DNA of 64,000 nucleotides from a virus (taxonomy: Duplodnaviria > Caudoviricetes), in IMG/VR virus record IMGVR_UViG_3300032332_002377, one strand, 5' to 3'. The notes below the pieces were generated by a model. It was given only the letters and a program-made list of their open reading frames with translations, made no database searches and had not been told where the DNA came from. This document shows, piece after piece, positions 1 through 64,000 of the stretch. Each line of letters opens with the position of its first letter. The stretch's first letter is position 1. A program made the position numbers and the translations under genes.

Positions 1-1450
1 TTTTAAGTGTTTCTTCAAGAGTTTTATCTTCTTTATAATATAAATCTTGCCATTTTTTGAGTTGTTTAGCTACTGTATTTTGAGCATCTTCTGTACCCAA
101 AATACCAAAAGAATAAAAATTAGTAACACCTTCACCCAAAGCTTCCATGCCTTTTTCATATTTGTTTTTTGCAGTAATTTCACCCTTTTCTTCTTGTCTT
201 TGATTTGCTTTGTAAGTTTCATATGAAATTCCTAATTGTGCTAATGAATGCATAGCTCCTTCTATAATAGGAATTGCTTTAGATGCTGTGCCTGCAATAT
301 TTCTAGCGCCTTTGCTTTCTTGCAGGACTCCTTTTAAATTTTCTACCCTGCCTAGAGTGTTTTCTTTTAACCAAGCTGTTGCTTTAGACCATTGCTCTTC
401 AAACTTTACGCCTTCTTCCATTCCAACAGGGCCAACCATGTCTCTAATAATTTCTTTACCGCTGCTCTTTAGGTACTCAGGTAATTCTTTGGTTGCTTGT
501 ATAATATCTTCTATAATGGATGTCTTTACTTTTACTAACTCTTTAATATCTTCTGGTCTATAACCACGTTCTTTTAAATCTTTCAATGTAGCAGTTAGCT
601 GCTTATACATGCTATCAGGTTTATCAATATTTTCTATTATGCCATCGAGTTCTGTTATGCTTTTACTTAAAAATTCATCTTCACTTTTTGCTAGTACTTC
701 AATTTTCTTTGCATAGTCAAGCTCTTTCATGCTTCCTAACATTTCATCTACATTTATTTTTTTTCCATTTATAGCTTCATCAAATGCTTCTTTAAAGCCT
801 AAAGCTTTAGGATCTGTTGTTGCACCTCTTATAACTAGGTTCTCTATAGTTACTTCAATAGGCTCACCATTCCGAAGAGCTTCAGTTAGAGGGTCTGTTA
901 CTCTAGTTACAGGTTTTTTTGGTACTATTTCTGCTACATTTTCTGATGCTTTTGCAGCAGCTTCACCTGCTTTTTCTGCAGCCTGTGCAGCATCTTTTAC
1001 AGCTTCTATTATTTTGCCTTTTTCTCCACCTGCAATTAAATCTTTTAACAATTCAAATACACCCAATCCAGTTGCTAGAGTTCCTAACACTTTCAATAAA
1101 TCAGGTACCCATCCAAAAGAAGCTTCTTTTTTAACTGCTTTTGCCTGCACTTGCATGGTTTTAGGTAAAGCGGATTGAAATATACCTTTTAGTTTGTTTA
1201 ATGACTCTTCACTAAGACTGTCTATATTGATTGGAACAGCTTGATAAATTCTTTGTTTACGTCTTAATCTACTATAGCTACTTTTTTCGCGTTTTTCATC
1301 GTCCATATTCTCTTGAAATAAAGATGAAAACTGTTTTGTATTATTATCACTAGCTTTTGATTGAGAAGTGCTAAGAAAATTAAGAATACTGCTTACTTTT
1401 TGATCTAAAGTAGCGATATTATCAGTTATTAAACTTTCTGACTCAGTCAT
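1..1450 (-). CDS. Large virion protein, probably baseplate hub / tape-measure-like (gp29-like); runs off the window start
   Basis: Not in the ORF track. ATG at 1450 (MTESESLITDNIATLDQKV...); the frame read at both ends is consistent down to ...EDKTLEETLK at position 2. Ala/Glu/Lys-rich helical stretches; TAAATA 6 nt upstream; next to baseplate genes. Confidence 0.55.
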   Translation of the reverse strand, partial: MTESESLITDNIATLDQKVSSILNFLSTSQSKASDNNTKQFSSLFQENMDDEKREKSSYSRLRRKQRIYQAVPINIDSLSEESLNKLKGIFQSALPKTMQVQAKAVKKEASFGWVPDLLKVLGTLATGLGVFELLKDLIAGGEKGKIIEAVKDAAQAAEKAGEAAAKASENVAEIVPKKPVTRVTDPLTEALRNGEPIEVTIENLVIRGATTDPKALGFKEAFDEAINGKKINVDEMLGSMKELDYAKKIEVLAKSEDEFLSKSITELDGIIENIDKPDSMYKQLTATLKDLKERGYRPEDIKELVKVKTSIIEDIIQATKELPEYLKSSGKEIIRDMVGPVGMEEGVKFEEQWSKATAWLKENTLGRVENLKGVLQESKGARNIAGTASKAIPIIEGAMHSLAQLGISYETYKANQRQEEKGEITAKNKYEKGMEALGEGVTNFYSFGILGTEDAQNTVAKQLKKWQDLYYKEDKTLEETLK

Positions 1451-1476
1451 TTAAAATATTTAATGAATATTATAAA

Positions 1477-2202
1477 TTAGAGTGTGAAAAGTGTTGGATC
1501 AATGCTTATATTATAGTATTTGTTGTTAACTGTAAACAATGTTCTATCAAAATCTTTTAACTTGTTAATATGATCTACTACTTTGGAAGATATAACAATA
1601 GGCAGTTTTTCTGCTACTTGAAGTTTTTGATTAAACGTCAATTCATCAAAATTAATAGTGGCTTTGGGTGTTTTAACTGTTTTTATATATTTTATAATTT
1701 CATTTAAATACAAACTACCGAGATAATTAGCTTGATCATTTAAAATAATTTTTTTTGACTCAAAATTTATATTTTTATCTTTTATTAAGGTGGGTATCTC
1801 AATGTTAACAGTTATATCACTGTCTTCTAATTGTGTGGATTTTAATTCATTAGGTAAAGCAATATTATTTGAAAGAATGGGTGTAATGTCAAAAGATTCA
1901 GAGCCAAGTGTTCTATAATTCTTTGATAAAGATTGTGCTCTTAAGCAAGTTAATATATAATTTTTATCGCTAGCAAGTAAATTCAAATTTTTTTCTATTA
2001 AATTAGTTTGAATATACTCTGTTGTGAGTATGGAAAAACCAATACCTGCATTTTCTTTTTCTAAAGCACTTTGAATTGCTTCTTTTTGTTGTTTTGCAGT
2101 AAATCCTGTGAATTTAGTTTTAACGTTTAATGATGGTATGAATATTTCATACTGTCTTGTGACTTCATTTAAAGAGTTGAGTATGTCGCTAAAATTATTC
2201 AC
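1477..2202 (-). CDS. Baseplate hub assembly protein (gp26-like)
   Basis: N-terminal YEIFIPSL..KFTGFTAKQQK pattern of the gp26 family; position in tail module. Confidence 0.6.
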   Translation of the reverse strand: MNNFSDILNSLNEVTRQYEIFIPSLNVKTKFTGFTAKQQKEAIQSALEKENAGIGFSILTTEYIQTNLIEKNLNLLASDKNYILTCLRAQSLSKNYRTLGSESFDITPILSNNIALPNELKSTQLEDSDITVNIEIPTLIKDKNINFESKKIILNDQANYLGSLYLNEIIKYIKTVKTPKATINFDELTFNQKLQVAEKLPIVISSKVVDHINKLKDFDRTLFTVNNKYYNISIDPTLFTL

Positions 2203-3063
2203 TTAACTACTTATAGGTTTTTTGGAGTTATCCATGGCTTTGCGTGTTTCTTGTGTTTTTTTAGTCATCTCTTCTGTAAAGTTATTAATTAAAATGATAT
2301 TTTCTGTTAGTGTGTTGTTATCCGCATAAAAAGCATCAAAATTTAATTTGTTTACTAGTGCGTATTGAATATCGTAAAGATTCTTTAGGTCAACAGTAAG
2401 AAGTAACTTCAAAGTTTCAAATAATGACAAGTTGAATGGGTTGATACGTATTTTATTGTTATCATCAATGGATAGAACAATATTATTAAATGAATTTTCA
2501 ATGTGTTGTTTGGTTTTGTTGATATCGTTTATTACATCAGCAGGCAATTTCTCAAAAACTGTGCGTTTTTCTTCTACTGTAAATGCATTAAAATCAATTA
2601 TTTTATTTTCAGTAGATGTTTTGATAATAACCTCATCAATACTGTTTAGTAGTATATCAAAAATATTATTAAATAGTAATGATTTAGGTAACGACAATTT
2701 AATATTAAAAGTATCTGTATCAATTTCGTAATTGCTATCAAGTTTAACATTAAAAAAAGAATTGTAAACAGGCAGTAAGTTAACTTTTGTTACTAAGTTT
2801 TGTTGCTTGAGTTCAATTTCAGGAGAAACAGAAGCTAAGCGCAATAAAAACAGCAAGCAAAATTTATCATAATTTGTTAATATATTAGTAGCATCAAAAT
2901 TTTTAATATTTTCTTTTAAAATGTTTTCAAAACATAAATTAATTGCTTCATCATCTTTATTCTGTATAAATTTATTAAGAGTTCTGAGTTGTTTAAAGGT
3001 AAGTTCTTTTATAAACACCTTTTTTTTACTTAAAATTGTGGTGTAGCTTAGGAAAAAATCCAT
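2203..3063 (-). CDS. Baseplate hub assembly protein (gp26/gp51-like paralog)
   Basis: Architecture similar to neighbour (KELTFKQ..., DKFCLLFLLR.ASV); tail module. Confidence 0.5.
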   Translation of the reverse strand: MDFFLSYTTILSKKKVFIKELTFKQLRTLNKFIQNKDDEAINLCFENILKENIKNFDATNILTNYDKFCLLFLLRLASVSPEIELKQQNLVTKVNLLPVYNSFFNVKLDSNYEIDTDTFNIKLSLPKSLLFNNIFDILLNSIDEVIIKTSTENKIIDFNAFTVEEKRTVFEKLPADVINDINKTKQHIENSFNNIVLSIDDNNKIRINPFNLSLFETLKLLLTVDLKNLYDIQYALVNKLNFDAFYADNNTLTENIILINNFTEEMTKKTQETRKAMDNSKKPISS

Positions 3064-3971
3064 TATAAGAAACCTAGAGGATTAATACTACCAATACCAT
3101 TTTGAAACGATGTAATTCTGGGTATATCGCCATTTGAAACTCTGTTTACTATATCTTGAACAGGTAGATATAGACTGTTCTCAATAGTATAATTAGAGTA
3201 AGTCCATCGGGTTGCAAAATTATTAACTGTTTCTGTCTCGTAATTAAAGCTCTGCTCACCTATATTATAGGGCATACAATTATAAAACGTCCAAACTTTA
3301 CGAGGTATCATGGATATACTATTTAAAGTGCGTCCATATTGAAGCAACGTCATGTTGCATTTCATATTTTTAAAGTCTCTAGTTCCATTTACATCAGCTG
3401 GTCTGGAAACCATGCCAAAATGTGACCCCAGAATTACCCAAGGTCTTATTACATGATCAATAAATGATGTGTTTGTGTCTCTAAATTCTATGGTTAATGA
3501 GTGCGGTTCAGTTTGTCTATTACTTCCTAAAATTCCTGGTAGAAAGCCTCTATTGTTTGGTACAGAAGCTGAATCTATGTTGTATTGTTCTGCAGGTATT
3601 GATATTGAATTAGCAAATAAACATCCAATTATTCTTTGCAAAGGAAAACTTTTTAAAATAGAAACAGAGGTAGAAATATCCCAGCCTTTTTTGCTTCCAT
3701 CTACAATTTCTAATCCTTGTATAATATCTGATCTAAGCGCAACAGGATAGTTATCTATAACAATAATCCATTGTGTTGACATGGGAATCGAGGTAAACCA
3801 CGATTCCATTTGAAATAAAAAATAGTCCCTTGGACTTATTAACGGTACACCAGGTATGTTAAATCCAAATAACTCAGATATTTGAGGTGCAAAAGAAGGA
3901 TTTGTACCTTTAAAGAGACCTGTAAAGTTTTCTTGGAGACCTTGGAGTGCTGAGGTGAACGGATTATTCAC
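3063..3971 (-). CDS. Baseplate-tail tube junction / tube initiator (gp48/gp54-like)
   Basis: Tube-fold signature (SISIPAE..., LTIEFRDT, WTFYNCMP, F.TRWTY); adjacent to tail tube. Confidence 0.6.
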   Translation of the reverse strand: MNNPFTSALQGLQENFTGLFKGTNPSFAPQISELFGFNIPGVPLISPRDYFLFQMESWFTSIPMSTQWIIVIDNYPVALRSDIIQGLEIVDGSKKGWDISTSVSILKSFPLQRIIGCLFANSISIPAEQYNIDSASVPNNRGFLPGILGSNRQTEPHSLTIEFRDTNTSFIDHVIRPWVILGSHFGMVSRPADVNGTRDFKNMKCNMTLLQYGRTLNSISMIPRKVWTFYNCMPYNIGEQSFNYETETVNNFATRWTYSNYTIENSLYLPVQDIVNRVSNGDIPRITSFQNGIGSINPLGFL

Positions 3972-3983
3972 CTAATTATTTAA

Positions 3984-4532
3984 TTAACTTAGTTTTCTCC
4001 AGTAGTGAAATGAGATGGTAGAAGTAAATTCAATTGTATTACCTGTACCTTCAGATATGTTATACTGTAGAGGACCAACGCTTCTTACTGAAACACCAAC
4101 CAATTGATATTGAGCTGTTTTGTTCATCTGATTATCAAGCTGAACAAGATCAATAATGGCTGTCTGCTTGGGAGCAAAATAATTTCCTGTGGAATTTGCA
4201 TCATTAAAAATGTCCTGTGACCACTGTTCAAATTTTTGACGAATTTTGGACTGTGAATCTGCGTAGAAAGTCAAAGGCCAAGCATCAGAACCAGGATATG
4301 TAGCATTTCCAGGTATATTAAAATTTAATCCCATGTAAGGAACTGTAACATTGCTAATTGCACGCTCAGGCAGAGTAGCAGTCTTTACATACACTAAATC
4401 ATCCTGATCAAACTCTACGCTTGAAGCACCACCAGTATTAATGGATAGTACACGGAAGTTATAATCGCGAGCAAATTCTCTATTTTGCGCTACTCTATAA
4501 AAGTCAGTAATTAATTGATTTACATCAGCCAT
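3984..4532 (-). CDS. gp19: Tail tube protein
   Basis: VPYMGLNFNIPGNATY, WPLTFY, QLDNQM, IEFTSTISFHYW; 182 aa directly after sheath. Confidence 0.9.
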   Translation of the reverse strand: MADVNQLITDFYRVAQNREFARDYNFRVLSINTGGASSVEFDQDDLVYVKTATLPERAISNVTVPYMGLNFNIPGNATYPGSDAWPLTFYADSQSKIRQKFEQWSQDIFNDANSTGNYFAPKQTAIIDLVQLDNQMNKTAQYQLVGVSVRSVGPLQYNISEGTGNTIEFTSTISFHYWRKLS

Positions 4533-4556
4533 AAAATTATTTATTCCCCTTCATGT

Positions 4557-6911
4557 TTATGAGACTATCTCCTGGAAGCTCACACCTGTGCGTGTGGCAT
4601 AGAAGTTAGCTAGAATAAATTCTGCTGATCTTGTAGGCTTGACATAGATGTCAATTACAAGTGTGTTGTTATCAATTACATCGGGTGTATTGTTTCTTTC
4701 GTCACAAATGATTAGGTAGTCATATATACCCTGTGTATTTTTAGCATTATCAAAAATAGGTGTTAGTGTATTAATTACTTGTGTTCTTGTGAAGAGTGTA
4801 TTAGGCTCAAACACAAAGTATTTAACAGTGTTCTTTGTGGCTGTCTCCAGGCTCAAGAATAATCTACGTACATTAATTCTATCAAAGGCGCTTGGCTTCT
4901 TTTGCAAGGTCTTCTGACCATATACTACAAAGCCTTCACCTGGGAAGAATGCAACAGGATTCATGTTAATCTTGTAAAGCTGGTCGCGTTGCTTTTGCTT
5001 GGGGAACAATCCGAGATCTGTAACACCAGTTACAACACCTCTTGTGAAACCAGCAGGAGCATACCAAGGCTGATAATTGCTATCTGTATTGCCCATTAGA
5101 GCAGCTGCAAATCCTGAGAAAGGAACCCAAACTTCTTGAGCAGAAGCTATATCAGATACCTTAACACAATTTGCATAAGCACAAACATAGCTAGAATTGA
5201 TTGCTGCAAATTGATTTCTCAATGCCCAGTAGATGTCAGTAGAGAATGTCTTGGTGGGATCATCAAGTGTCTTGATATTCTGACCTTCAACAAATATGTT
5301 TGTGAGAGGATCTGCAATATAGATCAAGTCTTTTCTCTTAGTTTCTGCAAAAGATACAAACTCTTGTGAAACTGCATTGTAATGATTAATTACATCAGAA
5401 GTTGCACCAGCATTTTGTGAAGTTAATCCAGCTAGAATTGAGGAGTAACCTACAGTATCATCAAAATATCCGCTGGTTGCAGGATTAAAGGAATTGACAT
5501 AAATGGTTCCAAGGCCTGCTTCAACTGAAATATTGAATGCATAAATGTCAGAGTTTTCAACTTTATCAAATAGTGAGTTAAGCTTGGAAGGCACATTGCC
5601 AATTACTTTGGTGTCTATATCTTGTGATGTATAATCACCTAGAGCAACTAGAGCATCAGTTGTGCCAATAGTAGTATTAAATGCTAATACAGCAGCACTT
5701 GGAGCTCCAACACGTGTTGCATATCCATCAGCTGTTTCACCAGGTAGTGAAGTGGCTAGATGTGAGCCAAGGAAACGTACTTTCTTAGTAGGTATACCGG
5801 CATCATTTAGCCAGCTATTACCAAGCTTATTAGAAATAAATGGATTGATTAGTGTGGTGATTTGTGAAGAATTGTTGTCTAGTGCTTCAATGAAGAAGCT
5901 CTTAGCAGGTCCACCATTAGTATCATTTATTTGACGGTATGTATCAAATGATCCTAGATAGCTTTCTTCTAGAACATAATCCAAAGCAATTGTATCTGGT
6001 GAAAATACAGACTGGCGTAACTTAAAGATACCAAATACTGCAGTATCATCAAATTGATTGCTGTAAATGTCAAAGGATGGTATGTTTTCTAATGCTTCAG
6101 ATACACTAGAACCAACACCTGTTTGTCCAGCAGAGAGAGGAAATGCTAATCTTGCATCAGGCAATGTTACATAATCACCACCAGAAATTATATTGGCTTC
6201 TGTATTGATTGAAAGTATTCTGTTGACATCATCAAAAGGTGTTGCAGGGTTGAGGTTAGTGTTGTCAATAACACCAACATAATAACCTTCATAGCGGCTA
6301 TTGATGGAAGATTGAGACTTATTTAAAATAATAAGACCTGCATTGCCTAAATCACTGATAGAACCGAATGATGATTTGAATCCATTTGATGCACTGCTAT
6401 TGGGGCTCCAAGTAAATGCTGTGCCACGCAAAATATCAAGATAATCTTCTTTTGAAAGCTTTACGTGTGTGGGTTTACCGAAAAGATATGTGGCACTAGC
6501 ACCTGCTAGGTTAGTATTATTGTAAGCACCAGCTGTTAGTGGTGTATAGTCTGTGGACGCTGCAGCACTTGTGCCAGGATAATATGCGGCAACAGGATAA
6601 ACTAATGCTGTATAATTGTCTGTTGCTGTGATGCCTGAACCTGTACCATATGGTAAGCGGTAAACAATAACATCAGAAGGGCTTTGAAAAGCTGCTTTTA
6701 CTGTGTGGTAAAAATATCTTTCAGCGGCATTTGTTGGTGTACCGTAAATTTGTTCAAATTCTGAGAGACTTGCTACAGCAATAGTTTCTGCAACAGGTCC
6801 TTTTGGTGCAAAACCAGGAATTAATATTGAGGTTGTTCCTGTTGGTGCTTGTCTTAATGAAAGATCTACTTCTTGAATTTGAACGCCGGGGCTTTGAATC
6901 GTACGTGCCAT
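4557..6911 (-). CDS. gp18: Contractile tail sheath protein
   Basis: SPGVQIQEVDLS N-terminus; PWYAPAGFTRG; AFDRINVRRLF; FVFEPN. Confidence 0.97.
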   Translation of the reverse strand: MARTIQSPGVQIQEVDLSLRQAPTGTTSILIPGFAPKGPVAETIAVASLSEFEQIYGTPTNAAERYFYHTVKAAFQSPSDVIVYRLPYGTGSGITATDNYTALVYPVAAYYPGTSAAASTDYTPLTAGAYNNTNLAGASATYLFGKPTHVKLSKEDYLDILRGTAFTWSPNSSASNGFKSSFGSISDLGNAGLIILNKSQSSINSRYEGYYVGVIDNTNLNPATPFDDVNRILSINTEANIISGGDYVTLPDARLAFPLSAGQTGVGSSVSEALENIPSFDIYSNQFDDTAVFGIFKLRQSVFSPDTIALDYVLEESYLGSFDTYRQINDTNGGPAKSFFIEALDNNSSQITTLINPFISNKLGNSWLNDAGIPTKKVRFLGSHLATSLPGETADGYATRVGAPSAAVLAFNTTIGTTDALVALGDYTSQDIDTKVIGNVPSKLNSLFDKVENSDIYAFNISVEAGLGTIYVNSFNPATSGYFDDTVGYSSILAGLTSQNAGATSDVINHYNAVSQEFVSFAETKRKDLIYIADPLTNIFVEGQNIKTLDDPTKTFSTDIYWALRNQFAAINSSYVCAYANCVKVSDIASAQEVWVPFSGFAAALMGNTDSNYQPWYAPAGFTRGVVTGVTDLGLFPKQKQRDQLYKINMNPVAFFPGEGFVVYGQKTLQKKPSAFDRINVRRLFLSLETATKNTVKYFVFEPNTLFTRTQVINTLTPIFDNAKNTQGIYDYLIICDERNNTPDVIDNNTLVIDIYVKPTRSAEFILANFYATRTGVSFQEIVS

Positions 6912-6955
6912 ATAAAGTATTTATTTATTTTGTGATAAAGTTTTTGAAAAAAAGA

Positions 6956-7582
6956 TCAAAGATTATCAACATTTTCTACAAGCTTCACAATAAACTGTGA
7001 ATATGCAAAGGTAAATGAGGTTTCTATCTCTTCTGAAGTGCGATAATTTAAATTCATTCCGCCTAAAGACGTGGGAAATGATTTTTTAAACAAAAATTCT
7101 ACAACGCGTTTATCATATTCATCTAGAAGAAATATAGAAATGTCAGTTGAATACTCGGCTATTGAATCAATAGAAGGTTTTATGTTTCTCAATTCAGCAG
7201 GTCTGTTGGTAAGATTTTTAAAGTCATATAAGCCTGTTTCAGCATCATTTAAAAGATTTAGCCAAGAATATAATACCCAATAATTGTTCATTCTATTATC
7301 TACAGTAAAATTAACTGTGACTGGTTCCCACAGAGGCCTGTGAAAGCTTGATTGCACATAGCTTTGTCCACCATATATTATGTCAACTTGAGGTATGACA
7401 ATTTCAGGTATAGTAGCACCATAAACTGAAAATTGCATAGTGGGCAAATTAACATTATCTTCACCTCTTATAAATTTAGAATTAATTTTTTTAAGAGAAT
7501 CAGGTAAATTCAAGACAAGTAGAAACCTATCTTTACGTAATTTATTAAAAGGGCTTTGTTTATAATCTTGTTGATTAGCCAT
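6956..7582 (-). CDS. Tail completion / sheath stabiliser (gp3-like, tube fold)
   Basis: FTVDNRMNNYWVLYSW, FPTSLGGMNL..., TFAYS motifs. Confidence 0.7.
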   Translation of the reverse strand: MANQQDYKQSPFNKLRKDRFLLVLNLPDSLKKINSKFIRGEDNVNLPTMQFSVYGATIPEIVIPQVDIIYGGQSYVQSSFHRPLWEPVTVNFTVDNRMNNYWVLYSWLNLLNDAETGLYDFKNLTNRPAELRNIKPSIDSIAEYSTDISIFLLDEYDKRVVEFLFKKSFPTSLGGMNLNYRTSEEIETSFTFAYSQFIVKLVENVDNL

Positions 7583-9275
7583 TTAAAAGAGTCCAACCTC
7601 CTTGCTGCAGTTCATCAATATCATTGTTCTGTTCTTCATTATTGCCCTTAATGATAACTGGCGATGGCACATAATCTGTTTTATTTTTTTCATTGTTGTA
7701 TATGCTGTTGGGGTTTATGAAATATTTAATACCATAGTCTAGTGATTTTATCTTTAATGGCTTCTTATTATCATCATATTCTTGAACTTCAAAATATTTC
7801 TCTGCTAATTCATTTTCAAGAATTACTAGAGCCCATACTAACGACATTACTCTGTCATCCCAGTTATCAGCTCCTGGTCTTGCACCCCATGTACCATTGG
7901 AGTAGCGAATAAAGTTTTTTAACTCTATAAGAGTGTTGATATCACGAATTTTTATAGCGCGCAACTCATTTAACCAGTAACGCATATTAGTCACACCTTT
8001 ATACTTGGTATTTGTATGTGCTTGAACACCTATTTTATCAGTAGATTGTTTTGTACCATATGATACTATATTTTCATAATGCAGTGTATTTTTTAATTGA
8101 TCAACAACTTGTGCACCACAGTTGTTTCTTTCAATCATAGCTAATGGTGATCCCCAGTGCTGAAGAATTTCATAAAGCTTAGATGTAAAATTATAAGGAG
8201 AAATATTTCTATTGTGGTAACAAGCAACTTGTTCTATGTTTCTTAAATTTGTAATATCAAATATTTGAATAACACTAGCTGCAGCTCCAACACCTTCACT
8301 TATATCAACACCAGCTACATATATTCTATCTTGTTTGTATGAATCCCAGAGGTGATACTTGCCATCATCATAAACAAAATCTGGCTCCCTAATATCAATC
8401 TTCATTTCCTCAAACATTTTTTCATTTACAGAGCTTTCCCCAGTTTGGATAAACACATTACCAAATTCTTGATCAAAAGCTTCTACACTGCCTAAAGATC
8501 TAATTGTTTTTTCTTTCCATTCTTCATCACGGCCTGGAACCTCCCACCAATCTACTCTTTCTGCTCTCCAGTCATTTTTATTTTCAATTGCACCTTGATA
8601 AAGTTCATAAAACAAATTATCTGTACCATTAGGCGTACTAGCTATAAAGATTTTAGATTTTTTAGAGCTAGATATAATAGGGTATACGGAACGCCAGAAT
8701 TGCTCAACTAGATGATTGTCGATAAATGCTAACTCGTCTAAGATTAAGCAGTTAACAGATGAGCCTCTACCTGCATCAGATGATGTTGTTGAAATGCCAA
8801 TGCTACTCCCATTTCCTAACGTCATGGATGTTTTACCATACTCTACAGCACCAGGTTTGAGATAGTTGGGTAACTGCTCATAAGCCAGTCTAACGCGTTT
8901 AAAGATATTGATAGCTGTACTTTCTTTATTAGCCACAATCAGTATATTTTGGTCTTCATTAAAGCATGCTATCCAAAGGGCATATATGGTGAGTAGTGTA
9001 GATTTACCAATTTGTCTGCTAGCTAATAAAATACAAAATCTGTTATCTCTTAAAGATCGTAAAATTTTTCTCTGATAGTTATATAATTGTATCTGTTCTT
9101 TACCTCGATCTAAATTTACAATATAAAAAAAGTTTTCTGCAAAATATAATATGTTCTTTCTACATTTTTGAATGTCTGCTATCCACTGAGGGTTAGAAGC
9201 ATAATCAAACTCTGCATTTATTGTAGGTAGATTCTTATTACCTAAGTAAAATTGTTTAGAGTTCTTTTCGTTCAT
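7575..9275 (-). CDS. gp17: Terminase large subunit
   Basis: Walker A SRQIGKS, Walker B LILDELAF, STPNG motif C, nuclease GVDISEG ... DDRVMS. Confidence 0.97.
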   Translation of the reverse strand: MNEKNSKQFYLGNKNLPTINAEFDYASNPQWIADIQKCRKNILYFAENFFYIVNLDRGKEQIQLYNYQRKILRSLRDNRFCILLASRQIGKSTLLTIYALWIACFNEDQNILIVANKESTAINIFKRVRLAYEQLPNYLKPGAVEYGKTSMTLGNGSSIGISTTSSDAGRGSSVNCLILDELAFIDNHLVEQFWRSVYPIISSSKKSKIFIASTPNGTDNLFYELYQGAIENKNDWRAERVDWWEVPGRDEEWKEKTIRSLGSVEAFDQEFGNVFIQTGESSVNEKMFEEMKIDIREPDFVYDDGKYHLWDSYKQDRIYVAGVDISEGVGAAASVIQIFDITNLRNIEQVACYHNRNISPYNFTSKLYEILQHWGSPLAMIERNNCGAQVVDQLKNTLHYENIVSYGTKQSTDKIGVQAHTNTKYKGVTNMRYWLNELRAIKIRDINTLIELKNFIRYSNGTWGARPGADNWDDRVMSLVWALVILENELAEKYFEVQEYDDNKKPLKIKSLDYGIKYFINPNSIYNNEKNKTDYVPSPVIIKGNNEEQNNDIDELQQGGWTLLNG

Positions 9276-9293
9276 TTATATAAATATTTACAC
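9276..9293. promoter_or_regulatory. Overlapping divergent late promoters (TATAAATA on +, TAAATA on -)
   Basis: 18-bp gap between terL ATG (9275) and ATG 9294; TATAAATA at 9279-9286; T4 gp55 consensus. Confidence 0.75.
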
Positions 9294-10166
9294 ATGAATC
9301 TAACACGTACAATGAAAGATATGGAAAAAGTATATTCGGAAAAAGTTAATTTTCCACCTAAAGGCACTTTTGAGCTAGCTAAGACAGCAAAAGAGAAGAA
9401 GAAACCTTTTATAGGCAAGCCTACAGGGCCTGAAGCTTCTGTTGGTTTCAATAAAACAATATCTGACCCCAAAGACTTAAAAGGCAAAGAAACATTTCAA
9501 GGAACAGAAAAATTTTCTTCACAAAATTTTAATGAAAATAATGAAAAAATTGAGCAGAAGAATATAAATAATTTTATGAGCAAATCAATTTTTGATAAAC
9601 TATTTGAAGATGTAATGGGTGTTGACGGCGCTGATACAGACGCCAAAGACGCCATGGACCTCGGCGTTGGTGCCGAAGCTGATAAAGCTGAAGGAGGTGA
9701 TGTAACCTTTACATTGCCTCGTGATCTTGCTCAGAAACTTTGCGATGTACTTCATGAAGTACTAGAGACTGGTGCAGAAGAGACAATGGAGCATGAAGCT
9801 GAAGCCGAAGGTGAAGCTGAAGATGCAGAAGCTCCTGTTGCTGGTAGCGAAGATGCAGAAGAAAAAGAAGAAGAGAAAAAAGAAGAAGTTGCTGGTGAAG
9901 CAACTGAAATGACAGAGCTCAAGCCTTCCGCTGGTCAAACTTTGCAGGGCAAGAGCAATAAGGTTGGTGGAACAGTAGATAGCCTTGTTGCCAAGGGTGG
10001 TGGAGATGGTAAAGTTAAGAGTGAAGTTGATGGCAAAGGTAAGGATGAAGGACATGCCCTAGTTGGTAGCGGTGTTAAAGGTGGTGCTCCAACATCTCCT
10101 AAGGGAAAAGCCAATGTAGTAGCTGGTAAAGCTTCCAATGTTGGTCATTATCTTTTTCAAAAATAA
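9294..10166 (+). CDS. Acidic late protein, putative prohead core / internal head protein
   Basis: Start moved to ATG 9294, 7 nt after TATAAATA; Glu/Ala-rich centre, Gly/Lys-rich tail; second in-frame start at 9576. Confidence 0.6.
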   Translation: MNLTRTMKDMEKVYSEKVNFPPKGTFELAKTAKEKKKPFIGKPTGPEASVGFNKTISDPKDLKGKETFQGTEKFSSQNFNENNEKIEQKNINNFMSKSIFDKLFEDVMGVDGADTDAKDAMDLGVGAEADKAEGGDVTFTLPRDLAQKLCDVLHEVLETGAEETMEHEAEAEGEAEDAEAPVAGSEDAEEKEEEKKEEVAGEATEMTELKPSAGQTLQGKSNKVGGTVDSLVAKGGGDGKVKSEVDGKGKDEGHALVGSGVKGGAPTSPKGKANVVAGKASNVGHYLFQK

Positions 10167-10183
10167 TTGATTAACTTAAAAAT

Positions 10184-10217
10184 AAAAAAAGCCTAACGTA
10201 AGTTAGGCTTTTTTTTT
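10184..10217. terminator. Rho-independent terminator, potentially bidirectional
   Basis: A7-GCCTAAC-GTAA-GTTAGGC-T9: perfect 7-bp stem, GNRA loop, A/T tracts on both sides. Confidence 0.9.
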
Positions 10218-10231
10218 GATTAAATAATATT

Positions 10232-10546
10232 ATGACCTTTAGAGAATATTTTGATATTAATAAGATAGGTCCAAGACATCTTAAGAATGATGGTTTACTA
10301 AATACGTCAGTTCCTCATAAGCCCATAGCTGATATGCATAAAGTTAAGAAAGCAGATGGTACAGAAGAATTAAAAAACAATAATAAAAAGACTGTTATTT
10401 TAAACAATAGGGAAAAAATAAAAGAACTTTTACGTAAACATAATTATATTGCTACTCTTAAACCTGGTGAAACAAAGAAATTAATAGGTACTAGTATCTC
10501 AGTATCATTAAACCCTCAAGGAGGTTATATTCTAACTAATGACTAA
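10232..10546 (+). CDS. Small basic late protein with capsid-targeting-like N-terminus
   Basis: MTFREYFD; TAAATA 5 nt upstream. Confidence 0.6.
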   Translation: MTFREYFDINKIGPRHLKNDGLLNTSVPHKPIADMHKVKKADGTEELKNNNKKTVILNNREKIKELLRKHNYIATLKPGETKKLIGTSISVSLNPQGGYILTND

Positions 10547-19714: not shown

Positions 19715-20601
19715 GTTATTGGGTATAGAAGCTTGCTAAGCTCTAAGAATATTTTTGTTATTTTTCCACCAGCAACAGATGCATCGCCGCCGCCATCAAA
19801 AACTTTCTTAGCAAGAACTCCAAGATCTACAGGACACTCTCTTTTTTTTCTAATGCTTACGCTCGATGATGCTAAGTTGACACTAATAGCAATATCACAG
19901 TCATATGTTTTTATAATCTTATCACAAATTTCAGATGGATATATGTTATTGAACGTACTACACACTACAGTATTATTACTACTAATCTTCAAATTGCCCT
20001 TAAAGATTTTAAGGGATTTAAAAGTTAATTCTATTTTATCGGTAATATTGGTTATTAAATTTTCTTGCTGCTCAGTAAACCCTGCAAACCCATCTTTAAA
20101 TGTATTAAAAAATGTTGTAAGCTTGTCGTTATTAAATGAGCTAAAAAGATAATGCAATTTTAAAGATTCGGAAAATTTAAGCTGATAACTATCGTAATCA
20201 TCTATTAGCGAAATTAAAATTTTTTCTTCTCTAGTAAAAGGCGTCTTTAGTTTTTCTTTAAGTTTTTTATAAAGCAATAAAGTACAGCTTGATGCTTCTT
20301 GCGATTCTTGTCTTAAATTTTTGAATAATGTCTGTGTTACATTACGGTGATTAATATACACAACGTTAGGTAGATCAACGATATCACGAATTGCGTCAGT
20401 GATAGCTATGTCGCATATATAAATCTTTTTGTACTGTTCTTTGTTTTTTAAATTTAGAAAGTCGTCCTTAATTGTTTTCTCAGAAGTGCGTGTGTGGCCA
20501 AAATCTAATCCAATATATTTTCTTAATAAGTAATAACAACCAGCGCCGTCAATATCACAATCAGTAAATAAATATAGGTCTTCCCTGATGTTAGAGCTCA
20601 C
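19711..20601 (-). CDS. DHH/DHHA1-family protein with degenerate motifs
   Basis: DCDIDG and ICDIA motifs; DHH reads NHR; DDYD; SVSIR...GGGD instead of GGGH. Confidence 0.8.
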   Translation of the reverse strand: MSSNIREDLYLFTDCDIDGAGCYYLLRKYIGLDFGHTRTSEKTIKDDFLNLKNKEQYKKIYICDIAITDAIRDIVDLPNVVYINHRNVTQTLFKNLRQESQEASSCTLLLYKKLKEKLKTPFTREEKILISLIDDYDSYQLKFSESLKLHYLFSSFNNDKLTTFFNTFKDGFAGFTEQQENLITNITDKIELTFKSLKIFKGNLKISSNNTVVCSTFNNIYPSEICDKIIKTYDCDIAISVNLASSSVSIRKKRECPVDLGVLAKKVFDGGGDASVAGGKITKIFLELSKLLYPIT

Positions 20602-20630
20602 ATTCTATTTTACTAAAAAAAGTTGCTAAA

Positions 20631-21956
20631 TCAACTTAATGTAAGGCTATTCAGAGTAGCAATAGAAGAAGTAGAGGCTTCCGTATCGTTGTTGATCTCG
20701 TCTTCTGTGAGAGTTAGTGTAGAGTAATCAATCTTCATATTACAAACACCATAGTTTTCACCAAATCTATTCTTCATTAGACCCATCTTAATAACGCCTA
20801 ATTCTTTATCTGTGTCTTCTTGCCAAATACTCAATATTACATCTGCAGTGTGTCCAAGTCCCATAGATTCCGATAAAGTATTGAGTCCAGGGTCACTTAT
20901 GTCATAACCAGATCTATTTAGCTGTGTTGCAGAAATGATTGGGAAATCAAAAGAATAACTTATAGCTCTCAATTGTTCAGTTACATTCTTAACTCTTTCA
21001 TATGTGTTTGTTCCAATAGTTGAATGAAGTAAGTTAATATAATCAACTACTAGTGCATCAATCTTAACACCTTGATCTGTAATTTTCTTAATAAACGCTT
21101 TAAGATGATTACATGTAATTGTAGATGGTGGAAATTCTTTAATAATTAGCTTTGCTTTAGAATTTTCATTTTTGTATTCTTGTAGCTGCTGAAATAGCGT
21201 AGATGATTCAGATTTTAATTGATGAAAAGGTATTTTAGTTATATTTGCACAGATACGCTTTGCATATATAAGCTCAGGCATTTCTAAGGAAACCAACAAA
21301 ACAGTTTTGCCTTGAGAAGCAATATTAGCAGCTACGTTACCAAGAAAGATACTCTTTCCAATATTAGTTTCACCAGCAAAAACATATAATGCTCTTCCTT
21401 TCTCTAGAAACCCTCCACCCATCTTTTTATCAAGCCACTTCCATTTAGAAGGAATATATCTCTCTTCTGTATTTAAATCATCGACAATAACAGAAACATC
21501 TTCCAATAAGTCTAACCCTATATTAGTTGCAAGGCAAATATTACATGCCTTTTCAAATTTTTGCAATACAGCTGCTGTGTCAACCTTACCTTTCGTAATA
21601 TCATCAACAGTTTCTAGCATTGTAGTATATACTGCTTTCTCTTTTAAGAAAGATTCTGTATTAGCAGTGAGCTCATCAATGTTATAGCTTTTGTCAAAAT
21701 CCTTGATTACGCCAACAGCTGCTTTGAAGCTAGCTTTGAGTTCATCGGTAACAAGATGTGCTTTGATTTCTGTTACATTGGGCCGTGTACCGCGTGTAGA
21801 ATAAAAGTCTTTAATAACATCAAAAATATTTTTAATATCTTTACTTTTAAAGTATTCTGGCTTGAGATGATCAATAATAGAAGCAAGATATGAGTCGTCG
21901 GTTAGCGATTTATAGAGTATAATATTCTCAAAAAAATCTAAATCTAGCTTCTCCAT
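20631..21956 (-). CDS. gp41: Replicative DNA helicase (gp41/DnaB-like)
   Basis: AGETNIGKS, SLEM, VVDYINL, SATQLNR, KNRFG; start 6 nt after TATAAT. Confidence 0.95.
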   Translation of the reverse strand: MEKLDLDFFENIILYKSLTDDSYLASIIDHLKPEYFKSKDIKNIFDVIKDFYSTRGTRPNVTEIKAHLVTDELKASFKAAVGVIKDFDKSYNIDELTANTESFLKEKAVYTTMLETVDDITKGKVDTAAVLQKFEKACNICLATNIGLDLLEDVSVIVDDLNTEERYIPSKWKWLDKKMGGGFLEKGRALYVFAGETNIGKSIFLGNVAANIASQGKTVLLVSLEMPELIYAKRICANITKIPFHQLKSESSTLFQQLQEYKNENSKAKLIIKEFPPSTITCNHLKAFIKKITDQGVKIDALVVDYINLLHSTIGTNTYERVKNVTEQLRAISYSFDFPIISATQLNRSGYDISDPGLNTLSESMGLGHTADVILSIWQEDTDKELGVIKMGLMKNRFGENYGVCNMKIDYSTLTLTEDEINNDTEASTSSIATLNSLTLS

Positions 21957-21963
21957 AATTCTA

Positions 21964-22638
21964 TTATACACCTACTTTTGAATATTCCCTAATAAATCTT
22001 TCTTCACTATCAACAAACAATTTATTATTAATATCAAGAAGCCCAGGAGAACTATGAATTACCCATATAGGCGCAACACCAAGCTTTAGCTTCATATCAT
22101 TAGCATCAAGTGAGCTTGCAATGTCGTAGTGATGAAAAGTATAGTTTTCATTAAACTTCCAGTTTGTATTTTTTATGCTTGAAGTTTTAATGCTAAGAAA
22201 GAGCCCATCAAGAACAGCTACTCTGCAGGGAGTTACACCAAAGCTCGTCATAGCAATTTCCTTGGGACCTGCAGGGTGTGCGACAGCACCTCTCAGATTG
22301 TCGCTATGAAATCCTCCACACATCAAATGCCACAAAGCAGGTTTTTGAATCTTAGGATTAATGCCACCTGCAAGCCCAACAATATCAAATTTCTCATGAG
22401 CTTCTTCAAGCTTCTCACAAACCGCAAGATCATCAATATAAACATCATCATGAACAAATACAATATATTCATACTTATCTTTACACTTCTCTAGAAAGTC
22501 ATTATAGCGTTTGCTCAGCCCTTCAGTATTGTGCTCGTTAAAGGCCATATATACTTTACTTCCAAGCTTTGCTACTGATTTATAGTATGGTGTGTGTTTA
22601 ATGTCGTCTCTTGTAACACTATAGAATGCTGTTTTCAT
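21964..22638 (-). CDS. GT-A fold glycosyltransferase (GT2-like)
   Basis: FVHDDV, IVGLAG, LDGLFL, FHHYD, HSSPG. Confidence 0.8.
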   Translation of the reverse strand: MKTAFYSVTRDDIKHTPYYKSVAKLGSKVYMAFNEHNTEGLSKRYNDFLEKCKDKYEYIVFVHDDVYIDDLAVCEKLEEAHEKFDIVGLAGGINPKIQKPALWHLMCGGFHSDNLRGAVAHPAGPKEIAMTSFGVTPCRVAVLDGLFLSIKTSSIKNTNWKFNENYTFHHYDIASSLDANDMKLKLGVAPIWVIHSSPGLLDINNKLFVDSEERFIREYSKVGV

Positions 22639-23321
22639 TATGTAAAAAATGGTGAATTGGATTTGAATGTACCTACAGATGTCAGACCTTCTACAGTTTG
22701 TAAGTAGAGTACACCCTCTTCTAGAGGTTTATAATCGCTATATTTAATAGATGAAAAATTATTGGTAAGGAAGTCAGCATAGAGTGTACTGCCTGAACGA
22801 GCAAGATATACGTGATTGTTCTTAGAATTTAAAATCCAAAGACCGAAGTTACCGCGAAGCATCGAGAGCGCGTTGCAGATAATATTAGTTTCATTTTTTT
22901 CACTTTTACTATAGTGATCTATTAGAGCGGGTATCAATGATGAATCAACATCATTAATTGTTTTATATTTTTTAAGTAGTGCTCTAAGTTCTTTCTCATT
23001 GCTCAAAACACCATTGTGCGCAATATACCATTTGCCTGTATTAAAAGGGTGCGATGTTGCATGTGAGTATGCTCTGGCTGCAGATGTTGGAGCTTGTGAG
23101 TGTCCGAGATAGTTTTTAAAGTCGTTGAAACTCTTTCTTTTATTGTGTTTCAATTCAAGATATAGTTTATCTGTTAGCTTAAAGACGCCTGCAGATTTAA
23201 TAGATGCATGTAAAGATTCATCAATCATTATGGATCCATATGCAAAATCACCGCGAGCCCTGTTTTTAGCATAGAGCTTTACATACGTCTTATATTCACT
23301 AGATCCAAATATTCCGCACAT
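22638..23321 (-). CDS. Class II (Ntn) glutamine amidotransferase, stand-alone Gat
   Basis: MCGIFG with catalytic Cys1; RG, HPF, AHNG, VDS. Confidence 0.88.
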   Translation of the reverse strand: MCGIFGSSEYKTYVKLYAKNRARGDFAYGSIMIDESLHASIKSAGVFKLTDKLYLELKHNKRKSFNDFKNYLGHSQAPTSAARAYSHATSHPFNTGKWYIAHNGVLSNEKELRALLKKYKTINDVDSSLIPALIDHYSKSEKNETNIICNALSMLRGNFGLWILNSKNNHVYLARSGSTLYADFLTNNFSSIKYSDYKPLEEGVLYLQTVEGLTSVGTFKSNSPFFT

Positions 23322-23359
23322 TACGTAATATTATAGTATAAAATAATAAATATTTCAAC

Positions 23360-24307
23360 ATGAATAACGATTCAAAGCTCATATTTGAGGCTTATTTTAA
23401 TAAACAGTCACTTTTAAATGAATTAGACTATGGTGCTTCTGATTTTGGTGGTGCTTTTGGTGGTGTCATTAAAAAAGCCAAATCCAATGAACTGCCTGGT
23501 AGAGGTTATTTGATAGGAAATATTGCAGACAGTCTTGGAATATCTCAAGAAGAAGCTGCTAATAAATTGACTAGTGCAGTCTTTTCTAATCTTTTTAAAC
23601 AAAATAAATCTACAATAGCTGGACAAGAGGTGGAGTATGTAAATCCTGCCAAAAATAAAGATCAATTTATGGTTGAGGTTAAAAAAGCTATTACAAAAGC
23701 TATTGACAGTCTCAAGAAAGAAAACCCTCAATTAAAAATACCTGGAAGCGATGCAATAAAAGGCTACACGGCTAGAGTTTTAGTTAATTTAGGTACATTT
23801 ATAAGCGATGTAGTACCTACAAAAGTAGGAATAAAAGCTCCAGTTGCTGCTGTAAAAGATTTAAGATCTGCAATAATTAAAACAGATGCAAAATCAGTAG
23901 CATCTGTTGAGTCAACGGAAGACAGATACATAAGAAGTAATGCTAAATTTATTCGCGATTTTCAAAGAGTATATGCTGAGATGCCTGATGAAATAGCAAT
24001 TAAAAAAGGTGATGATTTTTATAAATCTGAAGCTTTGATGGATGCAGTAAAAGATGCTATAGTGCAAGCTTATGATGTAAAAACTTCTAATGATAAAGAA
24101 TTTTTAGCAGATTTTGTTAGCTCATTAGAAGCAAAAAGCGGCTATACTTTATCTACAGAAAAAAAACAAGCTGAAGGTGAAGGTACAGGTGAAATTTCAA
24201 CTATAGAAGATAGCGGTGGGTTAACTCCAGTAGAAATTTTACAAGATCTTGGAACTTGGAGTAGAGATGCAGGCTTTGATCAATTCGATAAATACAGCTC
24301 TTATTAA
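23360..24307 (+). CDS. Late hypothetical protein, probable internal head protein
   Basis: TAAATA 7 nt upstream; MNNDSKLIFEAY...LLNE. Confidence 0.65.
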   Translation: MNNDSKLIFEAYFNKQSLLNELDYGASDFGGAFGGVIKKAKSNELPGRGYLIGNIADSLGISQEEAANKLTSAVFSNLFKQNKSTIAGQEVEYVNPAKNKDQFMVEVKKAITKAIDSLKKENPQLKIPGSDAIKGYTARVLVNLGTFISDVVPTKVGIKAPVAAVKDLRSAIIKTDAKSVASVESTEDRYIRSNAKFIRDFQRVYAEMPDEIAIKKGDDFYKSEALMDAVKDAIVQAYDVKTSNDKEFLADFVSSLEAKSGYTLSTEKKQAEGEGTGEISTIEDSGGLTPVEILQDLGTWSRDAGFDQFDKYSSY

Positions 24308-24352
24308 TTTGCTGGCTCTGGTTTATTTTGTTTAATATCATAAGTTAACTAG

Positions 24353-25339
24353 ATGAGAGTAAAGATAGTTGGTTGCGGTCTTTCAGGGGTTACAGCAGCG
24401 ATCCTTTTGCAAGACAAAGGACATGAAGTAGAAATATTCGAATCGAGAACACATATAGGTGGTAACTGTTATGATAGTAATGTAGCAGGTACTTTAATGC
24501 ATAGCTACGGTCCACACTGTTTTCATACAGATGATGAAGATGTAATGAATTTTTTGAGTCGTTATACTGGTTGGTTAGATTTTCACTTAAGACCAAAAGG
24601 CAACACAGAATTAGGCTTGATATCATTGCCTTATAGTAAAACAACTATCGAAGAGTTGAAAAGAGAATTAACACAAGAAGAAATTATCAAATATATTTTT
24701 AAAGGATACTCTGAAAAACAGTGGGGTGTATCGTTTGATCAAATCCCTAAGAGTATTATTAGCAGAATTCCAAAAACAGCAGATAAGGTAAATCCAACTT
24801 GGTTTGAGGGGCAAAAATATCAATGCGTACCTCTCAAGGGATATACTGAAATGTTTAAGAGCATGCTTGAAGACATACCTGTACACCTGGGTGTAAAGCA
24901 GAATGAATGGAAAAAGGTAGAAGCAGATTTAACCATATTTACAGGTAAAATAGATGAGTATTATGATTATATAAATGGCTGGCTGCCCTACAGGTCTTTA
25001 TATTTTGAGCATACTCTAAGCTATAAAAAACAAGAACATTTTATTATAAATCAAAATAAAAAAGAAGTGCCATATACAAGAAGTTATGACCATAGTTACA
25101 CACATTTTAATCATAAGGGTCCAACAATTATAACAAAAGAATTTTCTATAGCTCATGATAAGAATAATATACCATTTTATCCGATGCCTTTTGGTGAAGG
25201 AGCAGAAATTTATAATAAATATGGTGCGCTAGCTAAAAAAGAGAAGAATGTAATTTTTCTTGGGCGTCTTGCTACTTACAAGTATCTAGATATGTGGATG
25301 GCAGTAAGGCAGGCTATGCAAAAAATAGAGCTAGTTTAA
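24353..25339 (+). CDS. glf: UDP-galactopyranose mutase
   Basis: IVGCGLSG, HIGGNCYD, YGPHCFHT, LPYRSL, PFYP, GRLATYKYLDM. Confidence 0.95.
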   Translation: MRVKIVGCGLSGVTAAILLQDKGHEVEIFESRTHIGGNCYDSNVAGTLMHSYGPHCFHTDDEDVMNFLSRYTGWLDFHLRPKGNTELGLISLPYSKTTIEELKRELTQEEIIKYIFKGYSEKQWGVSFDQIPKSIISRIPKTADKVNPTWFEGQKYQCVPLKGYTEMFKSMLEDIPVHLGVKQNEWKKVEADLTIFTGKIDEYYDYINGWLPYRSLYFEHTLSYKKQEHFIINQNKKEVPYTRSYDHSYTHFNHKGPTIITKEFSIAHDKNNIPFYPMPFGEGAEIYNKYGALAKKEKNVIFLGRLATYKYLDMWMAVRQAMQKIELV

Positions 25340-26071
25340 TTTTTTACAATTATATTTCTTCCAAGGTATCTCAATCTTATAAGAAATAGGGTCTATAAAC
25401 CCTGCATCTAAAAAGCCTTTGATGCGTAAAGAACAGGCTGTACATTCACCGCAAGCTTGTTCTTCTCCCTCATAGCAAGTCCAAGTCTGACTAAATTCAA
25501 CACCAAGCTTAACACCGAGTTTAATGATTTCTTCTTTAGATTTATCAATTAAAGGAGCTATAACTTTAATCCTGTTTCTTCGATTTAAATCACTAACTTT
25601 ATTAATTTGATTGAGAAATTCAACACTGCCATCCCAAAATCCAGCAATACTATCAGCTTGTGCTGCTCCGTGGAAAACAGCAGAAGCTCCAGTGCTTTCT
25701 GCTATACCAAGTGAAATGCTTAAAAGCATTAAATTCCTAAATGGTACGTAATTGACGGTCTGCGGGTCGCCCATTACATCCTTGGCTTTCGCAATAGCAA
25801 TATTACTATTAGTTAGTGCAGATGTTTGACAAATATCTTTAAAAAAAGGAATTTTTATGAATCTGTAGTCAACTGGTTGATCAAGGCTTTCTACCTGAAA
25901 CGAGGCACAGTTAAGTTCTTTCTCACGATGCTTTTGACCATAATCAAAACTTACAGCTACAATACTATCGTATTTACGAGCTGCATAATGTAGCAGGACA
26001 GTACTATCCATGCCACCTGAGATAGGTACAACAGCCTTACTCGACTGGCTCTTCTTCTGTTTGCGCTTCAT
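25331..26071 (-). CDS. queC: 7-cyano-7-deazaguanine synthase
   Basis: SGGMDS PP-loop, FDYGQKH, YVPFRN, TWTCY, CGECTACSLR. Confidence 0.95.
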   Translation of the reverse strand: MKRKQKKSQSSKAVVPISGGMDSTVLLHYAARKYDSIVAVSFDYGQKHREKELNCASFQVESLDQPVDYRFIKIPFFKDICQTSALTNSNIAIAKAKDVMGDPQTVNYVPFRNLMLLSISLGIAESTGASAVFHGAAQADSIAGFWDGSVEFLNQINKVSDLNRRNRIKVIAPLIDKSKEEIIKLGVKLGVEFSQTWTCYEGEEQACGECTACSLRIKGFLDAGFIDPISYKIEIPWKKYNCKKLN

Positions 26072-27155
26072 TTGTATTGTATTTGTATTCTTGTTCTAAG
26101 CGCTTGTCGAGTTCTGGAATGATAAATTCCTCGTAGAAAGCGGGGTCTTTAGCAAATGTCTTTGCATAACCTAGTTTATCACCTTTTTTGTATTTTCCAC
26201 TAGTGATACCTACTGTATATGTTGCACCATTTTGTTCAATGATGCCTCTTGCAACTGCCATACCTAGTAAACCACTATATTTGTTGAGCCCTGTTTTAAA
26301 GGAAAGATACATTTCTGTCTCTAAGAACGGTGGAAGAAAGCGATTCTTCACAGTTAATGCTCTCAAGGTTGTACCAGAGTATTTGTTAGCTTCTGCAAGC
26401 TTCTTGTCTTCTGCATCCATGGAATCACCTTCACCCTCCTTCTCGTGACGTTTAGCTAGCTGTACAAGAATACTAGCCATATATACTGGTCCGGAACCAC
26501 CTGCTTGATTCTTAACAAGACTAGGGAACATTGAAGCTGGGTCATCGTATGTATGATTAGTAAATAGAATTGTAACACCAGCTTTGGCAGCTTTGAATGT
26601 TAGGGTACGGAACATGCTCTTAAGAGACTTAGCACGCAGACCCATATCTGATGCAGATTTATCTTTTGCAACGTCGTCAAGTTCTTTCTGTGAAGCTAGG
26701 TTGCCCAAGCTATCAATGCTAATAATAAATTTACCTCTAGCGTTGTTTTCAATTACACTATCAAGAAATGCACTAATTTGATTGCGGCACTGATCAATTG
26801 TATCAACTGGTACATACTTGGTATTTTCAGGATCCAATCCTACACCCTTGGTACTATTTTCATCGATAGCAATTTCTGTATCAAAGATAACAGGGGTAAG
26901 ACCTCTTTTTTGCGCTGTAGCAAGAATCTTATTTACGATAAATGTCTTACCTGTCTGACTGGGTCCAGAGAATCCAGTTATTCTTCCCTTAGGTACACCA
27001 CCACCGCGGCAACTGCCACCGAGAATAGCGTTAAGAGCATAGCATCCTGTATCAAACCACTCATCAACTTTACTAAGTGCATTTTCATTTAACATCGATG
27101 CTTCGCTGTTTAGTTTATCAAGCGAAGCAAAAATCTTGTTCATATCTTTGTTCAT
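26037..27155 (-). CDS. uvsX: RecA/UvsX recombinase
   Basis: GPSQTGKT, FDTE, IDSLGNL, TNHTY, KNRF. Confidence 0.93.
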   Translation of the reverse strand: MNKDMNKIFASLDKLNSEASMLNENALSKVDEWFDTGCYALNAILGGSCRGGGVPKGRITGFSGPSQTGKTFIVNKILATAQKRGLTPVIFDTEIAIDENSTKGVGLDPENTKYVPVDTIDQCRNQISAFLDSVIENNARGKFIISIDSLGNLASQKELDDVAKDKSASDMGLRAKSLKSMFRTLTFKAAKAGVTILFTNHTYDDPASMFPSLVKNQAGGSGPVYMASILVQLAKRHEKEGEGDSMDAEDKKLAEANKYSGTTLRALTVKNRFLPPFLETEMYLSFKTGLNKYSGLLGMAVARGIIEQNGATYTVGITSGKYKKGDKLGYAKTFAKDPAFYEEFIIPELDKRLEQEYKYNTNEAQTEEEPVE

Positions 27156-27192
27156 AGGTCTAGTATGAATGATTGAATGGAGATATCAACTA

Positions 27193-27537
27193 TTATTCGT
27201 CAAAAAGTTTAATAACTTTTTGGTCATCAGCAACTGGTGCTGCACCGGAGAACAATCTGTTATACTGCTCTAACAATCTAGTATCGTTCTCAATATCAAC
27301 ACCTACAACAATACTATTCTTGTTAAATCTCCAAGAGGTACCACTGTTCTTATTCTTGTCTGAAACAAACTCTCTAAAATAAAGAGGAATTGTTTGTACA
27401 TTAAGCTGGCCCTGTTGAGTAGGCTGCACGTGAATAATAGCTGGGTTCTTGACAGTGAGAGATGTCTCTGTACTTTCAACTTCTTCAGCTAGGATGGTTC
27501 TACCAATGTGATCAATAAAGGTTGTAATTTTGCTCAT
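27193..27537 (-). CDS. Hypothetical protein, possible Sm-like fold
   Basis: Beta-rich (GRTILAE, TVKNPA); own TTGATT-16-TAATAT promoter. Confidence 0.55.
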   Translation of the reverse strand: MSKITTFIDHIGRTILAEEVESTETSLTVKNPAIIHVQPTQQGQLNVQTIPLYFREFVSDKNKNSGTSWRFNKNSIVVGVDIENDTRLLEQYNRLFSGAAPVADDQKVIKLFDE

Positions 27538-27567
27538 GTAAATATATTACTGTATTAATTTAAGAAA

Positions 27568-30153
27568 TCAAGTACTTAAAAGTTCAAAAAGATCAGTCTG
27601 TACTTGCGCACCTGGTGATATTAGCTTCCAGTTAACAGCTTCGTAGAATCTATCCATAACAGAAAAGACAATCTTTTCAAACATCTTTTCTCTATCAGGT
27701 TCAAATATATCAATAAATTCCTTAGGGAAATAATACTTATAGCCTAAAACAGATACACCATATTTGTTTGGTTGACGCACATAAAAGAATTTAACTTTAT
27801 CACCTGAGCCAATTTTCTCATATTTTTTATCTAATTTAAATTTCTCAAGCAATAGATTATGATAATATGCAGCTTTGACGTGTATAGGCATGTGCTTAGC
27901 TGTTGAGAAGTTATCACATTGAGCGGCGTACTTTTCATACCCTTTGCACCCCATAACAAATGCAATTTCATCTACAGAAAGACTTTTAAATAAATCATAC
28001 GTCTCAGAAAATACCTTGTTTGTTTCAGTATGACTTTTTGTCATTAGCATAGTTTCAATAATTTTTTTTACATGAGGTTTAATAGCCTTAGGCATCGTTG
28101 TCCTTACAACTTCAACGCCAGTGTATTTAAATTTATTACAAGGGATACCCTCTTCATCGAGAATATGTAGAACATAGCGTTTTTTCTGTAAGAAGAGACC
28201 AACATCAGCAATAGCTTCACGCTTGAAAAGCAGTCTGCAGTCCTTAGAATTGAGTGCAGAAGCTCCCCATTTTTTTATCTGCACATTGAGATAGTCTTCT
28301 ATCTCCTGTACAATTTTATAATATTCATCAGTAACGGCACCATTTTTGTTGAGCATTTTAATATCAAGGCTTTTTATAAGTTGCTTGATAGAGATGTAGC
28401 TAGAATCTGTATCATTATAAATGATAGGATTGTCGTTGTTAATATCTGCATCTGTAAGGTTTGCTTTGTTTTTAATAAAATCTATTAGAAGTTTATTGGA
28501 CTGCTTAATTACAGCTTGTCCAGTTAATGTAATTGATTCTGCTAATTCATCATCACCCAATGGACTGTGCTTGTTGCCAAAGTAACCATAAATTGTATTA
28601 ATAAGAATCTTAATAGTATGTTGCTGGATATTGAGATTATCAGAAAGATTTTTTGTCTTTGTAAGCTCAGCGTCATCCTCTTTTAACATGGCGAGCTTTC
28701 TCTTGACAGCTTTAAGCTGCTTTTTTAAAGCAACACGCTTCTCATAATAATGATCAACAGTTTCAGGAATAATACCCTTCTCTTTTTGAGAAAAAAGAAC
28801 CTTAGCCTTGGATATAGCTATTTGTTCTTTCTGAACAAATTTAATAAAAGCATCTGTTGTGAGATTAAACGTTTGACCATTAACATGTTTGATAGTAACT
28901 TGTTTATCAGTTTTCTCAGTAATGACGCCTACCTTTGTTTCAGGTGATAAATTAAGAGTAATCATTACGTTGGGGTATAGGCTGTTAGCATCAAAAGAAA
29001 CAACATTCTCTTGAAATCCTTTCTTAGGTTCACCTACATAAGCACCAGCATTTTGTTCTTCACTTTCTCTGCCTTTGTTGAAAGTTGGTATTCTTAAATT
29101 GCGGTGGCGTGCTCTAATTGCACAAAGACCAGTGATGACAGACAATGATCCAAGAGCGCCTTCAAGTGTAGTCAATCCTGCGTATGCTATCATTCTTAAG
29201 AGTTGTAAGTATTGAAGTTTTTCCTCAAGTCTAATCAGAAGATTAACGTCTTGTATGTTATAATCTACGAACAATTCCCAGTTCTCATCTGCTAGGCTAG
29301 CAAGATTTGTATCACCATAGTCAATCTTGTTTTCACCGAGCTCAGTCTCACCAATGGAGTCCAGCTTATATGATTCGCGTAATACAGGGCAAAAACGCTT
29401 ATAAATGTCTAGATAGTCAACGCAAGATACACCCTCAATATGCCAGTGTACTTGCTCTCTACCAAATTTACCAGTAAATGTAATAGGCCTAATAATACCC
29501 ACAGGGGAGAGTCTCTTTGAGGCATCTTCACCTAAAATTCTAGCTATGCGATTAACAATATAAGGAATATCAAAAAATTCAGAATTCCATCCTGAAAGAA
29601 TATCAGGGTAATCAGATTGAAAGTACTTTAAGAACTTTTCTAATAGCTCTTTTTCAGTGCTGCATTTAAAATAAATCCCGTTATCATTCTTCTTGCTGTA
29701 TGATTTTAATCCCCAAGTAATAAACTGCTTTTTAAGCGAGTCATAGACTGTAATAATATTGATAGGATGCTGTGGATCACTAGGGACAGGAAATTCATCA
29801 GGGCTATATGTTTCAATATCAATAAAAAGCACTCTGATAGGGAATTTGCTAAACTCTTCTTTTTCATTATCTTGCCAGTATGTATCAATAAGGAATTGCT
29901 GTTGTACGTTAAGATTCTCAAATACTCTCTCAATTTTATTATCTTTTAAAAATCTATATCGTTCAGCTTGATTTTTAAATCTTTTCTTTTTGAGTTTGGT
30001 ATTAAAAATACTAAAGACATCTTCTTTATTGTTTGTTTCTAGATAAATGTATGGTTCAAAAGTTGTATCATAAGATATGCGGTTCCCGCTATCATCCCAA
30101 GTAAAGACACGTATTACTTGGTCTCTCGGAATATAGGCTACATTTCTAAACAC
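27568..30153 (-). CDS. gp43: Family B DNA polymerase
   Basis: ExoI DIET, ExoII GWNSEFFD, ExoIII YNIQD, SFDANSLYP, KILINTIYG, YNDTDS, KKRY; no intein. Confidence 0.97.
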   Translation of the reverse strand: MFRNVAYIPRDQVIRVFTWDDSGNRISYDTTFEPYIYLETNNKEDVFSIFNTKLKKKRFKNQAERYRFLKDNKIERVFENLNVQQQFLIDTYWQDNEKEEFSKFPIRVLFIDIETYSPDEFPVPSDPQHPINIITVYDSLKKQFITWGLKSYSKKNDNGIYFKCSTEKELLEKFLKYFQSDYPDILSGWNSEFFDIPYIVNRIARILGEDASKRLSPVGIIRPITFTGKFGREQVHWHIEGVSCVDYLDIYKRFCPVLRESYKLDSIGETELGENKIDYGDTNLASLADENWELFVDYNIQDVNLLIRLEEKLQYLQLLRMIAYAGLTTLEGALGSLSVITGLCAIRARHRNLRIPTFNKGRESEEQNAGAYVGEPKKGFQENVVSFDANSLYPNVMITLNLSPETKVGVITEKTDKQVTIKHVNGQTFNLTTDAFIKFVQKEQIAISKAKVLFSQKEKGIIPETVDHYYEKRVALKKQLKAVKRKLAMLKEDDAELTKTKNLSDNLNIQQHTIKILINTIYGYFGNKHSPLGDDELAESITLTGQAVIKQSNKLLIDFIKNKANLTDADINNDNPIIYNDTDSSYISIKQLIKSLDIKMLNKNGAVTDEYYKIVQEIEDYLNVQIKKWGASALNSKDCRLLFKREAIADVGLFLQKKRYVLHILDEEGIPCNKFKYTGVEVVRTTMPKAIKPHVKKIIETMLMTKSHTETNKVFSETYDLFKSLSVDEIAFVMGCKGYEKYAAQCDNFSTAKHMPIHVKAAYYHNLLLEKFKLDKKYEKIGSGDKVKFFYVRQPNKYGVSVLGYKYYFPKEFIDIFEPDREKMFEKIVFSVMDRFYEAVNWKLISPGAQVQTDLFELLST

Positions 30154-30159
30154 AATAAA

Positions 30160-30187
30160 ATTATAAAAGAACTAAAAAAATTATCAA
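30160..30187 (-). promoter_or_regulatory. Sigma70-type promoter of polB
   Basis: TTGATA-16 bp-TATAAT, 6 nt before GTG 30153. Confidence 0.75.
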
Positions 30188-31395
30188 GGATTAACTGTAT
30201 TGAGATTGACACGTTCTTTAGATTTGTACGGAAAGTTATATAGCTCGTAGTATTTATTGATGTTTTCTTCGTTTTCTAAAAATCTAGATTCAGCAACTTT
30301 TCTTGCTTTAGCACATGTATTCATGTATTTGCCTTTCTTGGAAAGCGTTGTAACAACTTGATCAACCATCTCATCACCCGTCTTGAATTTTATAGGTGCA
30401 TCTTCATACGTACATAAATCCTGACATGCAATTGGAATGCCATAACATGACGCCTCAATATACTTTAAGTCGCTCTTCGCTTTGTTGAAAGTGCTATCCT
30501 GTAGAGGAGCTACCATCATGTTGCATTTTAAATTGTAAATTTTTTCGGGGTAGTTATATAGCTGCGACCATGGGTGGAATTCTATCTTACCTTCGCGTAC
30601 AAAAGGAGTTAATCTAAGAGGAAATGCACCGAGAAATACCCATTGAAACTTATCTACTGTCTTAGCAATTACATCAAATACATGTGCGAAGTCATCATTT
30701 TGATTTACTCTATTATCTACGTCAAAATGTGCGCCTGACCCGGCATACAAAATACGAGGACGCTTTTCATATGCATCATAATTATCAGAGATCTTCTTTT
30801 CATTATAAAAATTACCCATCCACCATTTGGGTGGGTAATTAGGAATCACTGTTACATTCTGATTTTTAGTCTTGGATTTATAATAATCGCGCATAAAATT
30901 ACATGTAACTGTAACTTCATCGCACATTTCCATAATTTCTTGACAATTTTTTCTGATTGACGGATCAGTAAAAGCTGGTTTAAATTTGTTATAGTCAGGA
31001 ATATCCTCACTAAAAACTAAGTCATCTATTTCGTAGATGATCTTAAAGCCCATTTGTTGAGAAATGCGCTTCAAGTGTCTGACAAACTCAAGCTGATGAC
31101 TAGTAGCTTGCCTCTGAATACGTACAGTCTTAACGCCGCGATAATAATTAGGATCAAGCACCATAACAGTGCTGCCATGTACTATCATTTTTTGATGCGC
31201 ATTTAGTAAGTGCTCTGGCCAAATCATACGCCAAAAGCCACAGCCACTATAATCAGCATAATAATTAAGAGAGCGTGTAAGGTTTAATTCAGGTGGCACT
31301 GGTAGATCTTGTTTTGGTGCTACGGGTGCTTGTGGAGCGGCATATGCTGGAGCAAAAGGTGAAGCAAAGGGAGAGACAAATGGGCTTGAAAACAT
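30184..31395 (-). CDS. GT-B fold glycosyltransferase
   Basis: GCGFWRM..P, RIQRQ, YEIDD, VIPN, APLQDSTFNKAKSDLKYIE. Confidence 0.8.
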   Translation of the reverse strand: MFSSPFVSPFASPFAPAYAAPQAPVAPKQDLPVPPELNLTRSLNYYADYSGCGFWRMIWPEHLLNAHQKMIVHGSTVMVLDPNYYRGVKTVRIQRQATSHQLEFVRHLKRISQQMGFKIIYEIDDLVFSEDIPDYNKFKPAFTDPSIRKNCQEIMEMCDEVTVTCNFMRDYYKSKTKNQNVTVIPNYPPKWWMGNFYNEKKISDNYDAYEKRPRILYAGSGAHFDVDNRVNQNDDFAHVFDVIAKTVDKFQWVFLGAFPLRLTPFVREGKIEFHPWSQLYNYPEKIYNLKCNMMVAPLQDSTFNKAKSDLKYIEASCYGIPIACQDLCTYEDAPIKFKTGDEMVDQVVTTLSKKGKYMNTCAKARKVAESRFLENEENINKYYELYNFPYKSKERVNLNTVNP

Positions 31396-31405
31396 GACGT
31401 ATATA

Positions 31406-33217
31406 TTAACTACTATATTCTATATAATCAACTTTGCGTGTAATACCGTTGCTCTTCTCTAAGAAGATAATATCACCAGTAGCAGCTTTAATGCTTTCTT
31501 TTCTATGACTTATAACCATTGCACATTCATCAAACTTCTCTACTCTCTCCTTAAGAATATTAATTACTAGCTCAACACCCTTCTCATCAAGGGATGAATC
31601 AAACAACTCATCATATATAGAGAAATTAAAAGATACATTACCTTGAAGCCTGCGAATATCCATGAAAGCAAAAAGACATGCTAAATCAACATTCTTTCTT
31701 TCTGCTCCACTAAAATTGAAATACGAGCAATCTTTGCCTTTATCATCAACAATAGTTTCTTCAAAATACTCATTAAAAGTGCATAAACAATTAGCATCCA
31801 TTTTTTTCAGGTAATATGCTAGCTTGGTGTTGAATAATTGTAAGATTTTTTTAACAATAAAAGATTTAACACCTTCTTCAGACATAATAAATTTAACAGT
31901 ATCTAGTTTATTAAGATTTTGCTTTATTTCATCAATTTGTAATTTAGATTTTTCTTGTTTTTCTTTATTTTCTTTAATAATGTCATCAAAATTTGTAACG
32001 TTAGATTGTATTTCTTTTAGATCAACATCTAGTTCTTTTTGCCATTGATTGAGCTGGTTTAATCGCGACACTAGAGAATCTTTCTCTTGATTCTGCATTT
32101 TTATTTCATGAATCTTTTGTCTTGTTACTTCTGTTTTTTCTGTTAAAAGTGTCTTTGCTTGCTTATATTTCTGTTCTTCGGTTTTTAGCGTCTTGTTATC
32201 ACTAGTAAAATTATCAATTTGTTCTTGTATTTTTTTCTTTTCTTCTTTTATATGTTTCTTATCTTTATCCTCAATTGAGCGTAAACAGATGGGACAAAGA
32301 TCAGCATCAGTCCCTACATTTTTAATTTTCTTTTCAAGCTCAGAAATTAAAGTAATATTAGTAGTGAGATCTTCTCTTAATTCATTTATTTTTTTATCTG
32401 CTTTTTCAATTTTTTGCTCCGTTTCCTCTATAGTTTTTTCAAGATCATCTATACTTTTAGTGGAGAACGTATCCAATCTTTTTTGTATTGTTTGTATTTC
32501 TTTCTGATTATTTTCTTTACGTAAAGCATACTTTTCATGCTTTTTATTTCTCTCTTCAAGAAATTTGTCTTTTTGCTTTTCAAGAGAAATTAAATTTGTA
32601 CTCATTTCATCATATTTTGCTGAAAGAATATTGAAGCTGTTCTTTTTCTCATTAAGTTCGTTCTTAGCCTCAGCTAACATAGAGCCAAAAATAGAAAGAT
32701 TAAAGATGTCTTCAATAAACTTGCGCTTTTCTTGTTTCTTCTTAGCCATGAAAGGTATGTGATTATTCAATGTCATAATCACACAATTCTGAAATATCTC
32801 AGGTGTACAGTCAAATTTTTCCATAATAAACGTGCTTGTGTTGCTTATGCTGTCTCTTGTCTTGTCTTCACCATTAACAAAAATAAAACACTTGGATGGA
32901 TCTAGAGTTCTTATAATTTGAATCTCATCTTTAGCAGTAGGCGTAATGACATCAACATCTAATACAATCTCACATGTCTTCTTATTGATATTATTGATAA
33001 TAAATTCTTTCTTAAGGTCTCTAAGTGTTTCACCAAATACAGCGAAATAAATTGCATCTGCTACAGTGGATTTACCTACACCGTTTCTTCTGTCCTCTTT
33101 ATCTTTATTGATACCTGTAATAATATGAAGGCCGGATTTAAAATCTATAACTACAGGTGTATTGCCTACAGACAGAAAGTTTTTAATAGTTATTTTCTTA
33201 AAAAATATTTTTTTCAT
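31406..33217 (-). CDS. gp46: Recombination endonuclease subunit, SbcC/Rad50-like
   Basis: NGVGKST, coiled coil with CPIC hook, FSGAE signature, DELFDSSLD, ISH. Confidence 0.95.
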   Translation of the reverse strand: MKKIFFKKITIKNFLSVGNTPVVIDFKSGLHIITGINKDKEDRRNGVGKSTVADAIYFAVFGETLRDLKKEFIINNINKKTCEIVLDVDVITPTAKDEIQIIRTLDPSKCFIFVNGEDKTRDSISNTSTFIMEKFDCTPEIFQNCVIMTLNNHIPFMAKKKQEKRKFIEDIFNLSIFGSMLAEAKNELNEKKNSFNILSAKYDEMSTNLISLEKQKDKFLEERNKKHEKYALRKENNQKEIQTIQKRLDTFSTKSIDDLEKTIEETEQKIEKADKKINELREDLTTNITLISELEKKIKNVGTDADLCPICLRSIEDKDKKHIKEEKKKIQEQIDNFTSDNKTLKTEEQKYKQAKTLLTEKTEVTRQKIHEIKMQNQEKDSLVSRLNQLNQWQKELDVDLKEIQSNVTNFDDIIKENKEKQEKSKLQIDEIKQNLNKLDTVKFIMSEEGVKSFIVKKILQLFNTKLAYYLKKMDANCLCTFNEYFEETIVDDKGKDCSYFNFSGAERKNVDLACLFAFMDIRRLQGNVSFNFSIYDELFDSSLDEKGVELVINILKERVEKFDECAMVISHRKESIKAATGDIIFLEKSNGITRKVDYIEYSS

Positions 33218-34284
33218 TTACATTTTTTATATAGTTCTTGACAATAGGTTATTATACTTTGTTTGTCTTGAATATCTAGCATATTGACAAATTCTTCAAT
33301 AGCTTTCTCAATATCAATGCCAGACATATCAACACCTGTATCATCTACAACAGCAATATTAGTGTTAACCTTGTAATCAATTGATGCAGAGAATGGTTTA
33401 TAATTAGATATCTTTTTAATTAAAGCATCTATGTTGTCAGATGTTACCTGCTTATCAACTATGAGTTTTACTATATTATTTTCAACAATATCTTTAAGAT
33501 TTATTTTTTCTTTGGATGTTTGATCCATGAGTTCAGATAGTGATAACTTCTTGTGTTTAGGTGATGATGTATTCTCAAAGAATGTTAAGCTCGAATCGCT
33601 TAAGTCAAGAATATAGTAACCTTTTGTTGACCCTGTATCTCCAAAGTCCATCTCAAATGGGTTGCCTACATAAACAATTCTCTTACCATTGTAATCGCGC
33701 TCTTCTCTGAGATGAAAGTGTCCTGTGAGAACAAGATCTGCTTTATCAAGCAATTCAGATGTTTTCGTTCCTTTATCGCAAAGTTTATAGCTATTCATTT
33801 TAAAACTCTCAATTTCAAAATGGCCAAATATTATATCTTGCTTAGGCTTGTCTTGTATAGATTCTCCCCATGGTACAAAAAGAATTTTCTTACCAAATAA
33901 AGTTGCAGATGTTGTAGATGAAATTACTGTAACGTTCTTTCTTTCATTGAAGATAGATATAGAATTAACATCAGATCTATCTTTGTAATATGCGTCATGA
34001 TTGCCAACTAATAGGACTATATTAAACTTCTTCCAGAGCTTAAAGATTTCATTTACTGTGTGTAATGTGTTTACAGCAATTTCATCTCTATAGTGAAATA
34101 TGTCACCAAGAATAAAGATGTCTGTAATTTTTTTACTTGTTAATTCTTGTGCGAGCCATTTAGCCCAACTTAGTGCAGTGTCATGCCAATAGATGCTGTT
34201 CTGATGTACACCTATATGTAAATCAGCAATACAGCATACTTTATTACTTTGAGTAATTATTTCTATTTTATGATCCTGTGGCAT
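33214..34284 (-). CDS. gp47: Recombination nuclease subunit, SbcD/Mre11-like
   Basis: ADLHIG, GDIFH, GNHD, GHFE, GHFH; start at 34284 or 34305. Confidence 0.95.
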   Translation of the reverse strand: MPQDHKIEIITQSNKVCCIADLHIGVHQNSIYWHDTALSWAKWLAQELTSKKITDIFILGDIFHYRDEIAVNTLHTVNEIFKLWKKFNIVLLVGNHDAYYKDRSDVNSISIFNERKNVTVISSTTSATLFGKKILFVPWGESIQDKPKQDIIFGHFEIESFKMNSYKLCDKGTKTSELLDKADLVLTGHFHLREERDYNGKRIVYVGNPFEMDFGDTGSTKGYYILDLSDSSLTFFENTSSPKHKKLSLSELMDQTSKEKINLKDIVENNIVKLIVDKQVTSDNIDALIKKISNYKPFSASIDYKVNTNIAVVDDTGVDMSGIDIEKAIEEFVNMLDIQDKQSIITYCQELYKKCK

Positions 34285-34855
34285 TATAATTATCGTTTTC
34301 TTCATTGCTAGATGGGTCTACATATATGTTATAAGGATTATAACCAGCTTCCCCATCGCATGAAGTTAACAGATCAGTGTAAATTTTATCGCGATAGTTT
34401 GTAACAGTCTCGTGATGCTTCTTTTCTTTCTTAATGCGATTAATAAATGCATGAAAAGCAATTGTTGTAAAATATGAGAAAGGGCTAAACCCACTATTAA
34501 GTTTAAATTTTTTATTCTTAAGAGCAGATACCATTTTTACAATTGCATCCCCTATCATATCGTCCTTATAGGAGTAGTTTATAAAATTTGGAGCATAAGA
34601 AAGACCATGTGCTATTTTATTAATTGAATCACCAAGTTTAATAGAAATCTTATCACTTAAATAAAATTTTTGAATCTCATCCTCAAACTCTCTGCTATTG
34701 ACATAGTGTACTTTTTCTTTACCTCTTGGTTTTTTGGGTTCAACTAACGATGCAGGAATTGCTAATGCACCTACATCCTGATCAAGAACTGGAGCTGTCT
34801 CTTTTTGCTTATTCTTGGATTTCTTTGATTTGGTATGTGATATTTTCTTTTTCAT
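34268..34855 (-). CDS. gp55: Late-transcription sigma factor
   Basis: HYVNSREF, IAHGLS..PNFINYSYKDDMIGD, PFSYFTTIAFHAFINRIKKEKK. Confidence 0.93.
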   Translation of the reverse strand: MKKKISHTKSKKSKNKQKETAPVLDQDVGALAIPASLVEPKKPRGKEKVHYVNSREFEDEIQKFYLSDKISIKLGDSINKIAHGLSYAPNFINYSYKDDMIGDAIVKMVSALKNKKFKLNSGFSPFSYFTTIAFHAFINRIKKEKKHHETVTNYRDKIYTDLLTSCDGEAGYNPYNIYVDPSSNEENDNYNATGS

Positions 34856-36263
34856 AAAGTGTTTTGCGTTTTAAAAAATGTTGTTCTCCATAGATCAGAT
34901 TATCAGCAATATCGACTATTATAAGCTTATCCTTGTCCTTATGCAACCGCAAACCTCTTCCGATTGATTGTAATATCTTTATTTTTGACTTTCCGCCACC
35001 AGCAAAAACTATATAATGCAGATTTTTAATGTTAATACCTGTGGAAAATATCTTAGATATGGCAATAACAACAACATTGTCTGCTTCTTCCATAGCTTTC
35101 TTAATCTTCTCTCTTTCCTCTACTTCAACTTCTCCACGGATAAAATAAACGCGCTTATTAGTTAATACGCTGTTAAAAAGCGCTTCTAAGATTAATCCAT
35201 GCTCTATATAATCAATTAATATTAAAGTGTTTTTCTGAATCTTATTAGACAGTTTAGCAAGAAAATTATTTCTAAAAGAATTTTTAATTAAAAATTCGGT
35301 TTCTGTACGATATTTATCAGTAGCATTATAATTGTATTCGGGATAAACTGGTTTGATTTTATAATTTAGTAGAAATGCTACAACAGTTGCTGGTGTCACA
35401 AAACTTTCCAATCTTAATTGGTAGCTTGATTTTTCATAAATTACAGGGCCAATTTTTCCTATAATATTCCATTGATCGAGATTATCTTCAGGCAGTGTTC
35501 CTGTAAATCCAAACCTGAAAGGTGTTTTAATTTTTTTAATGAGCTTATTGATTTCATTACCTCTTCTAAGCTTATGCACCTCGTCAATAACTAAAACATC
35601 AATGTCTTCTATCCAAGTTAAATCACTATTTTTACTCTGAAGTATACCGAGATTAGCAACAACAGTATTTGTTGATGGATTTAATTCACTACTTCCTGTC
35701 CATTTGCTGGTAGTAAAAGGTACTTTATAAGATAAAAAATCACTTGATGTTTGTTCTGCAAGGCTCAAATCAGGAACAATAATTAGACATTTAAAATTTT
35801 TATTCATAGTCCAGATATTTGATAATAGGGAAGCCATAGTTAATGTCTTACCGCCTGCAGTTGCTAGCATTACAGTGCCTCTACCAAGTGTTAAAGCTTT
35901 TGTTACAATTTCACTCTGATAGTCTCTAAGCTCAAGCGCTAGGGGATAAGGCTTGAGCGAGAAAGTGGGGTTCTTGTGCCATGTGTTGTTTGCTGGTGCA
36001 ATTTCATGAAGAAATTCAGGAGTTATTTCAATTGTTTGAGGATATTGATTATTTGTTAAAAATTTTTTAATTTCAAAATATATACAAGGCTCAAATCTAC
36101 CAGTTGGTGTAATAGCATAGGTACGCTGCGGTATAAAGCGAGAAAACCGTCTCGCAAATCTTGCAGCTTCATTTTTAACTGAAAAGTGTTCTCTTATCTC
36201 ATTAAACAGATCACCAGAAAGAATACCCAATCTTTTTTTATCGTCGAAACTTATACTAATCAT
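34809..36263 (-). CDS. uvsW: SF2 DNA helicase
   Basis: LRDYQ, ATAGGKT, DEVH, GFTGT, STGINIKNLH, QSIGRGLR. Confidence 0.93.
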   Translation of the reverse strand: MISISFDDKKRLGILSGDLFNEIREHFSVKNEAARFARRFSRFIPQRTYAITPTGRFEPCIYFEIKKFLTNNQYPQTIEITPEFLHEIAPANNTWHKNPTFSLKPYPLALELRDYQSEIVTKALTLGRGTVMLATAGGKTLTMASLLSNIWTMNKNFKCLIIVPDLSLAEQTSSDFLSYKVPFTTSKWTGSSELNPSTNTVVANLGILQSKNSDLTWIEDIDVLVIDEVHKLRRGNEINKLIKKIKTPFRFGFTGTLPEDNLDQWNIIGKIGPVIYEKSSYQLRLESFVTPATVVAFLLNYKIKPVYPEYNYNATDKYRTETEFLIKNSFRNNFLAKLSNKIQKNTLILIDYIEHGLILEALFNSVLTNKRVYFIRGEVEVEEREKIKKAMEEADNVVVIAISKIFSTGINIKNLHYIVFAGGGKSKIKILQSIGRGLRLHKDKDKLIIVDIADNLIYGEQHFLKRKTLYEKENITYQIKEIQE

Positions 36264-36649
36264 GTTGTTTCAAGTTTTATAATATCAATTAGATTTTTTA
36301 AATCATAAGAAGCGCTAGATAATGTTTTTTCTGCTTTCTCTAGCAATTCTACAATTAACTGCAGCTCATTAATTTTTTTATCATACTCTTTCAATTCATC
36401 TGCATTTTCAACTAATTTATCTAAAACTGGGAGAGATGGTTTAACAGCAGAATTTTCTAATATTTTTTCTTTTATATTTCTCTTGAGACTGTCTTTTTTG
36501 TTCTTTAAATCAAACATCTCAGACTTATGCCTAATACATCTACCAGCCCATTTATGTTTAATTCCAGGTAATCTAAGTGTATAATCCTTAAGATACAGCT
36601 CATCTATCTTTAAATCGTTCTCTAATTCTTTTATATAGTCGTTAAGCAC
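36260..36649 (-). CDS. uvsY: Recombination mediator
   Basis: DLKIDE...LPGIKHKW, helical; directly upstream of uvsW. Confidence 0.75.
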   Translation of the reverse strand: MLNDYIKELENDLKIDELYLKDYTLRLPGIKHKWAGRCIRHKSEMFDLKNKKDSLKRNIKEKILENSAVKPSLPVLDKLVENADELKEYDKKINELQLIVELLEKAEKTLSSASYDLKNLIDIIKLETT

Positions 36650-36682
36650 ATATAAATAATAGTATAAAGGTATTAATTATCA

Positions 36683-36937
36683 ATGATATCATTCAAGCAA
36701 TATTATAATGAACAAAATACGGCTGGAGCTGGAGGCGCATTAGGCTCTTGGACTAGTACAGGTGGTCAATTTCCGGCATCTGGTGATGCAGGTTATGCAC
36801 CAGGAGATGCAAGACAATTGAGTCCTTATGGTCCTGCGGGCGCTGTACTTGGTGCAAAAATAAAAGGCAAGGGTAAGAAAAAGAAAGTAAAGCTTAATAT
36901 ACAGCGCAGACCGTTGCCAGGTTTGACATTGAAGTAA
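36683..36937 (+). CDS. Small Gly/Lys-rich protein with capsid-targeting-like N-terminus
   Basis: MISFKQYYNEQ; TATAAATA at 36651-36658. Confidence 0.6.
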   Translation: MISFKQYYNEQNTAGAGGALGSWTSTGGQFPASGDAGYAPGDARQLSPYGPAGAVLGAKIKGKGKKKKVKLNIQRRPLPGLTLK

Positions 36938-36944
36938 ATATATA

Positions 36945-37361
36945 ATGGATTTAGGTCATTGGCTTGTTAATGAAGGTGTTATTTTTAATGAAGAAACATT
37001 TGGCTTTATTTACGAAATAATTAATACTGCAACTGGTAAGAAATATATTGGCAAAAAACAGTGTAAAACAAAATTAAAAAGAAAACCATTAAAAGGTAAA
37101 AAAAATAAACGAATTGAAATAAAGGATTCAGATTGGAGAGAGTATACTAGTTCATCAACTGAGCTAAATGAAGATATAAAAAAGTATGGTAAAAATAAAT
37201 TTATTTTTAAAATTATAAAAATTTGTGGCAGCAAGTGGGAGCTTGCTTATTTTGAAATTAAAGAACAAATAGACAAAAATGTACTATTCCGGGAAGATTA
37301 TTATAACGGTATTATAAATGTCAGAATAGGGCGGCCTCCAAAAAAATTGCTTGAAGACTGA
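36945..37361 (+). CDS. Small GIY-YIG-family nuclease
   Basis: FGFIYEI...KKYIGKK, WREYTSSS, E...YYN. Confidence 0.75.
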   Translation: MDLGHWLVNEGVIFNEETFGFIYEIINTATGKKYIGKKQCKTKLKRKPLKGKKNKRIEIKDSDWREYTSSSTELNEDIKKYGKNKFIFKIIKICGSKWELAYFEIKEQIDKNVLFREDYYNGIINVRIGRPPKKLLED

Positions 37362-37383
37362 TAATTTATAGGCATACTATATT

Positions 37384-37947
37384 GTGCTTAGGGAACTAGT
37401 AAAAGACCAATATAATCTTCAGATTTTTAATTATGAGTATATATTTAAAAATTATATTGAGAGGCAATTTATAGATGATCTCTATAGCTATAAACTCTTA
37501 GAAAAAAAGAAAGACTCAACTGTACGGCGCTTGTTTATTCATCACAATATTCATGCAATATGTGATTATATTCTAAAAGAGAAAAAGAAAGGTAAACAAG
37601 TACTGTTTTTTGACTATCATAATTTATTGGAAGGTGAGATATTAGAATATATAGAAGAAAGCAGAATTAAAAGCTATCTTAATTACACCTATCATAAGAT
37701 AAAATCTACACTGCCAATGCGCATATATTTCTCTACTTTTTCTTTTGAATACTTTATACATAAGTATGAGAAGAATGCAGGCATAGGTATAGAAACTATG
37801 CTTAAAATTAGAAACTTAGCAGAAAATAACGGTTTTGAGAAGTTTACCTTTGAAAAAGTAAAGAAATTTGTTAAAAGAGAAGAACTAACCTTTTTAGATA
37901 AAACCTATTTTAATAGCTTAAAATCTAAACAATTACTCATTAATTGA
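37384..37947 (+). CDS. Hypothetical protein
   Basis: TTGAAG-16-CATACT promoter 5 nt before GTG. Confidence 0.6.
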   Translation: MLRELVKDQYNLQIFNYEYIFKNYIERQFIDDLYSYKLLEKKKDSTVRRLFIHHNIHAICDYILKEKKKGKQVLFFDYHNLLEGEILEYIEESRIKSYLNYTYHKIKSTLPMRIYFSTFSFEYFIHKYEKNAGIGIETMLKIRNLAENNGFEKFTFEKVKKFVKREELTFLDKTYFNSLKSKQLLIN

Positions 37948-37959
37948 TAAATATTAATA

Positions 37960-38391
37960 ATGAGATTTCTTCAAAAGCTTAATGAATATGTTGTTTCTTT
38001 AGAGCAAGATGAGCAGTCAATTAACACGCAAGCAGCTCCTGCAGAGCCAGCTCCTAAAACTAAGAAAGAAATACAGAAAGTTGATGTTGCTCCAGAGGGT
38101 TATACTGAGATGGTTAGGCTAATGGCAAAAGCATTAGTAATGAATGTTCCTCCGGAGGCTATTGATGATCTATTTACTACAAAAGTAACAGGTGAGAACG
38201 TTGAAGCTATAAGAGAAGGGTTAGAAGATTTAATTAACACATCATCCAATTATCAAGACAATCCCGAAAGATTAGAAAATCCTCATTTTAAAGCATTCTA
38301 TAATTCGGTTAATGAGAAAAATTTTTATAAAAAATTTAAAGAAGTTGTTAGCATGATGAAGAAATATAGTAACGATATAGATTTTTCTTGA
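37960..38391 (+). CDS. Late hypothetical protein with capsid-targeting-like N-terminus
   Basis: TAAATA 6 nt upstream; MRFLQKLNEYVVSLEQ. Confidence 0.65.
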   Translation: MRFLQKLNEYVVSLEQDEQSINTQAAPAEPAPKTKKEIQKVDVAPEGYTEMVRLMAKALVMNVPPEAIDDLFTTKVTGENVEAIREGLEDLINTSSNYQDNPERLENPHFKAFYNSVNEKNFYKKFKEVVSMMKKYSNDIDFS

Positions 38392-38392
38392 T

Positions 38393-39532
38393 ATGAAAAG
38401 GTATAGGCCGTTAGATGAGATTTATGTAAAAGAATCGTGTGGTAAAGTTCTGCCGCCGCTTCCTAGGCAAATACTTGAGCGTGTAAAAATATCTGTTCAA
38501 ACTGACACAGGAGAAACAGAAAACTATACAGTTTCAGATTCTTGGTATAATAAAGCTATTAAAGATAAACTTTCTGTTGGAAGTCAAAATCTTGATACTT
38601 ACTATGAATTAATACATTTAAGATGTGTTGATGCTGGTATTCTTCCAGCTGGTCATGAAGATATAAATGCAAATGAAGTAAAAGTTTTATACAATTATAT
38701 TCTTTCCATAACGGGTCAAGATAAAATTAATGCATTTTTTGAGAAATTTGTAGATGAAGGTCAGAAAGCAGCTGCAATATTTGTAAGTGAAATAGATAAG
38801 AATGAAAAATTTAATGTATTTGATTTGCTGAGTTCCTTTTATGGTGTAAAATTTGTTTATAGTGAAGATGTTTTTAAACTAAGGCCATTAGCTGCAGCTC
38901 AAAAAACTAGAGGCGCGCCAGGACCAGGAGAGGCTTTTATAGCATTTTTCTTCTTTAGTAAAAAGCCTGAGGTTGGTGATTTAAGTATACCTGCAGGTAA
39001 CAAATTTGTTGAAATAGAAATAAAGAAACAAGGTGGTAGAATAGGCAAAGGTCTTAATATAGAGAGTGGTAAATTAGGAAGACGTCTATATCCAAATCTT
39101 AAAACTTTAGACACAAATGTATTAAAGGAATTTGTTGAATTTTATAATTTACAAACAGTGGGCGACATTCTCCTGGGTAATAAAACATTTCCTGGTATTA
39201 CAGGAGTTAGAGCTATTCCAAATCAAAACTTAGATCAGAATTTTTTTGAGCAATCATTAGATTATTTTGTTAAAGCTTTTAGTAGTTTAGAGGTTTTGCA
39301 ACAATTTATAGGTGTAATACAAATGAAGAACTATTTTTCAAAAATAAAAGAATTTGATAGTATATTAATTTTTACTGAAACCGGTTTAGCTATAGGATTT
39401 AAGAGAGAATATGTGCTGAACAATTCTACTTCTGATGTGGCTAATAACCTGCTTGCTAAGAAAGTTTATTTAAAAAGAAAGACTGAAGCTGGTATATTAT
39501 TTGATTCAGATGGCTTCAGAATTGTTATATGA
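38393..39532 (+). CDS. Putative PD-(D/E)xK nuclease
   Basis: GPGE...VGDL...VEIEIKKQGGR restriction-endonuclease-like core. Confidence 0.55.
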   Translation: MKRYRPLDEIYVKESCGKVLPPLPRQILERVKISVQTDTGETENYTVSDSWYNKAIKDKLSVGSQNLDTYYELIHLRCVDAGILPAGHEDINANEVKVLYNYILSITGQDKINAFFEKFVDEGQKAAAIFVSEIDKNEKFNVFDLLSSFYGVKFVYSEDVFKLRPLAAAQKTRGAPGPGEAFIAFFFFSKKPEVGDLSIPAGNKFVEIEIKKQGGRIGKGLNIESGKLGRRLYPNLKTLDTNVLKEFVEFYNLQTVGDILLGNKTFPGITGVRAIPNQNLDQNFFEQSLDYFVKAFSSLEVLQQFIGVIQMKNYFSKIKEFDSILIFTETGLAIGFKREYVLNNSTSDVANNLLAKKVYLKRKTEAGILFDSDGFRIVI

Positions 39533-40764
39533 ACTCATTCAGAGAATATCTCTTATTAGAAGGTGGAGCTGCTGGGCATATGGCTCATCCTTTTGATCTT
39601 CAGAGCATAAAAAGAGGTACTGACTTGATTCAATTTTTTAAAGCAGCTGTAAAGAGTGTTGAGAGTCAGAAAACTGCAGTTAAGTTTGATGGTCTTAATG
39701 CTAGTGTTAAGATCATAAAGAATGAAGATGGCAGGTATGAATATGCTCTTGATAGAGGCAGTGCAAAAGAAATAGATATAAAAGGTATTACGCAGGCTAA
39801 TCTTGAGCAAAGATTTGAGAAAGGACATGGTATGATAGATGTTGTTAATTTTATACTGCCTATTTTAAATAGTACTATTGATGTTACAAGTGAAGAAATA
39901 AAAAAATTAAACTTACTTAAGCCAGGTGTTTTTCTTAATATTGAGTATATTACCAAGCAAACTAACGTTACACAGTATGATAGAAATATGGTTGTTATAC
40001 ATGGTATAAATCAATTTATTCCGCGTATTGGTAAGAATAACAGAATATTAAGCAGATCTGCTGTTGAAATACCTTATAATAAAAATGTTTTAAACGAGTT
40101 TGTTAAAAAAATTAAGCCAGTATTTGCGCAACATGATTTTGAAGTGTTTGGTCCTACAGGTACAAAATTTGATAAAAAACCAAATTTTGAATCAATTTTA
40201 AACAAACCTTTCGGTATTGCGTTTACTGAAACTGATACAGAAACAAGAACTCTCGGTAATTGGCTCAAGACAGCAAGAAATCCAAAAAATATTTTAATAA
40301 AAAATATTCAAGGTAAAAAAGTACCTGCTATGTCAAAGAATTATTATCAATATGTACTAGGTGGGTCACCTATCAGTAAGCTTGTGGGTGAAGATAAAGC
40401 AGCACAAAAATCTGTTGCTGATGGAGCAATCTTTTACCAAGCTACAAGATTGCTTGGTAATGAGTTGTTGAACTCTCTCTCCTCAGAAGCAGGTGAACTC
40501 AAGCAACATGAGGGTATAGTTATAAGAGATAATAGACTTTCTACTGTACCTGTAAAAATAACGGGAGAATTTATCTTGAAAGGATTAGCTAGTCCTTTCA
40601 AGAAATCAGAGGATGATGAAGATTTGGAAAATACTACAGGTGTATCAGGTTTAATTGGGTCATTAAATTACGCTAACACGACAGGTGATTATATGAATAA
40701 TAAGAGCAAGTATAGATTGCCTCCTTATGATGCACCGCCAAATCCAGGAGCTTATACAGGATGA
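39529..40764 (+). CDS. ATP-dependent ligase-fold nucleotidyltransferase (DUF6267-like)
   Basis: EGGAAGHMAHPFD; motif I VKFDG; NIEY; motif IV HEGIVIR; motif V VKITG. Confidence 0.7.
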   Translation: MNSFREYLLLEGGAAGHMAHPFDLQSIKRGTDLIQFFKAAVKSVESQKTAVKFDGLNASVKIIKNEDGRYEYALDRGSAKEIDIKGITQANLEQRFEKGHGMIDVVNFILPILNSTIDVTSEEIKKLNLLKPGVFLNIEYITKQTNVTQYDRNMVVIHGINQFIPRIGKNNRILSRSAVEIPYNKNVLNEFVKKIKPVFAQHDFEVFGPTGTKFDKKPNFESILNKPFGIAFTETDTETRTLGNWLKTARNPKNILIKNIQGKKVPAMSKNYYQYVLGGSPISKLVGEDKAAQKSVADGAIFYQATRLLGNELLNSLSSEAGELKQHEGIVIRDNRLSTVPVKITGEFILKGLASPFKKSEDDEDLENTTGVSGLIGSLNYANTTGDYMNNKSKYRLPPYDAPPNPGAYTG

Positions 40765-41315
40765 AATTTAGTGAGTATTATCTTTATCTAGAGCAGGCCG
40801 CAAAATCACTTGTTATACTTCCTGGTGGATTTAAGCCGCCACATAAAGGTCATTTTGAAGCATTAAAGTATTTGTTGAAAAATTCTAATGCAAATAATGC
40901 TATAGTATTTATAGGTAAAAAAGATAGAGATGGTATTACTCAGGAACAGTCTCTAAAGATATGGGATATATATAAAAAGTATATACCAGCAAATATAGAG
41001 ATTATTGCTGTAACAGGAGCAGATAAAGCAGGTAGAGAGGCAACACCATTGAGCATGACTTATGATTTTATTGAGGACAATAAGAATAATTATGCTGGGT
41101 TTTTTGTTGGCGCAGGACAAGAGGATATGAATAGGTTTAAAGGATTAGAGAAAGATCAACAAAAATATCCTAATACAAAGATCATAGCTATACCGCCTCA
41201 ATTTAATAGAATTTCTGGTACAGAAACAAGAAACAAATTGAAAGGAGGTATTTTAGATTTTATACCTCAAGAAGTAAAAGAAAAAGAAGAAATTAAATCT
41301 ATTCTAAAAGCTTAA
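40761..41315 (+). CDS. HIGH-motif nucleotidyltransferase (cytidylyltransferase / NMNAT-like)
   Basis: PGGFKPPHKGH, GQED..RF, ISGTETR. Confidence 0.82.
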   Translation: MKFSEYYLYLEQAAKSLVILPGGFKPPHKGHFEALKYLLKNSNANNAIVFIGKKDRDGITQEQSLKIWDIYKKYIPANIEIIAVTGADKAGREATPLSMTYDFIEDNKNNYAGFFVGAGQEDMNRFKGLEKDQQKYPNTKIIAIPPQFNRISGTETRNKLKGGILDFIPQEVKEKEEIKSILKA

Positions 41316-42024
41316 TAACTTCAGCAAAAATCTGTTGTTTTGTTTCTTTAGATTCTTTGCTAAGAACACCTTTTAAAGCTTCAATCAAGTCACTACCGCC
41401 TCTGTTGAGAGCATTGTATAGATCAATTTCAGTTTCTTCATATAGGCCGCCCATGCTCTGAACACTCTTCTTGAAGTCCTCAAAATCTTTATACCCAAAT
41501 ACAGAATTAAGATTGTCGTGAGCTTTGCTTATTTTATCAAGAACCCAAGCTTCAACTTTTGCATCACAACCTGCTTTTACCATGAGACTATAAATCATTG
41601 TTGAAAGCTTGAAAATGCGATAGACCAGCTGTTTTGCCATATATGTATCGCTATCTGTATCCTCAGCCTCCATACCACATACACCGCCACACTCTTCACA
41701 ATCCTCATCGTTCTTTCGATTTGCTACACAAGCCTGACATTTATTACATTTGCAGTTGCCGCCTTTTGCAGCACAAACTGTATTAATTTCTTCGTCTTCA
41801 ACAGGCGTGATGGTAGGTCCTTTAGGATTAGGTGTACCAGGCTTGTTGATTGGTGTTGTGACTAGAACTTTTTGACCCTTTTGAGGTAATTTAACGTTCT
41901 GAAGTTTGTCTGGACTTAAGCCTGCGCCAGATGCGTTATCACCCTGAATGCCCATGGAACCAGTAAATTCATTTATTTTATGTTTATATGCTTCATTAAG
42001 CTGCTCAAAGTCTCTTCTAAACAT
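41299..42024 (-). CDS. Late protein with a Cys cluster, probable internal head protein
   Basis: TAAATA 5 nt upstream; MFRRDFEQLNEAY; CKCNKCQAC..CEECGGVC; EAWVLDKISKA. Confidence 0.65.
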   Translation of the reverse strand: MFRRDFEQLNEAYKHKINEFTGSMGIQGDNASGAGLSPDKLQNVKLPQKGQKVLVTTPINKPGTPNPKGPTITPVEDEEINTVCAAKGGNCKCNKCQACVANRKNDEDCEECGGVCGMEAEDTDSDTYMAKQLVYRIFKLSTMIYSLMVKAGCDAKVEAWVLDKISKAHDNLNSVFGYKDFEDFKKSVQSMGGLYEETEIDLYNALNRGGSDLIEALKGVLSKESKETKQQIFAEVIKLLE

Positions 42025-42057
42025 ATAATTATTTATTAATAATACCTAAATAATATT

Positions 42058-42348
42058 ATGACATTATTTGAGAAAGCTTTTTTAAATTTGCTGAATAATG
42101 ATATTATTAATGAAAATAAGGGTCATAGGTGTACAAAGGTCACAGGGCAGATGTCATCTACAAGATCTGATAAAAAGTATATGAGATGTGCTAGAGTTAA
42201 CGGTAAGCTGAAGAGAGTACATTACGGTGATCCAAATTTAAGAATAAAGAAATCCAATTCCAAGCGCAGAAAAAGTTTCAGAGCTCGTCACAAATGTTCT
42301 TCCGCAAAGCCAGGTACACCAAAATACTATAGCTGTAAAAATTGGTAG
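42058..42348 (+). CDS. Small basic Cys/His protein (DUF6321-like)
   Basis: VHYGDPNLRIKK...RRKSFRARHKC...YYSCKNW; late promoter. Confidence 0.7.
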   Translation: MTLFEKAFLNLLNNDIINENKGHRCTKVTGQMSSTRSDKKYMRCARVNGKLKRVHYGDPNLRIKKSNSKRRKSFRARHKCSSAKPGTPKYYSCKNW

Positions 42349-42363
42349 AATATAAGTAATATT

Positions 42364-42771
42364 ATGATTAGTTTTCGAGAATTTCATAATAAAAATGTGC
42401 TCGGTGTGAGGGAGCAAATACATTTATTGGATCATCCTGAATTAGGAGAAATACCTGTTAAGGTTGATACAGGCAATGAAGCATACAACGTATTGCATGG
42501 TGTAAATATAAAAGATAAAGGCGATCATGTCACCTTTAAATCTGTAAATAACAAAGAATTAACTTTACCAAAAATTGATACAGTCACTATTCACATAGGT
42601 AGCGGTGTTAAAGAGGAAAGACCGGTAGTAAAGCTAAGCTTTAATATGAATGGTATAGAGTATAAAGATGTTCCATTTAGCATAGCCGATAGGTCAGAAA
42701 ATGAAGAAGCAGTATTGCTGGGAGAACCTTTTCTTAAACAAACAAATTCAGTTGTTGATGTTAAAAAGTAA
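42364..42771 (+). CDS. Retropepsin-like aspartic protease (RimK-associated 'Zn_protease' family)
   Basis: VKVDTGN, ERPVV, FSIADRS, VLLG; N-terminus MISFREF. Confidence 0.8.
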   Translation: MISFREFHNKNVLGVREQIHLLDHPELGEIPVKVDTGNEAYNVLHGVNIKDKGDHVTFKSVNNKELTLPKIDTVTIHIGSGVKEERPVVKLSFNMNGIEYKDVPFSIADRSENEEAVLLGEPFLKQTNSVVDVKK

Positions 42772-43086
42772 GTTATTAAAACCTATAGCATTCAATACAT
42801 TTTTAAGATTAAAATGATCAATCTTATTAGTAATAAAAATAGTAGGTGCATAGTGTAATTCACTGTCTATTCTTAGCCCCTTCTCTTCGCCAATGTTTAA
42901 AATATCGTCTATAAAGTCCATTGCACCAAAAGTTTTCAGATATTTCCAATAAAAGTCTTTTTGTTCACATTCTATAAAAACTTCAAGATGAATTGCTTTT
43001 TTTGCAATTAGAGTTAGCTCTCTGAAGCAAGTTATGGAGGTAGGTGGGTTTATAATATCGCCGTTAATAATCAGCGAATGACTCAC
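42748..43086 (-). CDS. Late hypothetical protein
   Basis: TAAATA 5 nt before GTG. Confidence 0.6.
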   Translation of the reverse strand: MSHSLIINGDIINPPTSITCFRELTLIAKKAIHLEVFIECEQKDFYWKYLKTFGAMDFIDDILNIGEEKGLRIDSELHYAPTIFITNKIDHFNLKNVLNAIGFNNLLFNINN

Positions 43087-43117
43087 ATAATTATTTAGTC
43101 AGATTCTATATGAGTTT

Positions 43118-43759
43118 TTAGTTTTGCGCAAATTCAACAAACTTATAAAATTCAGCTCTAGAGTTGTCATTATTATCTAAAAATGCACCAGACATTCTAG
43201 CAGTACGCATTGTAGAATCATGGCGTATACCACGGTTAGAGCAGCAGGTGTGATTTGCTTCAATCATTACTGCAACACCATTATTTTTCTCGCAAACTTT
43301 ATCTACATGTGCATGAATTTGCATTGTAAGGTTCTCTTGCACCTGAGGTCGACGAGCAAACCAATCCACAATACGATTGAGCTTACTTAGACCAATAACT
43401 TTACCTTCTTTAGAAGGTATATATGCAACATGTGCAACGCCTGTAAAGGGTGCATGATGATGAGAGCAAAGTGATGTTAATTTAATATTATTTTGACACA
43501 CCATGCCGTCGTATTGATCAATATTATCAAAAGCTGTTATCTTCGGTGGCTTGCTATAGCAACCCCATGCAAAATCTTCTACAAAAGCCTTAGCAACACG
43601 GTGTGGTGTATTGTCACTATTTGGATCGTTTCTCCAGTCATATCCTAGTGCATCCATATAAGCCTCATAAGCTTTTGAGGCTCTTTCAATTATTTGCTCT
43701 CTTTCTTCTTGAGAATGGGGGTGATTATGATTAGCGAAAGCGAGTTTTACTTTAGACAT
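43118..43759 (-). CDS. folE: GTP cyclohydrolase I
   Basis: [40 protein letters not shown]; start MSKVK 7 nt after TTGAAA-16-TATAAT. Confidence 0.96.
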
Positions 43760-43807
43760 ATGTGTTATTATATGATAAGAGTTAGCAGTTTCAACATAAA
43801 TATTAAT

Positions 43808-44242
43808 ATGGGATTTCATACCAGAATAGACGAATCTCTAAGAACAACAAATCTTAGAAGAATAAGAATAAAGACTGATCCTTCAAAAGTAGCAAACAAC
43901 GAAGACTTTAAAAATGTTGAAGGCTATGAAGGCTATATTCTAGGTGAGTGCAGGGGCATGTTGAAGGTATTGGTTTTAGCACCAGATATGCCTATTATGG
44001 ATATACCTCCAGAAGTGCTTGAACATATATATGATGATCAAGTGGGTGATGTTCTAAGTGAATTTAAAAACTATGCTAAAGAATATCTCATTAAAAATAA
44101 AAATAAGAAACAAAATGATCCGGTTTTTGTTAATATAGATAATTCTTCTGAATATAATGAAATTGAATCATTTTTAAAACAGGGTGGTGTTAGTGATGAA
44201 GAATTAAGTAAAATATATAGGGAGTTTATAGAACGTGAGTAA
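43808..44242 (+). CDS. Late hypothetical protein
   Basis: ATG 43808 is 5 nt after TAAATA ([11 protein letters not shown]). Confidence 0.65.
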
Positions 44243-44753
44243 ATTTGATAATTTATATAATGCATTAGTTTCTGAGGCACCTCTAAGAGACTATATCAAA
44301 GCAGCAAAAATAAGAACTGGTGCAGATAAAGCAGGGTTTAAAACTGGTCTGCTTGGAAAAGCTGTAGCAGGGTTGGGTGGTGTTGCTAGCAAAGCAGTAG
44401 GAGCAGTGGGGCATAGCTTGGGAGTTCAGGGCAAGAGTTTTCCAGGAACAAACGCACTGCAGGCAGGTATATCCAAGACAGCGGGTGCTATTGGCGGCGG
44501 TTTACAAGCTGCAGCAGATGTGAGAAGAACTGCACAAGATTTAAATAAACAAAGAATGCAGGGCTATACAGCAGCACCACAATCTTATCTAACAGTTTCA
44601 CGCGATCAAATACCTGCAGGTAATTATAGACAAAATGATATAGTTTTCTTTAATGATCAGAATGGTAAGAAAATGAGAGGCAAATTCGGTGGTGCAGCCC
44701 AAGATGCACAACATAAAGATGTAGCAATAATACTTGATCCAGAATATGCTTAA
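44235..44753 (+). CDS. Gly/Ala-rich protein with capsid-targeting-like N-terminus
   Basis: [15 protein letters not shown]; amphipathic G/A/K segment. Confidence 0.65.
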   Translation: MSKFDNLYNALVSEAPLRDYIKAAKIRTGADKAGFKTGLLGKAVAGLGGVASKAVGAVGHSLGVQGKSFPGTNALQAGISKTAGAIGGGLQAAADVRRTAQDLNKQRMQGYTAAPQSYLTVSRDQIPAGNYRQNDIVFFNDQNGKKMRGKFGGAAQDAQHKDVAIILDPEYA

Positions 44754-44767
44754 ATATAAATATTAAT

Positions 44768-44986
44768 ATGCCTTTAAAATCTGGAAAATCTAATATTGGT
44801 AAGAATGTTGGTGAGCTAATGCGTGCTTATAAGCAAAAGGGTAAAATAGGTGCATCTCACCCAAAGACCAAGAAAGCAGCGCAGAAACAAGCTGTAGCAA
44901 TTGCTTTATCTAAAGCAAAAGAAAGTTTTGAAGACAAAGTCAATAGAATTCTGGCAGAAATTAATAATCTAAAAAATAACAGTTGA
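44768..44986 (+). CDS. Small basic protein (DUF6496-like)
   Basis: MPLKSGKS...KQAVAIALSKA; TATAAATA 5 nt upstream. Confidence 0.7.
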   Translation: MPLKSGKSNIGKNVGELMRAYKQKGKIGASHPKTKKAAQKQAVAIALSKAKESFEDKVNRILAEINNLKNNS

Positions 44987-45087
44987 TTTTTCAATTTTTC
45001 TTATTATAATATAAATAGGTATAGAAAAGAATCTCTTTGCAAATTAAGCTTAGTTGATTTTTTATTAAACCAGGTTATTATAAGAAT

Positions 45088-45801
45088 ATGAAATTTGAGA
45101 GTACAAAAGTAATAGAGTTAGGCTCATGCGCATTTAGACAGTGGAGAGCAGATAGTCATTGCAAGTTTATACATGGATACAGATTGGTTGGTAAATTTTG
45201 GTTTGAATGCAGTACACTGGATGACAGAAATTGGGTTGTTGATTTTGGTGGATTAAAGGAGCTTAAACAGGTACTAGAAAAACAGTTTGATCACACATTA
45301 TGTATTGCTAGTGATGACCCGCTTTTGAATAATTTTAAACAATTACATGAATTAGGAGCAGTAGATCTAAGAGTTATGCCTAGAGGAGTTGGTATCGAGA
45401 GAACAGCAGAATGGTGTTTTGATGTTGCTGATGCTCATGTGAGAGGCATTACAAAAAATAGATGTTGGGTTAGCAGGGTTGAAGTATGGGAGCATGATAA
45501 AAATTCAGCAATTGCTAGCCTAGATTATGTACCAATTCCTAGCGATTTTAATCCTTATGCATCTGATAAACATGTAAAGACCAATTCAACCATTACACCT
45601 GCACTCGAGCCAGTCAATGCAACAAATGCAGGTATTAATGTAGCTACAGTAGTTGCAGCAGCTGCACCTGAAACAATTACCTCTACTGGTGGTCAAATTG
45701 AAAATATTCCTTTAAAGAAAGAGATCAAGGGTGCTCCAGTAGGTAATAAGGTAACTAAGGGTTGGTCAAACCCGTTTGAAGGCACTAGCTGGGGTAGATG
45801 A
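45088..45801 (+). CDS. queD: 6-carboxy-5,6,7,8-tetrahydropterin synthase with C-terminal extension
   Basis: SHCKFIHGY, WVVDFGGLK, FDHT, VEVWEH. Confidence 0.9.
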   Translation: MKFESTKVIELGSCAFRQWRADSHCKFIHGYRLVGKFWFECSTLDDRNWVVDFGGLKELKQVLEKQFDHTLCIASDDPLLNNFKQLHELGAVDLRVMPRGVGIERTAEWCFDVADAHVRGITKNRCWVSRVEVWEHDKNSAIASLDYVPIPSDFNPYASDKHVKTNSTITPALEPVNATNAGINVATVVAAAAPETITSTGGQIENIPLKKEIKGAPVGNKVTKGWSNPFEGTSWGR

Positions 45802-45986
45802 ATCCAGAGATAAGACAACAACTCTATGGCGGCGAGATAGCCGATTATTATCCCTGTAAAGACAAAAATATTTCACCTGAAAAAGACAATAGAAACATTG
45901 GCAATATATATCAGCAGATTCTTAATAAAAATAATCCCTTGAATCTGCCTAGTGTTCTCAAGAACAAAATTACAATTGTTAAGTAA
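45798..45986 (+). CDS. Hypothetical protein
   Basis: ATGA-coupled to queD. Confidence 0.5.
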   Translation: MNPEIRQQLYGGEIADYYPCKDKNISPEKDNRNIGNIYQQILNKNNPLNLPSVLKNKITIVK

Positions 45987-45989
45987 ATA

Positions 45990-46727
45990 TTATTTCTTAA
46001 TACTCGCTATAACTTTAACTATAAACTTTAACAATTTACTGCGTGTAATATCTTCTTCTGTAAAATGAAAAGCATTAATTCCTTGATTATGGCTCTGTTC
46101 GGTATCAAAAGCTTTCATTATTTTTTCAAAACCTGATTTTTGAATATCTGATTGCAAGGAATCACCTATTATAAATAGCTTACAATTTTTACCAAATCTT
46201 GTTAAAATTGTTACAAGCTCACTATGTTCAAGGTTTTGTGCTTCATCTACTATAACAACGTTGTTCGTAAATGTTGCTCCGCGTAAAAAATTAACTGGTA
46301 TGCTCTTCAAGTAATCACTTTCAAAAAGCATTTCTGTTATTTGTTTTCCTACCAATTCATCACATTTCTCTATTAAAGGTATACTCCAAGGTTTAAACTT
46401 TTCATCCACCTCACCCGGGAGACTGCCTAATTTTCTTGTTGCCGATTCAACAATACTACGTATATAGACAATTTCATCTATCTTCTTATCTCTTAGCATT
46501 GTAAGAGCTACATATACAGCAAGATATGTCTTTGATGAACCTGCAGGACCATCGCAGAAAAGAATTTGCGATGCATCATCCATTGCTTTCTCTACAAAAG
46601 CTTTATGATGATCATTTAAATGAAACTTCTGATCAATTTTAAAATTGAGAAAAATATCATTCCGTATGATACCATTCTCATCTTTAGCTTTGGCAGCTTT
46701 TTTGAGCTGTCTGTCTTTCTTAGACAT
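45990..46727 (-). CDS. phoH: PhoH-family ATPase
   Basis: GPAGSSKTY, LGSLPG, FLRGATF, DEAQN, LTRFG, GDSLQSD. Confidence 0.93.
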   Translation of the reverse strand: MSKKDRQLKKAAKAKDENGIIRNDIFLNFKIDQKFHLNDHHKAFVEKAMDDASQILFCDGPAGSSKTYLAVYVALTMLRDKKIDEIVYIRSIVESATRKLGSLPGEVDEKFKPWSIPLIEKCDELVGKQITEMLFESDYLKSIPVNFLRGATFTNNVVIVDEAQNLEHSELVTILTRFGKNCKLFIIGDSLQSDIQKSGFEKIMKAFDTEQSHNQGINAFHFTEEDITRSKLLKFIVKVIASIKK

Positions 46728-46774
46728 CTAATAATATTTATTGGATTTCTATCTTTTTTACGTATAATAATGAT

Positions 46775-47512
46775 ATGGATAAGAACGTATTTCTTTCAGA
46801 CGATAAGGTATTTCACACTATTGAGGGTGAAGGTGAGCATATTGGTAAGCCATCTGTCTTCATGCGTATGGCGATGTGTAATTTAACATGTAAAGGGTTT
46901 GCTAGTAAAGATTCACCTCACGGGTGTGATAGTTTTGTTAGCTGGTCTGTAAAGAACAAGTTCTCTATCTCTCAGCTACTTGATTATCTTGAGCAAGAAA
47001 ATTTTGTTTCTTATTTGCGCAGAGGTGACATTTTTAAGATTACTGGTGGTGAACCCCTCATACAGCAGAAAAATCTTCTTGAATTAATATTAGAATTCTC
47101 TCAGAGATTTCGCTTTATTCCGCGCATTGATTTTGAAACAAATGCAACAATTCTACCTGACCCTGCTTGGCAGCTAGATTACTTTGCAACATTTACAACA
47201 TCACCAAAGCTAGCAAGCAACGGTGACCCTGCAAGTAAGAGATATATACCTGAAACACTACTATGGCATGCTCGCAATGGATCAGGGTTTAAGTTTGTTA
47301 TTACAAAGGAAGAGGATTTAGTAGAAATAGAAGAAAAATATATTGATAAATTTCAAATAAGAAACAATAAGATTTGGCTAATGCCTTGCTGCGGCAGCAG
47401 AGATGAACATGTTAGAATTGCTCCTATGGTTGCTGAGCTTTGTAAGAAGCATGGCTTTAATTTTAGTCCAAGATTACAACTAGTTATTTGGGATAAAGCG
47501 CTTAAAGTATAA
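46775..47512 (+). CDS. queE: 7-carboxy-7-deazaguanine synthase (radical SAM)
   Basis: FHTIEGEG, CNLTC(x10)CD, ITGGEPL, ETNAT, SPKL, SPRLQ. Confidence 0.93.
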   Translation: MDKNVFLSDDKVFHTIEGEGEHIGKPSVFMRMAMCNLTCKGFASKDSPHGCDSFVSWSVKNKFSISQLLDYLEQENFVSYLRRGDIFKITGGEPLIQQKNLLELILEFSQRFRFIPRIDFETNATILPDPAWQLDYFATFTTSPKLASNGDPASKRYIPETLLWHARNGSGFKFVITKEEDLVEIEEKYIDKFQIRNNKIWLMPCCGSRDEHVRIAPMVAELCKKHGFNFSPRLQLVIWDKALKV

Positions 47513-47513
47513 T

Positions 47514-48248
47514 ATGAGAATAGCTGTTTCTGGTGCTGCGTGTCAAGGCAAATCAACTCTTATTCAAGATTTTCTAAAGAACTGGCCAACATATAATCGG
47601 TCAAAAGAAAGCTATAGAGAATTATTAGCAAAAGAAAATCTTAAAATTAATAAGGAGGTAAATCAAGAAGGTCAATGGAAGATACTGAATAGTTTAATTA
47701 ACGATCTTCAATCAACAGCAAAAACAGATAAAATTATTTTTGACAGATGCCCTCTTGATAATCTTGCCTATTCCATGTGGAGTTTTGATAAGCAGGCTAC
47801 CGATATTGATAAAGAGTTTATTGATAAATGTATACCACTTGTTGCTGAAAGCATGAGACATCTTGATATTATCTTCTTTGTTCCAATTACAAAATTTTCA
47901 CCTGTAAACATCGAGAAGAAAGAAACAAGAGAAACTGATAAAGAATACATTAAAGAAGTAGATAATATATTCAAAGCTATTCAGAGATCTTATTATACAG
48001 GTAAGTCGCCCTTTTTCCCTAAAGATGACTCCCCTGCAATTATTGAAATTTTCGGTACACCTGAAGAGCGCATTAAAATGATAGAGCTTTATCTCAATAG
48101 TGACGGTGTTCTTCATGGAGAAGATCAGAGTGTATTAAACCCTGAAAACCTGGATTATATAGAAACGCTTCTCAAAGCCCAGAAGCAAGCAAAAGAGCAA
48201 GAAGATGAAGAAGCAAGATTGAGAAAAAAGTTCCTTTTTAATAAATAA
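47514..48248 (+). CDS. P-loop nucleotide kinase-like protein (AAA_28/NadR-type)
   Basis: SGAACQGKST, FDRCPLD. Confidence 0.75.
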   Translation: MRIAVSGAACQGKSTLIQDFLKNWPTYNRSKESYRELLAKENLKINKEVNQEGQWKILNSLINDLQSTAKTDKIIFDRCPLDNLAYSMWSFDKQATDIDKEFIDKCIPLVAESMRHLDIIFFVPITKFSPVNIEKKETRETDKEYIKEVDNIFKAIQRSYYTGKSPFFPKDDSPAIIEIFGTPEERIKMIELYLNSDGVLHGEDQSVLNPENLDYIETLLKAQKQAKEQEDEEARLRKKFLFNK

Positions 48249-48252
48249 TTAG

Positions 48253-48465
48253 GTGAACAAATTTAATAAAAAGTTTGAAGCTATTGCTGAAAGCTTTAAA
48301 TCCATAAAATACGTTAAAAGAGAATTTTACCCTAAAAACTTCACTCTCTCAGAAGATTTTGTTAATGCATTTAGAAGAGAATACAGAAGATTGATTGATG
48401 AAGGTATTGAACCAAGAAAAGCGCTAATCAAGCTCAATAAAGCCCTTTTATTTCATACAAAATAA
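48253..48465 (+). CDS. Small late protein
   Basis: TAAATA 5 nt before GTG; MNKFNKKFEAIAES. Confidence 0.6.
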   Translation: MNKFNKKFEAIAESFKSIKYVKREFYPKNFTLSEDFVNAFRREYRRLIDEGIEPRKALIKLNKALLFHTK

Positions 48466-49215
48466 TTAATTGTAAAAGTATACAACTCTTACACCGACTT
48501 TAATAGTACCGCCTGTGCCATTTGCACTCTGTAGACCAACCACAAAAGTTAAATAATCATCGCCTGGACCTGTGCCTGGAAAGTAATTTACAGCACTCAA
48601 GCTCACAGGAGTTGCAGGAACTGTACTTACAACTTTATCTTGAAATGGTGTTAGGGTGAAGTATGATGCATAGTTCGAACTATTTCCAAGCAAACTGCCT
48701 ATACTTACACCTGTTGTATCAGTAGGAAACCCACCGACATTTAATGGGGCAGAAGCTACTGCTCCATTACTAATAGAAGCCACGCCATTATATTCATACA
48801 CTTTTTTATAAAATTGTGATGAATTAGCTGAAACAGTTTGATAGAGATTATAGAGGGTGGTGTATTCCGGTGAACCTATTACATAGTCTGAAGATACAAC
48901 AATGCCGTTTGTTGTTTGTAGTCTATTCCTATAACCAAATGATGCATCAGGTGCCAATGTATCATCAGTAAAAACCTGCTTTACTTTAAGTGTTGTAGTT
49001 TCAACTTGAGAAAAAAGACTGCTTGTGCCTGTTAAATTACCAACTACTGTTGCGTTACCTGCAACATCTGTACGTACAACATTAAAGTTTTGAAAGGGTA
49101 TTGTTTGTGTACCGTTCTGTGTCTCTAAAATTAAAAGATCTGCGTCGGCAGCTATTTGAGCTTGCGGCAGACTGTTAATATTAACTGAGTTACTATTGGA
49201 AGAGTTTGTTGCCAT
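48466..49215 (-). CDS. Probable virion structural (fibre/appendage) protein
   Basis: NINSLP...DLLILE N-terminus; Ser/Thr/Gly beta-rich; TATAAATA 6 nt upstream. Confidence 0.55.
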   Translation of the reverse strand: MATNSSNSNSVNINSLPQAQIAADADLLILETQNGTQTIPFQNFNVVRTDVAGNATVVGNLTGTSSLFSQVETTTLKVKQVFTDDTLAPDASFGYRNRLQTTNGIVVSSDYVIGSPEYTTLYNLYQTVSANSSQFYKKVYEYNGVASISNGAVASAPLNVGGFPTDTTGVSIGSLLGNSSNYASYFTLTPFQDKVVSTVPATPVSLSAVNYFPGTGPGDDYLTFVVGLQSANGTGGTIKVGVRVVYFYN

Positions 49216-49247
49216 CGATAATATTTATACTATATTATAAAAATAAC

Positions 49248-50111
49248 ATGTATAAAATAGGTATAGGCATAGTTACTTGTGATAGAATAGATTATTTAAA
49301 TAACTGTTTAAAGAGTTTACCGGTAATTAATGGGCCTATTGTAATAATAAATGACGGTAAGCAAGACATTACTGATAGAGTGAGAGGGCTTAAGAATTCA
49401 GACAATATAACACTTATTCAGCATGAAACCAATAAGGGTGTAGGCATAAGCAAGAACGATGCATTAAACTTTTTATTAAGCAAAGATGTTGAACACATAT
49501 TTTTACTAGAAGACGATATTCTTATTCTCAAGGAAAATGTTTTTGACGAGTATATTAAAGCCGCACAAACTTCAGGAATTCTTCACTTTAACTATGGCCC
49601 AGGTAGTCCTTTTAACAGAAAACAAGATTCTAGCATACTATGGGATTTACACAATAGACATTTGTGTGATCAACATTCTGAACCTAACCCTAAGCGTATT
49701 ATTGATTATGGTAATAATGTTAAAATTTCATTATTCGAACATACTGTAGCAATGTTTTCGTATTTTCATAGCAGCGTATTGAAAGAGGTGGGATTACACG
49801 ACGAGCAATTTTTTAATGCTTGGGAGCACGTTGACCTAACATACAGAATAATAAAAGCAGGCTACCATCCTCCTTTTTGGTGGTTTGCTGATATTTATAA
49901 CTCACAAGAGTATTTAACAGAGGCCCCGGGAGCTATAGACAATAGCAGCATTGCTGGAAAAAAAGAGCAATGGGAGAAAAATGTTTATGGAGGGAGAGAA
50001 AAATACAAATTAAAACATGGTCATTATCCAAATGTACTTCCTTATCTTCATACTGCAGAAGAAGTTGTTAGTATTCTAAAAAATATAAAACAAAAAAATA
50101 AAAACATATGA
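49248..50111 (+). CDS. Glycosyltransferase family 2
   Basis: IVTCDR, NDG, NKGVGISKN, LEDD, VGLHDE, EHVD. Confidence 0.85.
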   Translation: MYKIGIGIVTCDRIDYLNNCLKSLPVINGPIVIINDGKQDITDRVRGLKNSDNITLIQHETNKGVGISKNDALNFLLSKDVEHIFLLEDDILILKENVFDEYIKAAQTSGILHFNYGPGSPFNRKQDSSILWDLHNRHLCDQHSEPNPKRIIDYGNNVKISLFEHTVAMFSYFHSSVLKEVGLHDEQFFNAWEHVDLTYRIIKAGYHPPFWWFADIYNSQEYLTEAPGAIDNSSIAGKKEQWEKNVYGGREKYKLKHGHYPNVLPYLHTAEEVVSILKNIKQKNKNI

Positions 50112-50896
50112 AAAGCATAATAGACAAATCAATTATCTTTTATCTTGTTAATAACAATCCTATTCATCTCAATAGACTGCAAAACAGTCTAAAGCTCTTA
50201 AGAACAAATTTTTTAGAAAAGAATCCTTATCCTGTTGTTTTTGGCTACGAAGACCTTACAAGTGATACAATTAATACTATAAGGAACAGTCTCAACACAC
50301 AGACATTCTTCCTCAAGGTAAACTTTACTCTGCCACATCTAACAAGCGACATAATAAGTAAAATACCTGAACGGTTCAAGGGGCATTGGGATGAAAATGC
50401 TTTTTTCTCTCTCGGTTACCGGCATATGTGTAGATTTTATGCAGGCGAAATATTTAATTACGATTTTTTTAGCAATGTTAAATATTTTATGAGAATGGAT
50501 TGTGATTCATATTTTATTGACAGTCTAACTATTGATCCATTTAGAGTAATGCAAGAAAACAATTATATATACGGTACAACAGGTGAAGAAGAAGACATGG
50601 ATTACGTAATCGAAGGGTTACCCCAAGCTTGCAAACATTTTTTTGGAGTAAAGTACAAAACTAAAACAAAGTATAATGGAATGTATAAAACACATTTTGA
50701 AGTGCTTGATTTTCAATGGTTTAAGTCTGGCCCTTATAAAGACTTCTACAACTCTATTGATATTACAGGTAATATCTTTATAAAGCGGTGGGGTGATGCA
50801 CCTATAAGATATCAAGGAATAAGAAACCTTTTACTTGATAATCAAATACATAGCTTTAATATACCTTATAAGCACGGAGGTGATATAAACATATGA
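50108..50896 (+). CDS. GT15 (Kre2/Mnt1-like alpha-1,2-mannosyltransferase)
   Basis: GYRHMCRFY, YFMRMDCD, THFEV, RWGDAPIR. Confidence 0.85.
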   Translation: MKSIIDKSIIFYLVNNNPIHLNRLQNSLKLLRTNFLEKNPYPVVFGYEDLTSDTINTIRNSLNTQTFFLKVNFTLPHLTSDIISKIPERFKGHWDENAFFSLGYRHMCRFYAGEIFNYDFFSNVKYFMRMDCDSYFIDSLTIDPFRVMQENNYIYGTTGEEEDMDYVIEGLPQACKHFFGVKYKTKTKYNGMYKTHFEVLDFQWFKSGPYKDFYNSIDITGNIFIKRWGDAPIRYQGIRNLLLDNQIHSFNIPYKHGGDINI

Positions 50897-51645
50897 AAAT
50901 AGGCATACATGTACCATCACGCGAAAGAATGAATAGACGTCTTACACTTTTAACGTCTATCATTACTTCAGTTAACAATATTAATAATGTTAATGTTTAT
51001 TTTGGTGTTGATGAAGACGATCCTACTAGAAAACTTATTTATAAAGTTGCTGATGCTATGCCTTGTGTAAAAATAGTTGATATAAAAAACAACGGTAAGT
51101 TTATAGGTCTTGGTAAAATGTGGAATCAGTGCGTCAATGAATCAGACGATGATATTATTTCCATGATAGGAGATGACATGGTTTTTCATACACAAGGATG
51201 GGATGATATAATAATAGATGAATTTTCCGGTAAAAATCTTCCTGAAGATAAAATTAAAGCAATACACTGTAATGATGATTGCCATGGTGCTAAACTAGCA
51301 GTTAATTTATTTTGTCACCGTAAATTTAATGATGTTATGGGACAGTTTATGAGAGAAGAATTTATGATTAATTGGGTCGACCAGTGGTTGCATCAAGTAT
51401 TCAATTGTTTTGGGCGCTTGAAATATAGAGGTGATATTATGATTGAGCATCGTCACTGGGTACTCGGTAAAGCTAAACCTGATACGGTTGCTGAGAGAAT
51501 GGCAACAGCTGATAAGGATAAAATTAGCGATAAATTATGGCATGATCTGGCTCAAGAAAGAATTGACGATGTAAAGAAATTAAGTAGCTATCTGAAAGTT
51601 CAGCCAGATTGGTCTAAAGTAGATACAGGCAATCTATCGATATGA
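50893..51645 (+). CDS. GT-A fold glycosyltransferase
   Basis: VPSRER, VDEDD, MIGDD, EHRH. Confidence 0.75.
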   Translation: MKIGIHVPSRERMNRRLTLLTSIITSVNNINNVNVYFGVDEDDPTRKLIYKVADAMPCVKIVDIKNNGKFIGLGKMWNQCVNESDDDIISMIGDDMVFHTQGWDDIIIDEFSGKNLPEDKIKAIHCNDDCHGAKLAVNLFCHRKFNDVMGQFMREEFMINWVDQWLHQVFNCFGRLKYRGDIMIEHRHWVLGKAKPDTVAERMATADKDKISDKLWHDLAQERIDDVKKLSSYLKVQPDWSKVDTGNLSI

Positions 51646-52274
51646 TATACCATCATCACAACAATTACGTTAAACCAGTCTTTACAAAACACATAGATGT
51701 AAATTCTATTAATTTAATATTTGAAGTAGGTGCTAGAGAGTGTCGCTATACAAATGAATTTTTACATTTTTTTAATAAATGTTCATCTATTCATTCTTTT
51801 GAATGCAATCCTCATACAGTTGACGAGTGTGTAAAAAATTCTAGTGATCCAAGGATCACATTTAATAATGTAGCTATTTCCGACAAAGAAGGTTTTATCA
51901 CTTTTAATCCAACCTGTACAGAAGGTGATTTTGGATTTTCTTCTGAATTTGTACCTGAAGGCCATGAAAAAAATATTAAAGAAACAATTAAAGTACCATG
52001 TATAACTCTTGACAGCTATACAAAAGCTAATCAAATCAAAAAAATAGATTTGTTGATGATGGATATTGAGGGCGGCGAATTAAAGGCATTTAAAGGCGCA
52101 ACAGAAACATTAAAAATTACTGACAACGTTCTTGTAGAAGTATCATTAAAACAAAGATTTGGAAACGGTCCTCTATTTGATGATATAACAAATATTCTCA
52201 AAGCAAATAATTTCAAAAGAGTTGTTTACGCTGGCGATGAAAATGTAGGCGACTGTCTTTATAAAAAGAAATGA
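51642..52274 (+). CDS. FkbM-family SAM methyltransferase
   Basis: FEVGA, FECNP, TLD, MDIEGGE. Confidence 0.88.
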   Translation: MIYHHHNNYVKPVFTKHIDVNSINLIFEVGARECRYTNEFLHFFNKCSSIHSFECNPHTVDECVKNSSDPRITFNNVAISDKEGFITFNPTCTEGDFGFSSEFVPEGHEKNIKETIKVPCITLDSYTKANQIKKIDLLMMDIEGGELKAFKGATETLKITDNVLVEVSLKQRFGNGPLFDDITNILKANNFKRVVYAGDENVGDCLYKKK

Positions 52275-52972
52275 AATCAGTAGGTATACTTCAGCCCGGA
52301 AAACTAGGGGATATAATTATCTGTCTACCTATAGCAAAATATTATCATGATTATGGATATAAAGTAATATGGCCAATATTCTCTACGTATGTTGAGATGT
52401 TCAAAGAAGTAATTGACTATGTTGATTTTATACCTGTTACTGATGATGTATATCAATGTTTTTTTGAAGCAAAACAAAAACTTCAAGCTCTAAATGTCAA
52501 AAATATATTTGATATTGCAGCTACCTTTCCCGGAAGTAACTGTACAGATGAATATGTTAGGCTTGGTGATGGTCATGGAGAAGAAAAATTTGATCAATTT
52601 AAATATAGAAAATGTAATGTGCCATTTTGCTTGAAGTGGAGCTTATCCTACAAAAGTAACCTACAAAAAGAAGACGAATTGTTTAATCTTAAGACTGGCA
52701 GTGAACCATACGATATTTTTTCTACAAAGCACTCCCGCGGCAATCTTAATATAAAATTTGAAAGCAAAAACAAACTTATAGAAATAGATGATAAACATAA
52801 TATTTTTTATTGGAGAAAAATTCTTGAAAATGCAAAAAATATTGCGCTGGTCGATAGTGCCATGGCAAATTTAGTAGAACAACTCAACATTAAATCCACA
52901 AAAACACTTCTTCTTAAACCTGGGCATCCACGTCCTGTATTTAAAAATAATTGGAGAATAATAGAAGTATGA
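52271..52972 (+). CDS. GT9-like glycosyltransferase
   Basis: GKLGDII.LP and LVDSAMANL. Confidence 0.6.
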   Translation: MKSVGILQPGKLGDIIICLPIAKYYHDYGYKVIWPIFSTYVEMFKEVIDYVDFIPVTDDVYQCFFEAKQKLQALNVKNIFDIAATFPGSNCTDEYVRLGDGHGEEKFDQFKYRKCNVPFCLKWSLSYKSNLQKEDELFNLKTGSEPYDIFSTKHSRGNLNIKFESKNKLIEIDDKHNIFYWRKILENAKNIALVDSAMANLVEQLNIKSTKTLLLKPGHPRPVFKNNWRIIEV

Positions 52973-53754
52973 AACGCATAGCTTTCACGCCGGTATTAAA
53001 TGGTATGCCTTTTTTAGAAAGGCAGTTTGATTTTATTCCCAAGATGTTTGACCACTGGTATATAATTGAAGGAGCTCTTAATAATAAGAATGATGGTTGT
53101 CACAACGGCAATATATTGCTTGAGCAATTCATAAGCAAAGACTACCTATCCGTCGACGGTACTACACAATTTCTAGATAAGCATAAAAATAATAAAAATA
53201 TAACTATTATACGTAAAAACAGCTCTTGGGATGGATATGTAGAAATGGCTAACAGCTTTATGCACGAGATAAAAAATAGTATTTTATTCTATATTGATGT
53301 GGATGAGTTTTGGGATAAGCAAGTTGTAGATGATATATGTATATTTTTAGAAAAAAACGACATCAATACATTGAAATTTATGTGTTATTATTTTCTTGGA
53401 AAAGATAGGTATGTTTTTGAACCTAATAAATTTGGTAACAATTGGTTTGAGTGGATGAGAGCATGGAAAGTGGATAGAAATCGTACTTTCAGAACACTGC
53501 AGCCACCTGAATTATATAATGAGCAGGAAATACGTATTTTAGATAAACTCGATACATTTAAACGCGGATGGGCCTTTACACACTATGCATATACACTGGA
53601 ACAGCAGATTATCTTTAAAGAAATCTTTCACAACCATAAAGACCTACTATTAAATTGGAAAAGACTACAAACAATATCCAAAGGAACAGATTGTTTATTA
53701 TCTGACTATATACCATTTAGAAACTCAGACACCAAGCTTTGCTTCTTAAAATAA
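52969..53754 (+). CDS. GT-A fold glycosyltransferase
   Basis: IIEG, SVDGT, IDVDEFW, THYAY. Confidence 0.75.
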   Translation: MKRIAFTPVLNGMPFLERQFDFIPKMFDHWYIIEGALNNKNDGCHNGNILLEQFISKDYLSVDGTTQFLDKHKNNKNITIIRKNSSWDGYVEMANSFMHEIKNSILFYIDVDEFWDKQVVDDICIFLEKNDINTLKFMCYYFLGKDRYVFEPNKFGNNWFEWMRAWKVDRNRTFRTLQPPELYNEQEIRILDKLDTFKRGWAFTHYAYTLEQQIIFKEIFHNHKDLLLNWKRLQTISKGTDCLLSDYIPFRNSDTKLCFLK

Positions 53755-53791
53755 AAATTGTTTTATTTGCTTCTTACTATAAAATAAACTA

Positions 53792-54622
53792 ATGATAGTT
53801 GACGGCAATAATTTTATAAGACATTATCTAAAAAATAATACTTCTTTTTGTTGCGGCAAAATAGGTGTAACGGAGTTGAATATTTTATACTGTTACTTTC
53901 ATTTAAAAAATGGTGGAAATCTTTTACCACACTTGAAACATGAGGTAGAGAATATTGCTGGCATGTACCCTTATAATTCTGAAACAGTAAACAAGTTTGC
54001 GGAAGACATTTTGAACAGATTAAAATACATCGATTTAATACCTAAGTGGAGTAAGATTTTACCTGATTTTGAAAATTTTATTTTTAATACATACTGTCCA
54101 AAAGCACATATCACAGACTTAATGCATTTTGAACCCTATTTTTATGATAAACCGTGGTCAGAGTTTTTAAAAGACAAAAAAGTTTTAGTTTTTAGCCCCT
54201 TCAAAGAGTCTATTGATAACAATTTTAAAAATCTAAGCAAAATTTGGAATAATAAGTTAACTAATAATTTTGATTTAAATGTAGTTAAATACCCATTTGC
54301 AATTACACTTGATAATAATACCTCTTACAAAACTTCACAAGAAGTGTATAAAAAATATTTAGATATTCTTAGTAAAGAGAACTTCGATGTAGGTATATTT
54401 GGAACAGGGTATACATCTTTATTGTTTGCTACGGAATGTAAGAAAATGAATAAGATAGGAATGCATTTAGGTGGTGCAACACAGATGTTGTTTGGCGTTA
54501 AAGGTCAACGCTGGAAAGATAATGATAAGTACCAGCCATTTTTTAATGATTTCTGGTCTACACCTCTTAACTCTGAAATTCCTGAAAAACACAAGCTTGT
54601 GGAAGGTGGATGTTACTGGTGA
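53792..54622 (+). CDS. Putative glycosyltransferase (GT-D-like)
   Basis: GKIGVTE, LEPY-like FEPY, KVLVFSPF, HLGGATQMLFGVKGQRW, VEGGCYW. Confidence 0.6.
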   Translation: MIVDGNNFIRHYLKNNTSFCCGKIGVTELNILYCYFHLKNGGNLLPHLKHEVENIAGMYPYNSETVNKFAEDILNRLKYIDLIPKWSKILPDFENFIFNTYCPKAHITDLMHFEPYFYDKPWSEFLKDKKVLVFSPFKESIDNNFKNLSKIWNNKLTNNFDLNVVKYPFAITLDNNTSYKTSQEVYKKYLDILSKENFDVGIFGTGYTSLLFATECKKMNKIGMHLGGATQMLFGVKGQRWKDNDKYQPFFNDFWSTPLNSEIPEKHKLVEGGCYW

Positions 54623-55377
54623 GTATTTTTGTCAAATATGACCCGTGGGGAAGAATGGGCAATAGAATGCTGCAATATGCCTTTGGTGCAATTTTATCTG
54701 AAATAAAGAATACAGATTTTTTTCATGATGGGTTACCTAATTTTAATATATCACCTTCAATAAAACAAATTTCTAATCATTACATCAACACAAAATCATT
54801 TGGTAATAATAAAGTAGATATGAAGATATTAAAAAACACTACCCATGATATTTTAGTTGATAGCTATGTACAGAAAGCAGAATACTATCTGCCCTACCAA
54901 CAAAAATTAAAAACAATTTTTAATATTAAAGAATATTCCACCAATCCTGATAAACTTGTATTACATATACGAGAGACCGACTACACTCAAATAAATAATT
55001 TCTTAGGATACGATTTTTATAAAAATTTAATTAAATTTTCAAACTTTACAAATATTTTAATAGTAACTGATAATAGCAATTGTGAGACAGTACAGCGTCT
55101 GTTGAGCGAGGGATGTGTACTCAATACCCCTGGGTATGTCGATAAATTTACACATTCTAGCGATGAAAGAGGTATGCACGATTTTTTTACTCTTGTTTAC
55201 AGTGAAAATATAGCTTTATCTCAATCTACTTTTTCCTGGTGGGGAGCTTTACTCGGTACTCATAATAGGATTATTTTCCCGTACAGTACAAAGCATAACA
55301 ACTGGCCTTTAAATCCTGGAGAAGATGATATAGATTTATTTCTCGATAAGCCTGAAAGTATAAAATTTATTAATTAA
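54619..55377 (+). CDS. GT11 (alpha-1,2-fucosyltransferase-like)
   Basis: GRMGNRMLQYA, LHIRETDY, STFSWWGA. Confidence 0.85.
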   Translation: MSIFVKYDPWGRMGNRMLQYAFGAILSEIKNTDFFHDGLPNFNISPSIKQISNHYINTKSFGNNKVDMKILKNTTHDILVDSYVQKAEYYLPYQQKLKTIFNIKEYSTNPDKLVLHIRETDYTQINNFLGYDFYKNLIKFSNFTNILIVTDNSNCETVQRLLSEGCVLNTPGYVDKFTHSSDERGMHDFFTLVYSENIALSQSTFSWWGALLGTHNRIIFPYSTKHNNWPLNPGEDDIDLFLDKPESIKFIN

Positions 55378-56193
55378 ATGCCAAACGATGTTACAATTTA
55401 TAATGTATCGGAAGACTTAGAGTGTACTTTGATTGAGACCAACGCCTATATAGAGCGCAGAGAACAAATCCAAACACTTTTCATGTCTCTATTTAATTTA
55501 AATAAAAAAAAATTTAAAAGTAAAAAAATTATTATATCTAGCGGTGATTATCCTGAAAATGACGATGTATATAAAAATTTTGACTATAAGTTCAGTACAA
55601 CAATTCCATCTGACGACAATTATTTTTATAATGAATTTCCATGTCCACACAGCATTAGCTGGCCTGTATTAGATATTTACAATGTTGAAGAAATGCTAAA
55701 AAATATGATAAAGGATAAAAACAAATTTACCTATAATAGGATTTTCTGGGCTGGTGGTCCACAACATTCTCAGCGTTTTGAATATAAAAATTTTTCATCT
55801 ATTAATAATGATATCTGTGAAACTCATCTTACTGATAATTCTACAGATCAAATAAAAAAGTATTTTATAAAAATTCCCGATCATGCAAAATACAAATACC
55901 TAATAGACATTCAAGGGCAAGGATATTCTGCTAGAATAAAATATTTATTAGCTACCGGGCGACCTGTTTTTTTACCGCCTAGAAAATGGGTTGAATATTG
56001 GCATAAAAAATTAATACCCTGGGTACATTACATACCTATAAAAGACGACTTTTCAGATTTGAGAGACAGTTATAATATACTAGAAAAAGATAATTCTTTA
56101 TATGATCATATAGGTCAAAAGGCTAAAGAATTTGTATACAATAATATTCTTCTTGAGAAGCAGCTGCCACACATTTTAAGCCGTTTAAAATAA
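55378..56193 (+). CDS. GT90 / CAP10-domain glycosyltransferase
   Basis: FWAGG, KYKYLIDIQGQGYSARIKYLL, LIPWVHYIP, FSDL. Confidence 0.85.
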   Translation: MPNDVTIYNVSEDLECTLIETNAYIERREQIQTLFMSLFNLNKKKFKSKKIIISSGDYPENDDVYKNFDYKFSTTIPSDDNYFYNEFPCPHSISWPVLDIYNVEEMLKNMIKDKNKFTYNRIFWAGGPQHSQRFEYKNFSSINNDICETHLTDNSTDQIKKYFIKIPDHAKYKYLIDIQGQGYSARIKYLLATGRPVFLPPRKWVEYWHKKLIPWVHYIPIKDDFSDLRDSYNILEKDNSLYDHIGQKAKEFVYNNILLEKQLPHILSRLK

Positions 56194-56230
56194 ACATTGC
56201 AGACTTAAAACTATATTATAAAATAGACAA

Positions 56231-57103
56231 ATGAATGTTATACTGTTTAATCTGTTTGATTTGCCTGACTATATACGCACCTGTATCAAACAAATACTTT
56301 TTACAAATCCTGAATGTACAATCTACCTAATTACAGATAAAAACATTGTAAATGAAAAGGTAAAATGCCTTAATATTAATACTTTCAGTACAACGAACGA
56401 TCTTTTTAATAATTTTAAATTCTTTAGAAATAATACCGTTAAACATCATTTTGAACTTTTCACATCTTCTGCTTTTAGATTTTTATTTATAGAAGAGCTT
56501 TGCCGTAATTATAAATTAGAAAATATATTCACATTTGATAATGATGTCTTAATATACGGTAAGCTTGAAGACTTTTTAGCTAAAATAGACCCAGAGTATG
56601 AAGTAGCTATTACACAAAGCGTTAAACACGAATATATATGCGGGTTTAATTATTATAAAAATTATAATAGCCTAGTACCGATAGCTGGTGATTTTAAAGC
56701 ATTATTAAACTTTAACGAAAACACTCTTAAAGAAATGTTTGGTAAAAAATTTAAAGCATCATTTGTTTCAGAAATGTCACTTTTATATTATATTTTAGAA
56801 CAGAGAAAAATTAATACACTTATCTTGCCATCATTCCCTGAGAAAAATAACTTCAATTGTATTTTTGATCCAATCACATACGGTCAAACTTTAGGTGGTC
56901 GTAGCCCTGCATTGATTTCTAATGAAGAATCTTTTATAGATACAAATCACTTGCTAGGTGAAAACTTGATTAATCAAGATATTCAAGTCAAATTTGAAAA
57001 TAAAGCTCCATATGTTTTAAATAAAAAAACCAATGAATGTATGCCACTTTTTAACTTGCATGTTCACAGTAAAAAGCTAGACAAATTCAAAAGCTATGAA
57101 TAA
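56231..57103 (+). CDS. Putative GT-A glycosyltransferase
   Basis: RFLFI, FDNDVL, SEM, FDP..YGQ.LGG, NLHVHSK. Confidence 0.6.
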   Translation: MNVILFNLFDLPDYIRTCIKQILFTNPECTIYLITDKNIVNEKVKCLNINTFSTTNDLFNNFKFFRNNTVKHHFELFTSSAFRFLFIEELCRNYKLENIFTFDNDVLIYGKLEDFLAKIDPEYEVAITQSVKHEYICGFNYYKNYNSLVPIAGDFKALLNFNENTLKEMFGKKFKASFVSEMSLLYYILEQRKINTLILPSFPEKNNFNCIFDPITYGQTLGGRSPALISNEESFIDTNHLLGENLINQDIQVKFENKAPYVLNKKTNECMPLFNLHVHSKKLDKFKSYE

Positions 57104-57785
57104 TGATAAATGTGTTGTTAGTTTTGCAAAAGGGCACAATTTTTTAAAAGGCTTAACACGCCTTAACGAGAAATGTAATCAATTAGAAATACCGTTTTTT
57201 GGCTTTACAGAATATCCTGAAGGGTGCCCAGAGCATAAAGACTCTCCATTCGCATTCAAGTTTTTCTGTATTAATGAAATAAAAAACAGAGGATTTAAAA
57301 ATATAATCTGGCTAGATAGTTCAGTTGTTATAAAGTACAATCTTGATGATATATACAGTCACATGGAGAGAGACGGGTATTTTTTTATTAAAAACTGGCA
57401 TAGTGTTGGTGACTACTGTCACGATAAAGCACTTAATACACTAAAAATTACAAGAGAACATTCCTTTAAAATTGCATGTATGCAGGGAACAAATTTTGGA
57501 TTAAATTTTAATTTTAATTTCTGTCATAATTTCCTTTCAGAAATAATGAGATTGAGTCTTGATAATATAACATTTCCTGGGCCATATACAAACACCAATA
57601 ATATGGCTTCTAGAGACAGTCGTGTGCTTGGTCACCGTCACGACCAAATAGCAATGTCTATTGTCGCTTTGCGCAACAATATGAACAAATGGTTTACATG
57701 TGAAGAGCATCCATGGTTTATTCATGATAGAGATTTTGTAAAAAATACTAACAGTACTGTTACCGACGTCGTGATGTGTGAGTGA
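57096..57785 (+). CDS. Putative GT-A glycosyltransferase
   Basis: PFAFK, WLDSS, HRHDQ. Confidence 0.6.
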   Translation: MNNDKCVVSFAKGHNFLKGLTRLNEKCNQLEIPFFGFTEYPEGCPEHKDSPFAFKFFCINEIKNRGFKNIIWLDSSVVIKYNLDDIYSHMERDGYFFIKNWHSVGDYCHDKALNTLKITREHSFKIACMQGTNFGLNFNFNFCHNFLSEIMRLSLDNITFPGPYTNTNNMASRDSRVLGHRHDQIAMSIVALRNNMNKWFTCEEHPWFIHDRDFVKNTNSTVTDVVMCE

Positions 57786-57788
57786 ATA

Positions 57789-58652
57789 ATGAAAATTAAT
57801 TCTAACTACTACTGGAAAGAAGAAGAATTCTTAACAGGCGATAATATAGAACAACTAGGTGATTTTATTTTTGATGTAGAAAATTTTTTAATTGGTGATC
57901 ACGGAAGGACAAAGTTAGATATTCCAGAAAATATATTAATTGAGAATCAAATAAAAAGTATAAACGAAAAAGAACCTAAAACAATTTATTGCTACGGTCA
58001 TGACACGAAGCGGTTTTTACTGCACTTAGATAAAATAAAGCAACCCTTTAAGCTCATAACACACAATTCAGATGTAGGTATTCTAGAAGAATTTTTACCA
58101 TTTTTAAATGATAGAAAAATAATAAAATGGTTTGGACAAAACAACGCATTAAATCACCCCAAAACTGTTTCAATTCCTATTGCAATTGCTAGAAAAGAAT
58201 ATCCACATGGCAATCTTGCAGTTATAAGCGAGTGTACCAAAAACAATACTAAGGAATTCTTAGTTTATAAAAACTTTATTGCCGCTACAAATATTACTGA
58301 ACGTACTATGGTTGACAGAATTACTGCTGAAAACGGTATTCCTGCATCATCATTTACAACATTTCCAGCTTACCTCAACACACTTTCCAAATCTATCTTT
58401 ACCATCTCACCACCTGGCAATGGCATTGATTGTCATAGAATATGGGAAAGCCTTTATTTAAAAACAATCCCCATTGTAAAGTATCATCATCAATTGGAAG
58501 CATTTAAAGATTTTCCTATTTTGTTTATAGATGACTGGAATAAAATTACAATTGACTTCTTAAAGTCTAATGTAAATAAAATAAATGTATTTGAAAATAA
58601 ATTATCAAAATTATCCTTTAACTATTGGAAAGATTTAATACAAGAATTATGA
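57789..58652 (+). CDS. Exostosin/GT47-like protein
   Basis: THNSD, WFGQN, SPPGNGIDCHRIWESLYLKTIPIV. Confidence 0.75.
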   Translation: MKINSNYYWKEEEFLTGDNIEQLGDFIFDVENFLIGDHGRTKLDIPENILIENQIKSINEKEPKTIYCYGHDTKRFLLHLDKIKQPFKLITHNSDVGILEEFLPFLNDRKIIKWFGQNNALNHPKTVSIPIAIARKEYPHGNLAVISECTKNNTKEFLVYKNFIAATNITERTMVDRITAENGIPASSFTTFPAYLNTLSKSIFTISPPGNGIDCHRIWESLYLKTIPIVKYHHQLEAFKDFPILFIDDWNKITIDFLKSNVNKINVFENKLSKLSFNYWKDLIQEL

Positions 58653-59494
58653 AGAAATATTTAGTGACATTTCTAAATTATAATAACGATTATAATACTG
58701 ATGAAGACAGAGAAAGGTTGGTGCTTTTTAAAAAATACAATTCTGAACGAAATAAAAAATATTGCTTAAAACACGGATTTGAATATATTGAAGCAGATGA
58801 AACTGTATATAAGATTCCACATCTGTTTAAAATTGAAGGCATGCCTGAGTTTAATATGAAGCAAAATAATCATTTTGCGAGGTGGAAATTTTTTAGAGAT
58901 AATATTGATAACGGTAATTTCAAAGAAGGCGATATTATTAACCACCATGACGCCGATGTTTTTATAGTTGATACAGAGAAAACTATGATTACAAATAAAA
59001 GCTTTACATATGCAATTGATTCCGGTAACACACATTGTTTTGGTGTTTTTTCTCTCAAAGTTAATGATTTTGGCAATAAACTTATAGATTTAATGTTGAG
59101 TAAGGAACGATTTGATAAATTAACAAAATTAAAATTTTATAAAGAGAATGAAGGCGGTGAAGTATTTTTTTATTGGGGTGATCAACAGGCATACTACATT
59201 GCGTGTGGATTAAAATGCCATAGTTGGGTACCGTTCTTTTATTTGCCTAATAATGGCTTCTTTTCATACCCCTCAGAGCATGTTGCCTTTACTCTTGATG
59301 AATTGGAAAAAAATGTTGAAATAATGCCTGTTGAATACAATACAACACATTTATTAGAGGAATCTGGCAGAAATGGTAGAAGAGATGATTATGATATTGT
59401 ACATACTACAAAAGACAGAGTAATATTTAGACATTTTGCAGGTGGTCAATTATGGAGGTTTGAGCAATACTCAAGAGAATTTCCTTTTAAATAA
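58649..59494 (+). CDS. GT-A glycosyltransferase (GT34/GT8-like)
   Basis: KYCLKHGFEY, HDADV, DQQA, YNTT, RHFAGG. Confidence 0.7.
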   Translation: MKKYLVTFLNYNNDYNTDEDRERLVLFKKYNSERNKKYCLKHGFEYIEADETVYKIPHLFKIEGMPEFNMKQNNHFARWKFFRDNIDNGNFKEGDIINHHDADVFIVDTEKTMITNKSFTYAIDSGNTHCFGVFSLKVNDFGNKLIDLMLSKERFDKLTKLKFYKENEGGEVFFYWGDQQAYYIACGLKCHSWVPFFYLPNNGFFSYPSEHVAFTLDELEKNVEIMPVEYNTTHLLEESGRNGRRDDYDIVHTTKDRVIFRHFAGGQLWRFEQYSREFPFK

Positions 59495-59495
59495 A

Positions 59496-60140
59496 ATGAA
59501 TAAAAAAGTATATATTGAAGCAGGAGCAGTAGACGGCGATTTTCAATCTCGCTCTCTCTGCTTTAAAAATAATCCTGATTATTTTGGTATTTTGATTGAA
59601 CCAGATATAAGGTGCATTGATAGCCTAAAGAGAAATAGGCAAAATGAAAATACACTTATAATTAATGCAGCACTAGTTCCCTTCTCTTATACAGAAAACG
59701 ATATAGCTATACACCTGCACAGCTTACCTGCTTGTAACAGTACAAGCTTATGCAAAGAAGAAAGAAAAACTGATCAATGGAACAGCTTTGTACAAACAGT
59801 AAAAGTCAAAGCATTAACACTTCAATCTATTTTAGATGAAAACAAAATTATAGAAATTGAAAATCTTTTTCTCGATACAGAAGGGTTTGAAGAAGAGATA
59901 ATTAACGGTATAGACCACACACGTGTAAAAATTAATAATGCTGAAATTGAGATGCACGGGACAATTTGGCCGGAGCATTTAAAACAAGGCGTAAATACAT
60001 TCGTACCTCTGATGAAAGATAGGTTTGGTTTGAATTTAACCAACATAATTCATGAGGGCTGCCCCAAGCTTGTCTTCAGCCATGAATTATCACAACACAG
60101 CTCTGAATACTTTATTAAGATAAAATACAATGATTCATGA
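59496..60140 (+). CDS. FkbM-family SAM methyltransferase
   Basis: IEAGAVDG, LIEP, LDTEGFE. Confidence 0.85.
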   Translation: MNKKVYIEAGAVDGDFQSRSLCFKNNPDYFGILIEPDIRCIDSLKRNRQNENTLIINAALVPFSYTENDIAIHLHSLPACNSTSLCKEERKTDQWNSFVQTVKVKALTLQSILDENKIIEIENLFLDTEGFEEEIINGIDHTRVKINNAEIEMHGTIWPEHLKQGVNTFVPLMKDRFGLNLTNIIHEGCPKLVFSHELSQHSSEYFIKIKYNDS

Positions 60141-60789
60141 TATAGCAGATATTATTAATAAATGGAAGCATGGTAGTATTAAAAAATACGAAGATACAAC
60201 ACTTTGTACTATATTAAAGCAATATGGAAGTGATAAAAAAGATCTCAAGATACAGGATGGTCATAATTATTCTAATTTATATTTTGAAATTTTTACCCCA
60301 ATAAAGCATCTTCAATTGAACATTCTAGAATTAGGTATGGGTACTAATAACCCTAATATTCCTTCTACTATGGGTATAAACGGAAACCCCGGTGCATCAT
60401 TATTTGCGTGGGAACATTTTTTTCCAAACTCAAATATTTTTGGTGCAGATATAGATAAAGATATTTTATTTAATAAAGGAAGAATTAAAACGTTTTATTG
60501 TGATCAAACAGATGCTGATAGTGTTAACAAGTTATGGGATTCTATAAACCAGCAAATGCATATTATTATAGAAGACGGTCTACATGAATATGAAGCAAAC
60601 ATTTGTTTTCTAGAAAATTCCCTACCTAATCTAGCAAGCACAGGAATTTATTTTGCAGAAGATCTCCCCTCCAATGCACCTGAGGGACTTAGTCTGTTGA
60701 GAGAAAATTTTATGAAAAAATATAATCTTCAAACATTTGAAGTTATTCAAATGAATAAATCACCATTACTTATAATACAAAAAAAATAA
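60130..60789 (+). CDS. Class I SAM sugar O-methyltransferase (MycE/TylE-like)
   Basis: YGSDK, HNY, ILELG, GADID, DQ, IIIEDGLH, ED. Confidence 0.8.
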   Translation: MIHDIADIINKWKHGSIKKYEDTTLCTILKQYGSDKKDLKIQDGHNYSNLYFEIFTPIKHLQLNILELGMGTNNPNIPSTMGINGNPGASLFAWEHFFPNSNIFGADIDKDILFNKGRIKTFYCDQTDADSVNKLWDSINQQMHIIIEDGLHEYEANICFLENSLPNLASTGIYFAEDLPSNAPEGLSLLRENFMKKYNLQTFEVIQMNKSPLLIIQKK

Positions 60790-60790
60790 A

Positions 60791-61561
60791 ATGAAAATAG
60801 AAGAAATTACAATTTGCTTACACTGTGGTTGCTCTAAAGATGTGGTTGCTAGACAGATGTCTTTATTAAAACCTCTAGAAGATAAAATTAAAGTCATATG
60901 GAATAATAGAATAGATAGATTCCCATACGCATACCCTTCTTACTCACAGCTCATTAACCATTCAATAGCCACAAGCCCTACAGAATTCATTTTATTGCTT
61001 AATGATAGAACAATACCTACAGTAGCCGAAGTTGAGAAAATTATCAATCATCTTGAAACTGGGTTTTGTTGTTCATTCATTTATAATGTTGGTTTCATGG
61101 GGTTTTCAAAGGAATTAGTTCGCACTATAGGATGGTGGGATGAAAGATTCTTAAATGGTGGGTGGGAAGATAGAGATTGGGTGTATAGAATTAGAATGGC
61201 TGATTTAGCGTTATATGAAAGTCTAGAAGGTACATATGAAACTCACTGGAAATCACCTTTACAAATTGCAGATTGCTGCGCAAAATCCACACCCTTTTGG
61301 AATGCAAAATATGATCAGGGCCCAAAAAGCGATGATTGGGACAGTGGCAGCGGTCCTATTATTTATAAAAAAATAAAAGAAGAAACATACCCACACTGGA
61401 ATAATACACTAGGAGCTCCTAGACCTGATATAAGAGACTCTTGGAAAAAATGGAGTGACTCCGTTCTTAATATACGCTATGCAGGTACAGAGAATCCCAA
61501 TGGTGGCCCTTCTGCCTCTGGAATGATAAGAGACAGAGCTATAATAGAAAAATATGAGTAA
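60791..61561 (+). CDS. Glycosyltransferase (GT2/GT7 C-terminal-like)
   Basis: IGWWDERF..GGWEDRD. Confidence 0.7.
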   Translation: MKIEEITICLHCGCSKDVVARQMSLLKPLEDKIKVIWNNRIDRFPYAYPSYSQLINHSIATSPTEFILLLNDRTIPTVAEVEKIINHLETGFCCSFIYNVGFMGFSKELVRTIGWWDERFLNGGWEDRDWVYRIRMADLALYESLEGTYETHWKSPLQIADCCAKSTPFWNAKYDQGPKSDDWDSGSGPIIYKKIKEETYPHWNNTLGAPRPDIRDSWKKWSDSVLNIRYAGTENPNGGPSASGMIRDRAIIEKYE

Positions 61562-62504
61562 GAGAGTATTAATAACAGGTGGATGTGGATTCTTAGGCAC
61601 CTATGCTATAGAGAAGTATAAAAAAGAAAATTATGATGTAACAGTTATAGATAACTTTATTTCCGCAGCTGTACGTAACAGCGATTCAGTTTTAAACGGT
61701 GTGGAGTTGGTTCAAGATGATGTTTTAAATTATAAGTGGTCAACAAAGAAATATGATCTTATAGTTCATCTCGCTAGCCCTGTAGGTCCTGCTGGGATCT
61801 TAAAGCACGCTGGTAAAATGGCTAACTACATACTCAATGATATTTACTGGGCTATAGAAGGCGCAAAAATAAACAAATGCCCTGTAATCTTTATAAGCAC
61901 CTCAGAGATTTATGGTTATAGAGAAACACCAGTAGAGCTAGTAGAGGATGATCATAAATTGCTTGTTGGGTCTTTTAAAGTAAGAAATGAATATAGTATC
62001 TCAAAATTATTAGCTGAAATTGTTTTGAGCAATACTGCTAAAGTAGAAAAGATTAATTACCAGATAATTAGACCGTTTAATATTAGCGGTGCAAGGCAAC
62101 TTAAAGATGGTGGATTTGTTCTGCCTACTTTTGTAACTCAAGCGCTTAGTAATAAGGACATTACAGTCTTTGGCGATGGGTCTCAGGTTCGCGCTTTTAC
62201 TCATGCTAAAGATATTATAGAAGGAATGTACTTAACGAGCATCACTGATAAAATGAATGAAATATGGAATATAGGAAATTCAGAAAATAAATGTACTATA
62301 ATGGAAATGGCGAAAATGGCCAAGCAAATGACCAATTCTCTTTCTAAAATTACCTGTGTTGATCCAAAAACAATTCACGGTCCTCTTTATGAAGAAGCAT
62401 GGGATAAAATTCCTAATGCTAACAAAATTAAAACATTACTTGGATGGCAACCAAAATACAATATTGATTACATCGTAAATGATGTTATAAATTACTATAA
62501 ATGA
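61554..62504 (+). CDS. NAD-dependent NDP-sugar epimerase/dehydratase (UDP-glucuronate decarboxylase-like)
   Basis: TGGCGFLG, HLASP, STSEIYG, YSISK, RPFN, GDGSQVRAF. Confidence 0.88.
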   Translation: MSKRVLITGGCGFLGTYAIEKYKKENYDVTVIDNFISAAVRNSDSVLNGVELVQDDVLNYKWSTKKYDLIVHLASPVGPAGILKHAGKMANYILNDIYWAIEGAKINKCPVIFISTSEIYGYRETPVELVEDDHKLLVGSFKVRNEYSISKLLAEIVLSNTAKVEKINYQIIRPFNISGARQLKDGGFVLPTFVTQALSNKDITVFGDGSQVRAFTHAKDIIEGMYLTSITDKMNEIWNIGNSENKCTIMEMAKMAKQMTNSLSKITCVDPKTIHGPLYEEAWDKIPNANKIKTLLGWQPKYNIDYIVNDVINYYK

Positions 62505-63232
62505 AAAAAATTGGTATTATAGGCTACGGTGAAATAGGCTCATCCCTTGAAAAAGTATATTTGGGCAAAGAATTTGATATACGCATACGTGATCTAAATA
62601 GAGACGATAATTTAAAAAGAGCAGAAGTACTTAACATATGTATCCCCTATAATAAAGAATTTGTTAGCAGTGTTACAAGCTACATAAAAGAACTTGACCC
62701 TAAGCTCACCATTATACACTCAACTATCGTACCAGGGACTACAGAAAAAATATCTTTACTTTCAGACTATAATTATATTGTGCACAGTCCTGTAAGAGGT
62801 GTACATCCAAAATTATACGAGGGGCTAAAAACATTTGTAAAATATATTGGTGCTGATAATACAGCTTCTAAAGATTTAATTTGCAATCATTATGATGAAA
62901 TAGGTATAAAGTATGAAGTTTTTAAAAACTCAAAGTCTACTGAATTAGCAAAAATTCTCTGCACTACTTACTACGGTCTTTGTATTGCTTGGCATGATGA
63001 TGTCAACACATTATGTCAAAAATATGATGTGCCGTTTGAAGAAGTTATGACCAAGTGGAATACAACCTATAATGAAGGTTATGAAAAACTCGGAATGAAG
63101 AATGTTACCAGACCTGTTTTATATCCTCCTGCAGGCAGAATAATTGGTGGTCATTGTGTTATTCCAAACACAAAACTTTGCATGGAATTTTTTGAGAGCT
63201 ATGCTCTGGATTATATTTATAGATTAAAATAG
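62501..63232 (+). CDS. UDP-glucose/GDP-mannose dehydrogenase-family protein, short form
   Basis: GYGEIG, STIVPGTT, ELAK, IGGHCV; only 243 aa. Confidence 0.75.
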   Translation: MKKIGIIGYGEIGSSLEKVYLGKEFDIRIRDLNRDDNLKRAEVLNICIPYNKEFVSSVTSYIKELDPKLTIIHSTIVPGTTEKISLLSDYNYIVHSPVRGVHPKLYEGLKTFVKYIGADNTASKDLICNHYDEIGIKYEVFKNSKSTELAKILCTTYYGLCIAWHDDVNTLCQKYDVPFEEVMTKWNTTYNEGYEKLGMKNVTRPVLYPPAGRIIGGHCVIPNTKLCMEFFESYALDYIYRLK

Positions 63233-63266
63233 TTGAAAACTGTTAAACATCTACTATTATTAAAGC

Positions 63267-63851
63267 ATGATTATTAACCAAAAAGTTTACGACGGCAAGC
63301 TACTACATTCTCGTTTTGCATATACCTTTTTTCGCAATAAGACACTACCCATTGGTAATATTGTTGCATTTCGTGCACCTATGCATGTAGAAGCAGAAGG
63401 CATGATTGATAGTGAGGATGTGCTTAATAACGACTACATCTACAGTCAAGATGCAATAAATTTCTTGTGGGAAATACCTAATTTAGATGCATTTGGCGCT
63501 GTTGCATACCAGAGGCTCCTGAACACGCAGATTGCTAATATTCTTAGCACACAATATCTTAAAGCCCCTATTGAAGTTGATGGTGATGATCTAATTGTGC
63601 ATAAAGAACATACACAAGGGGGTATTACTCAGACCAAAGGTAAATGCAGCGTTAGTATTACATATACTAAAAATAATGTCGCGCTTGGTCATACCGGTAT
63701 TAATATTACTGCAGGTAAAAAGGCACCAGCATTTGCCTATTCAACTAATTTATCTGATGAACAAGCAATACAATTCATGAATACTGTTATAGAACTTTTC
63801 TATACAATGAATGATGATATCTTTATTGCTACATCAAAAGTAATTAGTTAG
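63267..63851 (+). CDS. DUF366-family protein (biotin/lipoate ligase-like fold)
   Basis: YDG..L.SRFAY, MID.ED, YQRL, DGDDL, KCSVSI, HTGINI. Confidence 0.75.
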   Translation: MIINQKVYDGKLLHSRFAYTFFRNKTLPIGNIVAFRAPMHVEAEGMIDSEDVLNNDYIYSQDAINFLWEIPNLDAFGAVAYQRLLNTQIANILSTQYLKAPIEVDGDDLIVHKEHTQGGITQTKGKCSVSITYTKNNVALGHTGINITAGKKAPAFAYSTNLSDEQAIQFMNTVIELFYTMNDDIFIATSKVIS

Positions 63852-64000
63852 TGAATATATTTGATATTATTGCAGATATTCTCTTTCTCAAGAAAAGAAA
63901 GACAATTGCTAATATTGATAATGAAACTTCATTTTCACCTTTTATGCTTAATAGATGGATAAGCATGTACTCTAACACACTTGCTCTCAAATGTAACCTA
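63851..64000 (+). CDS. Probable clamp-loader small subunit (gp62-like), truncated by window end
   Basis: GTG 63851: MNIFDIIADIL...FSPFMLNRWISM, similar to the gp62 PF..NR.LS motif. Confidence 0.55.
   Translation, partial: MNIFDIIADILFLKKRKTIANIDNETSFSPFMLNRWISMYSNTLALKCNL

What the first reader, a model, noticed from the sequence alone, without database searches (positions are those of the whole stretch)
37960..41315. Late four-gene module of probably capsid-packaged enzymes: nuclease + ligase-fold NTase + NMNAT-like NTase
Seen: four tightly coupled genes (1-nt gap, then two ATGA overlaps) follow a single TAAATA late promoter at 37948. They begin MRFLQKLNE..SLEQ, MKRYRPLDEIYVKES, MNSFREYLLLEG and MKFSEYYLYLEQ. 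The last three carry a PD-(D/E)xK-like core, KxDG/EGxV/K ligase motifs and a HIGH-type nucleotidyltransferase. Known: T4 internal proteins (e.g. IPIII, MKTYQEFIAE) use such a peptide for head packaging and gp21 cleavage after Glu. Phage RNA ligases repair tRNA cut by anticodon nucleases, and NMNAT enzymes are part of phage NAD-rebuilding anti-defence pathways. Inference: these enzymes are made late, packaged, and act on injection before any phage gene is expressed. They could be an injected counter-defence kit (RNA repair, NAD+ rescue or signal tampering) or a host-takeover adenylylation system. I do not know of a description of this combination.
Basis: partly seen in the sequence, partly recalled or inferred. 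Interest (0 to 1): 0.85.

Follow-up and report, generated by a model that had tools for sequence, protein, structure and literature searches.

The report
Head-tagged ligase-like and NMNAT-like phage enzymes
An uncultured T4-like freshwater phage has a late four-gene chain (small protein, restriction-nuclease-like protein, RNA-ligase-shaped enzyme, NMNAT-like enzyme); the last two always travel together or fused in related phages and carry the kind of short N-terminal tag that T4 uses to load proteins into its head, so they are probably injected with the DNA, but their substrates are unknown.

Summary
Four co-oriented genes (1-nt gap, two ATGA overlaps) follow a GATAAATA late-type box.

Gene identities:
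- g2: HinP1I/MspI-like PD-(D/E)xK protein.
- g3: divergent covalent nucleotidyltransferase; best fold match T4 Rnl1.
- g4: HxGH adenylyltransferase, nearest to NadM-type NMNAT/PPAT.

g3 and g4 are fused (both orders) or adjacent in 74 of 80 related IMG/VR loci. The full g1-g4 order recurs in about 21.

New here: g4 belongs to the cyanophage 'cytidylyltransferase' family T4-GC190. Published proteomics found that family in virions of S-SM1, S-SCSM1, S-SZBM1 and S-CREM2. Those cultured-phage proteins, like g3, begin M-x-[ST]-F-x-x-F-L-x-E. This matches the T4 capsid-targeting determinants (residues 4, 7, 8, 10) and the gp21 L-x-E cut site. All five related contigs checked encode a gp21-type protease.

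The NAD-salvage reading is disfavoured: no NadV in any of the five contigs. Packaging is likely but unproven for this phage, and the chemistry is unknown.

This scan found the same module on other genomes before, with similar verdicts. The virion presence of NMNAT-like proteins is already published. The capsid tag, the ligase partner and the fusions are not.

The parts
37946..37953 (+). GATAAATA late-promoter-like box, 6 nt before the g1 ATG
   Evidence: The same motif at the same spacing occurs upstream of g1 in relatives and upstream of the gp21 gene in L082/L083. A gp55 gene is in the window.
37960..38391 (+). g1: 143-aa acidic, mostly helical protein of unknown function. It has a variant leader (MRFLQKLNE, L-N-E at residues 7-9).
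   Evidence: no family match. The family occurs upstream of g2/g3 in 26-28 loci.
38393..39532 (+). g2: 379-aa PD-(D/E)xK-type protein resembling type II restriction endonucleases of the HinP1I/MspI kind. Its N-terminal leader has the form Y-[KR]-x-L-x-E-[IV]-Y.
39529..40764 (+). g3: 411-aa covalent (lysine) nucleotidyltransferase of the ligase/capping superfamily. It is an NTase domain only, with an invariant GHMxHPFD block, a disordered 11-16-aa leader and a disordered C-tail (353-411).
39529..39561 (+). g3 leader MNSFREYLLLE: F4, Y7, L8 and L-L-E at residues 9-11, directly before GGAAGHM. This is the candidate capsid-targeting propeptide and gp21-type cleavage site.
   Evidence: T4 determinants from PMC9026906. 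Leaderless homologs start MGGAAGHM. pLDDT is below 50 for residues 1-16.
40761..41315 (+). g4: 184-aa HxGH (HIGH-superfamily) adenylyltransferase and a distant member of the cyanophage 'cytidylyltransferase' family T4-GC190. It has a variant leader, MKFSEYYLYLEQ.
   Evidence: Profile against the PDB: NMNAT MJ0541 at 3.4e-11, NadM-Nudix at 3.2e-9, PPAT at 1.7e-8. 31 of 34 members are nearest to NMNAT but below the cut-offs. The g4 HMM hits S-SCSM1 ORF91, P-SSM2, P-SSM4, S-RIM8 and S-PM2 p142 at 1e-17 to 1e-21.
36651..36937 (+). Context: a perfect TATAAATA (36651-36658), then an 84-aa Gly-rich protein with a basic tail and the leader MISFKQYYNE. This is a candidate internal protein that opens the same + strand block.
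   Evidence: The family occurs in 24 loci with the same leader.
42364..42771 (+). Context: a 135-aa retropepsin-like (RimB/Zn_protease-like) protein with the leader MISFREF.
   Evidence: The family occurs in 18 loci downstream of g3/g4.
34268..34855 (-). Context: gp55-type late sigma factor.
   Evidence: phrog_234, E 3.3e-25.

Best explanation
This is a late-transcribed operon of head-cargo enzymes in a T4-like phage.

Shown:
- The four genes are translationally coupled behind a late-type box.
- g3 is a ligase-superfamily lysine nucleotidyltransferase. g4 is an HxGH adenylyltransferase.
- g3 and g4 form an obligate functional pair: they are fused in either order or adjacent in nearly all relatives.
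- g2 has a restriction-endonuclease-like PD-(D/E)xK core.
- g4 belongs to a family found in the purified virions of several cultured cyanophages.

Inferred:
- The short N-terminal leader (M-x-[ST]-F-[KR]-[EQ]-[FY]-[aliphatic]-x-E) works like the T4 capsid-targeting sequence. It docks the proteins on the scaffolding core of the prohead.
- The gp21-type protease then removes it after L-x-E. For g3 this leaves the invariant GGAAGHM as the new N-terminus.
- The mature enzymes are ejected with the DNA and act before any phage gene is expressed.

Most likely chemistry (weakest step, about 0.3):
- g4 makes or regenerates an adenylylated dinucleotide-type cofactor from ATP and an NMN-like phosphate.
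- g3 uses a nucleotide donor to adenylylate K52 and then seals or marks 5'-phosphate nucleic-acid ends, either phage genome nicks or ends, or cut RNA.
- g2 cuts unmodified host DNA, while the phage DNA is protected by modification. The window encodes folE, queC, queD and queE.
For: Coupling and promoter.

Fold and motifs:
- g3.
- g4.
- g2.

The g3/g4 pair:
- Fused g4+g3 in 37 loci and g3+g4 in 17.
- Adjacent in about 20. Present together in 74 of 80 loci.
- A cultured example is Microcystis phage Mel-JY01.

The leader:
- The strict motif occurs at 26 of 1376 N-termini against 5 of 5897 internal Met positions.
- Aromatic residues at positions 4 and 7 occur at 4.8% of N-termini against 1.1% of internal positions.
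- It sits on at least 6 unrelated families.
- It is conserved as protein, not as DNA: 11-18 of 27 nt identical, with different synonymous codon families.
- It is absent from the sheath, tube and terminase genes.
- It is disordered in the model.
- Leaderless homologs begin exactly at the predicted P1' residue, as MGGAAGHM.

T4 facts:
- The CTS is MKTYQEFIAE. Targeting depends on residues 4 and 7, processing on residues 8 and 10.
- gp21 cuts after (L/I)-x-E.

Support from relatives:
- A gp21-type protease is present in 5 of 5 related contigs.
- Virion proteomes contain the g4 family: S-SM1, S-SCSM1 ORF91, S-SZBM1, S-CREM2.
- Their family membership and their MK[SK]Fxx FLxE leaders were shown here.
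Against: - No proteomics exists for this phage or for any phage with the g3 domain. No g3-like protein has been shown in a virion. S-SCSM1 ORF90 and ORF92 are not g3-like.
- The largest clade, the 565-aa g4+g3 fusions, has no N-terminal leader. It keeps only a leader-like internal linker.
- The conserved L-x-E-G-G junction could be structural rather than a cleavage site.
- g1 and g2 carry only variant leaders. The window's g4 leader is shifted relative to the T4 pattern.
- The module lies among replication and recombination genes, not head genes.
- The gp21 gene of this phage itself could not be checked, because no genome is held.
- Purified-virion proteomes can contain abundant contaminants. 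The S-SCSM1 authors say so themselves.
- The proposed chemistry has no direct support.
Confidence: 0.6

Rival explanations
1. The system is intracellular and not packaged. g3 is simply the phage's own polynucleotide (DNA or RNA) ligase, used in replication, recombination or repair. g4 supplies its nucleotide cofactor. The N-terminal leader has another role or none.
For: - The module sits between uvsW/uvsY/gp46-47 and other DNA-metabolism genes.
- 4 of 5 related contigs, including one rated 100% complete, have no canonical ATP- or NAD-dependent DNA ligase. There, g3 is the only ligase-type gene detected.
- The biggest clade of g4+g3 fusions lacks an N-terminal leader.
Against: - A late-type box with the same spacing as that before gp21.
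- The leader matches the T4 CTS determinants and is shared with unrelated small proteins.
- g4-family proteins are found in virions.
- One contig has both a canonical ligase and g4+g3.
- g3 has no OB or DNA-binding domain after motif V.
- Many marine T4-like phages lack a ligase anyway (my own knowledge).
Confidence: 0.2
2. An RNA-repair kit of the T4 Rnl1 type. g3 reseals tRNAs cut by host anticodon nucleases, whether it is injected or made late.
For: - Motif I is K-x-D-G-x-N, as in several RNA ligases (the comparison is from memory).
- BFVD neighbours include many annotated RNA ligases.
Against: - g3 has no Rnl1-type C-terminal tRNA-binding domain.
- There is no Pfam or PDB sequence match to any RNA ligase family.
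- No end-healing enzyme (Pnkp, 2H) was seen in the conserved neighbourhood. The genomes were not searched for Pnkp specifically.
- The constant partner is an HxGH transferase, which known RNA-repair systems do not use.
Confidence: 0.15
3. An NAD+ rescue module. g4 is a true NMNAT that rebuilds NAD+ after depletion by host NADase defences.
For: - The g4 family profile is nearest to NadM-type NMNATs.
- Annotators call relatives NMNAT or NadR.
- An AAA_28 (NadR-kinase-type) protein lies 6 kb downstream.
Against: - No NadV/NAPRTase in 0 of 5 related contigs. A survey of phage NAD systems found that every NadM phage also has NadV (PMC9503650).
- All scores are far below the curated cut-offs, and PPAT scores almost as well.
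- The AAA_28 protein is present only in the 2 closest relatives.
- The constant partner is a ligase-like enzyme, not a salvage enzyme.
Confidence: 0.08
4. The shared N-terminal motif is not a targeting signal. It is either a by-product of AT-rich start regions or a translation-initiation element.
For: The genome is AT-rich. Lys, Phe, Tyr, Asn and Ile codons are common at 5' ends. Several starts share the DNA context TAAATAATATTATG.
Against: - The same residues are written with different synonymous codon families (Ser TCA against AGT, Arg AGA against CGA). Nucleotide identity is only 11-18 of 27.
- Enrichment is 20-fold or more over internal Met positions.
- The motif is absent from highly expressed structural genes.
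- It is conserved in GC-richer cyanophages on virion-detected proteins.
Confidence: 0.05

Closest known systems
T4 internal proteins IPI, IPII, IPIII and Alt (CTS-targeted, gp21-processed, injected head proteins)
   Same: - A short N-terminal propeptide with aromatic residues at 4 and 7, an aliphatic residue at 8 and Glu at 10 or 11, followed by a small residue.
- Late expression.
- The phage lineage encodes gp21-type protease and gp55.
- The same leader is shared by otherwise unrelated proteins.
- Alt shows that a sizeable enzyme can be cargo.
   Different: - The cargo here would be a ligase-like enzyme, an HxGH transferase and a nuclease-like protein. None of these is known as T4 head cargo.
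- Packaging and cleavage have not been shown for this phage.
- g1 and g2 have divergent leaders.
Cyanophage 'cytidylyltransferase' T4-GC190 (e.g. S-SCSM1 ORF91 'NMNAT', P-SSM4 PSSM4_155, S-PM2 p142)
   Same: - Homologous HxGH domain (g4 HMM E 1e-17 to 1e-21; reciprocal phmmer 4e-25 to module g4 proteins).
- Same type of leader.
- Found in T4-like phages of aquatic bacteria.
- Detected in purified virions in four or five studies.
   Different: - The cyanophage proteins are about 380-420 aa with extra N- and C-terminal regions, and mostly have no recognisable g3 domain.
- The window's g4 is a minimal 184-aa form, coupled to g3.
- No biochemical function is known for either.
ATP-dependent RNA ligases (T4 Rnl1; also Rnl2, Rnl3, Rnl5 and the fungal Trl1 ligase domain)
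   Same: The nucleotidyltransferase fold, and motifs I, III, IIIa, IV and V with the catalytic lysine in K-x-D-G.
   Different: - No detectable sequence-family membership.
- A very short region before motif I, carrying a unique invariant GHMxHPFD block.
- Large insertions.
- No C-terminal substrate-binding domain.
- An obligate HxGH partner.
NadM/NadR-type NMN adenylyltransferases and PPAT (HIGH superfamily)
   Same: The (H/T)xGH and S-x-T-x-x-R motifs, and the best profile matches.
   Different: - Far below family thresholds.
- No NadV partner.
- Substrate unknown.
Polyvalent proteins of phages (Iyer et al. 2017, PMC5512222)
   Same: Relatives fuse the g4 and g3 domains with unrelated enzymes:
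- SOD, plastocyanin and GNAT in L037.
- SET in L064.
- A Pol-beta NTase and an HExxH zincin-like domain in Flavobacterium phage immuto.

Such proteins are predicted to be packaged and injected.
   Different: - In the window the parts are separate, individually tagged genes.
- The HExxH partner is absent from the window.
HinP1I/MspI-type type II restriction endonucleases, and the virion-packaged restriction enzymes of chloroviruses (the latter from memory)
   Same: g2 has the E...D...ExK core, and its best, though weak, fold and feature matches are to this group.
   Different: - There is an extra N-terminal region of about 135 aa.
- No cognate methyltransferase is adjacent.
- Activity is untested.

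Membership tests
Covalent nucleotidyltransferase (ligase/capping) superfamily - g3 | Motif I K-x-D-G with the catalytic lysine | tested here: met
   K52, D54, G55 and N57 are invariant in 34 homologs sharing 38-92% identity.
Covalent nucleotidyltransferase (ligase/capping) superfamily - g3 | Motifs III, IIIa, IV and V in order | tested here: met
   N137-x-E139, H158-G159, E328-G-x-V-x-R333 and P341-x-K343-x-T-G are invariant.
Covalent nucleotidyltransferase (ligase/capping) superfamily - g3 | Nucleotidyltransferase fold | tested here: met
   [not shown]
Covalent nucleotidyltransferase (ligase/capping) superfamily - g3 | Covalent lysyl-NMP formation | not testable with these tools
   Needs a labelling assay.
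T4 Rnl1 family | Sequence-family membership and the C-terminal tRNA-binding domain | tested here: not met
   No Pfam hit at E<=1. No PDB sequence hit with the family profile at E<=10. The structured part ends at motif V and the tail is disordered.
Pfam DUF6267 (PF19782) | A match to the family model | tested here: inconclusive
   Atlas neighbours carry it (0.96-0.97), but hmmscan of 34 members against the local Pfam copy gave no match.
HIGH-superfamily (HxGH) nucleotidyltransferases - g4 | The (H/T)xGH motif and the C-terminal S-x-T-x-x-R motif | tested here: met
   H31 and R157 are invariant. PPHKGH and ISGTETR are present in the window protein.
NMN adenylyltransferase (NadM/NadR) - g4 | A score above the curated family cut-off | tested here: not met
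   The window protein scores 15.5 bits against a cut-off of 127 (NF002243). 31 of 34 members are nearest to this family, but all are below the cut-off.
NMN adenylyltransferase (NadM/NadR) - g4 | Co-occurrence with NadV/Nampt in phages | tested here: not met
   NAPRTase-family matches in 0 of 5 related contigs, while the controls were positive. The rule comes from PMC9503650.
NMN adenylyltransferase (NadM/NadR) - g4 | NMN + ATP -> NAD+ activity | not testable with these tools
   Needs an enzyme assay.
Cyanophage cytidylyltransferase T4-GC190 - g4 | Homology of the catalytic domain | tested here: met
   The g4-family HMM hits seven cultured-phage members at 1e-17 to 1e-21. ORF91 hits module g4 proteins by phmmer at 4e-25. 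The window protein itself is linked only through the family HMM.
PD-(D/E)xK nuclease superfamily - g2 | An E / (P)D / (D/E)xK catalytic core on the conserved strands | tested here: met
   E180, D196, E209 and K211 are invariant in 20 homologs down to 25% identity.
PD-(D/E)xK nuclease superfamily - g2 | Restriction-endonuclease-like fold | tested here: inconclusive
   [not shown]
T4-type capsid-targeted cargo | N-terminal propeptide with aromatic residues at 4 and 7, an aliphatic at 8 and Glu at 10 (the CTS determinants) | tested here: met
   g3: F4, Y7, L8, E11. Relatives begin MISFKQFVLE and MITFKQFLLE. Cyanophage g4-family proteins begin MKSFLQFLKE and similar. g4 in the window is shifted, and g1/g2 are variant only.
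T4-type capsid-targeted cargo | A gp21-type prohead protease in the genome | tested here: met
   Peptidase_S77 above the cut-off in 5 of 5 related contigs. The window's own genome is not held.
T4-type capsid-targeted cargo | Late transcription | tested here: met
   A conserved ATAAATA box as found before gp21, and gp55 is present. No expression data.
T4-type capsid-targeted cargo | Presence in virions and removal of the propeptide | not testable with these tools
   Published only for g4-family homologs, and without N-terminal mapping.

The most novel reading that the evidence does not exclude
The g3-g4 pair is a new kind of virion-delivered nucleic-acid end-processing machine. A minimal ligase-type lysine nucleotidyltransferase is obligatorily coupled to an HxGH transferase that makes or recycles its dinucleotide cofactor on the spot. 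It is injected with the genome, so that phage DNA or RNA ends are sealed or marked before any gene is expressed and regardless of the host's cofactor pool. Alongside this, the M-x-[ST]-F-x-x-F-L-x-E tag is a conserved capsid-targeting code across Kyanoviridae-like T4 phages, and it would let injected proteomes be read directly from sequence.
Probability: 0.2. Interest if true: 0.85.

Novelty: new variant of a known kind. Interest (0 to 1): 0.66.

Why it matters
- T4-like phages of cyanobacteria, SAR11 and freshwater bacteria are among the most abundant viruses on Earth. T4-GC190 is one of their long-known 'core genes of unknown role'.
- Three findings give that old puzzle a concrete, testable mechanism: the family carries a T4-style head-loading tag, it is tied by gene fusion to an uncharacterised ligase-shaped enzyme, and in some lineages it travels with a restriction-nuclease-like protein. 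Together they point to enzymes injected with the genome.
- If the tag holds up, it can be used to predict injected proteins across this whole phage group. It could also serve as a loading signal for engineering.
- If the g3/g4 chemistry is solved, it may reveal a new immediate-early step of infection.

Tried and rejected
Searches that found nothing:
- blastn of the module against 50,697 phage records: no match.
- tblastn of g1, g2 and g3 against the same set: no match.
- tblastn of the 241-aa neighbour: no match.
- Pfam and PHROGs on g1-g3: nothing.
- PDB sequence search with the g3 profile: nothing at E<=10.

Tools or data not available:
- Whole genome of the window: not held.

Ideas tested and not supported:
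- DUF6267 membership could not be confirmed, and no paper uses the name.
- g1 paralog at 13049: not significant (E 0.26).
- S-PM2 p141/p142/p143 and S-SCSM1 ORF90/92 as g3-like: hhalign and BLASTP not significant. For S-PM2 only a Foldseek hit (E 1.5e-5) and a by-eye motif resemblance remain.
- AAA_28 kinase as a universal partner of g4: rejected, present in 2 of 5 contigs.
- TATAAATA is not enriched in the window as a whole.
- The sigma-70 promoter and terminator scans were uninformative.

Other:
- Sequencing runs: no RNA holder listed. The DNA holders are metagenomes, one of them from a freshwater study.
- No paper on Mel-JY01.
- Not searched: Pnkp, 2H or other RNA end-healing genes in the related genomes.

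Full report
**What is there.** The window is part of an uncultured T4-like myophage.
- It encodes tail sheath, tube and large terminase, gp43 polymerase, gp46/47, UvsW, UvsX, UvsY, gp41, gp32 and a gp55 late sigma factor.
- By gp43, its nearest cultured relatives are cyanomyoviruses and Pelagibacter phage Mosig, at only about 31% identity.
- The same DNA occurs in metagenomes, including a freshwater study.
- The four ORFs, their 1-nt gap and two ATGA overlaps, and the quoted N-termini are exactly as described.

**Timing.**
- The box before g1 is GATAAATA, ending 6 nt before the ATG.
- TATAAATA is not enriched in this AT-rich window as a whole. However, ATAAATA occurs only twice on the + strand of 36500-42800: before the 36683 gene and before g1.
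- It is conserved at the same short spacing upstream of g1 in the closest relatives.
- It has the same form and spacing upstream of the gp21 prohead-protease gene in two relatives.
- I therefore accept a late-type promoter. No expression data were available.

**g3 (411 aa).**
- No Pfam, PHROG or PDB sequence match.
- At least 474 homologs in the large protein collection and at least 485 in IMG/VR.
- An alignment of 34 homologs down to 38% identity keeps motif I (V-K52-x-D-G-x-N), III (N-x-E139), IIIa (H158-G), IV (E328-G-x-V-x-R) and V (P-x-K343-x-T-G), plus a family-specific GHMxHPFD block.
- The AF2 model has mean pLDDT 80.7. Residues 17-352 are confident, while residues 1-16 and 353-411 are disordered.
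- Against predicted viral structures it hits uncultured-phage relatives, then many annotated RNA ligases.
- g3 is therefore a member of the ligase/capping superfamily. It is not a member of Rnl1 or of any named ligase family: it lacks a domain after motif V and has an unusually short region before motif I.
- The Atlas places it beside DUF6267 clusters. I could not confirm that with hmmscan.

**g4 (184 aa).**
- The family keeps (H/T)xGH and S-[GA]-T-x-x-R.
- Its profile matches archaeal NMNAT MJ0541 best (3.4e-11), then Francisella NadM-Nudix (3.2e-9) and PPAT (1.7e-8).
- 31 of 34 members are nearest to an NMNAT model in NCBIfam, but all lie far below the cut-offs.
- It is an HxGH adenylyltransferase whose substrate is open.

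**g2 (379 aa).**
- A narrower family of 29 proteins, with invariant E180, D196, E209-x-K211 and GRIGKG.
- The model is good (pLDDT 82.9), but matches are weak.
- I read it as a restriction-endonuclease-like PD-(D/E)xK protein with moderate confidence.

**g1.** No recognisable relatives outside this phage group.

**The pair and the module.** I called ORFs in 80 IMG/VR loci and ran iterative HMM searches for the four families.
- g4+g3 fused: 37 loci.
- g3+g4 fused: 17 loci.
- Adjacent separate genes: about 20 loci.
- g4 present beside or within the g3 gene: 74 of 80 loci.
- g4 is homologous to the fused C-terminal domains.
- The full order g1-g2-g3-g4 recurs in about 21 loci besides the window.

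Fusion in both orders is strong evidence that g3 and g4 act together. Further observations:
- Some fusions are giant: L037 reads g4 - Fe/Mn SOD - plastocyanin - g3 - GNAT, and L064 reads g4 - SET - g3.
- In Flavobacterium phage immuto, a g4-like domain sits between a Pol-beta-type NTase and an HExxH region.
- A small homolog of that HExxH region lies just downstream of the fused g4+g3 genes in 25-33 loci.
- These architectures fit the 'polyvalent protein' concept of packaged, injected multi-enzyme polypeptides (PMC5512222).

**The leader.**
- g3 begins MNSFREYLLLE, followed by GGAAGHM. Relatives begin MISFKQFVLE, MITFKQFLLE, MKTFKQY....
- The consensus over unrelated families is M-[IK]-[TS]-F-K-[QE]-[FY]-[FYIL]-x-E.
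- Families carrying it: g3, g4, some g2, one g1, the retropepsin-like protein at 42364, the Gly-rich 84-aa protein at 36683, and the 104-aa protein at 10232.
- The strict motif is found at 26 of 1376 N-termini against 5 of 5897 internal Met positions.
- It is conserved as protein, not as DNA: 11-18 of 27 nt identical, with Ser and Arg written in different codon families.
- It is absent from sheath, tube and terminase.

Published T4 work supplies the comparison:
- The CTS is the first ten residues of IPIII, MKTYQEFIAE.
- Targeting depends on residues 4 and 7, and processing on residues 8 and 10 (PMC9026906).
- gp21 cuts after (L/I)-x-E, for example Alt at ITE-6 and LTE-619 (PMC5694885).

The leader here matches at exactly these positions. 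Three further points fit:
- Homologs without a leader start MGGAAGHM, exactly at the predicted P1' residue.
- In fusions, the linker before GGAAGHM keeps L-x-E and even a vestigial Met-Lys start.
- In L013 and L018, where g2 is missing, g3 carries the g2-type leader.

All five related contigs tested, from both clades, encode a Peptidase_S77 (gp21) protease.

**Link to experiments.**
- The viral fold search pointed to 'cytidyltransferase' proteins of cultured phages.
- Microcystis phage Mel-JY01 has a true g4+g3 fusion. The g4 HMM gives 1.5e-49 and the g3 HMM 2e-18. BLASTP to the window g3 gives 1e-9, and the GHMNHP, KLDGLN and EGIV motifs are present.
- The classic cyanophage 'cytitidyltransferase' T4-GC190 is a g4-family member (1e-17 to 1e-21). 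Examples are S-SCSM1 ORF91, P-SSM2, P-SSM4, S-RIM8, ACG-2014f, S-PM2 p142 and HTVC008M gp130.
- S-SCSM1 ORF91 hits module g4 proteins directly (4e-25).
- The family is in 568 phage records.
- It has been detected in purified virions of S-SM1 (PMC3037559), S-SCSM1 (PMC9602691), S-SZBM1 (PMC9146016) and S-CREM2 (PMC10665884). The S-SCSM1 paper also cites S-CBWM1 and one further phage. Its authors conclude that NMNAT-like proteins are probably carried by virions.
- I found that these cultured-phage proteins begin MKSFSQFLTE, MKKFSAFLKE, MKKFSAFLTE, MRSFLTFLTE and MKSFLQFLKE, each followed by A or T. That is F4, F7, L8, E10 in every case.
- None of the papers I read mentions this.

**What it does.** Packaging and injection is the best-supported part (about 0.7 for g4 and g3, lower for g1 and g2). 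The chemistry is inference.
- *NAD+ salvage is disfavoured.* No NadV in 0 of 5 contigs, against the published rule that NadM phages always have NadV. The AAA_28 kinase at 47514 is confined to close relatives.
- *A plain replicative-ligase role cannot be excluded.* 4 of 5 contigs have no canonical DNA ligase. It fits poorly with late timing, the leader and the lack of an OB domain.
- *My working model.* g4 provides or regenerates the nucleotide donor for g3. g3 adenylylates K52 and seals or marks nucleic-acid ends immediately after injection. g2 attacks unmodified host DNA, while the phage genome is protected by modification. The window encodes folE, queC, queD and queE.

**Relation to earlier notes of this scan.** After forming this reading, I found that the scan had noted the same module on several other genomes, with follow-up reports reaching similar conclusions. 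What I add:
- The tie to T4-GC190 and its published virion proteomes.
- The CTS pattern on cultured-phage proteins.
- The Mel-JY01 fusion.
- The NadV and DNA-ligase censuses.
- The HExxH partner.

**Limits.**
- No genome is held for the window, and there are no proteomics or expression data for this phage.
- Pnkp-type genes were not searched.

Noticed in passing
window 36651-36937: A perfect TATAAATA lies 24 nt before an 84-aa Gly-rich protein with a Lys-rich tail and the leader MISFKQYYNE. It looks like a classic small basic internal protein. The family occurs in 24 related loci.
   Followed up: partly
window 42364-42771: A 135-aa retropepsin-like (Zn_protease/RimB-like, weak Pfam hit) protein with the leader MISFREF. 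It is conserved downstream of g3/g4 in 18 loci. Pelagibacter phage Mosig has a homolog inside a gene annotated as glutathione synthetase.
   Followed up: partly
window 10232-10546: A 104-aa protein beginning MTFREYF, directly after a strong hairpin terminator and a TTAAATAATATT-ATG start context. The gene at 42058 shares that start context.
   Followed up: no
window 41299-42024 (-) and 42058-42348 (+): A 241-aa Cys-rich protein and a 96-aa basic protein (phrog_7595) travel with g3/g4 in about 40 loci, across both clades. Their function is unknown. The 241-aa gene also has ATAAATA 5 nt before its ATG.
   Followed up: partly
window 47514-48248: An AAA_28 (NadR-kinase-type P-loop) protein lies right after queE. 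It is present only in the two closest relatives among the five contigs checked.
   Followed up: partly
window 36945-37361: A SegE-like GIY-YIG endonuclease is held at the same position in 31 related loci. That is unusually stable for a homing-endonuclease-type gene.
   Followed up: no
L037:1431-5662 and L064:2142-5276: Giant single ORFs join g4, Fe/Mn superoxide dismutase, plastocyanin, g3 and a GNAT (L037), or g4, a SET domain and g3 (L064). They look like polyproteins and keep leader-like linkers before the g3 domain.
   Followed up: partly
L053:8161-8580 and relatives; L001:5140-7860: A 140-aa HExxH (zincin-like) protein follows the fused g4+g3 genes in 25-33 loci. It is homologous (E 3e-13) to the segment right after the g4-like domain in the 907-aa Flavobacterium phage immuto protein.
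   Followed up: partly
L028, L032, L037, L039, L041, L045 and others, 10-30 nt upstream of g4+g3: The fused clade has a different conserved upstream motif, ATATTTAT(T/A). It was also seen once before the gene upstream of gp21 in L086. It may be that clade's late box.
   Followed up: partly
L013:7908-9197 and L018:7908-9197: Where g2 is absent, g3 carries the g2-type leader (MSFKSLKDIYAEKC...LPRQ) in front of its own L-x-E|GG junction. It looks as if the body of g2 was deleted in frame.
   Followed up: partly
L089 (S-PM2) 2755-4534; metaG-MbCM1 146268-147374: S-PM2 p141 (T4-GC71) and p142 (T4-GC190) look like one gene split in the old record, since BFVD holds a 591-aa form. Together they show ligase-like motifs before the HxGH domain, though this is not statistically supported. 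The MbCM1 homolog is annotated as NrdB.
   Followed up: partly
L088 (S-SCSM1) 31358-36836: ORF89-93 form a run of five co-oriented genes, all flagged as virion proteins. ORF93 is a DUF3008 protein of the same family as window 44768-44986, which is a conserved neighbour of g3/g4 in 32 loci.
   Followed up: partly
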